Origin: Bacteroidota bacterium
GTDB taxonomy: Bacteria; Bacteroidota; Ignavibacteria; UBA10030
NCBI GenBank assembly: GCA_041695085.1
Contig: JBGFRO010000023.1
Coordinates: forward strand, 70,559-134,558
Direction: 5' to 3'
DNA length: 64,000 nucleotides
Of this stretch, positions 1 through 64,000 are shown one piece after another (the first letter of the stretch is position 1; the number at the start of each line of letters is the position of its first letter). The notes under the pieces are model-generated. The model did no database searches. It saw only the letters and a list, made by a program, of their open reading frames with translations, and was not told the DNA's origin. Both the position numbers and the translations under genes were made by a program.

Positions 1-1835
1 TCTATCTGACCGACATCAACGGGAATTTTGTCTATGCAAACCCGGCAGGGCTTAGACTCTCCGGCTACACACTTGACGAGTTAAAGCAGCTGAACTATCT
101 CGACCTCATCGTTCCGAGCCACAAGCGACGTGTCTCTAGAGAGTACATGAAGCAGTACCTGCGGATGACTCCTTCGACGACTATCGACTTTCCGTTTCGT
201 ACGAAATCGGGGGAAATTCGATGGTTTAGCCAAGCCTCGACGCTGATCGTTGAGGATGAGACACCGACGGGCTTCCGTATTATCGCACGCGACATTACAG
301 ACCGTCAGTTGGCGGAGGAGAAGGTCAAAGAAAGCGAGGAGCGTTATCGGGAGCTATTCGATGAAGCCCTTACCGGCAACTATGTCTCGCGGCCGGATGG
401 AACCATCGTTGCCTGCAATAAAACGTTTGCACGAATCTTTGGATATGATTCCCCGGAAGAAGCGATGACGAGACATGCGAGCGACTTCCATAAGAATCCG
501 GAAGCCCGGCAGAAGTTCCTCGACCTCGTCCGGATGAAAAAGAAGCTGGAGCACTTTGAAGGTGAGGCTCGAAAAAAGGACGGAACGGTGATTCATATTA
601 TCGAGAATGTTAGCGGCAAATTCAATGATGAAGGTGAACTGTTCGAAATCCAGGGTCAGGTTTACGATAACACGGAGCGGAAGAAGCTGGAAGACCATCT
701 CCGACATGCCCAGAAAATGGAGAGCATCGGCACGTTGGCGAGCGGCATTGCGCACGATTTCAACAACATTCTCGGAATCATTCTGGGTCACGCCTCTCTT
801 CTCGCCTATGATCCGTCGCAGTCGGAACGTGTGAGCCAAAGCCTCAAGGCGATTACGCAAGCGACACAACGCGGTGCATCGCTCGTCAAGCAAATGCTTG
901 TCTTCGCGCGGAAGACCGAAACAGTGTTGCAACCCCTGGATATTCGAATCCTGCTGAAAGAAATCAGTCAGATGCTGAAGGAAACGTTTCCCAAGACGAT
1001 CGACTTTCGCTTTGTTGTGTCTCGCGATCTTCCGCTGGTGGTAGGGGATATGACGCAGTTGCATCAGGTGATTCTCAACCTCTGCATCAACGCGCGGGAT
1101 GCAATGCCCGAAGGTGGGACGCTTACTCTTGCGGCAGGTACGGTGTACGCACATGAGCTTCGTTACCGATTTCGCGATATTCGACACAAGGCATACATCT
1201 CCATCAGTGTTCAGGATACCGGCCACGGCATGGAAGAAGGAGTTCGAGAGCGGATTTTCGAGCCGTTTTTTACAACGAAAGCTCCGGGTCGCGGCACGGG
1301 CTTGGGCCTTGCCGTCGTTCACGGAATCGTCACCGCCCACGGCGGCATAATTGATGTGGATAGCCAGGTTGGCCGCGGATCGATATTTCACGTCTACCTG
1401 CCGGTGCAGGAGCGCCCGCTCGAACTGATGCCCCGTGAAACGAGCACTCTCGACTCTGTCCGAGGAGGCACTGAAACCTTGCTGGTGGTGGAGGATGAGG
1501 AGACGCTCCGCTCAGCCCTGCTCAATATGCTGAAAGAGAAGGGGTATCGGGTAATTTCCGCGGGGGATGGCGAAGAGGCAATTCGATTGTTTCAGCGGCA
1601 TCGGGACGAACTGGCCGCGATCGTCAGTGATCTGGGTCTGCCGAAAATACCCGGCGATGAGGTGTTACGACGCGTTCGCTCGTCTAATCCGACTATTCGG
1701 ACGATGCTGGTGAGCGGCTATTTGGATCCGGCCGCGAAAGGAAATCTCATGCAGGAACTGAGATGCGAGTTTCTGCAGAAACCGTATGGATTCGAAGAGA
1801 TCCTGCGCTCGATCAGAACGATGTTGGATCGTTGA
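1..1835 (+). CDS. Hybrid sensor histidine kinase (PAS-PAS-HisKA-HATPase_c with C-terminal receiver domain), 5' end cut by window edge
   Basis: Frame is open from nt 3 ([30 protein letters not shown] = PAS). Second PAS follows, then H-box [17 protein letters not shown] and HATPase G-boxes ([15 protein letters not shown]). The C-terminal part is a REC domain ([15 protein letters not shown]...VSDLGLP). Stop at 1833-1835. Confidence 0.85.
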
Positions 1836-1952
1836 AGGCGGTGTTTGCACTGTTCGCCAAGGGTTCTGCGAGAGAACTCGGTTGGAGCAGGCGGATGTGA
1901 CTCAAAGTAGCTGAAATCCTCTTGCGTTGCATTCGGAGAGTGTCTTGCCGTG

Positions 1953-2921
1953 CTAGCGGCTTCTCATTCCCTTCCCAAATTCCATTCGTTCGCCCACCGT
2001 TACAGGTAACTTTCCGGAGAACCGCTGCTTGGCGTACAACGCGTCGGCGATTGCATCCGTATAGATGACCCCGTCAAAGCCGAGCCGCTGGCGCAGCAAT
2101 CCGTTGATGGCATTTGGCGAGAGTGTGGCCGGAATCGTATCGCTGTCCACCGCCTTGATCCACAAGTGCGATATCATGACGGCATAGGGAGGAGCGCGCC
2201 GGAGGGTCTCCTTGTAGGGGAAAAGCTCGATCATTTCAAATTCCTCCGGATTGCTGGAGACGACTCAAAGGTGGGAGTGGGAATCGATTTCCGTGTTGCC
2301 GTGTCCCGGAAAGTGCTTCGTCGTGGCGAGAAGGCCTCCATCCTGATACCCTTTGATGGCAGCGATGGCAAGTTGGGCGACGAGCTTCGGATCCTCACTG
2401 TAGGAACGCGTGTTGATGACGGGGTTTTTCGGGTTGTTATTCACTTCAACGATGGGGGCGAAGTTCACGTGGACACCGATTGTGCGTGCTTCCCTTGCGG
2501 TGAGCAGTGCGGCTTTGCAGACCAAGTCCGAATTCCTCGACGCTCCCAATGCCATATTGATGGGAAGATCCGTTGCGCCGTCGACGTAGGTTCCCGCTCC
2601 TTTTTCGAAGTCGACTGTAACAAGAAGCGGATATTTCGATCTTTGCTGGAGCGCGTTCAGTTTCACGGCAATTCGTTTTGTTTCAGTTCAGGCGAACCAA
2701 ATGCCGCCGATGTTGTATTCACTGGTCCACTCTTTCATCCGATCCATGTTGGAATGTACCGGGACGAGAAGTCGTCCGATTTTTTCCTCGAGCGTCATGT
2801 CTCCCAACGTTCGTTCTACCCACATCTCGTCAGGAGGGAGGAGCTGGGCGGACGTCGTGCGAAAAGCAAAGCCTGTCAGCAGCAGAATGGAGAGTGTCTC
2901 CATGGCTCTTCTTGAGTGCAA
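1953..2921 (-). pseudogene. Glycoside hydrolase family 3 beta-N-acetylhexosaminidase (NagZ-like) interrupted by two in-frame TGA codons
   Basis: Three minus-strand ORFs (2688..2921, 2265..2666, 1953..2234) share one reading frame and are separated only by TGA codons (plus strand tca at 2688-2690 and 2265-2267). Concatenated they read signal peptide METLSILLLTGFAFRTTSAQ, EEKIGRLL, GGIWFA*...LLVTVDFEKGAG...KHFPGHGNTEIDSHSHL*VVSSNPEEFEMIELFPY...GFDGVIYTDAI. These are GH3 N-terminal-domain hallmarks (KHFPGHG, DSH). Confidence 0.7.
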
Positions 2922-3225
2922 GGGAATGAAATGCGATCGGATGAATCCCGATCTTGGGTGATCTCTGCGGACTGAATCAATCGGTCCTCGTTACCAACTC
3001 CACTTCAGAGGAAACACATTACTATCGATTGTCTCGAGGTGGGAAGAAAATGCGCGAGGGGACTATTGAGATGAATAGAGTGATGACACGAGCTACACAC
3101 TCGGCTGAGGTTGAACAATCCTTTCAAATGACAGAACTCAAAGAACGATTATGGGAGTGTGAAACACTATAGGGGCATGCTGTTTCTCTTGGCCTTCTTC
3201 GCGTTTGAGTTGTTTCAACAACCTG

Positions 3226-3777
3226 TCAGGAGATGAAGACCTTGCGCAATTCGACCGACAGACCTTGCATCGAGTGGACGGTCAGTGAGTCGGTCCGAGC
3301 GGCTTTGGCAATGAGTCGATACGTCGTGCCGCTGAGGACGTATTGTTCAACCGTCTGTGAGATTGGATCGACGATCCAGTATTCTTTGACGCCGTGCTGT
3401 TCATACAGCTTCTTCTTTGTGGTGCGGTCTGTGGTTTCAGATGATTCAGAAAGAATTTCGATGACAAGATCCGGCGCGGCGATGATGTTCTTTTTCGTGA
3501 TGATGTGTGATCTCTCGGCCGACACGAAAACGATGTCGGGTTGAACGACCGTTGTCATCGAAAAGACCACGTCCATCGGTGCATCGAACACTTCACCGAG
3601 CGAATGTTTGGTGGCGTACGAATGGAGGACGAACTCCAGGTTTCTCGAAATGCGTTGGTGGTCGGTTTCCGGTGCCGGTGTCATGACTAATTCTCCTTCG
3701 AGAATTTCGTACCGATTCCCATCATTCGGGAGCTTCAGGTAGTCATCGTATGTCACAACCATTCTGGTGGTTTCCAT
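3226..3777 (-). CDS. Uma2-family (DUF820) PD-(D/E)XK endonuclease-like protein
   Basis: 183 aa; the overall sequence (YEILEGELVMTPAP...PDLVIEILS...KKKLYEQHGVKEYWIVDP) is typical of the Uma2/DUF820 family. Confidence 0.8.
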   Translation of the reverse strand: METTRMVVTYDDYLKLPNDGNRYEILEGELVMTPAPETDHQRISRNLEFVLHSYATKHSLGEVFDAPMDVVFSMTTVVQPDIVFVSAERSHIITKKNIIAAPDLVIEILSESSETTDRTTKKKLYEQHGVKEYWIVDPISQTVEQYVLSGTTYRLIAKAARTDSLTVHSMQGLSVELRKVFIS

Positions 3778-3835
3778 AGCCCATTTTCACCTGGTTTAGT
3801 ATACGGAGTGGCCTTCCAAAATTCAAGCGATGCAG

Positions 3836-3957
3836 TTACACCTTTGCCAGAGCTTGTTTCAAGTCGTCGATGATGTCTTCCAGATCCTCAATACCGACAG
3901 AGATGCGCACCAGTCCATCCGTGACGCCGATTGCTTTTCGCTCCTCCGGCTCGGATG
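3836..3957 (-). pseudogene. 3'-terminal remnant (about 41 codons) of a Cys/Met-metabolism PLP-dependent enzyme (CGS/CGL family)
   Basis: The minus-strand frame reads [40 protein letters not shown]. This matches the C-terminus of the intact gene at 6360..7499 (...[36 protein letters not shown]) at about 65% nt identity. It is preceded by an in-frame stop, so only the tail is present. Confidence 0.55.
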
Positions 3958-4008
3958 TCTAACGGCGTGCTGATACGTTGAGGAAGCCGAAGGCGACTCT
4001 CAGCTTCA

Positions 4009-4608
4009 TCAGCCTATTAGCCGGCGGGGTGCTACGACATAGCAGCCAGCGCGGGAGGTATGATCCTGCACCCACGCTTTCGACGGCACGCCGCGCAGCA
4101 GCCAGAGAATAGCCAGGTCACCGCCTGCCACAAAGGTGAAAACCATACCAAATGCCCCCAGACGCGCCTCGGCAAGGGACAACCCAACACAGAAGGGAAG
4201 CATTCCCAGGACCAACAGAGGCATCAGTGTCCCGAGCCGATATGCACGCGCCTGCAGTGGCAGGCGTGGATGGGCATAGGGTGTAAAGCTCTTCGCTTGA
4301 AATCCGAATCGGATGTCTCGCCAGCGGAGGGCACCAGCGATCTTCCAACTGACGCCATGGACGAGTTCGTGGACCAACACACCCGCGATGAACACGGGGC
4401 CGCCGATACGAAGCGTGAAGAGCGTCTCAAGGCCGGCGCGCAGGTCACTCCATCGATGCACCGCCGAGAAGATCCCCCCTTGGAGCAGGACCAAGGGGCC
4501 GGCGAGGACGAAAAGGTACAGCAGCGCGCCCTCCATGGAAACCGAACGGTCCTCTAGGATCTCCGAGCCCGGAGCGACCGTCGGTGGGGGTGCCTCAGTG
4601 CGCGGCAT
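4009..4608 (-). CDS. DUF3267-like polytopic membrane protein with HExxH motif (putative zinc metalloprotease)
   Basis: 199 aa with several hydrophobic segments and a VHELVHGVSW motif. It overlaps the upstream ORF by 14 nt, so the two look like an operon. The region looks GC-richer than the neighbouring genes. Confidence 0.5.
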   Translation of the reverse strand: MPRTEAPPPTVAPGSEILEDRSVSMEGALLYLFVLAGPLVLLQGGIFSAVHRWSDLRAGLETLFTLRIGGPVFIAGVLVHELVHGVSWKIAGALRWRDIRFGFQAKSFTPYAHPRLPLQARAYRLGTLMPLLVLGMLPFCVGLSLAEARLGAFGMVFTFVAGGDLAILWLLRGVPSKAWVQDHTSRAGCYVVAPRRLIG

Positions 4609-5233
4609 CGCTTCGCTCCTCTCCTACCGACACGGCACCGAGCTGGATGCCGCGATAACGTGCAAAATCCAGCCGCTGCAGGCGTTCCACGAGGAGGACG
4701 GCGATCAAGGGGAGCGCGGCATAGAACGCGATCCAGACTGGAAACCGCCGTTTAAGCTCGACATACGACTCAACAGGCACGGCCGTCGCCAGGTTGTTCA
4801 TGATCAGGATAAGGGTCCATAGGATCAGGGTCCGCGGCGTTACATAGCCGAGGACGTAAGCAACTACCCTCCAAGGCTGAGCGTGCAGGAGAGCGTTCGC
4901 CCGCTGGTCGAAATAGTGTTTCTTGAAAGCGCGCAGATCTACATGCGGCGCGGCGGGAAAGTTGTCGACGGGCCGGAAGAGATACTGAGCATGGAGAAAC
5001 GTCGAGACGATCACCACAACCAATGCTGCTGCGATCAATGCCGGCCATCCGCCGCCCGCGAGGGGGTTCAACTCCCGCGCGAGGTCCGGCGTCGCCAGGT
5101 GCGTGGTGATCCCATCCCCGACCCGCGTGAGCACCACCAGGGAGGTCATAGCCGCGAATTCGACTTGAGGACGCATCTTGCATCTCCGATCAGGCGTATG
5201 GTAGAAGACAGGCGGCAAGATTGCGGGCTCCAC
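4595..5233 (-). CDS. Hypothetical integral membrane protein
   Basis: 212-aa ORF with multiple hydrophobic stretches (ALIAAALVVVIVSTFL, LILWTLILIMNNL, VWIAFYAALPLIAVLLV). The start is uncertain; internal Met at MRPQVEF or MTSLVV is possible. It overlaps the 4009..4608 gene. Confidence 0.4.
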   Translation of the reverse strand: MEPAILPPVFYHTPDRRCKMRPQVEFAAMTSLVVLTRVGDGITTHLATPDLARELNPLAGGGWPALIAAALVVVIVSTFLHAQYLFRPVDNFPAAPHVDLRAFKKHYFDQRANALLHAQPWRVVAYVLGYVTPRTLILWTLILIMNNLATAVPVESYVELKRRFPVWIAFYAALPLIAVLLVERLQRLDFARYRGIQLGAVSVGEERSDAAH

Positions 5234-5239
5234 CTCCGG

Positions 5240-5986
5240 CTAACGCTCCGGTTCAGCGGCTGCGCGCAGCGTTGTCCGCTGGATGCTGTTGTGAGCCACT
5301 TTTTGAACATCGACCATTGGCGGACTCAGGATTAGATCGGCGAAGTAGAACCCGTCTCGTTCCAGAACCTCGCCCATCGTCACGCGCAGCCGCTCGCGGA
5401 ACATAGGTCCGGCGAGGACACATGTGTGGAACTCACCGTTCTCGCCACACGGATCGACGCCTTCCGGCAGTTCCGCGAGCAAGGTGTGATCAAAGTTGCG
5501 GCCAGCGAAGGAGCGCGAGAGTTTTTTTGGGTCGACGCAGGTAAGGACAGCTTCGACACCAGCGTCGATCATGCGTCGAGCGAGTGGCTCCGTCGGTTCC
5601 TGCCAAATCGGAAAGAGCGGCTCCAAGCCAGTGCCTCCGAGCTGCCTGATTCGGTACGCGCGGATGTCCTCCAGGAAGAGGTCTCCAAAGGCGATGTGCG
5701 TTACACCCCCCTTGAGCCCCTCTTCTATCGCTCCGCGCATCGCGCGCTCGTACACCTCGTTGGAGCAGGGCCACGGGAGCGGGATAATGTGAAGCGGAAG
5801 CCCAACCGCACGCGCCTGCGCCTCAACGATCGCGAGGCGAGTCGAATGCATCGCGACTCGCCCGTGGGTAGTATTGACAGTCGTCAGGAGGCCGACGACC
5901 TCGACGTCCGGATCCTGCCGTAGCATATGCAAGCTCCAGGCGCTGTCCTTGCCCGAACTCCATGAAAGCAGCACGCGGCGCGGCAT
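5240..5986 (-). CDS. PP-loop ATP pyrophosphatase-family protein (MJ0570/diphthine-ammonia ligase-like adenine nucleotide alpha-hydrolase)
   Basis: 248 aa; the N-terminal VLLSWSSGKDSAWSL is an SGGxDS-type PP-loop, followed by HIAFGDLFLEDIRAYR and EPLFPIW motifs typical of this family. Confidence 0.6.
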   Translation of the reverse strand: MPRRVLLSWSSGKDSAWSLHMLRQDPDVEVVGLLTTVNTTHGRVAMHSTRLAIVEAQARAVGLPLHIIPLPWPCSNEVYERAMRGAIEEGLKGGVTHIAFGDLFLEDIRAYRIRQLGGTGLEPLFPIWQEPTEPLARRMIDAGVEAVLTCVDPKKLSRSFAGRNFDHTLLAELPEGVDPCGENGEFHTCVLAGPMFRERLRVTMGEVLERDGFYFADLILSPPMVDVQKVAHNSIQRTTLRAAAEPER

Positions 5987-6359
5987 CAGATAAACACCCC
6001 CAAAGCGCGGTTGACTGGTGCTGAGTTGTCCACGCGAACTCTACGCTCAAGTAACTGCCGCGGTACTTCAGGCCCAACTCCTTGTCCCAATGCCCCAGGT
6101 TCGGAAATCATGATGTCGGTATCAAATAGGTCGTTGGGTAGATCAGCGAGACCAGCTTCTTTCTTTCAACTCCGATTGTGACGGGATTTGGCAACAAAGA
6201 TAGCTCATCGGCTTACCATTCACGGCAATGATCGCATCGGCATCGACACGACTTTGCCCTCATGGCAATCTGTTGCATGGGTAAGCCGTCAGAATGTAGA
6301 CAACGTTGCCGTTGGTGTCAAGTGCACTGCGAAAAGTTTGGTGCAATTGTCTCCGGCTT

Positions 6360-7499
6360 CTAGATCACCTTCAGAGCCTGCTTCAAATCCGCAATAATAT
6401 CCTCAACATTTTCTATCCCAACAGAAATCCTCACCAATCCGTCGGTTACGCCGATTGCCATGCGTTCCTCCGGTGGCACGGAAGCGTGCGTCATCGTGGC
6501 GGGATGTGAAATAAGTGTCTCCACTCCCCCCAGACTTTCCGCTAAAGCGCACAATTGAACCGACTTCAGGAACATCTTTGCGCGGTCGAGACTGCCGAGG
6601 TCAAATGAAATCATGCCCCCGAATCCACGCATTTGTTTTTGCGCCAAGCGGTGTTGGGGATGAGTGATGAGTCCGGGATAGTTTACTTTCTCAATCTTTC
6701 TCTGCTTGCTGAGCCAAAGAGCCACTTCCATTGCGTTGGTGTGGTGACGGTCCATGCGAACCGCAAGCGTCTTAATGCCGCGGAGACACTGCCACGCATC
6801 AAAGGGGCTCATCACTCCGCCGGTCGACTTTTGAATGAAGAGCAACCGTTCGGTGAGGGCAGGATCGTTCAGAACGACCAATCCCCCCAACATATCGCTG
6901 TGGCCGTTGATGTACTTCGTCGCGCTATGGACAACGATGTCAATTCCGTAATCGAGCGGATTCTGCGCATACGGCGTGGCAAAGGTGTTATCGACCACAG
7001 AAACAAGCTTATGGTTCTTGCTTAGTTTTGCAACGGCTGTTAGGTCGGTAATTTCCATCGTCGGATTGGTGGGCGTTTCGATGAAGACCATCTTGGTGTT
7101 CGGCTGTATCGCGTTCTTAACGTAATTGATGTCGGTTGTATCGACAAACTCGAAGTCGAGTTGAAAGTTGTTGAGCACAAGTTTGCCGAGCCGGTACGTG
7201 CCGCCGTAGACGTTGCGCGAAAGGATGACGTGATCGCCCGAGGCGAGGAGGTGAAAGATGGCTGTTTCCGCTGCCATGCCGGAAGCGAAGGCGAGTCCGG
7301 TTGCTCCGTTCTCGAGCGCGGCAATGTTTTTTTCGAGCACTGTGCGCGTTGGATTCGACACGCGCGAGTACTCATACCCTTTGTTCTTCCCCAGCTCCTC
7401 CTGCACATACGTGGAGGTGAGGTGAATGGGGGTCATGATCGAACCGGTGGATGGATCCGGCTCAATGCCGGCGTGCACTGCTTTTGTGGAAAAGCCCAT
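6360..7499 (-). CDS. Cystathionine gamma-synthase / gamma-lyase family PLP-dependent enzyme (Cys/Met metabolism)
   Basis: The 413-aa ORF contains MGFSTKAVHAGIEPDPSTGSIMTPIHLTSTY...SATKYINGHSD (PLP-lysine motif)...[20 protein letters not shown]. The likely real start is the internal ATG at 7497-7499 (MGFSTKAVHAG), which is preceded by AAGGAG. The longer N-terminal extension is probably spurious. Confidence 0.85.
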   Translation of the reverse strand: MGFSTKAVHAGIEPDPSTGSIMTPIHLTSTYVQEELGKNKGYEYSRVSNPTRTVLEKNIAALENGATGLAFASGMAAETAIFHLLASGDHVILSRNVYGGTYRLGKLVLNNFQLDFEFVDTTDINYVKNAIQPNTKMVFIETPTNPTMEITDLTAVAKLSKNHKLVSVVDNTFATPYAQNPLDYGIDIVVHSATKYINGHSDMLGGLVVLNDPALTERLLFIQKSTGGVMSPFDAWQCLRGIKTLAVRMDRHHTNAMEVALWLSKQRKIEKVNYPGLITHPQHRLAQKQMRGFGGMISFDLGSLDRAKMFLKSVQLCALAESLGGVETLISHPATMTHASVPPEERMAIGVTDGLVRISVGIENVEDIIADLKQALKVI

Positions 7500-7643
7500 G
7501 GTAGTTCTCCTTATATCGCGGATGCTCACTGATGATCGCGGATACTCACGGATGATGGGATCTGGATGGGGAGGACGAAGCGAGGTGATTGCCCGTATCA
7601 TCCCGACACCGAGCTTGAGCCCGTCCGTGGATTATTGGTGTCG

Positions 7644-8036
7644 TTATTTGTTCTGCGCTGTAAAGATCAATCTCTTGAATTGCACTCGAGAACCAAAATT
7701 AATCAGGAGGCCGAGTTGAAAGTGAGTGTTCTTCAGATAACCGAGAAGTTGGGCTTCATGGCTCTTCAAGAGGCGATCAACTGCCTTAGTCTCCACAATT
7801 ACTCTCTCCTCTACGAGTAGGTCGACAATCTGCTCACCAACCTTGTGGTAGTCGAAGTAGACCGGTAAAGCCTTCTGTTGTTCAACGCTTAAACCCAGAT
7901 CTCGAAGTCCTATGGACAGGGCGTTCTCGTAGACCTTTTCGCTCAGTCCCTTCCCCAAGCTGTTGTGCACCTTGAAGGCGGCACCGATGATCTTTTGCGT
8001 CAAATCCCCATACAACAGTGTTTGTCTCGTAGTCAT
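7644..8036 (-). CDS. GxxExxY-family protein (PD-(D/E)XK fold)
   Basis: 130 aa; the N-terminal LTQKIIGAAFKVHNSLGKGLSEKVYENAL is the family signature (IIG..x.VH..LG.G..E..Y). It sits between the two transsulfuration genes. Confidence 0.8.
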   Translation of the reverse strand: MTTRQTLLYGDLTQKIIGAAFKVHNSLGKGLSEKVYENALSIGLRDLGLSVEQQKALPVYFDYHKVGEQIVDLLVEERVIVETKAVDRLLKSHEAQLLGYLKNTHFQLGLLINFGSRVQFKRLIFTAQNK

Positions 8037-8080
8037 TTGGAGTGGGCCGATCCGCGAGCATCTGTGTTAATCTGTGAGTA

Positions 8081-9466
8081 TCAGCGTGACATGTACTCGA
8101 TCACGTCATACCGTGTCAGGATGCCGATGATCTTTCGTTCTTCTTCCACCAGTACCGCATGATGCTTTTTGGAGAGGTACGAAATGGCAGAGTTGATCAG
8201 ATCGTCGACATGAACACGAGGGAATGGATCCTTCATAACCGTGCTGACCGGCGCGTCGAACAGAGCGGGATTACTCAACACCGCACTCATAATGTCGCTC
8301 TCCTCCACACTCCCAACGGGCTCCCCCTTCTCCAACACCGGCAGCTGAGAGACATTGTGCTCGCCGATGAGGTCGAGCGCTTTGCGGATCGTTGTGACAG
8401 GATCTATTGAGACAAGGCTGGGAACCCCCTTTTTCCCCTCTAACACGTAGCGAACGGTAATGCGCTCCGGAACGAGAAAACGATGTTCTCGCATCCAGTC
8501 GTCGTTGTAGATCTTACTCAGATATCGTTCACCAGTATCCGGCAGGAGCACCACCATGACCTCGTTTTCACCGAGACGCTCCGCCACCTTCAAAGCGCCG
8601 GCCATTGCCGTTCCTGCCGATCCCCCTACAAAAATTCCTTCCTCTCTCGTCAAACGACGCGCCATCAGGAACGACTCCTTGTCCGTTACCTCAACGACTT
8701 CGTCGACAAATTCGAAATGAAGAACACCGGGCACGTAATCTTGCCCGATCCCCTCCACTTTGTAGGTTTTGAAGACGGGCGAGTATTTTTTTGTGTAGAA
8801 ATACTCTCTCAACACCGATCCTTTCGGATCGATGCCAATGACCTTTATGTTAGGGTTCTTTTCCTTCAGAAATCTCCCGGCACCGCTTATGGTGCCGCCG
8901 GTTCCAATTCCGCAAACGAAATAATCGATCTGTCCGCTGGTCTGCTCCCAAATTTCCGGGCCGGTGGTCCGATAATGAGCCTCAGGATTTTTGGGGTTGT
9001 AGTATTGGTTGGCGAGGATGGAATTGGGAGTCTCGCGAACGATCCGCTTGGCAACTTCCGTGTAGCTTTCAGGCGATTCGTGAGGGACAGCGGTGGGTGT
9101 GACGATTACTTCGGCGCCAAATGCTCTGAGTAAGCGTATCTTTTCGATGCTCATCTTATCGGGCATAGTAAAGATGCATTTGTAGCCCTTCACCGCAGCG
9201 GCAATGGCTAATCCCAAGCCGGTATTTCCCGACGTCGATTCGACGATCGTCCCGCCGGGTTTGAGTCTCCCCTCCCGTTCCGCCTCTTCAATCATCCCAA
9301 TTCCGATGCGGTCTTTGACAGATCCGCCCGGATTGAAATATTCAACTTTCACGAAAATGTGAGGTTTATAACCTTTCGAGATTCTGTTGAGTCGAACGAG
9401 CGGGGTTTTTCCGATGGTCTCCAGTATTGTTTCGCAATATTGCATCTTCTCGAGATCCGTGAGCAT
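8081..9466 (-). CDS. Cystathionine beta-synthase (PLP cysteine-synthase fold plus C-terminal CBS-domain pair)
   Basis: 461 aa with TIGKTPLVRL, FNPGGSVKDRIG (PLP lysine), STSGNTGLGLA and GIGTGGTISG. The C-terminal ~120 aa are tandem CBS domains (VSQLPVLEKGEPVGSV..., HHAVLVEEERKIIGILTRYDV). Confidence 0.85.
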   Translation of the reverse strand: MLTDLEKMQYCETILETIGKTPLVRLNRISKGYKPHIFVKVEYFNPGGSVKDRIGIGMIEEAEREGRLKPGGTIVESTSGNTGLGLAIAAAVKGYKCIFTMPDKMSIEKIRLLRAFGAEVIVTPTAVPHESPESYTEVAKRIVRETPNSILANQYYNPKNPEAHYRTTGPEIWEQTSGQIDYFVCGIGTGGTISGAGRFLKEKNPNIKVIGIDPKGSVLREYFYTKKYSPVFKTYKVEGIGQDYVPGVLHFEFVDEVVEVTDKESFLMARRLTREEGIFVGGSAGTAMAGALKVAERLGENEVMVVLLPDTGERYLSKIYNDDWMREHRFLVPERITVRYVLEGKKGVPSLVSIDPVTTIRKALDLIGEHNVSQLPVLEKGEPVGSVEESDIMSAVLSNPALFDAPVSTVMKDPFPRVHVDDLINSAISYLSKKHHAVLVEEERKIIGILTRYDVIEYMSR

Positions 9467-9627
9467 GCAGTGTAGCTCCGAGGTTGTTGGGTTTTTTTAG
9501 GAAAATGTGTGTGAATATACGATGAATCTCACCTACTTGAAAGACGCCGGAAAGCAAATTGAGCACACACCTATCTGGGGTTCAGCGATGGAGTTGTCAA
9601 CGACCGTTTTACCATTGGATATTTAGC

Positions 9628-9656
9628 TTGACTTTCCCTCCTAAATTCTGTATACT
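9628..9656 (+). promoter_or_regulatory. Candidate sigma-70-type promoter upstream of efp (TTGACT-17-TATACT)
   Basis: TTGACT at 9628-9633 and TATACT at 9651-9656 are separated by exactly 17 bp, about 65 bp upstream of the efp ATG. No experimental support; the organism may use different consensus elements. Confidence 0.3.
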
Positions 9657-9721
9657 TTCACCCCAATTTTCTGCAAAATGGAGCATTTTTTGATAGAAAT
9701 GAGAGAATTTTGAGAGTTTTT

Positions 9722-10285
9722 ATGGCAACTACGGCAGATTTCCGCATTGGGATGGTCATCAGGTTCAATGGTGAGTTGCATCGAATCGAGGAGTATATCC
9801 ATCGCACGCCCGGCAACCTCCGAGCGTTTGTGCAGGCAAAGCTCAGAAACCTCAAAACCGGTCGGGTAACCGAGAATCGCTTCAGAGCAGGTGAGGAGGT
9901 GGAGGAGGTGCGACTCGAACAGAAAGAGTTCACGTATCTCTACCACGACGGGTCAAGCTATCAGTTCATGGACAAGGAGACGTACGAACAACTTCCCGTC
10001 TCCGAGACCGTGTTGGGAGAAGGGGCGAAGTTTATTAAAGAAGGGGAGACGGTTGTGTTGATGCTCGTTGGGCACGAAGTTGTGAGCGCTGAGTTGCCGT
10101 TTAACGTGGCACTGAAAGTGGTGGAAACAGTTCCGGGGGTTCGGGGGGACACGGCGACCGGAGCGACGAAGCCGGCAAAGGTAGAGACTGGCGCCACGGT
10201 GAACGTCCCGCTGTTCATTAACGAAGGGGATATCATCCGTGTCGATACCCGCTCGGGTGAATACCTCGAACGCGTCAAGAATTGA
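9722..10285 (+). CDS. efp: Elongation factor P
   Basis: MATTADFRIGMVIRFNGELHRIEEY...KLRNLKTGRVTENRF...GATVNVPLFINEGDIIRVDTRSGEYLERV is the canonical EF-P sequence. The listed ORF starts at TTG 9710; the ATG at 9722 gives the typical N-terminus. Confidence 0.9.
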   Translation: MATTADFRIGMVIRFNGELHRIEEYIHRTPGNLRAFVQAKLRNLKTGRVTENRFRAGEEVEEVRLEQKEFTYLYHDGSSYQFMDKETYEQLPVSETVLGEGAKFIKEGETVVLMLVGHEVVSAELPFNVALKVVETVPGVRGDTATGATKPAKVETGATVNVPLFINEGDIIRVDTRSGEYLERVKN

Positions 10286-10372
10286 ATGTTCGGACTCCCT
10301 CCCCGACACGTTGCTCGAGCGTGTCGACGGAGGGAGCTTCGTTTTGTTCCCCACAATGAAAACGGAGAACCG

Positions 10373-10849
10373 ATGGATCTCACCTACATCAAAAAGGTTA
10401 TAAAACTCGTTGAGAAAAGTGAAGTTGATGAAATTGAGATTGAAGAAGAAGGAAAAAAAATCCGCGTAGCCAAGCACCGCAACTCAATGCCCTCGGCTCC
10501 GTTGCAGGCGAGTTATCCTCTGCCGCTCGCCGCCGCGCCAGCCCCTCCTTTGCCCGCCACGGGTACTGTTCCTGCCGCCCCATCTCCACCGACCAAGCCG
10601 GAAAAGAAGTTTCACGAGATCAGGTCGCCGATCGTTGGTACGTTCTACCGCGCCCCTGCTCCGGACGCGGAGAATTACGTCGAGGTGGGTCAGGAAGTAA
10701 AAGTTGGCACCGTGCTCTGCATCGTTGAAGCCATGAAACTTATGAACGAAATCGAGTCGGATGTCAACGGCCGAGTCGCTCAAATCCTCGTCGAAAACGG
10801 GAAGCCGGTTGAGTACAACCAGGTGCTGTTCCTGATCGAGCCGTCCTAA
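10373..10849 (+). CDS. accB: Biotin carboxyl carrier protein of acetyl-CoA carboxylase
   Basis: An Ala/Pro-rich linker precedes the biotinyl domain ...[15 protein letters not shown]...[22 protein letters not shown] (EAMKLMN biotin-attachment motif). The ATG at 10373 lies after the efp stop; the longer ORF from 10286 is likely a read-through artefact. Confidence 0.9.
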
Positions 10850-10918
10850 ACTATACTCCTCCATCACGGTGGGTGGGACGTTCACGTACGATCATCTGAT
10901 CACTTCAAGGGACTACGC

Positions 10919-12265
10919 TTGTTTAAGAAGATATTGATTGCGAACCGTGGGGAAATTGCCCTGCGCGTGATTCGTGCCTGTCGTGAATTGGGCATTAAGA
11001 CGGTTGCCGTCTATTCAGAAGCAGATCGATATTCGCTGCACGTAAAGTTTGCCGACGAAGCGGTCTGTATTGGTCCTCCTCCAAGCAAGGAAAGCTACCT
11101 CAGCATTCCGCGTCTGATCGCTGCGGCGGAAGTTACCAACGCCGACGCCATTCATCCGGGCTATGGGTTTCTGGCGGAGAATGCCAATTTCGCGGAAATC
11201 TGTGCGACATCCGGCTTGACCTTTATCGGGCCGAAGCCGGATGCGATCAGCGCCATGGGGGATAAGGCTCTTGCGAAAGAGACCATGCGCAAGGCGGGCG
11301 TTCCGGTCGTGCCGGGTAGTGATGGCGTTATCACCGACTTTAACGAAGCGAAGAAGATAGCGGGCGAGATCGGATATCCAATCATTATCAAAGCCACGGC
11401 AGGTGGTGGCGGACGGGGAATGAGGATTGTGCGGGAGGGGGGTGATCTGGAAAACGCCTTCCGAACCGCCAGTCACGAAGCCGAGACGGCATTCGGCAAT
11501 CCATCCGTCTATATCGAGAAATATCTTGACGAGCCGCGCCATATCGAGATACAAGTCATGGGAGATCGGTATGGGAATGTGATCCACTTCGGGGAGCGGG
11601 ATTGTTCGATCCAGAGACGACATCAGAAGCTTGTGGAGGAGGCCCCTTCTCCTGCCTTAACGCCAGAATTACGTGAAGCGATGGGAGCCGCGGCAGTGAA
11701 GGGATCGAAGAGCGTGAATTACCTCGGTGCGGGGACGATAGAATTCCTACTCGATAAGCATAAGCACTTCTACTTTATGGAGATGAATACGCGCATTCAG
11801 GTGGAGCATCCCGTTACGGAAGAAGTGTACGGCGTCGATTTGGTGAAGATGCAGATCGAGGTCGCGGCGGGAGAGCGGCTCAAGAAGGCGAAGCCAAAAC
11901 CGCAGTGGCACGCTATCGAATGCCGCATCAACGCCGAGGATCCAGACCATGATTTCCGTCCCTCTCCCGGAAAAATCTCCACACTTCACTTTCCCGGCGG
12001 CATCGGCGTGCGGGTGGACACCCACGCCTATGACGGCTATGAAATTCCTCCGTATTATGACTCGCTCGTTGCCAAACTCATCGTCCGCAGTAGGACCAGA
12101 GAGGAGGCAATCGATAAAATGTATCTGGCGTTGGACGAATTTGTGGTGGAGGGAATCAAAACGACCATTCCGTTTCACAAGAAACTTATGAAAAACGAGA
12201 AGTTCCGGAGCGGGAAGTTCGATACCAAGTTTGTGGAGACGTTCGACTTCAAAGAGAAGGCGTAG
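10919..12265 (+). CDS. accC: Biotin carboxylase subunit of acetyl-CoA carboxylase
   Basis: 448 aa; [36 protein letters not shown]..., ATP-grasp motifs and the [14 protein letters not shown] motif. Confidence 0.92.
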
Positions 12266-12434
12266 AGACAGAGGGTATGCGGTAGGTGGACGGAGCTTTT
12301 CTCCTGTGAAAAAAATCCGTACTGTTCATCTATTGAGTTTCCGCAGCTAGTACTCTTGGAATGTCGTAACCTCAATCATCAGCTCAATCCCGAAATCAGG
12401 CGGGTCATTTTCTCACACCTCATCACAATGGAAC

Positions 12435-12815
12435 ATGGATTTCCCATCGAATCTCAAATACACGAAGGATCACGAGTGGATACGCGTCGACGGAGAATTT
12501 GGATGGGTTGGCATAACGGATTATGCGCAGGGGGAATTGGGAGATGTTGTTTTTGTCGAGCTTCCCGCGGTCGGCACCAAGGTCGAACGGGGCAAAGCGT
12601 TCGGCACCATCGAAGCTGTCAAGGCGGTCTCTGATCTGTACGCTCCTGTTAGCGGAGAAGTCGTCGAGTTGAACAAAGCCGTACAGGATCGTCCCGAACT
12701 CGTCAACAAAGAGCCGTACGAAGGCGGATGGATGATCAAGATGAAATTGAGCAAGGCTGAGGAACTGGACGAGCTTCTGGATGCCGAGGCCTACAAAACA
12801 TTGATCGCGAAGTAA
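12435..12815 (+). CDS. gcvH: Glycine cleavage system H protein
   Basis: 126 aa; YTKDHEWIRVDG...GITDYAQGELGDVVFVELP...GTIEAVKAVSDLYAPVSGEV (lipoyl-lysine motif). Confidence 0.9.
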   Translation: MDFPSNLKYTKDHEWIRVDGEFGWVGITDYAQGELGDVVFVELPAVGTKVERGKAFGTIEAVKAVSDLYAPVSGEVVELNKAVQDRPELVNKEPYEGGWMIKMKLSKAEELDELLDAEAYKTLIAK

Positions 12816-12903
12816 ACGGACGAAGCGCACTGCCCAGCTCCAGCCAGGTACTTCGTCTTGGAGCAGTCGGCAGTGATGGCGTTTTCGCTGACCATTTCTG
12901 CCC

Positions 12904-15657
12904 TTGTCTTTTCTCTGTTTCGGCTGGTTACCGCGAGGGTCGATGCATGGTGCGCTCTTGCCCGCTTGTGATATCAATTTCGTGCATATGACAGGAACGT
13001 CTGCTACGAGACATTCTTCCTCATGGTTTGGAACGATTGATCGGACGCAACGGAATCTTGCCCTCGTTCTTGCCTGCATCCTCCTCCCGACGTTCGTCGG
13101 TCTTGCCATTCTCTTTGTTCAATTGTTCGATGCAGCAACGCGCGGTCGTGAGGAATATGCCGTATCCACCCGGCGTGACACGCTCCTGCTCTCTACCTAT
13201 CGGACTGCTTTAGAACTCTCCAACCTTCTGCTTTCGGCGCGTGAAATGCTCGCGGCCGATGAAGCGTCGACACTTTATTTGGAAACGGTAGCGGACCGAC
13301 TCAGGATGGAACGTGGGGAGTATGAGAGGCTTCTTCCGCTCTCCCCTTCAAATGTGCGCGATACGCTTGCTGCACGCTTTGCGCGTTATTCTTCAGACAT
13401 CGACCTTCTCCTCGCAAGCGAAAAAGAGATCAAGGGGCCGACTCGTCTGAGTACACAAACGTCTCGGAATAATCTGTCCGTCACGTCCTTTGTGCCTCGA
13501 ACCACGGAAATGCTCCATGAGCTTCGTGGGTCGTTTCAATATCTGTTGGAGGCCGAATTAGAGGAGAATGTCGTCCGGGTCTCCGAATCGGAAGAGCGGG
13601 TCTCGAACATTGCTTTTCGTACGTTCGGCTTTTCGATCATCTTGTTCATTGTCGGGAGTGGCCTCGCCTTCTTTCTTCTTCGGAAGGAGGGGAAGTCGGC
13701 TGAAGCTTCGCTTCGATTCTACACCATCTTGCAGAACTCCATCAATCCTATCGAGGTGATCAATGCGCAGGGAAGGGTTGTCTATGTGAACCCCGCCTTC
13801 GAGCGGTGGGCCCGCGTGCGGATCAAAGATGTGCTTGGTTCCCACGCGTTCGAGAGTGTGCGGCGACTCAACTCGCCGCAACAGAACGGTTCGTTCTGGG
13901 AGGCGGTTGTCAACGAATTGCGGCAAGGCAAGGTCTGGTCAAGCGATGTGGAAGTTGTGCGTGATCGGGGTGAGGTCACGTTCGCCTTCCTGATTGTTTC
14001 GCCGGTTCTGGACCAGTCGGGAGATTTCGTAGAATGCATTGCGATCTACCACGACATAACCGAGCGAAAGGAGTTGGCGAGGAAGTTTGAAGAATCGCAG
14101 GAGAAATACCAAAACATCGTCGAAAGCTCACTTGATGGGATCGTGATCGTGCAGGATGGGAGGTTGGTCTTCGCGAACTCTTCGGCTATGAAAATCTTCG
14201 GATATACATCGACCGAAGAGATGCGATCTGTGAGTTTCACCGACACGGTAGCACCCGCCAGTCGCTTCTTCGTCTTAGAGGGGTATCAAAAAGGAAAATT
14301 AATCGGCGAAGATATTCTGCGCAATTATGAGCTCAAGGGTTTGACAAAGCAGGGTAAGATCATCGACCTCGAGGTGAACGCGAAGCTTGTTTCGTGGAAC
14401 GGTCGACCGGCAGTACAGGCTTCTTTTCGCGACATCACGGAGCGGAAAGCGCTTGAGCGGGACCAGGCGCTCTGGCTCTGGGAACATGAGACGATGAGCA
14501 CGATCGACCGGCAGCTTGTGTCGACCGTCGACCTGCAAAAAGTGCTGGAGACGATCTCGCATCATGCGAAGATTCTTACTCGTGCTGATTGGGCCGGTGT
14601 GATGTTGATCGATCCCACGACCAACAGCGCGCAGTGGAGGGCCGCAAAAGGGAATGAGCTCCCGTTGCCGTCCGAACCATTCCGTTTGGGTGAAACACAT
14701 GCGACCATCGCTCAAAGTCGGGAGGCACTGGTGATTCAGGATTTCGGGAACAACCCGCGTTTTCCGGTAGAGGAGTTTCCCCCCTTCAAGGAGGAGCACA
14801 TTATCTCTGCCGCCCGGTTTCCCCTTGTGGTCGAAAAGGAAATACGAGGGCAGTTAATGGTCGGCTATCGACAGCATCATGAGTTTTCGCCGCGAGAACT
14901 GCGCCTTCTGAGCTCTCTGGCTGAAAAATCATCGATTGCCCTTGCTAATGCGCAGCTGTATGATGACTTGCTGTCGCGTGAGAAGGAGCTCGAGCATTTG
15001 TCGGGAGCCCGCGTACGCGCGCAGGAGGAGGAGCGGCGTCGCATTGCACGCGAAATTCACGATAGCCTTGGCCAGATGCTTACGGCGATCAAGTTCAATA
15101 TAGAAATCCTCGAGGATTCGTCCAATCTCCAGCGACCGGAAGATCAACAGCGTCTGGCCGATATTAAGGGCCTTCTCGATAGTGCGATGGAGGAAGCGCG
15201 AGAGATTTCATATAACCTCATGCCGAGCGTGTTGGTCGATTTCGGATTGGTTCCGGCGCTCCAGCTTCTCTGTGATCAGTTTGCCAAGCGCAACTCACTG
15301 AAACTAAGCTTCCACTCCAGCGGCATCGACGATCGCCTCGATCGCGCGGTAGAGATCGGTTTGTTCCGGATCGCGCAGGAGGCCCTCAATAACATTGCAA
15401 AACACGCACACGCGGCAGAGGTGAACGTGCAGTTGATCGGTGACGGCGAGCACCTGCGGCTCCTCATCGATGATGATGGACGCGGTTTCAAGATCAGCGC
15501 GTTCGATCAGATGAGGGGTGACCGGCATGGGATGGGACTGGTGAGTATGCGGGAGCGAGCGACGTCGTTTCAGGGCAGCTTCGTCATCGATTCCAAACCA
15601 GGGCGGGGAACGGAGATTATTGTCGAGATACCCTTGAAGCATTCGAATGGCAACTAA
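12904..15657 (+). CDS. Membrane-anchored multi-sensor histidine kinase (PAS domains, GAF, HisKA_3 dimerisation domain, HATPase_c)
   Basis: 917-aa ORF with a TM segment LALVLACILLPTFVGLAILFVQLF, PAS-like repeats (INPIEVINAQGRVVYVNPAF..., LDGIVIVQDGRLVFANSSAM...), a GAF-like region, the HisKA_3 H-box RRRIAREIHDSLGQ and the ATPase GRGTEI. The start is uncertain (12904, 12943 or 12988). Confidence 0.8.
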   Translation: MSFLCFGWLPRGSMHGALLPACDINFVHMTGTSATRHSSSWFGTIDRTQRNLALVLACILLPTFVGLAILFVQLFDAATRGREEYAVSTRRDTLLLSTYRTALELSNLLLSAREMLAADEASTLYLETVADRLRMERGEYERLLPLSPSNVRDTLAARFARYSSDIDLLLASEKEIKGPTRLSTQTSRNNLSVTSFVPRTTEMLHELRGSFQYLLEAELEENVVRVSESEERVSNIAFRTFGFSIILFIVGSGLAFFLLRKEGKSAEASLRFYTILQNSINPIEVINAQGRVVYVNPAFERWARVRIKDVLGSHAFESVRRLNSPQQNGSFWEAVVNELRQGKVWSSDVEVVRDRGEVTFAFLIVSPVLDQSGDFVECIAIYHDITERKELARKFEESQEKYQNIVESSLDGIVIVQDGRLVFANSSAMKIFGYTSTEEMRSVSFTDTVAPASRFFVLEGYQKGKLIGEDILRNYELKGLTKQGKIIDLEVNAKLVSWNGRPAVQASFRDITERKALERDQALWLWEHETMSTIDRQLVSTVDLQKVLETISHHAKILTRADWAGVMLIDPTTNSAQWRAAKGNELPLPSEPFRLGETHATIAQSREALVIQDFGNNPRFPVEEFPPFKEEHIISAARFPLVVEKEIRGQLMVGYRQHHEFSPRELRLLSSLAEKSSIALANAQLYDDLLSREKELEHLSGARVRAQEEERRRIAREIHDSLGQMLTAIKFNIEILEDSSNLQRPEDQQRLADIKGLLDSAMEEAREISYNLMPSVLVDFGLVPALQLLCDQFAKRNSLKLSFHSSGIDDRLDRAVEIGLFRIAQEALNNIAKHAHAAEVNVQLIGDGEHLRLLIDDDGRGFKISAFDQMRGDRHGMGLVSMRERATSFQGSFVIDSKPGRGTEIIVEIPLKHSNGN

Positions 15658-16339
15658 CAAGATACGTATCCTCCTTGCAGACGATCACGCGCTGATTCGC
15701 AGCGGGATTGCGACGCTTCTACAGGGCGCGAACGACTTGGAAGTGGTTGGGGAGGCTTCCGACGGGGAGGAAGCGATCGAGAAGACACAATTGTTAAAAC
15801 CCGACGTCGTCGTCATCGATCTTTCGATGCCGCGTCTCTCGGGCATTGAAGCGACGAAAGTCATCACGCGCCGGTTTCCCGCCGTGCACGTTCTGGTTCT
15901 GACGATGCACGAGAATGAGGAATACGTCTATCAAATCCTCCGCTCGGGAGCGTCGGGCTATGTCTTGAAGAGCGCCGGGAAGGATGAGCTCTCAACCGCC
16001 ATTCGCGCAGTTGCGAAGGGGGAAAAGTTTTTCAGCCCGCGTGTCTCGGAAATCATGGCGGAAGGATATGTAAGAAGAGCGGACGGAGAAGCCCCCTCGT
16101 CACGGTCGGAAGTGCCGCTCACGAAACGGGAGCGAGAGATCCTTGCACTGGTTGTTCAAGGTCTCACCAATCAGCAGATTGCGAATATGCTTTACATCAG
16201 TCCCCGCACGGTTGATACGCATCGCACGAACATTATGCAGAAGCTGGATATTCACGACCTCGCCAACCTTGTTCGGTTTGCAATCGATCATGGTCTCCTC
16301 ACCAAGCAAGACGATCGACCGAGCGAAGAAAAGAAGTAA
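15647..16339 (+). CDS. NarL/FixJ-family response regulator (REC + LuxR-type HTH)
   Basis: IRILLADDHALIRSGI...DVVVIDLSMP receiver, then LTKREREILALVVQGLTNQQIANMLYISPRTVDTHRTNIMQKL HTH. It overlaps the kinase stop by 11 nt. Confidence 0.88.
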   Translation: MATNKIRILLADDHALIRSGIATLLQGANDLEVVGEASDGEEAIEKTQLLKPDVVVIDLSMPRLSGIEATKVITRRFPAVHVLVLTMHENEEYVYQILRSGASGYVLKSAGKDELSTAIRAVAKGEKFFSPRVSEIMAEGYVRRADGEAPSSRSEVPLTKREREILALVVQGLTNQQIANMLYISPRTVDTHRTNIMQKLDIHDLANLVRFAIDHGLLTKQDDRPSEEKK

Positions 16340-16410
16340 TTCGTACAGCTCATCACAGTCAGTGAGCGAGCCGAAGACCCAGAAGGTGTTGATCGCCTGA
16401 ACAAGACCCC

Positions 16411-17784
16411 CTATGTCGAAATCTTGTACTTCTTCAGGAGTCGATAAAAAGTCGCCCTTCCGATTTTCAATTTCCGTGCTGCTTCGACGATGTTTCCCTC
16501 CGTCACCTTCAACGCATGCCGGATGGCTTCCTCTTTCAACTGCTCGATCGGTTTGATGATATCTGAGGATGGGGAGAGAAGGGAGGAGTTCTCCTCCTCG
16601 TGCATACCGAACGTCTGAAGTGCAAGCGGGAGGTCTTTTTCCATGATGGTGTGACCATCCGCCATCAGCACAGCGCGTTGCACGGCATTTTCTAGCTCCC
16701 TCACGTTCCCCGGCCAGGGATATTCGTACAGTAGCCGGAGCGCTTTCTTCGAAAAGCCCATGCGCGATCTTCCAACATCGTTTGCAAACCTTGTCAGAAA
16801 ATGCTCGGCAAGCAAGAGGATATCCGACTTTCGTTCCCGCAAGGGGGGAAGAATAATCGGAAACGTTGCCAGGCGGAAGTACAGGTCTTCACGAAACTCC
16901 TTCACTTGGATCGCCTTCATCAAGTCCCGGTTGGTTGCCGATATGACGCGGACGTCAGACGTCAGCGTTTCGTTCCCGCCGACACGCTCGAACTGTTTGG
17001 TTTGGATGACACGCAGGAGCTTTGCCTGTAGACTGAGATCGAGTTCTCCGATCTCGTCGAGGAAGATGGTTCCGCCATTTGCCTGTTCGAATTTCCCGAT
17101 GCGGCGCTGGTAGGCCCCGGTGAAGGAACCCTTCTCATGACCGAACAATTCGCTTTCAAGCAGATCTTTCGGGATGGACGCGCAGTTTACCACCACAAAC
17201 GGCTCGTTCTTTCGCTTCCCATTGTAGTGAATGGCACGGGCGATCAGCTCCTTGCCTGTACCGCTCTCCCCCAAAACCAACACGCAAATATCGCTGTCCT
17301 TCACCTTATGCACTAACTTGAACACTTCCTGCATGGCACCGCTGTGGGAGACGATATTGTCGAAATGGGCAGGCTTTTCCATCGCCTCGCGTAGCCTCTG
17401 GACTTCTCTTGCGAGATCGTGGGTCTGAATGGCGTTCTTAAGTGAGACCTCAAGTTTGGCAAAATCGACCGGTTTGCTGTAGTAGTCCATCGCGCCGAGT
17501 TTGAGTGTCTCGATCGCAACCTCCACTTTCCCCTGAGCCGAAAGCATGATGACGGGGAGGTCGGGATAACGCTGTTTGATCTCTGTCAGCGTTTCCACAC
17601 CCCCGATGCCAGGCAACATGATGTCGAGCAAGACGACGTCGGGGACCTCGATCAAAGATTCGAGGAGCGCTTCACCGCTCCGGAAGAGCTTTGTTTCGTA
17701 TCCCCATTTCTTTGAGATCCAGTGTTCCAACAAACGAAGGATCGTTTCTTCGTCATCGACAACGTACACGAGACGATTGGGCAT
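16411..17784 (-). CDS. Sigma-54-dependent transcriptional activator (NtrC family: REC + AAA+ sigma-54 interaction domain + Fis-type HTH)
   Basis: 457 aa; receiver YVVDDEETILRLL...LLDIMLPG, Walker A GESGTGKE, the GAFTGA-type loop (EKGSFTGAY), ESELFGHEKG and a C-terminal HTH GNIVEAARKLKIGRATFYRLLKKY. Confidence 0.9.
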   Translation of the reverse strand: MPNRLVYVVDDEETILRLLEHWISKKWGYETKLFRSGEALLESLIEVPDVVLLDIMLPGIGGVETLTEIKQRYPDLPVIMLSAQGKVEVAIETLKLGAMDYYSKPVDFAKLEVSLKNAIQTHDLAREVQRLREAMEKPAHFDNIVSHSGAMQEVFKLVHKVKDSDICVLVLGESGTGKELIARAIHYNGKRKNEPFVVVNCASIPKDLLESELFGHEKGSFTGAYQRRIGKFEQANGGTIFLDEIGELDLSLQAKLLRVIQTKQFERVGGNETLTSDVRVISATNRDLMKAIQVKEFREDLYFRLATFPIILPPLRERKSDILLLAEHFLTRFANDVGRSRMGFSKKALRLLYEYPWPGNVRELENAVQRAVLMADGHTIMEKDLPLALQTFGMHEEENSSLLSPSSDIIKPIEQLKEEAIRHALKVTEGNIVEAARKLKIGRATFYRLLKKYKIST

Positions 17785-17811
17785 AAGAGGTTCCTCGGAT
17801 TAGATTGAGTG

Positions 17812-18576
17812 TCAGTCAAGAGATAGTTGCAGGAGGAAACGGAGAGCGTTTTGCTCCGTCATCTCCAGCATCAATTTGCCGTCTTGGATTTCGATCAAGT
17901 GTTGAGCGAAAGCAAATCCAATCCCTGCCTCACGCAGCTCAACGTCGGGAGCATGGTGCCAAATGAAATCTCTCCTCGCTTCCTTCAGAAGATCGTCCGC
18001 GGATACCACGGGCGTGCGCATGGTGACTGAGAGACTCAAAAGCTTCTCATTCTCATTCATGGTCACTTCAATGATCCCTCGTTTCTGAGAGAGGCGAAGA
18101 ACGTTCAGAAGGAGATTCTGCAGCAGCTGTTGAAACCGGAGTCCATCCACCTTCGCGAAACACGGCGTCGAGGGCATGGAGATCCGACACTCCACGCCGA
18201 GTGCCTTGAACGAGTCGAGAAGCTGTTGCACCGTTTGATGCACGAGGTACCGCACATCTGTCCGTTCTCGATGAAGAAGAATTCGTTCCTGCGAGCTGAA
18301 GGCGACGTTCAGACAATCGTCAATAACATTCGAGAGGCGCTGGCCCTCGCTACGGATGATCTCGGCGAATTTCCTGCGTCGCTCCGCCGGTAGTCTTGCA
18401 TCGCTCAGCATCGCCTCCGCGTAGCCGATGATGGATGTGAGGGGAGTGCGAAGCTCGTGGGAGACTTTCTTGAGGAGTTCGTTTGTGCTCCTTGCTTCTT
18501 TTATGGTCATGACCGAAGAGTGCTTAAGGATCCTGTATGTGGTATGGCCGTCGATCAGCGAACCTCCCCACAACAA
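17812..18576 (-). CDS. Cytoplasmic histidine kinase (HisKA + HATPase_c), probable partner of the NtrC-type regulator
   Basis: H-box KKVSHELRTPLTSIIGYAEAM with N/G-box-like segments downstream. No TM segments. It lies immediately upstream of, and co-directional with, the regulator. The start is ambiguous (18576 or the internal ATG near 18510). Confidence 0.75.
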   Translation of the reverse strand: MLWGGSLIDGHTTYRILKHSSVMTIKEARSTNELLKKVSHELRTPLTSIIGYAEAMLSDARLPAERRRKFAEIIRSEGQRLSNVIDDCLNVAFSSQERILLHRERTDVRYLVHQTVQQLLDSFKALGVECRISMPSTPCFAKVDGLRFQQLLQNLLLNVLRLSQKRGIIEVTMNENEKLLSLSVTMRTPVVSADDLLKEARRDFIWHHAPDVELREAGIGFAFAQHLIEIQDGKLMLEMTEQNALRFLLQLSLD

Positions 18577-18860
18577 GATGAGTCGTTGAATGAAGCCTGC
18601 ATTTGCACTTTCACAATCGCAAGGCCTGTGCCAAAACGAAATTCCTCAAACCAAGCCATTTTCCCCAACAAATACATAGCAAACTGAGCTTGGCTGTTTT
18701 GAAATGAGACTGAAATGGAGACGCATGTACTGTGACTCAACAAAATCCTCTGTTATTTAAACGAAGTTAGGCAATATCAAAATGAATCACCATTGTCAAA
18801 GTGAAACAGTTTAAGGGGCATCTATTATCGAAACCTTAGATTTCCTTAGGAAATCGTGAT

Positions 18861-18876
18861 TGGCACGCCGGTTGTG
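18861..18876 (+). promoter_or_regulatory. Candidate sigma-54 (-24/-12) promoter upstream of the first pilin-like gene
   Basis: TGGCACG-ccgg-TTGT at 18861-18875 against the consensus TGGCACG-N4-TTGC (one mismatch in the -12 GC). It lies about 65 bp upstream of the 18941 ATG, and a sigma-54 activator is encoded divergently next door. A similar weaker element, TGGCATG-N4-TTGA, is at 25220-25234 upstream of subunit 5. Confidence 0.3.
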
Positions 18877-18940
18877 GAACCTATGGCAGACGAAATTGAA
18901 ACTCAACCAAACAAACAATACAATCATCTTGGAGGATGTC

Positions 18941-19441
18941 ATGAAAAAGCTCGCAACGCTGTTCGCCCTTGCCGCCCTGAGCCTGTTGTTCGTCGAAGAA
19001 TCGAATGCCCAGGCTACGGCAAACCAGACCGTTCAATTGACGGTCAATGCAGTCTATAAGATTTCCACCTCCGGCAACCCCGGAGCACTGACGATCAACA
19101 ACGGCACCGCCGGTACGGATGCATTGACGTCGGTGAGCGACAACTCAACGACCTACAACATTACACAAAACGTTGGTAACACGGTGAAGGTGACGGCACA
19201 TTTGAACTCGGCTTTGCCGGCGGGATACACGTTGTCGATCAACCTGGCGAGCACGAAGGGGACAAGTGCAGGGACGGTGGATATTTCGAATGCGACGTCG
19301 GGCAGTGCAGTGGATGTAGTGACGGGGATCGGAATGGGTGCGGATGCGAACCAGACGATTGGCTACACCTTCTCGGCTCTTGCCAGTGCTGGCACGCTTT
19401 CCTCAACCAACAAGACCGTGACGTTAACCCTGACGAATTAA
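18941..19441 (+). CDS. Small secreted pilin-like protein, paralog 1 (signal peptide; SCPU/Csu-like candidate subunit)
   Basis: GGAGGA RBS then ATG; MKKLATLFALAALSLLFVEESNAQA signal peptide. The mature N-terminus TANQTVQLTVNAVYKIS alternates hydrophobic residues, and the C-terminus is NKTVTLTLTN*. Confidence 0.7.
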   Translation: MKKLATLFALAALSLLFVEESNAQATANQTVQLTVNAVYKISTSGNPGALTINNGTAGTDALTSVSDNSTTYNITQNVGNTVKVTAHLNSALPAGYTLSINLASTKGTSAGTVDISNATSGSAVDVVTGIGMGADANQTIGYTFSALASAGTLSSTNKTVTLTLTN

Positions 19442-19514
19442 CGACAGATGCTTCTCCGTTCCGTGGCAGGCCCTACGGCCTCCCACGGATCGGTGTCTGA
19501 AAAGGGCTACGATC

Positions 19515-20024
19515 ATGAAACCGGAAAGGATTTCCATTCTGCTACAGGCGTTGCTTCTTCTTGTGACGGTGCTTGCTCTCCTTGAGACGGCTCACGCGCA
19601 GGGGACGAGTGCACGCCAGGTGGTGACCCTCGAGGTTCTTGAGCTGAATCGAATCGACATAAACATGACATCTTTGACGCTCATTATACAAGACGCCAAC
19701 GCACAAGCCGGCACAACAGTCCCTGCTGCCAACTCAGACGGCGTTCTCTTCTGGATGACGAATGGAGACAACAAGAAGATCACCGTCGCCAGCAACAACG
19801 CCACCCCTCGCTTCGAATTGAAGCTGTTGGCGGCAGACGTCACGCCTCAGGCCGGCGTTCCAGTTCCGGAAATCATTTTTGACGACACCCAGACGAGGGA
19901 TTTCATAACGGGTGTAACGAAGACGTCTGGGCGTTGCCAAATTCGATACACCGCATCGGCGCCGGTCCAGGCTGGCGTCGGTCGCGAGATGTACGTCATC
20001 ACGTATACCATCACCGGAAGTTGA
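19515..20024 (+). CDS. Small secreted pilin-like protein, paralog 2
   Basis: MKPERISILLQALLLLVTVLALLETAHAQ signal peptide; mature start GTSARQVVTLEVLELNRIDIN; C-terminus REMYVITYTITGS*. Confidence 0.7.
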   Translation: MKPERISILLQALLLLVTVLALLETAHAQGTSARQVVTLEVLELNRIDINMTSLTLIIQDANAQAGTTVPAANSDGVLFWMTNGDNKKITVASNNATPRFELKLLAADVTPQAGVPVPEIIFDDTQTRDFITGVTKTSGRCQIRYTASAPVQAGVGREMYVITYTITGS

Positions 20025-20177
20025 GGCAGGAGGGTTCTCTTGCTCTGTCCTCCAAGGACGACCAGCGCGAGTGAAGGTGGGAAGCATTCCACCTTCCTCC
20101 GCTTGAATCTCAGAGCGAGACGAGATATATTGGGTCAACTTTCTTCAACCAGTTCGGCGTATGTTCTTTTTGAGACG

Positions 20178-27417: not shown

Positions 27418-30400
27418 GTGGCCCGATTTCTTGACATAGTGCCCCTGTTTACGCGCATCGCAGCCGTGCGACGAGTGCTTCTTGTTCTGTTAGCGCTCGC
27501 CGGCATCAGCCTGCTCGCGCATGCCGATTCGTACCAAAGTCGGCAAACCGGCGTGTGGAGCGCGAAGACGACATGGGTGACCACGACGAACCTGAGTGGT
27601 ACGATCACCGTCTCGACCGCCACTCCCACGGTGACCGGGAGTGGTACGGCCTTTTTGACTGAGTATCAGGTCGGTGATCTTGTCATTCGCAATAACGCTG
27701 CGTTCACGGTTATCGGTACAATCGCAAGCATCGAAAGCAACACTCAGCTTACGCTGACGGCAAATTCTTCGATCAGCGCAAGTGGCATCACATATCGCCG
27801 CGGTCGTGTGCCCGGATCGGCTGACGATGTCACCGTCACCGGCACCAATGTCACCGTCACGCTCGATGCGAATGTCGCTGTGAACAGCCTCTCCGTGACG
27901 CATTTGGGCGGAAACAACACAACAACGACCTTCGATGTCAGCTCTCTCACCCTCAATGTGACCGGCAATGTGTCGGTGGCAGGCGGGTCCGGGAATAGAT
28001 TCGGTCGGCTCCAGGTGGGTGGCGGCGCGCTGACAATCGGGGGAAATTTGAGTATTGCGAATGCGAACGCCACGTTTGATCTCGGAGCAGGTTCCAATAG
28101 CACCCTCAACATTGCCGGATCGATGACGAATAGCGGGACATTCACGCCCGGCACCTCCAGCACCGTCAATTTCAACGGTACTTCCGCACAGACACTTCCC
28201 ATCACTGGCTTTACGTATGCAAACATTCGGCTGAATAACGCCGCCGGAGTAACCTTAGGTGGGGCAATTACGGCGACGAACGTAACCGGCGATATCCGCG
28301 TTCAGTCTGGCATTTTCAGCAACAACGGCAATGGCATCGCTGGCAACGCAGCAAAAACATTCGAGGTTGCCAATGGAGCAATATTCCAAGTAACGGGAAC
28401 CAGCGCCTTCCCATCGAATTTCACAGTCTCGCTCGGAAGCTCGAGCAACGTTGAATACACCGGAACAACGCAAACGGTTTCAGCGCAAACGTACGGAAAC
28501 CTCCTGCTGAGCGGAAGCGGGACAAAGTCATCAACAGCTTCGGTGACCGTCGTCGGTACGTTGACACAGTCAAGCTCCGGCACCTTCAGTTTGGGCGCGA
28601 GTCTCACCGTAAACAAGGTCAACATTACTGCCGGAACGCTTCAAGATAACGGAAATACGATCACCGTTACTGGCACCGGTGCCAATACCTGGGTGATGTC
28701 AGGAACATTTACGACGTCGGGCACCACCATCTTCACCGGCTCTGCGCCGGAGATCGGCAGCTCTAACTTTGCGACACTTCAGATCGACATTGGTGCCGCT
28801 AATACGGCGATTGCTACTGGCGCCTTATCGATGACCAACTTCACGCTGACGAGCGGAACGTTCAATCCGGGAGCGTTCAGCCACACGATCAGCACGAATT
28901 TCACACTGGCGACCGGCACGCGGTTGCTGGTGACACAAACAACCTTTGGCGGCAACTACAGCAAGAATCCGACAACGGTGAGTGGCGGAAGCACGGTCGA
29001 GTATCAAGCCACAGGCTCCACCATTGCAAACTTCACTTATTCCAATCTCACAATCAGTGGCACGGTGACAGGCGCTTCTACAGCGACGGTCGGTGGAGTT
29101 TTCAACGTTACCGGCTCCTTCACCCCATCGGGCGGTACGATCACCTTCACGGATGGTGCGTCGATCACGAATTCCGGTACCGCCACATTCTCCAGTCTGA
29201 CGATCGATAACGGCGCCACGGTGACAACCTCCAGCTCCTTCGGTGTACTTGGGACCCTTTCGGTTGGAACAGGAGGAAACTTTACCCCCTCCGGATCCAG
29301 TACCGTAACGGTCAACGGCGGAACGATTACCAACGCTGGAACGCTCTCTTTCCAAAACCTCACCCTTTCCGCTACCGTCACAGCGAACACGAGCTACGCT
29401 GTCAATGGTGCATTGAGCGTAAGCGGGACGCTCAATGCGACTGTCGGTACGGTGACACTCGGCAACCTCTCCACCTTCACCATCACAAGCGGCAGCGTCT
29501 CCTTCTTTGGTCTGGCGATCTCAGGATCGACGACGGCAAATCAGTCGTACGAAGTGAAAGGTGCGTTGACCGTGACAGTCTCCGGCGTTCTGAATCCGAC
29601 AAGCGGAACGGTAACGGTCAACGGCGGCTCCATCTCTAACAGTGGCACTCTCTCGTTCCAGAACTTGACGACAGCCGGCACGGTGACGATGAATACGAGC
29701 TTCACGGTGAAAGGTTCCTTTACCAATAATGGAACTATCAATCAAACGAGCGGCGTGCTAACGATGAGTGGCGGCTCGTCCATCGGCGGAACCGGCGGCC
29801 TGACGCTGCACAGTCTGACGATCGCAGGTGCAACGACGGGGACGGGAAATTTCACCGTCAACAACGTTTTGACCCTGAATGCAAACCTGGCGATGGGGAG
29901 CAACGTTTTGACGATGGGACCGAGCGCAACGACGAGCGGACTGTTCGATGTGACGGGAAGTGTGCAGCGTACGTCATTCGCGCTCGCGACCGAGTACACG
30001 TTCGGAAGCGCTTATACGACGCTTCAGTTTGCCTCAGCCACAACGCTCCCCACCTCCGTCATCGTCAACACGACTGTCGGAAGCGCCCCTTCAGGCAAAT
30101 CGGATGCGATCAATCGGTATTATCAGATCACCGAAACAGGCGGAACAGGCTACAGCGCAACCTTACGGCTCCGCTACAAAACCGGAGAATTGAACGGCAA
30201 TACCGAGACAACGCTCGAACTGTGGCGTGATATCGGTTCCGGCTATGCCAACTTCGGTCGAAGCGACATCAATACGTCCGATAAATGGGTCCAACGCACA
30301 AACATCTCTGCCCTCAACGCGGGATGGACGCTGGCCAACAAACCGACATTTCTGTTTACAGCGGGGAATAGTGGTGACTGGAACAATCCTGCGACGTGGG

Positions 30401-33400
30401 GCCAGACGGGGACGCCAACGGAGGGAGTCAATTATCCTGGTCCGGTCGACAGCGTCACCATTTCGGATAACTTCACGGTTACTCTGACAGCAAATCATTC
30501 AGCGCTGGCGGTGACAATCCAGGCATCGAATGCCGCTGGGACGACGTTGTTGGATGTCGATACGTACAATCTCGTAATCGGTGCAGGAGGTCTCAGCATA
30601 GTGGGTGGCGATGCTGATACAAAGATCGCCCGCGTGCGAGTTGCAGGCGGAACACTCAGTGTCACGGGACCGATTACGCTCACCGCCTCCTCCGCACCAC
30701 GCGCCGTGCTCGACATCAGCTCCGGTGTCTCAACGCTGAATGTCGGCGGCGCACTCACGAAGAGCGGAACGGCAACCTTCTCCGCCGGTACATCGAGCAG
30801 CGTGAACTTCAATGGCACATCTCCCCAGACCATTGATGTGGCCAACTTCTCGTTTGCGAACGTTCGCGTCAACAACACGCATGCAAATGGAGCCGCGCTC
30901 AATGCGGCGGTGACGACATCCAACCTCTCCGGCAACTTGCGCGTGCTTTCGGGGACCCTCAGCAACGGCGGGTTTGCCATCACAGGCGATCCACTCAAGA
31001 CGTTCGAGGTAGCAAACGGTGTCACGTTTATCCTGACAGGCACGAGCTCCTTCCCAACAGGATTCGGTACGAAGACGCTTGGAGCGACGAGCACAGTCCG
31101 TTATGAAGGAACGACTCAAACAATCGCTCAAGAGTCGTACGGCAATCTGGTGATCGGCGGAAGTGGTGCGAAGTCGGTCAATTCCGCACTCACCATTTCG
31201 GGTACACTGACACATCTCGCCAGCACCACAACGCTTTCCGGTACGTCCGGCGATGATCTTGTCGTCGGAAAGGTCGTGCTCACCGGCGGCACGCTTGTCG
31301 ATAACGGCCGCACGATCATGGTTACGGGTACCGGCGCCGGCACGTGGGATAAGAGTGGTGGGGCCACCTTCACGAGCACAGGTATTACAGTCTTCACAGG
31401 CGCAGCCCCTCAAATTGGCGCCTCGAACTTCTCCACACTTCAAATCAACGTCGGCAGCGGGAATACGGCAACCGCAACCGGGGCGTTAACGCCCGCCAAC
31501 TTCACGCTGACCAGCGGAACGTTCGATCCCGGAGCATACACTCACACGATCTCGACTGATCTGACGCTCAACAGCGGTTCGCGCTTGCTTGTGAAAACAA
31601 CAACCTACGGCGCGAACTACAGCCGAATCCCCGACACGATCCTGAGCGGTAGCACGATCGAGTACACAGCGACCGGCTCGACGGTTGAGACCATCAACTA
31701 CTACAATTTGACGATCAGTGGGACGGTGACCGGCTCTTCAACTGCAAGTGTCGACGGCGTCTTCACTGTTTCCAACTCCTTTGAGCCTTCCGGTGGAACG
31801 ATCACGCTGAACAACGGTGCTTCTCTTGTGAATTCCGGAACGCTGACGTTCAGCAATTTGACCATTGCCAATGCGGCGACGGCCACAACATCCAGCTCGT
31901 TCAGCGTCGGAGGTACCATGTCGGTCGGAACCGGCGCGACGTTTGCTCCGGGCGGAACGGTAACGCTCAACGGTGGTGCGACACTCTCCAACGCGGGCTC
32001 CCTCGTCTTCCAAAACCTGACTCTCGGCGGTGCAGTCACTGCGAACACGAGCTACACGGTGAACGGTACACTTGCCGGCGGGGGAACACTCGATGCCACA
32101 AGCGGAACCGTCACACTCGGTTCCGGCGCGACTATTTCGACGAGCGGTTCCGTGTCGTTCTTCAACCTCACTGTCAACGGCCCTGTGACGGCAAATGCGA
32201 GCTACACTGTCAAGGGAACGCTCACGGTTGGCGCAAGTGGAAATCTCAATCCCACAAGCGGAACCGTGACGTTGACAAATGGCTCCTCTGCGACGAACAG
32301 CGGCGTGCTCTCTTTCTTCAATCTCACTATCTCAGGCACCGTCTCGCTCAATACGAGCTTTACGCTTAAGGGGACCTTGACGAACTCCGGTACGGTCAAC
32401 CAGACCTCCGGCACGCTGACGACGCAGACCGGAGCTGTGATCAGCAATACAGGGACGCTGGAGTTGAATAACCTGACCGTTAGCGGTGCGACAACGGGTT
32501 CAAACAACTTCACCGTGAACGGCACGCTCACGCTCAATGCAACGCTGGCGATGGGAAGCAACATCCTCACGATGGGAAGTAGCAGCGCCACCGCCGGGAC
32601 GGGAGATGTGACGGGAACAGTAAGGAGAACGAGCTTCACCATCGGAACTCCTTACACGTTTGGCAATCAATTCACCTCCATCAACTACACCTCAGCCTCG
32701 GCGTTACCGACCTCTGTGGATGTCGCGATCACGATTGGCTCAGCTCCTCCGGAGAAGAGTGACGCCATTCTCCGGACCTACGCCATCACGCAGAGTGGCG
32801 GGTCTTCGACTGTCGCGACGCTTCGTTTGCATTACCTCGACAGTGAGTTGAACGCGAACGACGAATCGTCCCTCAACCTCTGGCTCAAGAGCGGATCGGT
32901 GTATGTCGATACTGGTTCGACGGCTTTTGACATCACCGACAATTGGGTCGAGCGGTCGGGTTTGACGGCGCTTACAACATCCTGGACGTTGGCCAACTTT
33001 GCGCCGACGGGATTCATTGCTGTGGCGAGTGGGAACTGGAACGCACCAGCCACGTGGGGCTTAAGTGGCACACCGCAGGAGGGAGTGAACTATCCCGGTC
33101 CGAACGACATCGCCAACATCAACGGCAATTTCACGGTCACCGTAACGACGAATCAATCCGTACGGAAGATTGTGATGCAACCGACCGGCACGCCCAAGAC
33201 GGCCCGGGTGAATATCAATGAAGGTCTAACGATGACCGTCGGCACGGGCGGCATTGTGATGACGAGTAATCTGAATGGTCGCGTGGCCCAGATCAACGGC
33301 CCCAGCGTCACGCTCAACGTCAACGGAAGTATTTCGATGAGTGCCGGAAGCACGTCGGATGCCGTCATCAACCTCACGGGCGGCAGCGGCGTCAGCACCA

Positions 33401-36400
33401 TGAATCTGAAGGGGAGTATCTCAAGGACCGACGCAACTTCCGGTACGATCACCTTCAGCAGCAGCGGCATCCTGAACATGAACGGTACCGGCGGACAGAC
33501 GTTGGATGTGCGAAGCTGCACGTTTGGGAATATCCATCTCAACAACACGAGCAGCTCCGGCGTTGAATTACTCGGAGCGATCACCACCACAAACGTCCTC
33601 GGTAATCTCCTGGTACAATCCGGCATCTTTAACAACAGCGGCTATGCCATCGCCGGTAATACGGGCAAGACCTTCCAACTTGGCGCGGGCACAACGTTTA
33701 TTCTCGGCGGTACGAGCAGCTTCCCCACGGGCTTCACCACCTCGATCGATCCAACGAGCACGGTGAACTATTCCGGCGGAGCCCAATCCGTTTCCGATCG
33801 TGCCTACGGCAATCTGATCCTTGGTGGCACGGGCTCCAAAACAATCACCTCATCGATCAGCGTCGCGAACAACTTCACCTATTCTTCGTCTGCGACAACG
33901 TCTCTCTCCGCTACGTCGGGACACAATCTCACAACGAAAACGTTCACGTTGACGGGTGGTACGTTCAATGACAATGGCCGCACGATCACCGTAACGGGAA
34001 CGAATACGCAGGTCTGGAACAAATCGGGGGGTACCTTCAATGCGACGGGAACGGTCAACATCACCGGTGCCGGGGCACAAATTGGCGCCTCGAACTTTGG
34101 GTCGTTGAATATCAACGTGGGCATCGGCAATACGGCGACCGCGCTCGGTGCGCTCACAATGTCCGAATTCACGCTCACCACGGGCACCTTCGATCCCGGT
34201 ACGGCGCTCCACACGATTAGCTCGACCTTCACGATTGGTGACGGGACAACGCTTCTCGTGAGAAACTCCTCCTTCGGCGCCAATTACAGCTCGAATCCCA
34301 CAACGCAATCCGGCAGCACGGTCGATTATATGAACGCGACGGCCTCCATTAGCAATGCCTTCACATACAGAAATTTGAAGGTCTCGGGAAGCGTCACCGG
34401 TGGGACCAACGCGACCGTGAACGAAAAGTTTACCGTGACCGGCACCTTCACGCCGTCAAGTGGAAAGATGATTTTCAATAACGGGGCAGAGATCATCAAC
34501 AACGGCGCACTCACCTTCCGCAAGTTGCAGATCACCAACGGTGCAACGGTCACCTCCTTGAGCAACTTCAGTATCAACGACTCGCTCATCGTTGGACAGA
34601 ATGCGGTCTTCCAGCCCACCGGCACCATCTCATTTGTCACGGGGGGTGCAATCGACGTCAACCCGACCGTGTTGAACGAAGGCATCTTGACCTTCAACAA
34701 CTTGAATGTCTCCGCTCCCGTGAGCACCAGTTCCTCGTTCTCGGTCTCCGGCACAATGAACGTTCAGGCCAACGGAGAGATCAATCCGAGCGCCGGTAAG
34801 ATTGTCTTTACAGGTGGATCGAGTATCGTCAACTCGTCGGTGCTCTCGTTCTACAGAGTGGAGCTCACCGGTCCCGTGACGGCCAATACGAACTTCTCGG
34901 TGAAGGATTCGCTCATCATCGGACCTTCCGGATCCCTCAACCAGACTTCGGGTAGCGTCACTCTGGAGAATGGCGCGAAAGTTCGAAACAATGGAAACTT
35001 AATCTTCAACTCGTTAAGTGTTACCGGCACCGTCACGGTAGACCAGAGCTATTCAGTCACGTCGTCGCTCAATGTCGGTTCGGGCGGCAACCTGACGGCA
35101 ACGGTAGGGACCGTCTCGTTCAGCGGGGGTGCCTCCATTTCGAACACCGGAACGCTCAGCCTGAATAACGTAACGATTGGTTCCGGAACAGCCACGGCCA
35201 ATCAAGGTTTCGCGATCGCTGGAACGCTTACGCTGAACGGCGACCTCGCGATGGGAACGAACATACTCGATCTCGGAACAACGGCCACCATCACCGGTCT
35301 CGGCGATGTCACAGGGTACGTGAGAAGAGCGGGCACGTTCTCCCTCTCCACTTCGTATACGTTCGGGAGTCAGTTTACCTCCATCACGTTCGCTTCCGGC
35401 ACGCCTCCCACGTCGATCACGGTGAATGTCGTGAAAGGATCTGCTCCGGTCGAGAAACCGGAGGCTATCTTGCGCTATAATGACATTTCAGCATCCGGTG
35501 GTGGAACGTATACCGCCACGCTCCGCCTCCGTTTCCTGACCGGTGAGCTGAACGGGAATGATCCCTCCACGCTTTCGCTCTGGAGGAAAGTGGGTGTCTC
35601 ACCCTACGCCGACTCCGGCAGAAGTGCGAACGACCTCGTGAATAATTGGGTCGAAAAGTCCGGCCTGGATGGCATCACCGGAATCTGGACGTTGAGTCGG
35701 CAGAATCCAGGCGGCTTCATTGCCGTACAGACAGGAAGCTGGAACAATCCCGCAACGTGGGGCCTGAGTGGTACGCCCACAGAGGGTATCAACTATCCGG
35801 GTCCTTCCGACATCGCGAACATCATCAACAATGTCACAGTGACCCTCACGGCCAACCAGTCCGCGTTGCGTGTAAATGTTGAAGGTCCGACATCTGATGG
35901 CACAGCGTTGCTGGAAGTGGGTGCGTACACGCTTACCATCGGCACGGGGGGACTCCGTTTGACGGGGGGTACGTCCGACAGTCGCATTGCCAAAGTTACT
36001 GTCGCCGGCGGCACGATAAGCGTGAATGGGGATGTCATCTTCAATACGTCGTCGGCTGTGAGGTCTCAGCTCGATCTCAGTCTCGGTTCGAATAGCGTTC
36101 TCGCTCTGACCGGCGCGATGACGAAGAATACGGCGGGAACCTTCGTGCCGGGAACAACGGGTGTCGTCAACTTCACCAGCACAACGGGTGGTCAAACACT
36201 CAACGTCTCTGCCTTTACGTTCTCCAATATTCGGGTGAACAACACGGGAGGCGGCCTCGCTCCCGATGCCGCGATCACGACTTCGAACGTGACGGGTGAC
36301 ATCCGGGTGCAATCGGGAGCCTTCAACAACGGAGGATTTGCGATCGCGGGGAATACCGGTAAGACGCTTGAAGTCGCAAACGGCGCCACCTTTAACCTCA

Positions 36401-39400
36401 CCGGTACCAGCTCCTTCCCAACCGGATTCACAATTTCGCTCGGAACAACGAGTACAGTGAATTATGCGGGAACCGGTCAGACGATTTCGAACCAATCTTA
36501 CGGAAATTTGACTCTCAGTGGTTCAGGTGGGCATTCCATCTCCACAGCGTTGAACGTCGCCGGTACCTTTACGTATTCCAGCTCCGGCACAACCTCTCTT
36601 TCCTCTACGGCGGGACATGATCTTACCACCAACAAGTTCCTCCAGACTGCGGGAACGTTTTCCGATGCAGGCAGGACGATCATCGTCACCGGCAGTGGAT
36701 CCTCAACTTGGTCCAAAACGGGCGGAACGTTCAACGCAACAGGGATCGTTCGTTTCACCGGCTCCGCTCCGCAGATAGGAGCATCGAACTTTGCGACGCT
36801 CGAGATCGACGTTACAGGCGGTAATACGGCGAGCGCAATAGGCTCGCTTACACCAACCCACCTCGTTCTGACCTCAGGCACGTTCGATCCCGGCTCCTCT
36901 CTTCACACCATTGCGACCAACTTCACACTGGCCTCGGGCTCGACGTTGAAGGTGAATACCTCCACCTTCGCCGGAAATTATTCGAAGTCTCCGACCACCG
37001 TCAGTTCAAACTCGACAGTCGATTACACCAGTTCGACTGCCACGCTCTCGAATGCTTTCACCTACGCGAATTTGCGGGTAAGCGGAACGGTCACAGGCTC
37101 CTCATCGCCCGCCGTGGGAGGTGCGTTTACGGTGACCGGTACGTTCAACAACCCGGGCGGAACGGTCACGTTGAACAACGGCGCTTCCATCGTGGTCTCG
37201 GGCGGAACGTTAAACTTCAGCAACCTCACTGTGGCGGCCGGCGATACTGCTACGTCGGCTTCCAGCTTTGGTGTGTACGGCGCCCTCAGTGTCGGAACAG
37301 GCGCGACCTTCACTCCCTCCGGTACGGTGACCATGTTCGGTGGATCGAGTATCAGCAATTCCGGCTCATTGACGTTCGGGACACTCTTCGTGGCTGGTAC
37401 GATCACGGCCAACACCTCCTACAGCGTCTCACAGTCACTCAGTATCGGTCTTGCCGGCGATCTGACGGCGACCTCCGGCACTGTGACGATGACGGGGACC
37501 TCGACCATCAGCAATCTCAACGCCCTGCAACTTTACACCGTCGTCTTCAGCGGCACAACGACGAGCTCCTCGAACTTCTCTGTTGCTCAATCTCTGAGTG
37601 TTGGAGCATCCGGAAGCTTCACCGCATCGGGCGGCACCGTTACGATGAACGGCGGTTCCTCCATCGCCAACTCGAACTCACTCACCTTCTATAACGTGAC
37701 GACGGGATCCGGCACGATTACGTCGTCTTCAGACTTCAACGTAGCGGGGACACTCACTGTCGGCGCAGGCTCCACGTTCAATCCGACCGGCACGATTACG
37801 ATGAACGCCGGCTCGGCAATAACAATTTCCGGCTCCTCGTCGTTCAACCATCTCACGATCGCAGGAGGGACGGTCACCGGCAATACGAACATCACCGTGA
37901 GCGGTACTCTGACCCTCAACGGTACTTTTGCAATGGGCTCCAATATCCTCGATCTCGGTGTGTCGACCCCCTTGATTGCTGGAACGGGGGATGTGACGGG
38001 CAACGTGCGACGGCAAGGTACGTTCGTGACGGGAACGGCATATTCATTCGGCAATCGATTTACTTCGATCAACTTTGCGAGCGGGTCGCTGACCGGCTCG
38101 GTCACGTTCAACATCTCCATCGGTTCGGCTCCCGCAGAAAAGCTTGACGCGATTCTCCGTAAGTATGCTGTGACGGAATCCGGCATCTCCGGATACTCGG
38201 CGACCGTTCGCTTGCATTATCTCGACAGTGAGTTGAATGGTAACACTGCATCGGCGATGACGCTCTGGTACAAATCCGGCTCATCATACATCAATCAGGG
38301 CCGCACAGGGTCGGTTGATGAGACCGATAAGTGGGTTGAGAAAAACTCCATTACAGCTTTGGTAGGAGACTGGACTTTAGCGAATCAGCCTGCGGTCGGT
38401 TTCACGACCGTCGCAACGGGGAATTGGAATGATCCCGCCACGTGGGGTCTAACAGGCACACCGACAGAAGGGGTCAACTATCCCGGCCCGACAGACATTG
38501 CCAACGTAACGGGTGGGTTTACCGTCACCATCAGTGCCACTCACTCTGTGTTGACGTTGAATGTCACAGGGAACACGAACGGTCCCGCAGTCTTGAGTGT
38601 CGGGGCTCAATCACTTACAGTGAACGGAAACATGACACTCACCGGCGGCAATACGAACGCCCGGTATGCACGCGTGAACGTTGCTGGTGGTACGCTAACG
38701 GTAAAAGGTAACATCACCTTCTCGACGGGCACGGCGGTTCGTGCCGTGCTCGACCTGAGCGGCGCTGCGAATAGCGTCTTAAACATCGGCGGGACGATGT
38801 CCAAGAATACACAAGGTACTTTCACTCCGGGCACATCGAGCATCACCAACTACAACGGCACGTCGGCACAAACGATCAACGTCACGAACTTCACATATGC
38901 TCACCTGCATACGAACAACACGAGCGGCAGCGGCGCCTCGCTTGGCGCTGCCATTACAGCGACCAATGTCACCGGCAATCTCCGGGTCCAGTCCGGCATC
39001 TTCTCGAATGCCGGTTTCGGCGTTACCGGTGGAGCCGGCGATACGATTGAAGTTTCCTCCAATGCCAAACTGCAGCTCACTGGCACAACTGGCTTCCCGA
39101 CGGGATTCAGCACGACGACGCTCGCCTCCACGAGCACCGTGGAATATCTGGGAACGACGCAATCCGTTGCAAACCTTCCCTACGGAAATCTGACCCTGGG
39201 CGGCACCGGCAGCAAGACGATCGCATCGGCACTTTCCGTTACCGGAACGTTCACCTATTCCAGCTCCGCTTCCACAAGTCTGTCAGGTACTGCGGGACAC
39301 GATCTGACCACCGGCAAGTTCGTCCTCAGCAACGGAACGTTTGTGGATAATGGCAGGACGATCCTCGTTACAGGTACCGGCAGTGGAGTCTGGAACAAGT

Positions 39401-41325
39401 CGGGCGGCGCATTTACGGCAACGGGCATTGTGCGATTCACTGGTGCAGCTCCGGAGATCAGCGCATCGAACTTCGGTACGCTCGAACTCAATGTCGGTGC
39501 ATCGGGCACCGCGATTGCCACGGGCATCCACACGTCGGACAATCTCAACCTTGTGACCGGTACATTTGATCCGGGTGTGTACGGACACACCATCGCCAAC
39601 AACTTCACCCTTGCAAACGGCACGCGCATCCTTGTCCGTGGTGCGGAGTTCGTCACCAATTACAGCAAGATCCCAACGTCCATTGGAACGGCAGGGGTTG
39701 TAGAGTATGTCAGCAGTGATGCACAAACTGTCAATCAAACGATCACCTACGCCAATCTTAAATTAACGGGGAGTGGAGCAAAGAGTGCAGGTGGGGCATT
39801 GACTGTGACCGATTCGCTCATCATCTCCAACGGATCAACCCTCAGCGGCGTCTCCTACAATCACCAGATATCCGGACAGTGGGTGAACAACGGCACCTAC
39901 ACCGCAAGTACCGGCACGGTTACCTTCACGGGCACAGCCGCACAGACCATCGGCGGGAGCAGCCAGACGACGTTCAACAACCTTGCAATGAACAAGTCGG
40001 GCGGATCTCTTACGCTCAATCTCAATACTATCGTCAACGGCACGTTGACGTTGACCTCCGGAAACGTGACGACCGGATCGTTCAAGCTTACGATGGGTCC
40101 CAGTGCAACGGTCAGCAGGACGAGCGGACATATCGTGGGCAATTTCGAAAAACATATCGCTGCCGGACCGACCAGCAAGACATTTGAGATTGGCGACGCC
40201 TCCAATTATACGCCGGTGACGGTCGCGTTCGCAAACGTGACGGCCGCCGGGTATCTCACTGCCCGCACCGATGCAGGAGATCATCCTGACATCCTCAACT
40301 CGCCTGTGCTCGATACGGAGAGCATCAACCGACACTGGACGGTAACGAATTCCGGCATCTCCTTCACCAGCTACAGTGCGACGTTCGTGTTTGTAGCAGG
40401 GGACCTCGATCCTGCCGTCAACACGAGCGAGATGATTATGGCGAAGTATGACGCGGGTGTCTGGAGCGAGCCGACCGTCGTCAATCGTACGCCCACCAGT
40501 ATTGAGATTTCAGGTATGACGTCGTTCAGCCAGTTCCAGGGAGGTAATCCCTCACGGGCCGATTTCACGTCGGTCACCACCGGTAATTGGAATTCTGCTT
40601 CCACGTGGGATCGAAATCGCGTGCCGAAGAAGAATGACAACGTGACGATCAGCGCCTCGCACGTGGTGACGCTGACGGATAATCGGGAGATCACCAACGT
40701 GACGGTCAACGCCAACGGCGAGTTTGCTCACAACAGCGGCACGACGTTATCGGTCTACGGCGATTTTGTCCTGAACGGAACGTGGAGCGGCAGCGGAACA
40801 ATGAGCTGGAAGAACGACGGGAACTCGATCACCGGAAGTGGCACGACAAGCGGCACGCCGGTGCTGCAGGCGGAGGGGAACAAGGACATTCTCGCTTCCG
40901 CCTCGCTGACGCTCTTCCGCATCCACATCTTCTCAGGCAAGACAGTGACGAACAACGGCACGATGACTCTGACGAGATTAACGGGGATCGATGGGACGTC
41001 GACATGGACGAATGCGACGAATTCAAACCTCACCGTTCTGCAGGATTTGTTGACAACCGGAACGCTCACGGCGACGGCTTCGGGGAACACGGTGACGTAC
41101 GGCGGCAACTCGGCACAGACGGTGAAGTTGACAACCTATCATCATTTGGCCTTTAGCGGTTCGGGTACAAAGACGATTGGCGGTTCAATGAGTGTGCAAG
41201 GGAATCTTATTGTGAACACCGGTTCACCGCTGTTGGTGAATGCGAGCGGCAATCTGCAGGTGAACGGTGATTTTGAGAATGGTGGATTTGTCACGAACGA
41301 TGGAATCATCAATGTTGGAAATTAA
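27418..41325 (+). CDS. Giant (about 4600 aa) secreted repetitive beta-helix-like surface protein / putative adhesin
   Basis: Uninterrupted 13.9 kb ORF. A likely signal peptide MRRVLLVLLALAGISLLAHA starts at GTG 27466 (the longest ORF starts at GTG 27418). Composition is dominated by T/S/G/N/V with 30-50-aa beta-strand repeats (GTVTLNNGASxxNSGTLSFxNLTIxG). There are four full and one degenerate ~895-aa super-repeats, each starting with the NWNxPATWG..GTPTEGVNYPGP block. No recognisable T9SS C-terminal domain. Confidence 0.8.
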   Translation: MARFLDIVPLFTRIAAVRRVLLVLLALAGISLLAHADSYQSRQTGVWSAKTTWVTTTNLSGTITVSTATPTVTGSGTAFLTEYQVGDLVIRNNAAFTVIGTIASIESNTQLTLTANSSISASGITYRRGRVPGSADDVTVTGTNVTVTLDANVAVNSLSVTHLGGNNTTTTFDVSSLTLNVTGNVSVAGGSGNRFGRLQVGGGALTIGGNLSIANANATFDLGAGSNSTLNIAGSMTNSGTFTPGTSSTVNFNGTSAQTLPITGFTYANIRLNNAAGVTLGGAITATNVTGDIRVQSGIFSNNGNGIAGNAAKTFEVANGAIFQVTGTSAFPSNFTVSLGSSSNVEYTGTTQTVSAQTYGNLLLSGSGTKSSTASVTVVGTLTQSSSGTFSLGASLTVNKVNITAGTLQDNGNTITVTGTGANTWVMSGTFTTSGTTIFTGSAPEIGSSNFATLQIDIGAANTAIATGALSMTNFTLTSGTFNPGAFSHTISTNFTLATGTRLLVTQTTFGGNYSKNPTTVSGGSTVEYQATGSTIANFTYSNLTISGTVTGASTATVGGVFNVTGSFTPSGGTITFTDGASITNSGTATFSSLTIDNGATVTTSSSFGVLGTLSVGTGGNFTPSGSSTVTVNGGTITNAGTLSFQNLTLSATVTANTSYAVNGALSVSGTLNATVGTVTLGNLSTFTITSGSVSFFGLAISGSTTANQSYEVKGALTVTVSGVLNPTSGTVTVNGGSISNSGTLSFQNLTTAGTVTMNTSFTVKGSFTNNGTINQTSGVLTMSGGSSIGGTGGLTLHSLTIAGATTGTGNFTVNNVLTLNANLAMGSNVLTMGPSATTSGLFDVTGSVQRTSFALATEYTFGSAYTTLQFASATTLPTSVIVNTTVGSAPSGKSDAINRYYQITETGGTGYSATLRLRYKTGELNGNTETTLELWRDIGSGYANFGRSDINTSDKWVQRTNISALNAGWTLANKPTFLFTAGNSGDWNNPATWGQTGTPTEGVNYPGPVDSVTISDNFTVTLTANHSALAVTIQASNAAGTTLLDVDTYNLVIGAGGLSIVGGDADTKIARVRVAGGTLSVTGPITLTASSAPRAVLDISSGVSTLNVGGALTKSGTATFSAGTSSSVNFNGTSPQTIDVANFSFANVRVNNTHANGAALNAAVTTSNLSGNLRVLSGTLSNGGFAITGDPLKTFEVANGVTFILTGTSSFPTGFGTKTLGATSTVRYEGTTQTIAQESYGNLVIGGSGAKSVNSALTISGTLTHLASTTTLSGTSGDDLVVGKVVLTGGTLVDNGRTIMVTGTGAGTWDKSGGATFTSTGITVFTGAAPQIGASNFSTLQINVGSGNTATATGALTPANFTLTSGTFDPGAYTHTISTDLTLNSGSRLLVKTTTYGANYSRIPDTILSGSTIEYTATGSTVETINYYNLTISGTVTGSSTASVDGVFTVSNSFEPSGGTITLNNGASLVNSGTLTFSNLTIANAATATTSSSFSVGGTMSVGTGATFAPGGTVTLNGGATLSNAGSLVFQNLTLGGAVTANTSYTVNGTLAGGGTLDATSGTVTLGSGATISTSGSVSFFNLTVNGPVTANASYTVKGTLTVGASGNLNPTSGTVTLTNGSSATNSGVLSFFNLTISGTVSLNTSFTLKGTLTNSGTVNQTSGTLTTQTGAVISNTGTLELNNLTVSGATTGSNNFTVNGTLTLNATLAMGSNILTMGSSSATAGTGDVTGTVRRTSFTIGTPYTFGNQFTSINYTSASALPTSVDVAITIGSAPPEKSDAILRTYAITQSGGSSTVATLRLHYLDSELNANDESSLNLWLKSGSVYVDTGSTAFDITDNWVERSGLTALTTSWTLANFAPTGFIAVASGNWNAPATWGLSGTPQEGVNYPGPNDIANINGNFTVTVTTNQSVRKIVMQPTGTPKTARVNINEGLTMTVGTGGIVMTSNLNGRVAQINGPSVTLNVNGSISMSAGSTSDAVINLTGGSGVSTMNLKGSISRTDATSGTITFSSSGILNMNGTGGQTLDVRSCTFGNIHLNNTSSSGVELLGAITTTNVLGNLLVQSGIFNNSGYAIAGNTGKTFQLGAGTTFILGGTSSFPTGFTTSIDPTSTVNYSGGAQSVSDRAYGNLILGGTGSKTITSSISVANNFTYSSSATTSLSATSGHNLTTKTFTLTGGTFNDNGRTITVTGTNTQVWNKSGGTFNATGTVNITGAGAQIGASNFGSLNINVGIGNTATALGALTMSEFTLTTGTFDPGTALHTISSTFTIGDGTTLLVRNSSFGANYSSNPTTQSGSTVDYMNATASISNAFTYRNLKVSGSVTGGTNATVNEKFTVTGTFTPSSGKMIFNNGAEIINNGALTFRKLQITNGATVTSLSNFSINDSLIVGQNAVFQPTGTISFVTGGAIDVNPTVLNEGILTFNNLNVSAPVSTSSSFSVSGTMNVQANGEINPSAGKIVFTGGSSIVNSSVLSFYRVELTGPVTANTNFSVKDSLIIGPSGSLNQTSGSVTLENGAKVRNNGNLIFNSLSVTGTVTVDQSYSVTSSLNVGSGGNLTATVGTVSFSGGASISNTGTLSLNNVTIGSGTATANQGFAIAGTLTLNGDLAMGTNILDLGTTATITGLGDVTGYVRRAGTFSLSTSYTFGSQFTSITFASGTPPTSITVNVVKGSAPVEKPEAILRYNDISASGGGTYTATLRLRFLTGELNGNDPSTLSLWRKVGVSPYADSGRSANDLVNNWVEKSGLDGITGIWTLSRQNPGGFIAVQTGSWNNPATWGLSGTPTEGINYPGPSDIANIINNVTVTLTANQSALRVNVEGPTSDGTALLEVGAYTLTIGTGGLRLTGGTSDSRIAKVTVAGGTISVNGDVIFNTSSAVRSQLDLSLGSNSVLALTGAMTKNTAGTFVPGTTGVVNFTSTTGGQTLNVSAFTFSNIRVNNTGGGLAPDAAITTSNVTGDIRVQSGAFNNGGFAIAGNTGKTLEVANGATFNLTGTSSFPTGFTISLGTTSTVNYAGTGQTISNQSYGNLTLSGSGGHSISTALNVAGTFTYSSSGTTSLSSTAGHDLTTNKFLQTAGTFSDAGRTIIVTGSGSSTWSKTGGTFNATGIVRFTGSAPQIGASNFATLEIDVTGGNTASAIGSLTPTHLVLTSGTFDPGSSLHTIATNFTLASGSTLKVNTSTFAGNYSKSPTTVSSNSTVDYTSSTATLSNAFTYANLRVSGTVTGSSSPAVGGAFTVTGTFNNPGGTVTLNNGASIVVSGGTLNFSNLTVAAGDTATSASSFGVYGALSVGTGATFTPSGTVTMFGGSSISNSGSLTFGTLFVAGTITANTSYSVSQSLSIGLAGDLTATSGTVTMTGTSTISNLNALQLYTVVFSGTTTSSSNFSVAQSLSVGASGSFTASGGTVTMNGGSSIANSNSLTFYNVTTGSGTITSSSDFNVAGTLTVGAGSTFNPTGTITMNAGSAITISGSSSFNHLTIAGGTVTGNTNITVSGTLTLNGTFAMGSNILDLGVSTPLIAGTGDVTGNVRRQGTFVTGTAYSFGNRFTSINFASGSLTGSVTFNISIGSAPAEKLDAILRKYAVTESGISGYSATVRLHYLDSELNGNTASAMTLWYKSGSSYINQGRTGSVDETDKWVEKNSITALVGDWTLANQPAVGFTTVATGNWNDPATWGLTGTPTEGVNYPGPTDIANVTGGFTVTISATHSVLTLNVTGNTNGPAVLSVGAQSLTVNGNMTLTGGNTNARYARVNVAGGTLTVKGNITFSTGTAVRAVLDLSGAANSVLNIGGTMSKNTQGTFTPGTSSITNYNGTSAQTINVTNFTYAHLHTNNTSGSGASLGAAITATNVTGNLRVQSGIFSNAGFGVTGGAGDTIEVSSNAKLQLTGTTGFPTGFSTTTLASTSTVEYLGTTQSVANLPYGNLTLGGTGSKTIASALSVTGTFTYSSSASTSLSGTAGHDLTTGKFVLSNGTFVDNGRTILVTGTGSGVWNKSGGAFTATGIVRFTGAAPEISASNFGTLELNVGASGTAIATGIHTSDNLNLVTGTFDPGVYGHTIANNFTLANGTRILVRGAEFVTNYSKIPTSIGTAGVVEYVSSDAQTVNQTITYANLKLTGSGAKSAGGALTVTDSLIISNGSTLSGVSYNHQISGQWVNNGTYTASTGTVTFTGTAAQTIGGSSQTTFNNLAMNKSGGSLTLNLNTIVNGTLTLTSGNVTTGSFKLTMGPSATVSRTSGHIVGNFEKHIAAGPTSKTFEIGDASNYTPVTVAFANVTAAGYLTARTDAGDHPDILNSPVLDTESINRHWTVTNSGISFTSYSATFVFVAGDLDPAVNTSEMIMAKYDAGVWSEPTVVNRTPTSIEISGMTSFSQFQGGNPSRADFTSVTTGNWNSASTWDRNRVPKKNDNVTISASHVVTLTDNREITNVTVNANGEFAHNSGTTLSVYGDFVLNGTWSGSGTMSWKNDGNSITGSGTTSGTPVLQAEGNKDILASASLTLFRIHIFSGKTVTNNGTMTLTRLTGIDGTSTWTNATNSNLTVLQDLLTTGTLTATASGNTVTYGGNSAQTVKLTTYHHLAFSGSGTKTIGGSMSVQGNLIVNTGSPLLVNASGNLQVNGDFENGGFVTNDGIINVGN

Positions 41326-41834
41326 ACGGTTCATGATGGAAAAGAGTATGAAGACATATGAGCCCCCGCTCTCTTTGGACAAGCACGATGAGTCTTGGCG
41401 AATGAATGTCCGTGATCAACGTTTGATGAGAGAATGCGTGAGGATGAACAGCTCCTCCCCCTGTATCCCCCTCTGGGAGGGGGACACCACCTCATCATCC
41501 TATCTGATTGGTACACCGGTGCTGCAACGTGTTACTTCGCCTTGCCCGCCGCGCAACATATCCCCCTCCCCGAGGAGGCAAGGGGGAGGAGCTTGTTCAA
41601 GCTTTGTTCCCTGTTCAGACGACAAGTTTGATTCTTTAATATTCACTTTTCGGTAAGGACTCATCAACAATGCAACCAACTCACAAACAACAAAGAAAGG
41701 AGGCACGTATGAATGCGAACGCCTGTCGCCCGCCTTAGGGTTGGCGACTGCCCGAGGTTGTGCAAAAAGTTCGATGAACGCGCTGTGTCAGTTCAAGATT
41801 TCCGCAATTCAGTTTGTTTTCGCGGAAGCTTGGT

Positions 41835-41853
41835 GGCGGGACGGCGTCCCGCC
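41835..41853. promoter_or_regulatory. Perfect palindrome GGCGGGACG-g-CGTCCCGCC
   Basis: 9-bp arms with a single central base, in the intergenic region between the giant gene and the 469-aa paralog. Confidence 0.4.
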
Positions 41854-41924
41854 CTACATCTTGCACAACCTCGTTCGGGTTCCTGACGTGAGCACTCAGG
41901 TTTCCCGGCCACGGCAGTCCACGC

Positions 41925-41994
41925 TTCACCATTTACAGTTCACGATTCACGGTTTACGGTTCACTGTTTACCGTTCACAGTTCACTCTTCACAA
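41925..41994. repeat. Ten tandem imperfect heptamer repeats TTYACNN
   Basis: ttcacca tttacag ttcacga ttcacgg tttacgg ttcactg tttaccg ttcacag ttcactc ttcacaa are contiguous. The array sits about 130 bp upstream of the 42124 start codon. Confidence 0.85.
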
Positions 41995-42123
41995 TCAAAC
42001 AAAGGAGCAGTAGTCATGAAAACGCAACACGCAGTACCTGATGGTGACCGGAAGGTCAATCGACAAAGCAACACAAACAACAATCAACATATCAATAAAC
42101 CAATTTCAAAAAGGAGCAAAGTC

Positions 42124-43533
42124 ATGAACGCAGTCAAATTCTTCCGCGCGGGGCTGTTGGCCCTGCTTACACTCGTCTTTGGCATCGAATCGATGTACAG
42201 CCAAGGCGTTCTTAAGAATGGCGGGGTGTTCAGAAATACTGGGAACTCCACGTTCAAAGAGATCCAGAACTACAAGGGTACGAGCAATGGGACGATAGTG
42301 AACAGCGGTACGCTTTCCACTACCACTGCTGCGGGAGGATCGGGTAAGTTCAGGAATACGGATGGATCGGCCCGGGCTGGTACGGTCAGAAACTACATCG
42401 GCGGTATTGGGAACGGCACCGCCGTTGTTGCTGACTCGCTGTTTACCAACTTCACGGGTGCAACATTCGATAATGACAGCTCGGCCGGCCTGTCAACTCT
42501 TCGTATCGCGGGTGGGTTACTTACCACCGGAGGAACGTTCGATACGGATAGTGGTCGCGTGTGGTACAATGGTGGTACTCAAACGATCGTGGCGACCACC
42601 TATGGGGTGCTTGTGACCGATAACAGCGGTACGAAGACATTGGCAGATAGCATTGTGGTGAGGGATTCGTTGAGAATCGATAATGGCTCGACGCTTGCGG
42701 TAAGCACATTTCGTATGAACCTGTTAGGAGCAACCAACGTCGCACAGAACACGGGTACGCTGAGTGCGGGCTCGGGTACCGTTCGTTACGCGGGCGATCT
42801 GAATCAGTCGATCATCCCGACGCAATACAAGGTTCTGACGCTCACGGGCTCAACTGGGGCAAGAACAAAGACCTCTGCCGGTGGCCTTTCGTTTGCGTCA
42901 AGTGGACAGTTGACGGTTGACACGAACGATACACTCTTCGTCTCCTCGGGTAATCTCGACCTGAGCACCAATAGTCCCACGCTGATCAACAGTTCAGCGA
43001 TCAAGTTGGCCGGCGATGCGACGTTCCATGGCGGCATCTCCAACGCGGGTAACTTCTACTACGCTGGTACAAGCGCCCAAGCAATCGGTGGAACCACGTA
43101 TGCAAATCTGCGCCTCGGAGGTAGCGGTGGGAAGAACTTCCCGTCAACCACCGTCGCCGTTACGGGTAACTACTCCATCGATGCCGGTACGGGCACGCGC
43201 AATTACAGCACGGGCACCTTCCAATTTGCTGGAACGAGTACTCAGACCATCTCCGGTCTTTCCGAGACCTTCTATATTCTCCAGTTTGCAGGTTCCGGTG
43301 CAAAGAATCTTTCCGGTACTTCAATGGGTGCCGCGCGACTGGATATTCTCGGAACAAGCGGTGTTGTCACGAACGACGTGACTACTGTAACCCTGACAAA
43401 CGTCTCCAACATAAGCTTAACGATCGCTTCTGGACGTGAACTCGTGAACAACGCAGGAAAGACGATCACCATGAATGGCGATCTCGAGAACGATGGTATC
43501 ATCACGAACGCTGGAACGATTAGCGTGAACTAA
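42124..43533 (+). CDS. Secreted beta-helix-like repeat protein, short paralog of the giant protein's repeat unit
   Basis: AAGGAG RBS; MNAVKFFRAGLLALLTLVFGIESMYSQG signal peptide. The same S/T/G/N-rich repeat style as the giant protein. The C-terminus NGDLENDGIITNAGTISVN* mirrors the giant protein's end NGDFENGGFVTNDGIINVGN*. The longest ORF starts at 42016, but that extension is polar and lacks signal-peptide character. Confidence 0.7.
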   Translation: MNAVKFFRAGLLALLTLVFGIESMYSQGVLKNGGVFRNTGNSTFKEIQNYKGTSNGTIVNSGTLSTTTAAGGSGKFRNTDGSARAGTVRNYIGGIGNGTAVVADSLFTNFTGATFDNDSSAGLSTLRIAGGLLTTGGTFDTDSGRVWYNGGTQTIVATTYGVLVTDNSGTKTLADSIVVRDSLRIDNGSTLAVSTFRMNLLGATNVAQNTGTLSAGSGTVRYAGDLNQSIIPTQYKVLTLTGSTGARTKTSAGGLSFASSGQLTVDTNDTLFVSSGNLDLSTNSPTLINSSAIKLAGDATFHGGISNAGNFYYAGTSAQAIGGTTYANLRLGGSGGKNFPSTTVAVTGNYSIDAGTGTRNYSTGTFQFAGTSTQTISGLSETFYILQFAGSGAKNLSGTSMGAARLDILGTSGVVTNDVTTVTLTNVSNISLTIASGRELVNNAGKTITMNGDLENDGIITNAGTISVN

Positions 43534-43821
43534 GATCGCTTCTCCTAACGTTGTTCGCTTAGGAAGCGATTGCAGCTATGGTGTGCAGTGATGCATCGAG
43601 AGGGAGAAATCTGATGCTTTTTCTCATTCCGAAATTTGAAGGGGAAGAAGTAATGAGCACTCCCATATCGATCTCACCGTACACGATGGCATATTAAACA
43701 ACCGCATGGGAAGAAAACCATGGCATATCTTCAAGCACTCGGTCCACCCGAGGATTGTACCGCGGAGGTGCCCTTTGTTCGGGCTCCCATCTGGTTCAGG
43801 CCGCGGGAGGCGATCCTCGCA

Positions 43822-44338
43822 CAGATGAAGGTTACCTTCAACAAGGATCATCCTGTGAGGAAGGTGACCTTCGACAGGACGGCTGAGAGAACCTTCCGAA
43901 GGGCGAGAGAAAGTCCAGTGAATCTTCGGAAGATGACAGGGATAGGTCCGCCCGGACTGTTCGTTTGGCCACGTGAAACGATCAGTTCGATGTGGGATAC
44001 ATCGTTCCGCCGCCCACGGGTGAAGGTCACCTTCAACAAGGATCATCCTGTGAGAAAGGTGACCTTCGACAGGACGGCTGAGAGAACCTTCCGAAGGGCG
44101 AGAGAAAGTCCAGTGAACCTTCGGAAGGTGACAGGGATAGGTCCGCCCGGACTGTTCGTTTGGCCACGTGAAACGATCAGCTCGATGTGGGATACATCGT
44201 TCCGCCGCCCACGGGTGAAGGTCGCGTTCAACCGGGATCATCCTGTGAGGAAGGTAGCCTTCGACAGAGAGAACCTTTGGAAGGCGACAGGGATAGGTCC
44301 GCCCGCGCAGATGAAGGTTACCTTCAATAAAGCTCTAG
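43822..44338. repeat. Tandem array of a 195-bp unit (2 full copies + 1 diverged partial) rich in GAAGGTNACCTTC / CCTTCGGAAGG palindromes
   Basis: Units at 43827-44021, 44022-44216 (near-identical) and 44217-about 44330 (diverged). The array is bracketed by CAGATGAAGGTTACCTTCAA. The six-frame ORFs across it (43720..44382 +, 43624..44241 -) show repeated peptide blocks and are probably artefacts of the DNA repeat. Confidence 0.85.
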
Positions 44339-44939
44339 GGAGTATTCTACCCATGCGATCAGATTCATATCAGATTTTGTGATGACACACAGATCACACG
44401 TCGGACAATGTCGTAAGCGGATCAGGCGTCGGTTTACTGCTTCGAGGCATCATGTTCCGCGACCGTTGTCATTGTTTGTTTTTCCTTCTGGCGAAGCGCG
44501 AGCGGTTGGAGTTTTTCCCGTTGATGCGGGACCCATGTGGGGCTCCTTCTCCATTGCTCGGCGCAGCGTGCAGGGAAGGCGTATGCCGCGGAGTGCACTC
44601 GCGGCGGGACGCGTGTGGCGTTATCACATATGTCGTTGCGTTTTCGTGTTTCATCTACTTCTCCGTGATGATCGGCAGGCGGCATGTTGCACCTTTCCGC
44701 GGGCTCGATCACAACCGGGAAAGTTCCTGCTCAGTTCTTTCCCGATGACTGAAGGGGAGTGCCATGAGTGTTGATCGACATAAGTTGAGAGACACGGAAC
44801 TCCTCCAACCGGTGGCAGAGAGAGAAGGTGAGTTCGCTCCTTCTCGCCTTCTCTCCACCATCGTTTCGCGAGCAGAGTGGTTCAGAGGAGGTTACAAGTT
44901 CTTACTGAAACAGATTCACAGATTGGAGAAGAAGATTTG

Positions 44940-45050
44940 GATAAAAAGGAATTTCCCTATAGGGAAGAAACCCACACAATTATCGGCATTGGCATGGAGG
45001 TACACAGAATTCTCGGGAATGGAAGAGGGTCGTTCTTTGAGGAATGTTAA
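44940..45050 (+). pseudogene. Possible N-terminal remnant of a GxxExxY-family gene
   Basis: Frame at 44946-45050 reads KEFPYREETHTIIGIGMEVHRILGNGRGSFFEEC*. It matches the family N-terminal signature (compare IIGAAFKVHNSLGKG in the intact gene at 7644..8036). There is no start codon and it terminates after about 35 codons. Confidence 0.35.
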
Positions 45051-45093
45051 TCCGTGAATCTGTGGTTCATCCTTTAACTGATGGGAGCTTCCA

Positions 45094-48000
45094 TTGATGC
45101 GGAAGAAGGATAGTATTCAATTGAGGGTTGTTCGCGCCGGCGTTGACAATGGTCAACTTCAGCGCAAGAGACTCTCCACTTTTTCTTTCCCGTCCGAAAG
45201 GAAGTTGGAGTGGAACGATTTAATCAAACCAAAGGGTAGTCCTATGGTTGAACGAACGGTACAAAAACTCGGAAGGCGACTCGATCGCTGGCGGCGGAGC
45301 AGATCGCCGCTGAAGATCGCGTTCCTTTTATTCTTGATGCTGATCTCCATTGTCAGTTCCGCCGCGGCGGCGGGTGGGGATCTCAAGAACACCGGGGCGA
45401 TCAACAACACCGGCACCATCAAGGTACGCAACCGGGCTATGGGGTTGCCGATGATCAATAGCGGTGTGTTTGAGTTCTTCGGCGCGGATCAACCAATCCC
45501 CGGCCGAAGGTTTGCCGACCTGCGTTTAATAGGAAGCGGGACGAAGACTGTCACAGGCGGCAACGTTTCCGTTTTCGGGACGATGACCGTTGGAAGCAAT
45601 GTCACCGTTGATGCTTCCTCCACGAATATCGTTCAACTCAATGGAACGCTGGACGAACAAGGATATGTGCTCGGGACAATGGAGAAGACTCTGACGCTTA
45701 CCGGTTCGTCAGGTTCCTCTCCGTTTGGTAATATCGGTGCAACCATTTCGTGGTCCGGCACGGCACCCGGCACGACGACGATCTCTCGCGTGACCGGCGT
45801 TGTTTCGACCTCGACGGAAACGGGTTTCACATCCAGCCAATCGATCAAACGTTACTACGATATCGCGCCGACGTTTGGCACAGGACTGAATGGGACATTA
45901 GTCTTCGGTTATCGCGACAGCGAATTAAACGGCCAGAATGAATCGACACTTTCCCTCTGGCGCTCTCCCGATGGTGGGTTGACGTGGCGCAAGCAGGGCG
46001 GCACGGTGGATGTCACGGCCAACACGATTACAAAGTCGGGTATCCTGAATTTTAGCCGATGGACGGCGTCGGATGCCGCGAATCCGTTGGGCCCAAATTT
46101 CATCGAAGGGGTCGCGCAAAATATGGTCCTGACATCAGGGAACAATCAATCGGGTCCCATCAGCACGCCGTTGGCCCATCCCTTCATTGTCACGGTGCGC
46201 GACTACTACGGCAACCCGATCGCCGGTGTCAGCGTCGAGTTCTCGATTGGTTCGGTTCCATCTGGTGCCTCTGGCCAGTCACTCAGCGCTACGTCGGTAT
46301 TGACTGGTGCGAATGGTCAAGCCTCGACTATATTAACGCTCGGAAACCTCGCCGGCACTTACACGGTCATTGCAAGCTCCGGTTCGCTTGTGGGGAGTCC
46401 GCTCACATTTAGCGCCATGGCTTTGGGTGCACCTCCACCACCGCCGCCCGGACCTGTTGCCACCGCGATGGTGCTGGCGAGTGGTCAGAATCAAGTCGAT
46501 ACGGTTGGGAGGACGCTTGAGAGCGCTTTTGTGGTCCGTGTGCTCGATCAGAACGGTCAGCCGTTCGTAGGCGCGACGGTGCGGTTCATCCTGTCGGCAG
46601 CTCCGACAGGAGCAATCGGTCAGCGTCTCTCCGCGGACTCGATGGTCACCAACAGTTCCGGACTTGCATTCACGCGACTCACGCTCGGTTCGAGGGTGGG
46701 ATCGTACACGGTTCAGGCAACATTAGGCACGTTGTCGCCGATCAACTTCCATGCAACGGCTGTTGCGGGAGCTCCGAAGTTCCTGACGCAGGTCTCAGGC
46801 AACAATCAGATTGGCCAGATTCGTGCGCCGCTCCCTCAGCCGTTTGTTGTGTCGATTACAGACACATTCGGCAATGCAAAGCAAGGAATCCAAGTTCGGT
46901 TCGCAATCAGTGGAGTGCCGACTGGTGCAGCGGGTCAGCGCCTGAGCGACTCGGTTGTGACAACGAACGCAGATGGTCTCGCACAGACGACATTGACGCT
47001 TGGCGACAGTGTGGGCACCTATACAGTTACAGCCACTTCCCCATCTCTGCCGGGCAGTTCGTTTACGTTTGTGGCGAACGCGATCCGCACCGCTCCGCGA
47101 GAGATCGCTTTGCTTTCTGGCAACAATCAGCGGGGAATGGTTACGACGACGTTGGCGAATCCGTTGGTAGTGGTAGTGACAGATTCGGCAGGCGTGCCGG
47201 TATCAGGAGTGACGGTGTCGTTTGCGATCACGCAGGTGCCGCAGGGTGCCACGGGACAGGTGTTGAGCGTGGATCGAGTCAACACAGACGGTCAAGGACG
47301 TGCCTCCACGTCTCTGACTCTTGGCAACCGACCGGGCAGGTATGTGGTGCAGGCAAGTGCACCGGGTCTTGCAAACAGTCCGATCACATTCACTGCGACA
47401 GCCGATATTGGCCCTGCGGCGGTGCTGGTCTTTGTTTCGGGTGGTGGTCAGACCGGAGAGGTGTCGAGGCCGTTGGCCGAGCCGTTGCGCGTGCAAGTGA
47501 CCGATGTGGCGGGCAACGGAGTGCAGAACGTTCCCGTGACGTTTGCGGTGGACAGCATACCGAATGGAGCGACGGGAGCGTTTGTGAACGGAGCGACATC
47601 GACGGAGGTGCGGACAGATGGCAACGGATTTGCGAGCGTCTCGATGAGGTTGGGGAACAAGGTTGGAGTGTATCGAGTGGCGGCGAGTTCGACGGGATTG
47701 GCAAACAGTCCGATCTATTTCCGGCTGACGGCGACGCACGGAGCTGCTGTGGCCATGGCGTATGTGCGTGGCGACGGGCAGCGGCAGCGGATCAATACGG
47801 TGCTCGATTCACTCTTTGTGGTACGAATTACCGACGTCGGCGGCAATGCGGTGCCGGGTGTGGCGGTTGCGTTCACGTTGGACAGCATTCCGAGTGGATC
47901 GGTTGGGCACGCACTCACGGTTATCAACGGCGTAACGAACGCACAAGGTGAAGCGAGTGCGAGGTTGACGTTGGGCAGTAGAGCCGGACGGTATGTCGTC

Positions 48001-50313
48001 CACGCTGCAGTCCCCGGACTCACGGGAAGTCCCATACGATTCGTGGCCACAGCAACACATGATGCCGCTCCGCGAGAGATCGCTTTGCTTTCGGGCAACA
48101 ATCAGCGGGGAATGGTTACGACGACGTTGGCGAATCCGTTGGTAGTGGTAGTGACAGATTCGGCAGGCGTGCCGGTATCGGGAGTGACGGTGTCGTTTGC
48201 GATCACGCAGGTGCCACAGGGTGCCACGGGACAGGTGTTGAGCGTGGATCGAGTCAACACAGACGGTCAAGGACGTGCCTCCACGTCTCTGACTCTTGGC
48301 AACCGACCGGGCAGGTATGTGGTGCAGGCAAGTGCACCGGGTCTTGCAAACAGTCCGATCACATTCACTGCGACAGCCGATATTGGCCCTGCGGCGGTGC
48401 TGGTCTTTGTTTCGGGTGGTGGTCAGACCGGAGAGGTGTCGAGGCCGTTGGCCGAGCCGTTGCGCGTGCAAGTGACCGATGTGGCGGGCAACGGAGTGCA
48501 GAACGTTCCCGTGACGTTTGCGGTGGACAGCATACCGAATGGAGCGACGGGAGCGTTTGTGAACGGAGCGACATCGACGGAGGTGCGGACAGATGGCAAC
48601 GGATTTGCGAGCGTCTCGATGAGGTTGGGGAACAAGGTTGGAGTGTATCGAGTGGCGGCGAGTTCGACGGGATTGGCAAACAGTCCGATCTATTTCCGGC
48701 TGACGGCGACGCACGGAGCTGCTGTGGCCATGGCGTATGTGCGTGGCGACGGGCAGCGGCAGCGGATCAATACGGTGCTCGATTCACTCTTTGTGGTACG
48801 AATTACCGACGTCGGCGGCAATGCGGTGCCGGGTGTGGCGGTTGCGTTCACGTTGGACAGCATTCCGAGTGGATCGGTTGGGCACGCACTCACGGTTATC
48901 AACGGCGTAACGAACGCACAAGGTGAAGCGAGTGCGAGGTTGACGTTGGGCAGTAGAGCCGGACGGTATGTCGTCCACGCCGCAGTCCCCGGACTCACGG
49001 GAAGTCCCATACGATTCGTGGCCACAGCAACACACGATGTCGCTGCGTCTCTGCTGCTTGCTTCCGGCAGCGGACAACAGGAGTTGATCACGCGTGAATT
49101 GATGGCTCCCTTTGTGGCTCACGTAGTCGATGTTGGAGGAAATCCGGTGCCGGGTGTTGCCGTGCAATTCTCCATCGTCGAGAAACCGCAAGGGGCAACG
49201 GGTGATCGGATTCGAGTGGTCAATTCGACGAGTGATCTTGAGGGAAAGGTCGTTGCATATCTCACGCTCGGCAATCAGGTTGGTCGGTACGTGGTGGCGG
49301 CGACGGCACCGGGTCTGACCGGTAGTCCCGTGCTCTTCACGGCGGATGCGACGCGCTTGATCAGCGAAATCCGGCAGACCGTTCGAGAACTGAACATTGC
49401 GGATCTCACGACCGCCATCGACCATATCCTGCAGCGCATTCCTCCGTTGCGGGGTCTGGATTCGATACGTTCCGACGTGAATCGAGACGGCCGAATATCG
49501 ATTGCTGATGTCGTGCTGATGCGCGATAGCCTGTTGACAATTGGACAGCTGAGAGGTGACGCGGGTCTCCATCTCGCAAACTCGTCGACGCGGGATATGG
49601 CTCTGGGCGGATCGGCCGCTGATGAAACGACAGATGTCAAAGGCGAGTTCGTCCTGAGCGAAAACGGACTGCGATTCCACATGACGAACAAGGTGCCGGT
49701 GAAGGGTCTGCATCTGATCGTCAGGCTCAAGAATCCGGTCTCCGTTACCGCTCCCGATGTTGTATTTGAGCGGGCACGGCACCATCAGTTCTTCATCAAC
49801 ACGGCAGGTCTGGAGATGCGGGTAGTAGCGTACAACAACGAGAACATCGCCATCGCGCCGGACTCTGGAGCATTGTTCCGGCTCCCGATCAAGCTTTCGG
49901 ACGTCGCAGAGATCACCGATGGCCAGGTTATTGTCAGCAAGGTGGACAACGTTGTGGAAGCGGACCAAGCCCTGAAGGGTCCGGTGGAGAAGCGGCGCGT
50001 TGGCGATCAGGACAGGATTCCGTACACCTTTGTCCTTTATCAAAACTACCCGAATCCGTTCAACACACAAACGAAGATCGAATACGAGGTTCCGGAATTA
50101 GAAGGGCGGATGGCGCCTGTTCTCATCCAGGTTTACAATGTGTCGGGCGAAAAGGTGAAGACGCTCTTCGTCGGTCAACGAGCAAGCGGACGGTATTCGG
50201 TCACGTGGGATGGTACCGACGATCGTGGCAATAAGATGCCTTCGGGAACATACTTCTATCGCCTCGTTTCCGGAGATTTCCACACGGCGAAGAGGATGAT
50301 CCTGTTGAAGTGA
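45094..50313 (+). CDS. Large cell-surface adhesin: beta-helix-like N-terminal region, array of about 13 bacterial Ig-like (Big_1/invasin-intimin type) domains, C-terminal T9SS sorting domain
   Basis: 1739 aa; the alternative start at ATG 45244 gives MVERTVQ...LKIAFLLFLMLISIVSSAAAAGG (signal/anchor). The N-terminal 300 aa resemble the giant protein's repeat unit (RYYDIAPTFGTGLNGTLVFGYRDSELNGQNESTLSLWRS). Repeated ~100-aa modules follow (LTSGNNQSGPISTPLAHPFIVTVRDYYGNPIAGVSVEFSIG...). The C-terminus YPNPFNTQTKIEYEVPE...YNVSGEKVKTLFVGQRASGRYSVTWDGTDDRGNKMPSGTYFYRL is a type-A T9SS C-terminal domain. Confidence 0.85.
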   Translation: MMRKKDSIQLRVVRAGVDNGQLQRKRLSTFSFPSERKLEWNDLIKPKGSPMVERTVQKLGRRLDRWRRSRSPLKIAFLLFLMLISIVSSAAAAGGDLKNTGAINNTGTIKVRNRAMGLPMINSGVFEFFGADQPIPGRRFADLRLIGSGTKTVTGGNVSVFGTMTVGSNVTVDASSTNIVQLNGTLDEQGYVLGTMEKTLTLTGSSGSSPFGNIGATISWSGTAPGTTTISRVTGVVSTSTETGFTSSQSIKRYYDIAPTFGTGLNGTLVFGYRDSELNGQNESTLSLWRSPDGGLTWRKQGGTVDVTANTITKSGILNFSRWTASDAANPLGPNFIEGVAQNMVLTSGNNQSGPISTPLAHPFIVTVRDYYGNPIAGVSVEFSIGSVPSGASGQSLSATSVLTGANGQASTILTLGNLAGTYTVIASSGSLVGSPLTFSAMALGAPPPPPPGPVATAMVLASGQNQVDTVGRTLESAFVVRVLDQNGQPFVGATVRFILSAAPTGAIGQRLSADSMVTNSSGLAFTRLTLGSRVGSYTVQATLGTLSPINFHATAVAGAPKFLTQVSGNNQIGQIRAPLPQPFVVSITDTFGNAKQGIQVRFAISGVPTGAAGQRLSDSVVTTNADGLAQTTLTLGDSVGTYTVTATSPSLPGSSFTFVANAIRTAPREIALLSGNNQRGMVTTTLANPLVVVVTDSAGVPVSGVTVSFAITQVPQGATGQVLSVDRVNTDGQGRASTSLTLGNRPGRYVVQASAPGLANSPITFTATADIGPAAVLVFVSGGGQTGEVSRPLAEPLRVQVTDVAGNGVQNVPVTFAVDSIPNGATGAFVNGATSTEVRTDGNGFASVSMRLGNKVGVYRVAASSTGLANSPIYFRLTATHGAAVAMAYVRGDGQRQRINTVLDSLFVVRITDVGGNAVPGVAVAFTLDSIPSGSVGHALTVINGVTNAQGEASARLTLGSRAGRYVVHAAVPGLTGSPIRFVATATHDAAPREIALLSGNNQRGMVTTTLANPLVVVVTDSAGVPVSGVTVSFAITQVPQGATGQVLSVDRVNTDGQGRASTSLTLGNRPGRYVVQASAPGLANSPITFTATADIGPAAVLVFVSGGGQTGEVSRPLAEPLRVQVTDVAGNGVQNVPVTFAVDSIPNGATGAFVNGATSTEVRTDGNGFASVSMRLGNKVGVYRVAASSTGLANSPIYFRLTATHGAAVAMAYVRGDGQRQRINTVLDSLFVVRITDVGGNAVPGVAVAFTLDSIPSGSVGHALTVINGVTNAQGEASARLTLGSRAGRYVVHAAVPGLTGSPIRFVATATHDVAASLLLASGSGQQELITRELMAPFVAHVVDVGGNPVPGVAVQFSIVEKPQGATGDRIRVVNSTSDLEGKVVAYLTLGNQVGRYVVAATAPGLTGSPVLFTADATRLISEIRQTVRELNIADLTTAIDHILQRIPPLRGLDSIRSDVNRDGRISIADVVLMRDSLLTIGQLRGDAGLHLANSSTRDMALGGSAADETTDVKGEFVLSENGLRFHMTNKVPVKGLHLIVRLKNPVSVTAPDVVFERARHHQFFINTAGLEMRVVAYNNENIAIAPDSGALFRLPIKLSDVAEITDGQVIVSKVDNVVEADQALKGPVEKRRVGDQDRIPYTFVLYQNYPNPFNTQTKIEYEVPELEGRMAPVLIQVYNVSGEKVKTLFVGQRASGRYSVTWDGTDDRGNKMPSGTYFYRLVSGDFHTAKRMILLK
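47092..49041 (+). repeat. Near-identical 975-bp tandem duplication inside the adhesin gene (3 Ig-like domains per copy)
   Basis: Sequence from about 47092 repeats at about 48067 with only a few substitutions. The encoded 325-aa block AIRTAPREIALLSGNNQRGMVTTTLANPLVVVVTDSAGVPVSGVTV...SPIRFVATATHD occurs twice, and the antisense ORFs duplicate with an offset of 975. Confidence 0.9.
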
Positions 50314-50320
50314 TGGGGGG

Positions 50321-50371
50321 GAGTATGAAAGTAGGAAGTATGGAAGTAGGAAGTATGGAAGTAGGAAGATG
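50321..50371. repeat. 15-bp tandem repeat (GTATGGAAGTAGGAA) x3 immediately after the adhesin stop codon, preceded by a G7 run
   Basis: gtatgaaagtaggaa gtatggaagtaggaa gtatggaagtaggaa gatg; G7 run at 50314-50320. Confidence 0.85.
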
Positions 50372-50422
50372 TGAGATGGCGGATGGCAGTTAAAAGTTCT
50401 TCCGCAATTTTGCGATAAGGAG

Positions 50423-50940
50423 AACAAGCAACCAGAAGCACGATCCAACTCCGTTAGGAGTTGAACAACATCGCATCGGCAGCTCGGATCGAGATATCAG
50501 CGTCCATCTCGAGGCTGTGCAAAATGTAGGGCGAGAAGCCTTCTCGCCCGCGTTCGTGTTGCGAAAACTGTCTGAATTCCTCAAATCTTGAACTCGCACA
50601 TCACGTCGATTGAACTCTTTGCACAGCCTCGACCCCCAAAACAAAAGCGATCATTCGACCCCGTCAGGGGTCGGACATTTGTAGAACAAGCAACCAGAAG
50701 CACGATCTCCGTCACGAGTTGAACATCGTCACGTCATGGTCGATTTGAGACATAAACGCACATCGCGACCCCGTCAGGGGTGGGACATCCCAAAACAAAA
50801 GCGATCATTCGACCCCGTCAGGGGTCGGACGTCCCAAAACAAAAGCGATCATTCGACCCCGTCAGGGGTCGGACATTTGTAGAAATGAAATAAGAGGAAA
50901 GATCCAACTCCGTCAGGAGTTGAACATGTTCACCGCAACG
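50423..50940. repeat. Array of short hairpin-forming repeats of two kinds: X (CAAGCAACCAGAAGCACGATCCAACTCCGTNAGGAGTTGAACA) and Y (CCCAAAACAAAAGCGATCATTCGACCCCGTCAGGGGTCGGAC)
   Basis: X copies at about 50423-50466, 50688-50724 (degenerate) and 50897-50934; each contains the hairpin AACTCC-gtya-GGAGTT. Y copies at 50635-50676, 50767-50786 (partial), 50787-50830 and 50831-50874; each contains the hairpin CGACCCC-gtca-GGGGTCG. The last two Y units are perfect 44-bp tandem copies, and the Y blocks end with ATTTGTAGAA. Confidence 0.85.
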
Positions 50941-51376
50941 AAAGAGATTCAGCGCAAGATACACAATATGTCTTCGAATATTTTGATTGATTGCTCTGTG
51001 GAACTCCTACGGAGTTGTCCGCGACCGCTAGAGAAAGTGCCATCTGTGGCTGTAGAAAAGTAATTCTTTCCACAACGAAATTTCAGCAAGGTAAAATTGC
51101 CTTGCGAGAATTCAATTTGATAGCGGATTCCGAAATTTGTTTCATGCCATTTTGCCACGGGAGGATACTTTTTGTACGACCTCCGGTGGGGGACGTAGGA
51201 TGGAACGCGGCCTGTGTGACCTTCCGAAGGCAATGAGAAACCTCAAAGATCCTTCGGAACCTTCCATCGCCGTCGATTGAAATCGACGGCTGCAATGGGA
51301 AACCGTAAAGGTTCAAATGCACATTGGAATTGCAAAGAGAATCTTCGGGAGGTGACTCGCTTTCATAAAACACAAA

Positions 51377-51436
51377 GCCCTACCGCAGGGGGATACGGTA
51401 GGGCTCTTGTGTTCAAGAGCGCGCCCTGAGGGCGCC
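51377..51436 (-). terminator. Cluster of three GC-rich hairpins downstream of the T9SS C-terminal-domain gene (probable rho-independent terminator)
   Basis: GCCCTACCG-N10-CGGTAGGGC (51377-51404), CTCTTG-tgtt-CAAGAG and GCGCCC-tga-GGGCGC. On the minus strand the first hairpin is followed by TTTGTGTTTTATG. Confidence 0.55.
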
Positions 51437-51449
51437 TTCCTCTATGGAC

Positions 51450-52223
51450 TTACTTTGTCAGGACCATCTTCCTGATTGCTGATTCTTGTTCCACCAACAA
51501 CCGGGCTACGTAAACGCCTGAGGGAACTCGGCGACCCGCTTCATCCGTGCTTTCCCAGTTCGCAGCGTAACTCCCTTCAAATTGATATTGGCTGACTAAC
51601 CGTTTGATCTCTCTTCCTGCGATATCATAGATCACGAGCTGGACGTTCGCCGGACGATGTAAGGTGTAAGAGATGGTCGTCGACGGATTGAACGGATTCG
51701 GAAAATTCTGATTAAAGCTGAAGAGAGCCGGTGACTCCTGTTGTCTGGTTGCCCATCGGGTATCTTGCAGCTCAAGAGGAAGAATTTGCGCTTGCGGATC
51801 GACGATTTCTGTCCTGCTCAAGGAGACAACGACACTGTCTGATGTCTTCGACGGATCGTCTCCGTATTGAATGGAGACCAAAGTTCCTTCACCTTGGTCG
51901 AAGGGCTTGCGGATGGGTGAGAGCATCACAACGTTCCATGTTGAGTCGTTCTTTCTGTATGAATAGAGTTCCCAATTCGCGGCAGCTGCCCGGGAACCGA
52001 TGCTCATTTGCATAAACTGGATATCACCTCGAGCATTGACGGAGAACTGAATTGCGCTGACGGGTGCAGAATTTTCCAGATTGACGGTAAGTTCGCTCGC
52101 TGACGTGCGCACAACCTTAAGCTTGTTCTCGGCCATTACATCGTTCGTAACGCCCAATGCGAGGAGGAAGGTGACGACGATACTGAATATACTTCTGAAT
52201 AATTGAGACATCAGTTTCTCCAT
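51450..52223 (-). CDS. Small secreted protein with T9SS C-terminal sorting domain
   Basis: Signal peptide MEKLMSQLFRSIFSIVVTFLLALGVTNDVMA. C-terminus FNQNFPNPFNPSTTISYTLHRPANVQLVIYDIAGREIKRLVSQ...VPSGVYVARL (Por secretion tail). Confidence 0.8.
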   Translation of the reverse strand: MEKLMSQLFRSIFSIVVTFLLALGVTNDVMAENKLKVVRTSASELTVNLENSAPVSAIQFSVNARGDIQFMQMSIGSRAAAANWELYSYRKNDSTWNVVMLSPIRKPFDQGEGTLVSIQYGDDPSKTSDSVVVSLSRTEIVDPQAQILPLELQDTRWATRQQESPALFSFNQNFPNPFNPSTTISYTLHRPANVQLVIYDIAGREIKRLVSQYQFEGSYAANWESTDEAGRRVPSGVYVARLLVEQESAIRKMVLTK

Positions 52224-52809
52224 TCGTTAGATGCTTGCTGCTTGCCGTTATTGGTGCACGGCACGTACCACGAAGGGAGACTTCGCGTGCCAGAACCTGT
52301 TTCTCTCTAACTTATTGAAATGTAAAGGATTAGAAGCTTGACGACTGATTGTTTCAAGACACGATAGCGCCGGAGATTTTGTAGTTTCTACAAAGGGAGG
52401 CAGACTCTTAGCGGGGAGGGTCAAGTTGCTAAGATCTGAATGGATGCCGATGGATGAGCGGCGAAGAACTGATGTCTACAAATAGTATGATGAGACGCAC
52501 GAAGAGAGGACTCGTCACGATGAAAATGAACTGCAAGAGAAGTAGCTGCAAGACCCAGTAAAAGTACTGGGAGGCTCCATAACCTTTCTTACGGAGAGAG
52601 CGGTCATAGCAAATGGGCGGAGATGTATCGGAGAAGTTTAAAGAGAAATTTATTGCGCGGGTTTCGAAGAAATCCGGACCCCAAGCAAATGCAGCCGCTC
52701 ATGACGACGCGTTGCTTCTCACAACTCTTCTGCCTACTTTCGCATCGTCTTATCGAGTTCTCACCTGAGTGACGATACCCGTACGGGGCAAGGAGGCAGA
52801 GCTGTTCTG

Positions 52810-53661
52810 ATGCGAATTCTTGTGACAGGAAGCAGCGGCCTCGTAGGGCGGTACGTAGCGGACGATCTGGCAAAAGCCCATGAGGTTATCCTTCTGGACA
52901 TCAAACCGTCTCATCGACGGGATTTACCGTATCGCCGGATGGATGTGCTGGATGCCGATGGGATGCTCCAAACGGTGAAGGATGTCGAAATCGTCGTTCA
53001 CCTCGCTGGAATTCCTCATCCTCTCAACGATCCCCCATCGAGAGTCTTTACGGTCAATGCGGTGGGAACCTTCAACGCTCTCGAAGCTTGCTGGCGAAAT
53101 GGAATTCGTCGCTTTATCCTGATATCCAGTGAATCGACCCTGGGTTTTGCCTTTTCCACGAACCGGCTCTGGCCCCTGTATGTGCCAATCGACGAACACC
53201 ATCCACTCCGCCCGGAGGATCCTTACGGTACAAGCAAGCTTGCGTGCGAGATGCTTTGCCAGTCGTACACCCGTAAGGGAGGAATTCAAACCATCTGTCT
53301 CAGGCCGCCGTGGGTTTGGGTTCCGGAACGCGCCGAGCAAACGAGATATCGCTTGCTCATTCAAGAGTATTCAAATTGGCATAAAAATCTCTGGGCCTTT
53401 ATTGATGTGCGGGATCTTGTATCGGCCGTACGCTTGTGCGTTGATTCTTTATCTCTTCCCGAACACGATGCCTACTTCGTGTGTGCAGATGAAAACTGGA
53501 CGGGGAGAGAGAGCAGGTCTTTGATCGCGGAGTATTTCCCCGAAACAAAACACATTGCGGAAGAATTTGGAGGCGCGATGTCGCTTCTGAGTAATCTCAA
53601 AGCCAAGCGCGCGTTTGGATTCCAACCCCGGTTCAAAGCAACCGACGTTTTTTCCGACTGA
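52810..53661 (+). CDS. NAD-dependent epimerase/dehydratase family protein
   Basis: MRILVTGSSGLVGRYV Rossmann motif and YGTSKLACE (YxxxK catalytic motif). Confidence 0.8.
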   Translation: MRILVTGSSGLVGRYVADDLAKAHEVILLDIKPSHRRDLPYRRMDVLDADGMLQTVKDVEIVVHLAGIPHPLNDPPSRVFTVNAVGTFNALEACWRNGIRRFILISSESTLGFAFSTNRLWPLYVPIDEHHPLRPEDPYGTSKLACEMLCQSYTRKGGIQTICLRPPWVWVPERAEQTRYRLLIQEYSNWHKNLWAFIDVRDLVSAVRLCVDSLSLPEHDAYFVCADENWTGRESRSLIAEYFPETKHIAEEFGGAMSLLSNLKAKRAFGFQPRFKATDVFSD

Positions 53662-53674
53662 TCTCCGTTGACCC

Positions 53675-54622
53675 TTGCCCCAACCAATTCTGATCGATAC
53701 TGATGCAGGTGTGGACGACGCCCTCGCACTGCTCTTAGCGCTCCGCTCACCGGAGCTTTCTGTCGCCGCGATCACAACGGTGGCGGGCAACGTTCCGGTG
53801 AGACACTGCACGCAAAACGTTTTGACGTTGCTTCATCTCCTACAACCCTCCAAACTCCCGATCGTTGCCAAAGGAGCTTCCCGTCCCTTGCGGCGTCGTT
53901 TGGTTACTGCCCCCGAAGTTCACGGCGAAGATGGGCTTGGTGGCATGCGGCGCGTACTCCTGGGGCAACATGTGCTCCCTCGTGTGGCGCGGCGTGCTGT
54001 GCAGACGATCGTAGAGTGCTGCCGACGCTATGGAAGAAGATTGACCATAATTGCTGTAGGGCCACTAACAAACATCGCGCTTGCACTTCAGACGGAGCCT
54101 CGCGCGCTGAGGTCGATCGGTCGATTGATTTCCATGGGGGGTGCTTTCCGCGTGCCCGGCAACACAGGTCCGGTCGGCGAGTTCAATTACTATGTCGACC
54201 CCGAGGCGGCACATCTGGTGTTGAATGCTGCATTGCCTGTGACAGTGGTCCCCCTCGACGTAACACAACAACTTGTGTTGATGCAGTCGGAATTAGAGTA
54301 TCGAGCGGCCCGACGAGCGAATCGGCTTTCGCGTGCGATTACTCGATTCACGAGGGCGTACATGCAGTATCACCGCAAGGTCGAAGGATTTCATGGTGGC
54401 TATCTCCATGATCCGCTCGCCGTTGCCGCTACGATCGATCCGTTGGTCATTCAGACTCAACGTCTCCACGTCGACGTTGAATGTGGGGGACAATTTACTC
54501 GCGGGATGACCGTTGCCGATCTTCGACGGAAGGTGAGGAAAGAAGAAGCCGCCGTCGATGTTGCATTGCGCGTTGATCGGACACGTTTCTTCAAGCTCTT
54601 TCATGAAAGGGTGTGGGGATGA
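53675..54622 (+). CDS. Nucleoside hydrolase (IU-NH family)
   Basis: N-terminal ILIDTDAGVDDALAL aspartate cluster (DxDxxxDD); 315 aa; TTG start. Confidence 0.8.
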   Translation: MPQPILIDTDAGVDDALALLLALRSPELSVAAITTVAGNVPVRHCTQNVLTLLHLLQPSKLPIVAKGASRPLRRRLVTAPEVHGEDGLGGMRRVLLGQHVLPRVARRAVQTIVECCRRYGRRLTIIAVGPLTNIALALQTEPRALRSIGRLISMGGAFRVPGNTGPVGEFNYYVDPEAAHLVLNAALPVTVVPLDVTQQLVLMQSELEYRAARRANRLSRAITRFTRAYMQYHRKVEGFHGGYLHDPLAVAATIDPLVIQTQRLHVDVECGGQFTRGMTVADLRRKVRKEEAAVDVALRVDRTRFFKLFHERVWG

Positions 54623-56520
54623 GACGGAAGGTCATCGTTCTCCTGGCACTTCTGTATCTCGCGTCTCCCGAAGGCGTACGGTCACAGGTGCATCCGGTTC
54701 AAATCAGTGCATCTGAACGGAGGTCCCAGCTTGGATTCGAGCGGCTGCTGAACACATTCACATGGAAGAATGACCTGTTCTACTCTGCCGAGGTGGGAGG
54801 CCTCACGCTCGATCTTCGTCAGCGGTTGCGCTCTCGTCTGATTCGCTCCGAACAGCGCTCGATCCAGGATGAGTTAGTGGACACGCTCGACCTCCGAAAA
54901 AAGCTTTCTGACGGGTGGAATCTGCAGGCGCAGGCCACGGCATCTTTGCTCTCGGACCATCGTGCCGTCGATCTAGGCGAGTTGGCTCAGTACAAAGGAC
55001 TTGTAGGAGTTCAAGTGTTTCCTACCACCGCGATGAGCATTGCAGGGTTGGCTGGATTCGAGCACGACTCGCAGCAGGAGGAATCGGATCGTGGTTTCGC
55101 ATACATGCTGGAGGCGCAAGGACGGGAGATCGAGATGGAGGACTTTCGCGCCTTTTTTGCAACACGATGGATGCAATCGTTTCTTTCGCCACGTCGTCCC
55201 GCTTCGGGGGGCGTCGAATTGAACATCGTCCGGGATTTCGGCACCGGGGCGGTCGAATCGGTTTCATTTGAGTACACACATCAGCGTCGAGAGTTCTACA
55301 CGCGCGCCGATGATCAGGTGGCGCGATTCTACGACATCCAAAGCAACATCTTCCGACGCGATGCAAATGGATTTCGGGTGACGAATCATCTCACCTATCA
55401 GGCGTTTGATCGCGCGCGTTTAGAGTTTGAGGCAGGACTTTCTTCCCGGACGATCACGCGCGGCCTTCGGTTCAAGGTGGCGGAGGGACCTGCGCCGACG
55501 CCGCTCGATACGAAGGTTCAAGAAATGCAGCTCTTCGGTTCGTTGAAGGGCCGGCTGGAAATAAGCGAGTGGATTGGAGCAGATGTATCGATCGCTTATG
55601 CGGAAAGAGAGGAACGCCATACACTTGCCCGAGACCGCGGAGCCTCCGACGGATTTGCCCTCCAACAGGAGCGGAACGAACGGAAGTTGAATAACATCGC
55701 TCGCCGTACGTCCCTTGCGTCGCAGATACGAACGATCCTCTCCACAAAAGATCAGTTGAACTTTGCCGGATCGGCCGCTATCTTACGCTACGACACACCG
55801 GATACCTTGAACATCGACGATCGGGACGAGTTGCTCATATCACTGGGCGTTCAGAGTGTCCACCAGATCAGCGAGCAGTTGGAACTCCGATTCGAAGTCG
55901 ATGCAACCCTCAGCCATCTCGTCTATCTTCATCGACTCCAGAGCGCGAACAACAATTGGAATAGGATCCTCCGCTTCTCCCCGTCAGTCCGGTATGCTCC
56001 CTCTGACTTCTTCCGGACGGCCAATCACGCCGAGGTGCTTGCCAACTACACGGTGTACGATTTCGAGGAGCAAGTCGCTCTTACTCGCAGTTTTTCCTTT
56101 CGCCAGGCGTCATGGACTGATACAACAAGTCTCCGTCTCACGGCCAGACTTACGCTCGACGTCTTCGGGACCGTACGCGTCTATGAGCGCGGCGTGCTCC
56201 TCTGGTCCGATTTTCGCGAGCGGCCACAGAATTATTTCGTCGAACAAACGTATTGGCCGCGGTGTACGTATTACCTGATGGCGTCGATGGAATTGGGAAT
56301 TGGGTATCGTTGGTTTCGACAGGATAGGTATCGGTATGAAAGAGGAGATCGGAGCAAGGAGCGTTCCCTGACCACCTCGGGACCCACTGTGGTCTTCCGA
56401 TGGCGCGGAGAGGCGGCGGAATATATTAGTCTTGAAGGGTGGAGAGAGGTTCAACGTCAGGACGGCTTAGCGGTTCGCACCGTCCCGAATCTATCACTCA
56501 CAGTCAGCATGGCACTTTGA
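54619..56520 (+). CDS. Hypothetical outer-membrane beta-barrel protein
   Basis: Signal peptide MRRKVIVLLALLYLASPEGVRSQ. Long stretches of alternating hydrophobic residues with frequent aromatic/Arg pairs. The ATG overlaps the upstream stop (ATGA). Confidence 0.5.
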   Translation: MRRKVIVLLALLYLASPEGVRSQVHPVQISASERRSQLGFERLLNTFTWKNDLFYSAEVGGLTLDLRQRLRSRLIRSEQRSIQDELVDTLDLRKKLSDGWNLQAQATASLLSDHRAVDLGELAQYKGLVGVQVFPTTAMSIAGLAGFEHDSQQEESDRGFAYMLEAQGREIEMEDFRAFFATRWMQSFLSPRRPASGGVELNIVRDFGTGAVESVSFEYTHQRREFYTRADDQVARFYDIQSNIFRRDANGFRVTNHLTYQAFDRARLEFEAGLSSRTITRGLRFKVAEGPAPTPLDTKVQEMQLFGSLKGRLEISEWIGADVSIAYAEREERHTLARDRGASDGFALQQERNERKLNNIARRTSLASQIRTILSTKDQLNFAGSAAILRYDTPDTLNIDDRDELLISLGVQSVHQISEQLELRFEVDATLSHLVYLHRLQSANNNWNRILRFSPSVRYAPSDFFRTANHAEVLANYTVYDFEEQVALTRSFSFRQASWTDTTSLRLTARLTLDVFGTVRVYERGVLLWSDFRERPQNYFVEQTYWPRCTYYLMASMELGIGYRWFRQDRYRYERGDRSKERSLTTSGPTVVFRWRGEAAEYISLEGWREVQRQDGLAVRTVPNLSLTVSMAL

Positions 56521-57014
56521 TGAAGAAACGCTCGCGAAAGCTTTCCCCGCCGAAAACCTCAAAAGGACGGACGCGCACATCAGCAGCACCGGGCAGGGAG
56601 GAGACATACACGCTAGAGCTGAAGAGTGATCCGAAAGAAATACGAAAAGTGGAGCCGTTTCTTCAGGATGTAAATCGACGCATCCGGTTGGACGATGGAA
56701 CGTTCTATCGGCTTCTGGTAGCGAGCACAGAAGCAGTCAACAATGGCATCCTGCACGGCAATAAGTCCGACCCCAAGAAAAAAGTCTGGCTCACCTGTCA
56801 CGTGAACAACGATTCCATTGTGGTAACGGTGCGCGATCAGGGGAAGGGCTTTCAGCCGGAGAGGGTGCCGGATCCGCTGCAGGAGGAGAATTTGATGAAA
56901 GAGAGCGGACGCGGATTGTTCCTGATGAAGTCGCTGATGGACGGCGTCGAGTATACCATTACGCCGAACGGGACGGTTGTTGAACTGAAGATCAACCTGA
57001 GGCTCCTAAAATAG
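56520..57014 (+). CDS. Anti-sigma regulatory factor / RsbW-like serine kinase (HATPase_c_2)
   Basis: About 165 aa; LLVASTEAVNNGILHGN (N-box), VRDQGKGF (G1-box) and ESGRGLFLMKSLMD (G2-box). The start overlaps the upstream stop (TGATG). Confidence 0.65.
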   Translation: MKKRSRKLSPPKTSKGRTRTSAAPGREETYTLELKSDPKEIRKVEPFLQDVNRRIRLDDGTFYRLLVASTEAVNNGILHGNKSDPKKKVWLTCHVNNDSIVVTVRDQGKGFQPERVPDPLQEENLMKESGRGLFLMKSLMDGVEYTITPNGTVVELKINLRLLK

Positions 57015-57040
57015 CTTCACATGGTTGAAAGGATTGGTGG

Positions 57041-57076
57041 AACGAGGCCGGCAAGTTGGTACCCGCCGGCCTCGTT
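57041..57076. terminator. Perfect 12-bp-stem hairpin AACGAGGCCGGC-N12-GCCGGCCTCGTT between convergent genes
   Basis: Located between the anti-sigma kinase gene (ends 57014, +) and the TonB receptor gene (ends 57081, -). There is no obvious T tract on either side. Confidence 0.45.
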
Positions 57077-57080
57077 CGCG

Positions 57081-59309
57081 TTAAATATCGGCAGAGGCGG
57101 TGAGAATGGCTCGGCGTCCCAACAACGAGCCACCGAAAATCTGATAGTGTCTGCGGTCCAAGAGGTTGGAGACGTTGAGGTTGAGGTTGATCGAGTTGGT
57201 CAGGCGATAGTTGGCACCGAGATTCACCAGTGTGTAGGCGGGAATCTTGCCGCGAAAGATGCCGGCTGCCCAATCGAACGTGGGGACATATTTCAACTTG
57301 ATGCTCACGTCGTGGCCGCCCGGGTGTGAATAGGTGAGTCCAGCATTGCCGCGCCAGCGGGGCGAATTGGGCAGCAGCACATCGTTGGGATGTCGTTCGA
57401 CCACTTTGAAGGTAAAGTACGAAAAGTTCGCGTCGACGAGCCACGAGTCGGAAAGATAGTAGTTCACTCCAACATCATATCCTGCCTCATCAACCTTGCC
57501 GGCGTTGGTATAGGACCAGATGGTCCTCGGAGCCTTCTCCCCGGGGAAGATCATCGAGAACGGATAGTTCGGATTCACACCAGGCCCGAGGTCCGTGATG
57601 AATTCCTTAAGCTGATTGAAATACGCGTCGATGCTGACGAAGAGCGCGTTGGCGAATACGCCCTTGTAGCCGACCTCATAACCGGTGATTCGTTCAGGTA
57701 CGAGCTTGTTATTACCAAGATACGCCAAGGGCGATGTCGGATGCTTGACATAGAGGTAGAGCTCAGAATAGTTCGGCGATTGAAATGCCTGGTTGAACGT
57801 TGCGCGCAGAGTATGGCCGCTGAGGGGAGTCCAGACCAAAGCCGCTTTCGGGGAGAACTGACTGGGATGCAGGGTGTTGCGATCCCAACGTGCTGCAACG
57901 ACCCCTTTGAGTTTCTCGCTGGCGCGGTACTCTGCCTGAGCGAACACCCCGCTCGAATTATCCTGCCTGGGTGATTGCATGAGGGTTCCCTTGGTATCGA
58001 TATCGACGATGCGGTGGGATATTCCTGCCACAACAAAGAGACGATCGTCCAATGAGGTGAAGTGGTATTGTACTTCACCGTGCGTGATGAGGGCATCTTG
58101 TTCGAGTGAAAGTCCTGTGGAAAGCGATACTTCCGGTCGAATGTTATATCGCCCGTTTGTCCAGACGAGAACATTGAAACCGTGACCGGAATAGTTCAGT
58201 CGTGCCCAAGGCTTGGTTGCACGCTGCACTTGCACGCGACCGATGCCTGTTACAATGACCTCATTCTCCGTTTGTGCGATTCCCCCCTCAATCGTTGCCA
58301 CGCCGCCGGCTTGATAATCGTGATCGATCCTCACTGAGCCATAGATCGTCTTCACGGGATCGAGGTTGAGATCCTTAACCTCATTGTTTAAAAACGGATT
58401 GAGCCCCTCATACTCAAATCTTCTGTTCGTTCTGATTGTGCTAAAGCTTTTTCCACTCATCGTACCGGCGTTTATTTTGTAGCTCCAGTTGCCTGAGGCG
58501 CCCGCGTGGCGGACATCGACACGGTAGGCGCTCTTCTCGCCGCCGCCGACGATCACCCGTGTGCCGAGCATCGCTTTAGGGGGTATCGACGTGACGCTGA
58601 GAACGCCGTTGAACGCATTGGCTCCGTACAGAGCAGATCCGGGCCCTTTCACGAGCTCAATGCGGCCAAACTCCTCCAGTGGTACGGACAGACCATTCCA
58701 TTCCGTTGCACTCAGGAACGCGGTGCCGAGATCTCGTCCGTCTAGCAAGATAAGTAGTCGACGATTCAGCGAACTGTTAAATCCGCGAGTGTTGATGTTG
58801 AAATCGAAGAGTCCGCTTTGCACAATATCAACTCCCGGCTCTGTTTCGAGCAGTTTGGGGAGTTGGCCGCTTCCGGCAAATCGCGCGATGTCCTTTGCTT
58901 CGATCACAGTAACTGCTGCGGGAGCTTCCGTGATGCGTTCCTGTCGAAGCGACGCGCCGTATACCATAATCTCGCCCACCTGAAGCGTCTCATGTTCAAG
59001 ATTGAAGTCATGCACAAGTGTCTGTTCCGCCGAGAACACAATCGACCTCTCAACTCGCTTATATCCCACCGACGAAACGACGAGCATGTAGTTCCCCGGT
59101 GGGATATTGGCAATCGTGTATCGGCCGTTGACGTCGGTGGCGGCTCCGAATCCGGTACCTCGAAGGATCACGTTAACGTTAGGGATCGCTTCAAGGGTCT
59201 CGCGGTCCCGAATTGTCCCTGTAAGTGTTCCGCCGCCTTGCGCCGGCAGCGGGAGCGTTGCGGGCAGAAGGAGAAGAAGAAGGAAGGAGATCCTTTGGAA
59301 GATGCACAC
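57081..59309 (-). CDS. TonB-dependent outer-membrane receptor with N-terminal carboxypeptidase-regulatory-like domain
   Basis: Signal peptide; GTLTGTIRDRETLEAIPNVNVILRGTGFGAATDVNGRYTI (CarboxypepD_reg); plug region (ITEAPAAVTVIEAKDI...LVKGPGSALYGANAFNGVLSVT); long barrel ending in an aromatic residue. Confidence 0.85.
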   Translation of the reverse strand: MCIFQRISFLLLLLLPATLPLPAQGGGTLTGTIRDRETLEAIPNVNVILRGTGFGAATDVNGRYTIANIPPGNYMLVVSSVGYKRVERSIVFSAEQTLVHDFNLEHETLQVGEIMVYGASLRQERITEAPAAVTVIEAKDIARFAGSGQLPKLLETEPGVDIVQSGLFDFNINTRGFNSSLNRRLLILLDGRDLGTAFLSATEWNGLSVPLEEFGRIELVKGPGSALYGANAFNGVLSVTSIPPKAMLGTRVIVGGGEKSAYRVDVRHAGASGNWSYKINAGTMSGKSFSTIRTNRRFEYEGLNPFLNNEVKDLNLDPVKTIYGSVRIDHDYQAGGVATIEGGIAQTENEVIVTGIGRVQVQRATKPWARLNYSGHGFNVLVWTNGRYNIRPEVSLSTGLSLEQDALITHGEVQYHFTSLDDRLFVVAGISHRIVDIDTKGTLMQSPRQDNSSGVFAQAEYRASEKLKGVVAARWDRNTLHPSQFSPKAALVWTPLSGHTLRATFNQAFQSPNYSELYLYVKHPTSPLAYLGNNKLVPERITGYEVGYKGVFANALFVSIDAYFNQLKEFITDLGPGVNPNYPFSMIFPGEKAPRTIWSYTNAGKVDEAGYDVGVNYYLSDSWLVDANFSYFTFKVVERHPNDVLLPNSPRWRGNAGLTYSHPGGHDVSIKLKYVPTFDWAAGIFRGKIPAYTLVNLGANYRLTNSINLNLNVSNLLDRRHYQIFGGSLLGRRAILTASADI

Positions 59310-59402
59310 GGTCGTTGCTCCTTGTCGGATGATGGATAGTCAGATTCAAAAAAGCCCCGACCTGGAGGGACGGGGCTTCGAGTGAACGTCGTGTTGTGGA
59401 AG

Positions 59403-60191
59403 TTAGAAGTTGCGGCTCTTGTACTCTCGGTAAAAGCCGTTGCTTTCACCATCCGCGTTGAAGATGAATTTCACGATGCCGATGTTCGGAGCAAGCCAGA
59501 TGGTTGCTGTCTGGGCGACCTGTGCGGGAGTCGTCGATCCGCCGAGATAGACTCGTCTGGTTGCTGTGACCTTGTAGCTGTTGAAGGTTTGCCCCCCTAA
59601 CGTGAGGGATTCGCGACCTTCAATCTTCCCTACAATTTGAAGCCGTACTTGTCCCGCGGGTGCTGTCCAGGTTCCATCAAACCCTGTCCACTCGCGGCCA
59701 ACGCCCGCATCCTGACGAACGAGCATGATCCACTGCAGGGAATCGGGTCGATTGATGCCAAAGGTGCGGTAGAAGCGTCCGATGTTTGTGAGGAACGAGA
59801 AATTGCCGCTTCCGGTGGGCGCATCTCGTTGTATAAAAAATTGGCCGACGACCCAGACTGTTGGCGGGTTTGGGAGACCTGTGGGGACACGTTGTGAGTC
59901 GGAGAGGACGTGCGCCGGTCCGAACGGCGTCGCGCTGTTATTCGCCAACACGGTCATCCTTGCTTCGTACACCGCTCCAGTCGCCTCAATGTTTGCGTCT
60001 GTTGTTTTGTCGCGGAGGAATCCGCTGAAGATCAGTTTTCTCCCAACCACCAGCGGGAACAAGTCCTCCGTTATCGGTTGCACGGTATCTTCAGGTTCGG
60101 ACGACTTCTCGCAACCGGTGACGGAGAGCATTGTGGAAAGTGTAACGAGGACTGCAATCGAAGCGCTGAAAACCGACCTCAAGGTTTTCAT
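59403..60191 (-). CDS. Hypothetical lipoprotein
   Basis: Signal peptide with lipobox LSVTGC (MKTLRSVFSASIAVLVTLSTMLSVTGCEKSS); 262 aa; no recognisable catalytic motifs. Confidence 0.55.
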   Translation of the reverse strand: MKTLRSVFSASIAVLVTLSTMLSVTGCEKSSEPEDTVQPITEDLFPLVVGRKLIFSGFLRDKTTDANIEATGAVYEARMTVLANNSATPFGPAHVLSDSQRVPTGLPNPPTVWVVGQFFIQRDAPTGSGNFSFLTNIGRFYRTFGINRPDSLQWIMLVRQDAGVGREWTGFDGTWTAPAGQVRLQIVGKIEGRESLTLGGQTFNSYKVTATRRVYLGGSTTPAQVAQTATIWLAPNIGIVKFIFNADGESNGFYREYKSRNF

Positions 60192-60500
60192 AAATCCTCC
60201 TTATGTAATGGGTTAAGCCGGCACTCTCAGTGGTGCCCCGCTTGCCGGCGAAAGACATCCTTCAATTCAAAGTCGCTCAATTTTAAGAAACAGCATCCTC
60301 AGAGTCAAGAAATTGAAAGCCTTGTTTCGTCGCTCAAGAATTGCACTCTGTTGACCCTTTCGACAACACAAGGAAATGTCTCACCACGATCACAGGGGTA
60401 GGAATCGTTCCTTACCAAAGGAGCAACAAAAATCCCCACCTTCGCAGAGCTGGCGTGTAAAAGCAGCGAGATTCGACCTCCGGATAGCCGTACAGCGGTG

Positions 60501-61553
<1,053 letters not shown>

Positions 61554-61557
61554 TTAC

Positions 61558-61818
61558 TTACGCCGCGGGAGGGTATACGCTAACACGCTGCTTGGTCTTT
61601 CCTACGCGCTCGAACTTCACTACCCCATCGATCAAAGCGAAGAGCGTGTCATCACTGCCGATGCCGACATTGTTGCCGGGATGCATCTTTGTACCCCGTT
61701 GGCGAACAAGGATGCTTCCGGCCGTCACCAATTGACCGCCGAAGCGCTTCACGCCCAAGCGTTGAGCATTACTATCACGACCGTTTTTGGAGCTTCCGCC
61801 CCCTTTTTTATGTGCCAT
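61558..61818 (-). CDS. rpmA: 50S ribosomal protein L27
   Basis: [29 protein letters not shown]... is the canonical L27 N-terminus. Confidence 0.93.
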
Positions 61819-61840
61819 AACTCAATCTCCAACAAACGGA

Positions 61841-62149
61841 TTAAGATACCTTGGTAATTTCAATCTCCGTATACTGCTGCCGATGACCGCGGCGAACCTT
61901 GTAACCTTTCCGACGCTTCTTCTTGAACACCGTCACCTTCTCATCTTTGATGTGCCCCACAACTTTTGCTTCGATGCTCGCTCCGGCAACATAGGGTGTA
62001 CCGATCTTCGTGTGCTTCTCATCTCCCATCAACAAAATCTTATCGAGCTTCACCTTCGAACCCGGTTCAGAATCGAGTTTGGGAACGAAGAGCCGAGCCG
62101 ACTTCGCCACTTTGAATTGCTGTCCTGCTATCTCAACCACTGCGTACAT
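61841..62149 (-). CDS. rplU: 50S ribosomal protein L21
   Basis: MYAVVEIAGQQFKVAKS...KKRRKGYKVRRGHRQ; it sits immediately upstream of rpmA, as is usual. Confidence 0.92.
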   Translation of the reverse strand: MYAVVEIAGQQFKVAKSARLFVPKLDSEPGSKVKLDKILLMGDEKHTKIGTPYVAGASIEAKVVGHIKDEKVTVFKKKRRKGYKVRRGHRQQYTEIEITKVS

Positions 62150-62267
62150 GAAAGCCTCTGATGCTGAATTCGTGTAAGTGCTTTAGCAGGTTGTTGAAAA
62201 AGCAAACCGCTAAGGCGCAAAGAGCGCTAAGAACAGAGACCTTTTATTTTGTCTTTATTCCAAAAAG

Positions 62268-62312
62268 AGAGACTTCTGAAAAATTCTAAGCCCATTGTCA
62301 TTCAGAAGTCTC
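62268..62312. promoter_or_regulatory. 12-bp perfect inverted repeat GAGACTTCTGAA-N20-TTCAGAAGTCTC in the rplU leader (terminator/attenuator candidate)
   Basis: Arms at 62269-62280 and 62301-62312. On the minus strand the hairpin is followed by CTCTCTTTTTGG. It lies between the 62427..62678 ORF and rplU. Confidence 0.45.
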
Positions 62313-62426
62313 AAAGAAGTTCTTTGTGTCCTTTGCGTCTTCGCGGTTCATTTCTCACTCTGTAAGGGTTTTTCAACACCCTGTTAGACAAACCGGTACC
62401 TAATCTATGAAAAACGTCCTTCAAAG

Positions 62427-62678
62427 TCAACGATAATTTCTTCGTCCAGAGGGAGAGTGCGACTCTTTTTCATTCGAGACACTCTTCTCAAGCTCGAATT
62501 GTTTCACCTTCTCGATGACGTCTTCCTTAGATGCGGCAAATCCAACGATCTTCTTTTTGGGACCGTAGATCTCCCAATACGAGAGGTCAGCCAACTTCAC
62601 GAACGAGGCGGAATATGATCCGATGCGAAACTGTCGGCGATTGGCGGTGGATTTCGACTTCATTCCCATGGCTTTCAA
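62427..62678 (-). CDS. Hypothetical small protein
   Basis: 83-aa ORF upstream of the rplU-rpmA operon; no motif I can assign. Confidence 0.3.
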   Translation of the reverse strand: MKAMGMKSKSTANRRQFRIGSYSASFVKLADLSYWEIYGPKKKIVGFAASKEDVIEKVKQFELEKSVSNEKESHSPSGRRNYR

Positions 62679-62703
62679 TTAGTACGGAGTGCAAAGTGAC
62701 GGA

Positions 62704-64000
62704 TCAAAGATACGTATTTTCTTTCAGATTGAGAAGGCGCATGCCATTGAGGACGACCAGAAGTGCCACCCCGTCATCTGCCAGAATGGCCAGCCACAAA
62801 GTGCTCCATCCCAGAGCCCCTAAGATGAGAAAGACAAGCTTCGTGCCGAGTGCAAGAACGATGTTTTGTTTGATGATTGCAAGGGCTTTTTTGCCTAAGC
62901 GGATTGCGTGTGGAATGCGAAGGATGTTATCGGACATCAACACGACGTCTGCGGTTTCCAGTGCTGTATCCGATCCAATTCCCCCCATCGCAATACCGAC
63001 ATCTGCCGCCGCAAGTGCCGGCGCGTCGTTGATGCCATCCCCCACCATTGCTACCTTCCGGTAGGTCGACTGCAGGGATCGAATCACTTCCAGTTTGTGC
63101 TCAGGAAGGAGCTCCGCCCGCGCTTCATCGAATCCGAGCTCGCGCGCGACCGATTCGGCAATGAGCCGGTTGTCACCGCTGAGAAGGATGGTGTGTTCAA
63201 TGCCAAGGGAGTGAAGCCGTTGAAGAGTCGCTCGTGCATCCTTCCGTACTCGGTCCGCAATGGCGATGACTCCTAACACGCTTTCGGAGTCGGCAAGCAG
63301 CACCACCGTCTTTCCTTGTTGTTCGAGCCTCTGCAACGCTTCTTCGATGCGTGGTGAGCAGACTCCCATTTCCTCAACGAGCTGATGATTCCCCACCACA
63401 TACTCCCGTCCGTTCAACGTTGTTCGTATTCCTTTGCCGGTGATGGCGAAGAAGTCCCCGGAACGGAGTGTGGAGAGATCAATCCCTTCCTCGAGCGCCT
63501 TGCGCACCAACGCATCGGCGAGGTGATGTTCCGATTTGAGTTCGGCGGCTGCGACAAGTTGAAGAATGTCGCGGGGAGACAGCGAGTCGAGCGGTACGAC
63601 GTCGGTCACTTCGGGTTTTCCTTCCGTCAGTGTCCCCGTCTTGTCGAAGGCTACGGCGCGCACATCAGCGAGCGCCTCCAGATGTTTACCTCCTTTGACG
63701 AGGATCCCGTGACGCGCCGCGTTCGTCATTGCACTGACGATGGTCACGGGCGTCGAAATGACCAATGCGCATGGACATGCAATGACCAGGACGACGAGTG
63801 CTCGATAGAACCACTCGCTGAAGTCGCTGTGGAAGAGCAAGGGCGGAAGGAGCGTCATACCGATTGCGAGCGCAAAAACGGCGGGCGTGTAGACGTGCGC
63901 AAACCTTTCAATGAAAGATTGGAGAGGAGCCTTCTGGCTTTGTGCCTCCTCGATGAGGTGGACGATGCGCGCGAGGGTCGTGTCTGTCGACAGCCTCGTC
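62704..64000 (-). CDS. Heavy-metal-translocating P1B-type ATPase, C-terminal about 430 aa (N-terminus beyond window end)
   Basis: CPC metal-translocation motif (VIACPCALVISTP), the phosphorylation motif FDKTGTLT, the hinge GDGINDAPAL and the C-terminal TM helices. The frame stays open to nt 64000. Confidence 0.9.
   Translation of the reverse strand, partial: TRLSTDTTLARIVHLIEEAQSQKAPLQSFIERFAHVYTPAVFALAIGMTLLPPLLFHSDFSEWFYRALVVLVIACPCALVISTPVTIVSAMTNAARHGILVKGGKHLEALADVRAVAFDKTGTLTEGKPEVTDVVPLDSLSPRDILQLVAAAELKSEHHLADALVRKALEEGIDLSTLRSGDFFAITGKGIRTTLNGREYVVGNHQLVEEMGVCSPRIEEALQRLEQQGKTVVLLADSESVLGVIAIADRVRKDARATLQRLHSLGIEHTILLSGDNRLIAESVARELGFDEARAELLPEHKLEVIRSLQSTYRKVAMVGDGINDAPALAAADVGIAMGGIGSDTALETADVVLMSDNILRIPHAIRLGKKALAIIKQNIVLALGTKLVFLILGALGWSTLWLAILADDGVALLVVLNGMRLLNLKENTYL

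Follow-up and report, generated by a model that had tools for sequence, protein, structure and literature searches.

A giant beta-helix protein of an Ignavibacteria-class bacterium heads a conserved gene cassette and may be the distal component of a surface fibre that relies on the T9SS

The 13.9-kb open reading frame at positions 27418 to 41325 of the 64,000-nucleotide stretch of DNA analysed here (the window) is a true gene, belonging to a bacterium of the class Ignavibacteria (FCB group). Its product, protein A, is Sec-exported and consists of five tandem modules followed by a truncated sixth, and the gene opens a conserved cassette of the form A-B(n)-C, newly recognised in this analysis. 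Overall, A is best read, with a probability of roughly 0.5, as the distal component of a fibre or adhesin on the cell surface that depends on T9SS; we infer how it is exported and assembled. According to PMC11285876, and in the common view of the field, T9SS cargo requires a C-terminal sorting domain (CTD), whereas here the largest proteins of a widespread, ordered cassette lack one; they have a precisely conserved ending instead, and downstream there is always a single partner that bears a CTD and has a mature N-terminus resembling this ending.

All genes and protein domains described below lie on the plus strand. Gene A starts with GTG, contains no internal stop codon and encodes 4635 aa, while an alternative start at 27475 gives 4616 aa and corresponds to the JGI gene call. 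The translation begins with a signal peptide (aa 1-36, 27418 to 27525) comprising a positive n-region, a hydrophobic core and an AxA cleavage site, with cleavage predicted between ...LLALAGISLLAHA (alias ...VLLVLLALAGISLLAHA) and DS from reading the translation. By the same reading, A carries the Sec signal peptide that T9SS cargo of any type requires. An earlier note on this DNA had proposed a single real gene for a giant exported protein, and the open frame and the signal peptide support this. The protein is composed of 17.5% Thr, 13.3% Gly, 12.2% Ser and 8.7% Asn.

Within A, the block NWNxPATWG(L/Q)xGTPxEG(V/I)NYPGPxD recurs at nt 30379, 33037, 35740 and 38425, with spacings of 2658, 2703 and 2685, and a degenerate NWNxPATW block at nt 40588 was confirmed as well. 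The earlier note counted about 4.5 super-repeats (SR) on this basis; since an additional degenerate Trp block (GVWSAKTTW) is located immediately past the signal peptide at aa ~47, the number has to be revised to five full super-repeats of ~890 aa and a truncated sixth. SR1 (27526 to 30354, aa 37-979) contains the degenerate Trp motif and an N-terminal insert of ~60 aa. SR2 (30355 to 33012, aa 980-1865), the module that was modelled, comprises the NWNxPATW motif, a beta-helix of ~700 aa and a D domain, and is followed by SR3 (33013 to 35715, aa 1866-2766) and SR4 (35716 to 38400, aa 2767-3661). A 50-aa sub-period is found in part of each super-repeat; the short SR5 (38401 to 40563, aa 3662-4382) is without the 50-aa repeat block, being reduced by ~185 aa of these internal repeats, and has a divergent D domain (~39853-40422). 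The truncated SR6 (40564 to 41322, aa 4383-4635; 253 aa) has a G8/Amnionless-like Trp motif that leads into helix only, with no D domain.

The likeness among the super-repeats is far beyond chance, with 41-57% protein identity between SR1 to SR5 and E-values down to 0.0 in pairwise BLASTP. Their divergence is old, in line with the ancient duplications that had been suggested: DNA identity is 51-59%, dS is saturated (1.7-4.1) and long near-identical copies are missing. The copies are under constraint, as dN (0.40-0.62) lies below saturated dS in all pairwise comparisons. In repeat families of at least 83 nt (83-258 nt) all copies are at most 72% identical to the reference, and closer matches are only 25-43 nt long. 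Because the copies are old and divergent and the close matches this short, collapse or expansion of the repeats during assembly is very unlikely. That the reading frame as a whole arose through misassembly, or that the gene is decaying and has lost its CTD, is extremely improbable. The sequence comes from metagenome assemblies only: it lies, 100% identical over 33.8 kb, on a JGI metagenome contig of 559 kb and an NCBI contig of 151 kb, which probably share reads and are thus probably not independent data; furthermore, a 980-bp tandem duplication of 99.4% identity, of the kind that assemblers get wrong, is present in gene C nearby. However, the 13.9-kb frame is open, its copies are as divergent and constrained as described, and the same CTD-less ending is present in 33 of 34 related ORFs of other assemblies.

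The module plan consists of a Trp-rich motif, a right-handed parallel beta-helix of ~700 aa and a 165-aa ZU5/GAIN-B-like beta-sandwich, the D domain. The beta-strand repeats regarded earlier as the content of the super-repeats are therefore present but not their sole content, since a sandwich ends each of them. The helix is pectate-lyase-like, with three-strand rungs stacked as a solenoid, and is of the kind that forms the passenger of classical autotransporters (T5aSS). The nearest folds to the super-repeat are beta-helix adhesins, although sequence identity to the autotransporter passengers Vag8, pertactin, TibA and Ag43 and to the TPS adhesins EtpA and HMW1 is only 10-16%, and a profile search against PDB sequences returned no match. 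Unlike these adhesins, A has neither a C-terminal beta-barrel nor an N-terminal TPS domain, is built of five tandem helices with a beta-sandwich closing each, and belongs to a host phylum that uses T9SS.

The D domain of SR2 is located at 32518 to 33012, with equivalents in A at 29860-30354, 35218-35715 and 37900-38400 and another in protein C (45556-46089). Among 189 D domains the conserved residues are GxGDVxG, R, Y, FG, RxY, Y and ELNGN. The relationship to the beta-sandwiches of ZU5, GAIN subdomain B and FIIND is a likeness of fold only, at 7-11% identity. GAIN and FIIND domains are autoproteolytic, so that A might be a polyprotein whose D domains cut the chain into ~890-aa modules that remain attached non-covalently. 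This is highly doubtful, since no conserved His + Ser/Thr/Cys pair occurs near the last strands in the 189 D domains and non-cleaving ZU5 domains match with equal score; in contrast to GAIN and FIIND, the D domain is bacterial and extracytoplasmic and has no GPS- or FIIND-type cleavage motif. With such a sandwich the range of the ZU5/GAIN-B-like fold would widen to bacterial surface proteins. The Trp block at the start of the modules, W..(A/S)(T/S)W....P...D.V.I, resembles the N-terminal G8/Amnionless motif with scores just under the curated cut-offs: the SR6 copy reaches 22.5 bits for Pfam G8 (PF10162; cut-off 22.9) and 26.5 bits for Amnionless (cut-off 30.4), and the other five copies in A do not match these models. 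It is modelled with low confidence (pLDDT ~50-55), and we assume from its position that it caps the helix.

Giant surface proteins with a beta-helix are frequently found among FCB bacteria. The super-repeat family comprises 4155 cluster representatives (E<1e-3), many of which are 2000-6000 aa long; it is not covered by a Pfam or NCBIfam model, and the literature yielded no member that has been studied. This search covered the giants that were missed by a set of 73 homologues, which is apparently confined to proteins of up to ~1.7 times the query length and missed A itself and the full-length C proteins. Most of the 70 family representatives whose termini were viewed end in T9SS-CTD-like tails, and PF18962 is precomputed on 17 of the 73 homologues. 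Many sequence relatives of the super-repeat carry PF18962, as does type A cargo (TIGR04183 / PF18962), which includes giant surface proteins and occurs in the same host group, whereas A and B have no detectable CTD and end in a conserved rung-like motif.

Apart from the Sec signal peptide, none of the secretion or anchoring routes considered is recognisable from A itself, in which no Pfam or NCBIfam model reached its cut-off. A type A CTD (TIGR04183 / PF18962) is absent from A and B, searched whole or over the last 130 aa at E<=1-10, under conditions in which C served as positive control, and a type B CTD (TIGR04131 / PF13585 CHU_C) gave no match in either protein. The C-terminal 12-strand beta-barrel of T5aSS (PF03797) has no Pfam match in A, which ends in helix-type repeats. 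The N-terminal TPS domain (PF05860) together with a TpsB partner gene, as expected of a TpsA protein, is not found for A, and an RTX/T1SS giant adhesin does not fit either, as A begins with a signal peptide and matches no RTX model. The LPXTG motif, hydrophobic stretch and positive tail of sortase substrates are likewise not found in A, whose C-terminus reads ...GFVTNDGIINVGN. The profile searches and the C-terminus hence agree with the earlier note that a T9SS CTD, an LPXTG motif and an autotransporter barrel are lacking. Its suggestion of PATR repeats is not supported: PATR proteins share the G/T/N/S-rich beta-strand repeats of ~30-50 aa, and PF12951 is annotated on 5 of the 73 homologues, yet the model has no match in A at E<=1. 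A pilus-like gene cluster upstream was considered as the exporter; it is missing from a syntenic locus (L109) and from the other cassettes, so that it does not export A, or is at least not required.

Downstream of A, gene B (42124 to 43533) encodes a beta-helix-like protein of 469 aa with a signal peptide and no CTD; if translation began at an in-frame ATG further upstream (42016), the protein would have 505 aa. The letters KRSKVM before this signal peptide were considered as a protein motif and are best read as AAAGGAGCAAAGTCATG in frame, i.e. a ribosome-binding site and ATG. Mature B starts with QGVLKNGGVFRNTGN and ends ...NGDLENDGIITNAGTISVN, directly followed by the stop codon. Gene C (45094 to 50313) matches Pfam Big_1 (209.7 bits, 10 stretches), FlgD_ig (46 bits) and TIGR04183 (27.7 bits, cut-off 23). 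It probably starts at 45244, giving 1689 aa, and its mature N-terminus, GDLKNTGAINNTGTIKVRN, begins at ~45376 in the N-terminal alignment. The signal peptide and mature N-terminus of C are followed by a short helix stub, the D domain, a stalk of ~10 Big_1 domains, a dockerin-like stretch and the type A CTD (~50047-50301). Sorting tails on two neighbouring genes, and a C protein above the TIGR04183 cut-off, show that the organism uses T9SS, as the FCB group does. The earlier note, which described the export route of A as unclear, missed the context relevant to it, namely a conserved cassette with a type A CTD on its last member and a C-terminal ending common to A and B.

The last ~75 aa of A (41098 to 41322), delimited by an alignment of 10 C-termini, form a conserved unit that ends ...LQVNGDFENGGFVTNDGIINVGN before the stop. 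Of 34 upstream A/B-type ORFs, 33 have the ending NxGxIxNxGxIxV (also NxGxhxNxGxIxV) just before the stop codon when judged by eye, and 22 match a strict regular expression, compared with 0.1% of internal windows. A similar motif opens mature B and C directly past their signal peptides. The unit could represent a new sorting signal, belonging to a third T9SS type or to another outer-membrane route, in which case each protein would be exported alone and the cassette would reflect shared function or regulation. In Flavobacterium, T9SS secretes ChiA, whose C-terminal region differs from both type A and type B, and we count this case in favour of such a signal, along with the conservation of ending and stop position over at least 16 loci and the failure to detect known sorting domains in A and B. 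Against it, the unit resembles ordinary beta-helix rungs and its elements, Y-x-NL-x-L-x-GSG-x-K and an Asn/Gly rung, recur once inside each super-repeat of A. Known CTDs form an Ig-like sandwich of their own (PMC11285876), which the unit does not, and a sorting signal would leave the similar motif at the mature starts of B and C unexplained, so that we regard this explanation as rather unlikely.

The cassette, with one to four copies of B, is found in the window and at 16 other loci whose sequence is long enough for a judgement, and the type A CTD is present only on C. Searching from A-type proteins, B and C were found downstream of P0004, P0142, P0101 and P0089. When the N-terminus of C is the query, 12 metagenome loci have sufficient DNA upstream, and all 12 carry there one to four CTD-less ORFs, which are T/G/S/N-rich and end in the motif. 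The window likewise has CTD-less A and B with the motif at their ends, similar starts of B and C, and a C protein with D domain and CTD. Synteny with the window is seen at two loci, L109, whose flanks were compared by gene order only, and L089, whose flanking DNA is 63-75% identical; at both loci A is merely 26-28% and B 31-35% identical to the window proteins.

This conservation bears on whether A works by itself, as a stand-alone beta-helix adhesin or exoprotein that is secreted or passes from periplasm to surface, with the terminal motifs as structural end pieces and A, B and C as separate, co-regulated proteins. Beta-helix adhesins are commonly solitary, and the nearest folds to A are of this kind; P0148, which is A-like but whose ending is looser, is not followed by B or C, and the 220 family proteins examined include none that fuses the end of an A-type protein to the start of a C-type one. 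However, the fixed order A-B-C is kept across very divergent genomes, with the last gene always carrying the CTD, and a stand-alone protein would leave the passage of 4635 aa across the outer membrane unexplained, in a host whose other large surface proteins have CTDs. We therefore consider it unlikely.

In the preferred reading, that of a T9SS-dependent fibre or adhesin, C would be exported and fixed on the outer surface via T9SS, while A and B would reach the surface and be held there through C by end-to-end association of beta-helix termini. Together, the three would make up a long, fast-evolving structure with A at its distal end; A alone, if extended, would span roughly 70-100 nm, assuming ~23 aa and 4.8 Å per rung. 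More specifically, and tentatively, A, B and C may be the subunits of a previously undescribed heteromeric fibre, in which the CTD-bearing C is secreted and anchored first, and one to four B and the giant A are then stacked head-to-tail via their rung-like, apparently uncapped beta-solenoid ends. Curli offer a model for the stacking, as their beta-solenoid units (CsgA/CsgB) assemble head-to-tail on a cell-anchored nucleator (PMC10192328). Curli and other beta-solenoid polymers show no homology to the cassette proteins, and in contrast to the curli homopolymer the putative stack would contain three or more different proteins in fixed order. A precedent for a CTD-less partner exported alongside a CTD-bearing one was not found in the literature, which, together with the CTD requirement stated for T9SS cargo, counts against this reading.

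If the fibre reading is true, CTD-less proteins of up to 4635 aa could reach the surface or stay on it, which would represent a new assembly principle and a new class of T9SS-associated cargo. Should the parts assemble, the question of how CTD-less proteins reach the surface of a T9SS bacterium becomes testable, and uncultured Ignavibacteria would possess a modular, fast-evolving fibre, possibly for attachment to particles or other cells.

Several observations concern the arrangement and surroundings of the genes. SR6, B and the start of C were considered as one split module, for which the profile coordinates do not partition cleanly; this, the missing A-C fusion and the solitary P0148 speak against a fibre. 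Two overlapping single-domain response regulators (26446 to 26991 and 26979 to 27383; Pfam Response_reg, 88 and 91 bits) end 34 nt upstream of A and probably control expression; the pair is also found directly upstream of A in L109, with 62% and 46% identity. Rfam and tRNA scans of the window returned nothing, scans for sigma-70 promoters and terminators did not exceed the shuffled expectation, and a 998-aa protein upstream has no relatives in the genome collection searched. The B-C spacer contains a conserved GC-rich hairpin (44822 to 44853, no strand assigned) that occurs once in the window, with 0 chance matches expected; the MFE of the region 44806-44870 is -30 kcal/mol, and a hairpin of related kind is present in the spacer of 9 of 25 loci. 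In the genome collection AccC shows merely 63-69% identity to Bacteroidota, which is misleading on taxonomy, and in a larger protein database it is 84-88% identical to Ignavibacteriales MAGs.

Gene A, encoding the giant β-helix protein at 27418..41325 (+), proved to be the real 13.9-kb gene that the earlier note had claimed: from its GTG start the frame runs through 4635 aa with 0 internal stops, and the JGI gene call begins at an internal GTG at 27475 (4616 aa). Copies of the block NWNxPATWG..GTPxEG(V/I)NYPGPxD begin at nt 30379, 33037, 35740 and 38425, and a degenerate one at 40588, essentially as previously located; a further degenerate copy (GVWSAKTTW, aa ~47) lies just past the signal peptide. 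With this copy counted alongside the others, A comprises not ~4.5 super-repeats, as first proposed, but five full ones and a truncated sixth: SR1 (aa 37-979), SR2 (aa 980-1865), SR3 (aa 1866-2766), SR4 (aa 2767-3661), SR5 (aa 3662-4382), which is short by ~185 aa of internal 50-aa repeats, and the truncated SR6 (aa 4383-4635). SR1-SR5 are 41-57% identical in protein and 51-59% in DNA, with saturated synonymous sites (dS 1.7-4.1) and a dN of 0.40-0.62, and within the repeat families of at least 83 nt no copy is more than 72% identical to the reference. These values point to old duplications whose copies are under constraint, leaving nothing in A for a short-read assembler to collapse, and bear out the initial view of an ancient duplication rather than an assembly artefact; that A is an artefact or a pseudogene is unlikely. 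The A-bearing sequence is also identical on a 559-kb JGI contig and a 151-kb NCBI contig, but since these are probably the same data, the identity is no independent proof.

A is rich in T (17.5%), G (13.3%), S (12.2%) and N (8.7%), contains a single Cys, has few charged residues and opens with a Sec signal peptide (judged by eye; ...LLALAGISLLAHA before and DS after the cleavage site). Scans with Pfam and NCBIfam returned no model at cut-off in A; weak matches were limited to G8 and Amnionless, both at the SR6 Trp motif. Together with the family tests, which A also failed for RTX and for T9SS type A and type B cargo, these scans agree with the reported lack of a T9SS C-terminal sorting domain (CTD), LPXTG motif and autotransporter barrel; the PATR test failed as well, and the suggested PATR-family reading of the repeats is not supported. 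A resembles the rod of autotransporter or TPS adhesins in fold, but has neither their barrel nor their TPS domain, by the defining tests. Its family of FCB surface proteins is very large and uncurated: when the five super-repeats were searched as a profile, 4155 cluster representatives matched at E<1e-3, of which 781 at E<1e-30, and many span 2000-6191 aa and match in several stretches. None is close, the best match outside A's own cluster scoring 628 bits vs 6380 for self. Many relatives open with the same G-x-W-N...T-W motif directly past the signal peptide, and most representatives with printed termini end in a T9SS-type tail, while a minority end like A. As for the host, AccC is 84-88% identical to that of Ignavibacteriales and Ignavibacteria MAGs, and two neighbour genes in the window carry T9SS sorting tails, one above the TIGR04183 cut-off.

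A terminates in ...LQVNGDFENGGFVTNDGIINVGN directly before the stop codon, as does the helix-like protein B (42124..43533, 469 aa) in ...MNGDLENDGIITNAGTISVN. B has no Pfam match and starts, past its signal peptide, with QGVLKNGGVFRNTGN; the mature product of gene C (45094..50313) starts with GDLKNTGAINNTGTIKVRN, followed by a short helix stub, a D domain (the ZU5/GAIN-B-like β-sandwich that also closes the full modules of A), ~ten Big_1 domains, a dockerin-like stretch and a type A T9SS CTD. The Gln at both starts fits the Bacteroidetes "Q-rule," which is only a side note here, since the rule fails for the FCB group as a whole (PMC5837995). Within C, a 980-bp tandem duplication (47090-48069 and 48065-49044, 99.4% identity, 6 mismatches) doubles a block of Big_1 domains and, unlike the repeats of A, is of the kind whose copy number short-read assembly can miscount.

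This A-B(n)-C order, the cassette, was sought in both directions, from A-like proteins with the end motif and from the N-terminus of C. Behind each of P0004 (JGI 3300062553), P0142 (ENA ERZ25039515), P0101 (GCA_049317705.1) and P0089 (GCA_964534125.1) comes first a B-type gene and next a C-type one, sharing the end and start motifs seen in the window, and no such genes lie behind P0148, whose ending is looser; P0136 was left out of this judgement because its contig is too short. Scanning metagenomes with the conserved N-terminus of C (alignment A2) yielded 20 loci, and in each of the 12 whose upstream DNA was long enough, C has a T9SS tail at its end and is preceded by one to four tail-less T/G/S/N-rich ORFs ending in ...NxGxhxNxGxIxV(Q or G-N/P/E) before the stop codon. 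Across all loci this ending was recognised by eye in 33 of the 34 upstream ORFs, the sole exception being a frameshift fragment, and a strict regex on the last 26 aa matched 22/34, vs 0.1% of internal 26-aa windows. In the P0142 cassette (L087, 15491-18146) B is broken into three ORFs (153, 530 and 129 aa), either a frameshifted pseudogene or a sequencing error, and the last piece keeps the ...NAGTITVQ ending. Two loci are syntenic with the window: L109 through EF-P, AccB, AccC, a PAS/GAF kinase, a GerE-type regulator, two single-domain response regulators, A, B and C, and L089 through the genes downstream of C, with flanking DNA 63-75% identical. Despite this, A is merely 26-28% and B 31-35% identical to their counterparts, so the cassette proteins evolve fast; A has ~two modules in L109 vs five full and a truncated sixth in the window.

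Domain structure, fold, conserved gene order and conserved termini of the cassette are established, with a T9SS tail on C and known sorting domains absent from A and B. T9SS would export and anchor C, and A and B would depend on C. Because the sequence pattern of a β-solenoid recurs from rung to rung, a chain of A or B stopping right past a rung motif could stack on a chain of B or C that begins with one directly upon signal-peptide cleavage; the distal end would then be marked by the N-terminal Trp motif of A. This putative end-to-end stacking is the most economical model of the cassette; that A, B and C do assemble into a fibre is given a probability of about one in four. In curli, β-solenoid units stack head-to-tail on an anchored nucleator (PMC10192328). 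Among 220 family proteins examined, 0 fused an A-type end to a C-type start, and a candidate arrangement of SR6, B and the start of C as one split module did not hold cleanly. A CTD is described as a requirement for T9SS cargo (PMC11285876), and we found no report in the literature of CTD-less proteins that travel with a partner bearing one. The conserved unit at the C-terminus could itself act as a new sorting signal that is recognised independently, or A, B and C could be independent adhesins sharing their regulation. Processing of A at its D domains is unlikely. The multi-module build of A, each module having one D domain, seems to be new, and so, even more, does the ordered cassette, in which the termini match and just one protein has a CTD.

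The B-C spacer is long (1.2-3.3 kb) in 10 of the 13 loci where it is complete (0.3-0.9 kb in L092, L104 and L088). In the window it holds a GC-rich hairpin at 44822-44853 (GAGAAGGTGAG-loop-CTCGCCTTCTC; MFE ~-30 kcal/mol for 44806-44870), which occurs once in the window, has no T-run behind it and no Rfam match, and could be a processing element, a stability element or a regulator site; a related hairpin lies in this spacer in 9/25 loci, whose proteins are just 36-55% identical. The spacer also carries a 195-nt tandem repeat (43826-44267, 2.3 copies, 95% identity), and the ORFs on both strands there are this repeat read through. Directly upstream of the B ribosome-binding site, the heptad (G)TTCAC(N) is repeated imperfectly ~9 times (41915-41993); the array can also be read in units of 14 or 21 nt and may bind a regulator. 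B has two in-frame SD-plus-ATG starts within 42016-42126, the upstream one opening a 36-codon extension (MKTQHAVPDGDRKV...KRSKV). Several other loci share the beginning of this extension (MKTQ / MEAQ..AVP.GDR) and its end (KRS-K/N-V/I-M). Translation of an AAGGAG ribosome-binding site best accounts for the end; for the conserved beginning, a leader peptide or an extended signal peptide is possible. Just downstream of C lie tandem repeats at 50322-50368 (15-nt unit, 3.1 copies) and 50766-50876 (44-nt unit, 2.5 copies, with a CGACCCC-GTCA-GGGGTCG hairpin), near which Logan short-read contigs of the same organism break, L003 starting at ~51580 of the window.

Upstream of A, a cluster at 18860-26177 (+) resembles in layout an undescribed chaperone-usher-like pilus system; it is missing from the syntenic locus L109 and is therefore probably unrelated to A. 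It contains six small secreted paralogues (119-169 aa, 25-38% identical) with a Gln around the likely signal-peptide cleavage site and a T-x-T-x-T strand at the end (e.g. ...TVTLTLTN); the 119-aa member had no BLASTP match, and only its signal peptide and ending place it in this group. Beside them are a 270-aa Ig-like protein with weak fn3_5/WxLIP matches and a 998-aa protein with N-terminal Ig-like domains, a barrel-like middle, CarboxypepD_reg domains and a C-terminal tail. The latter has 0 relatives in the genome collection, and its CarboxypepD_reg is the only Pfam/NCBIfam match past cut-off in the cluster. Elsewhere in the window, a local GC peak at 4001-6000 (0.617 vs ~0.53 around) shows strong AT skew and contains overlapping ORFs on both strands (4009-5986).
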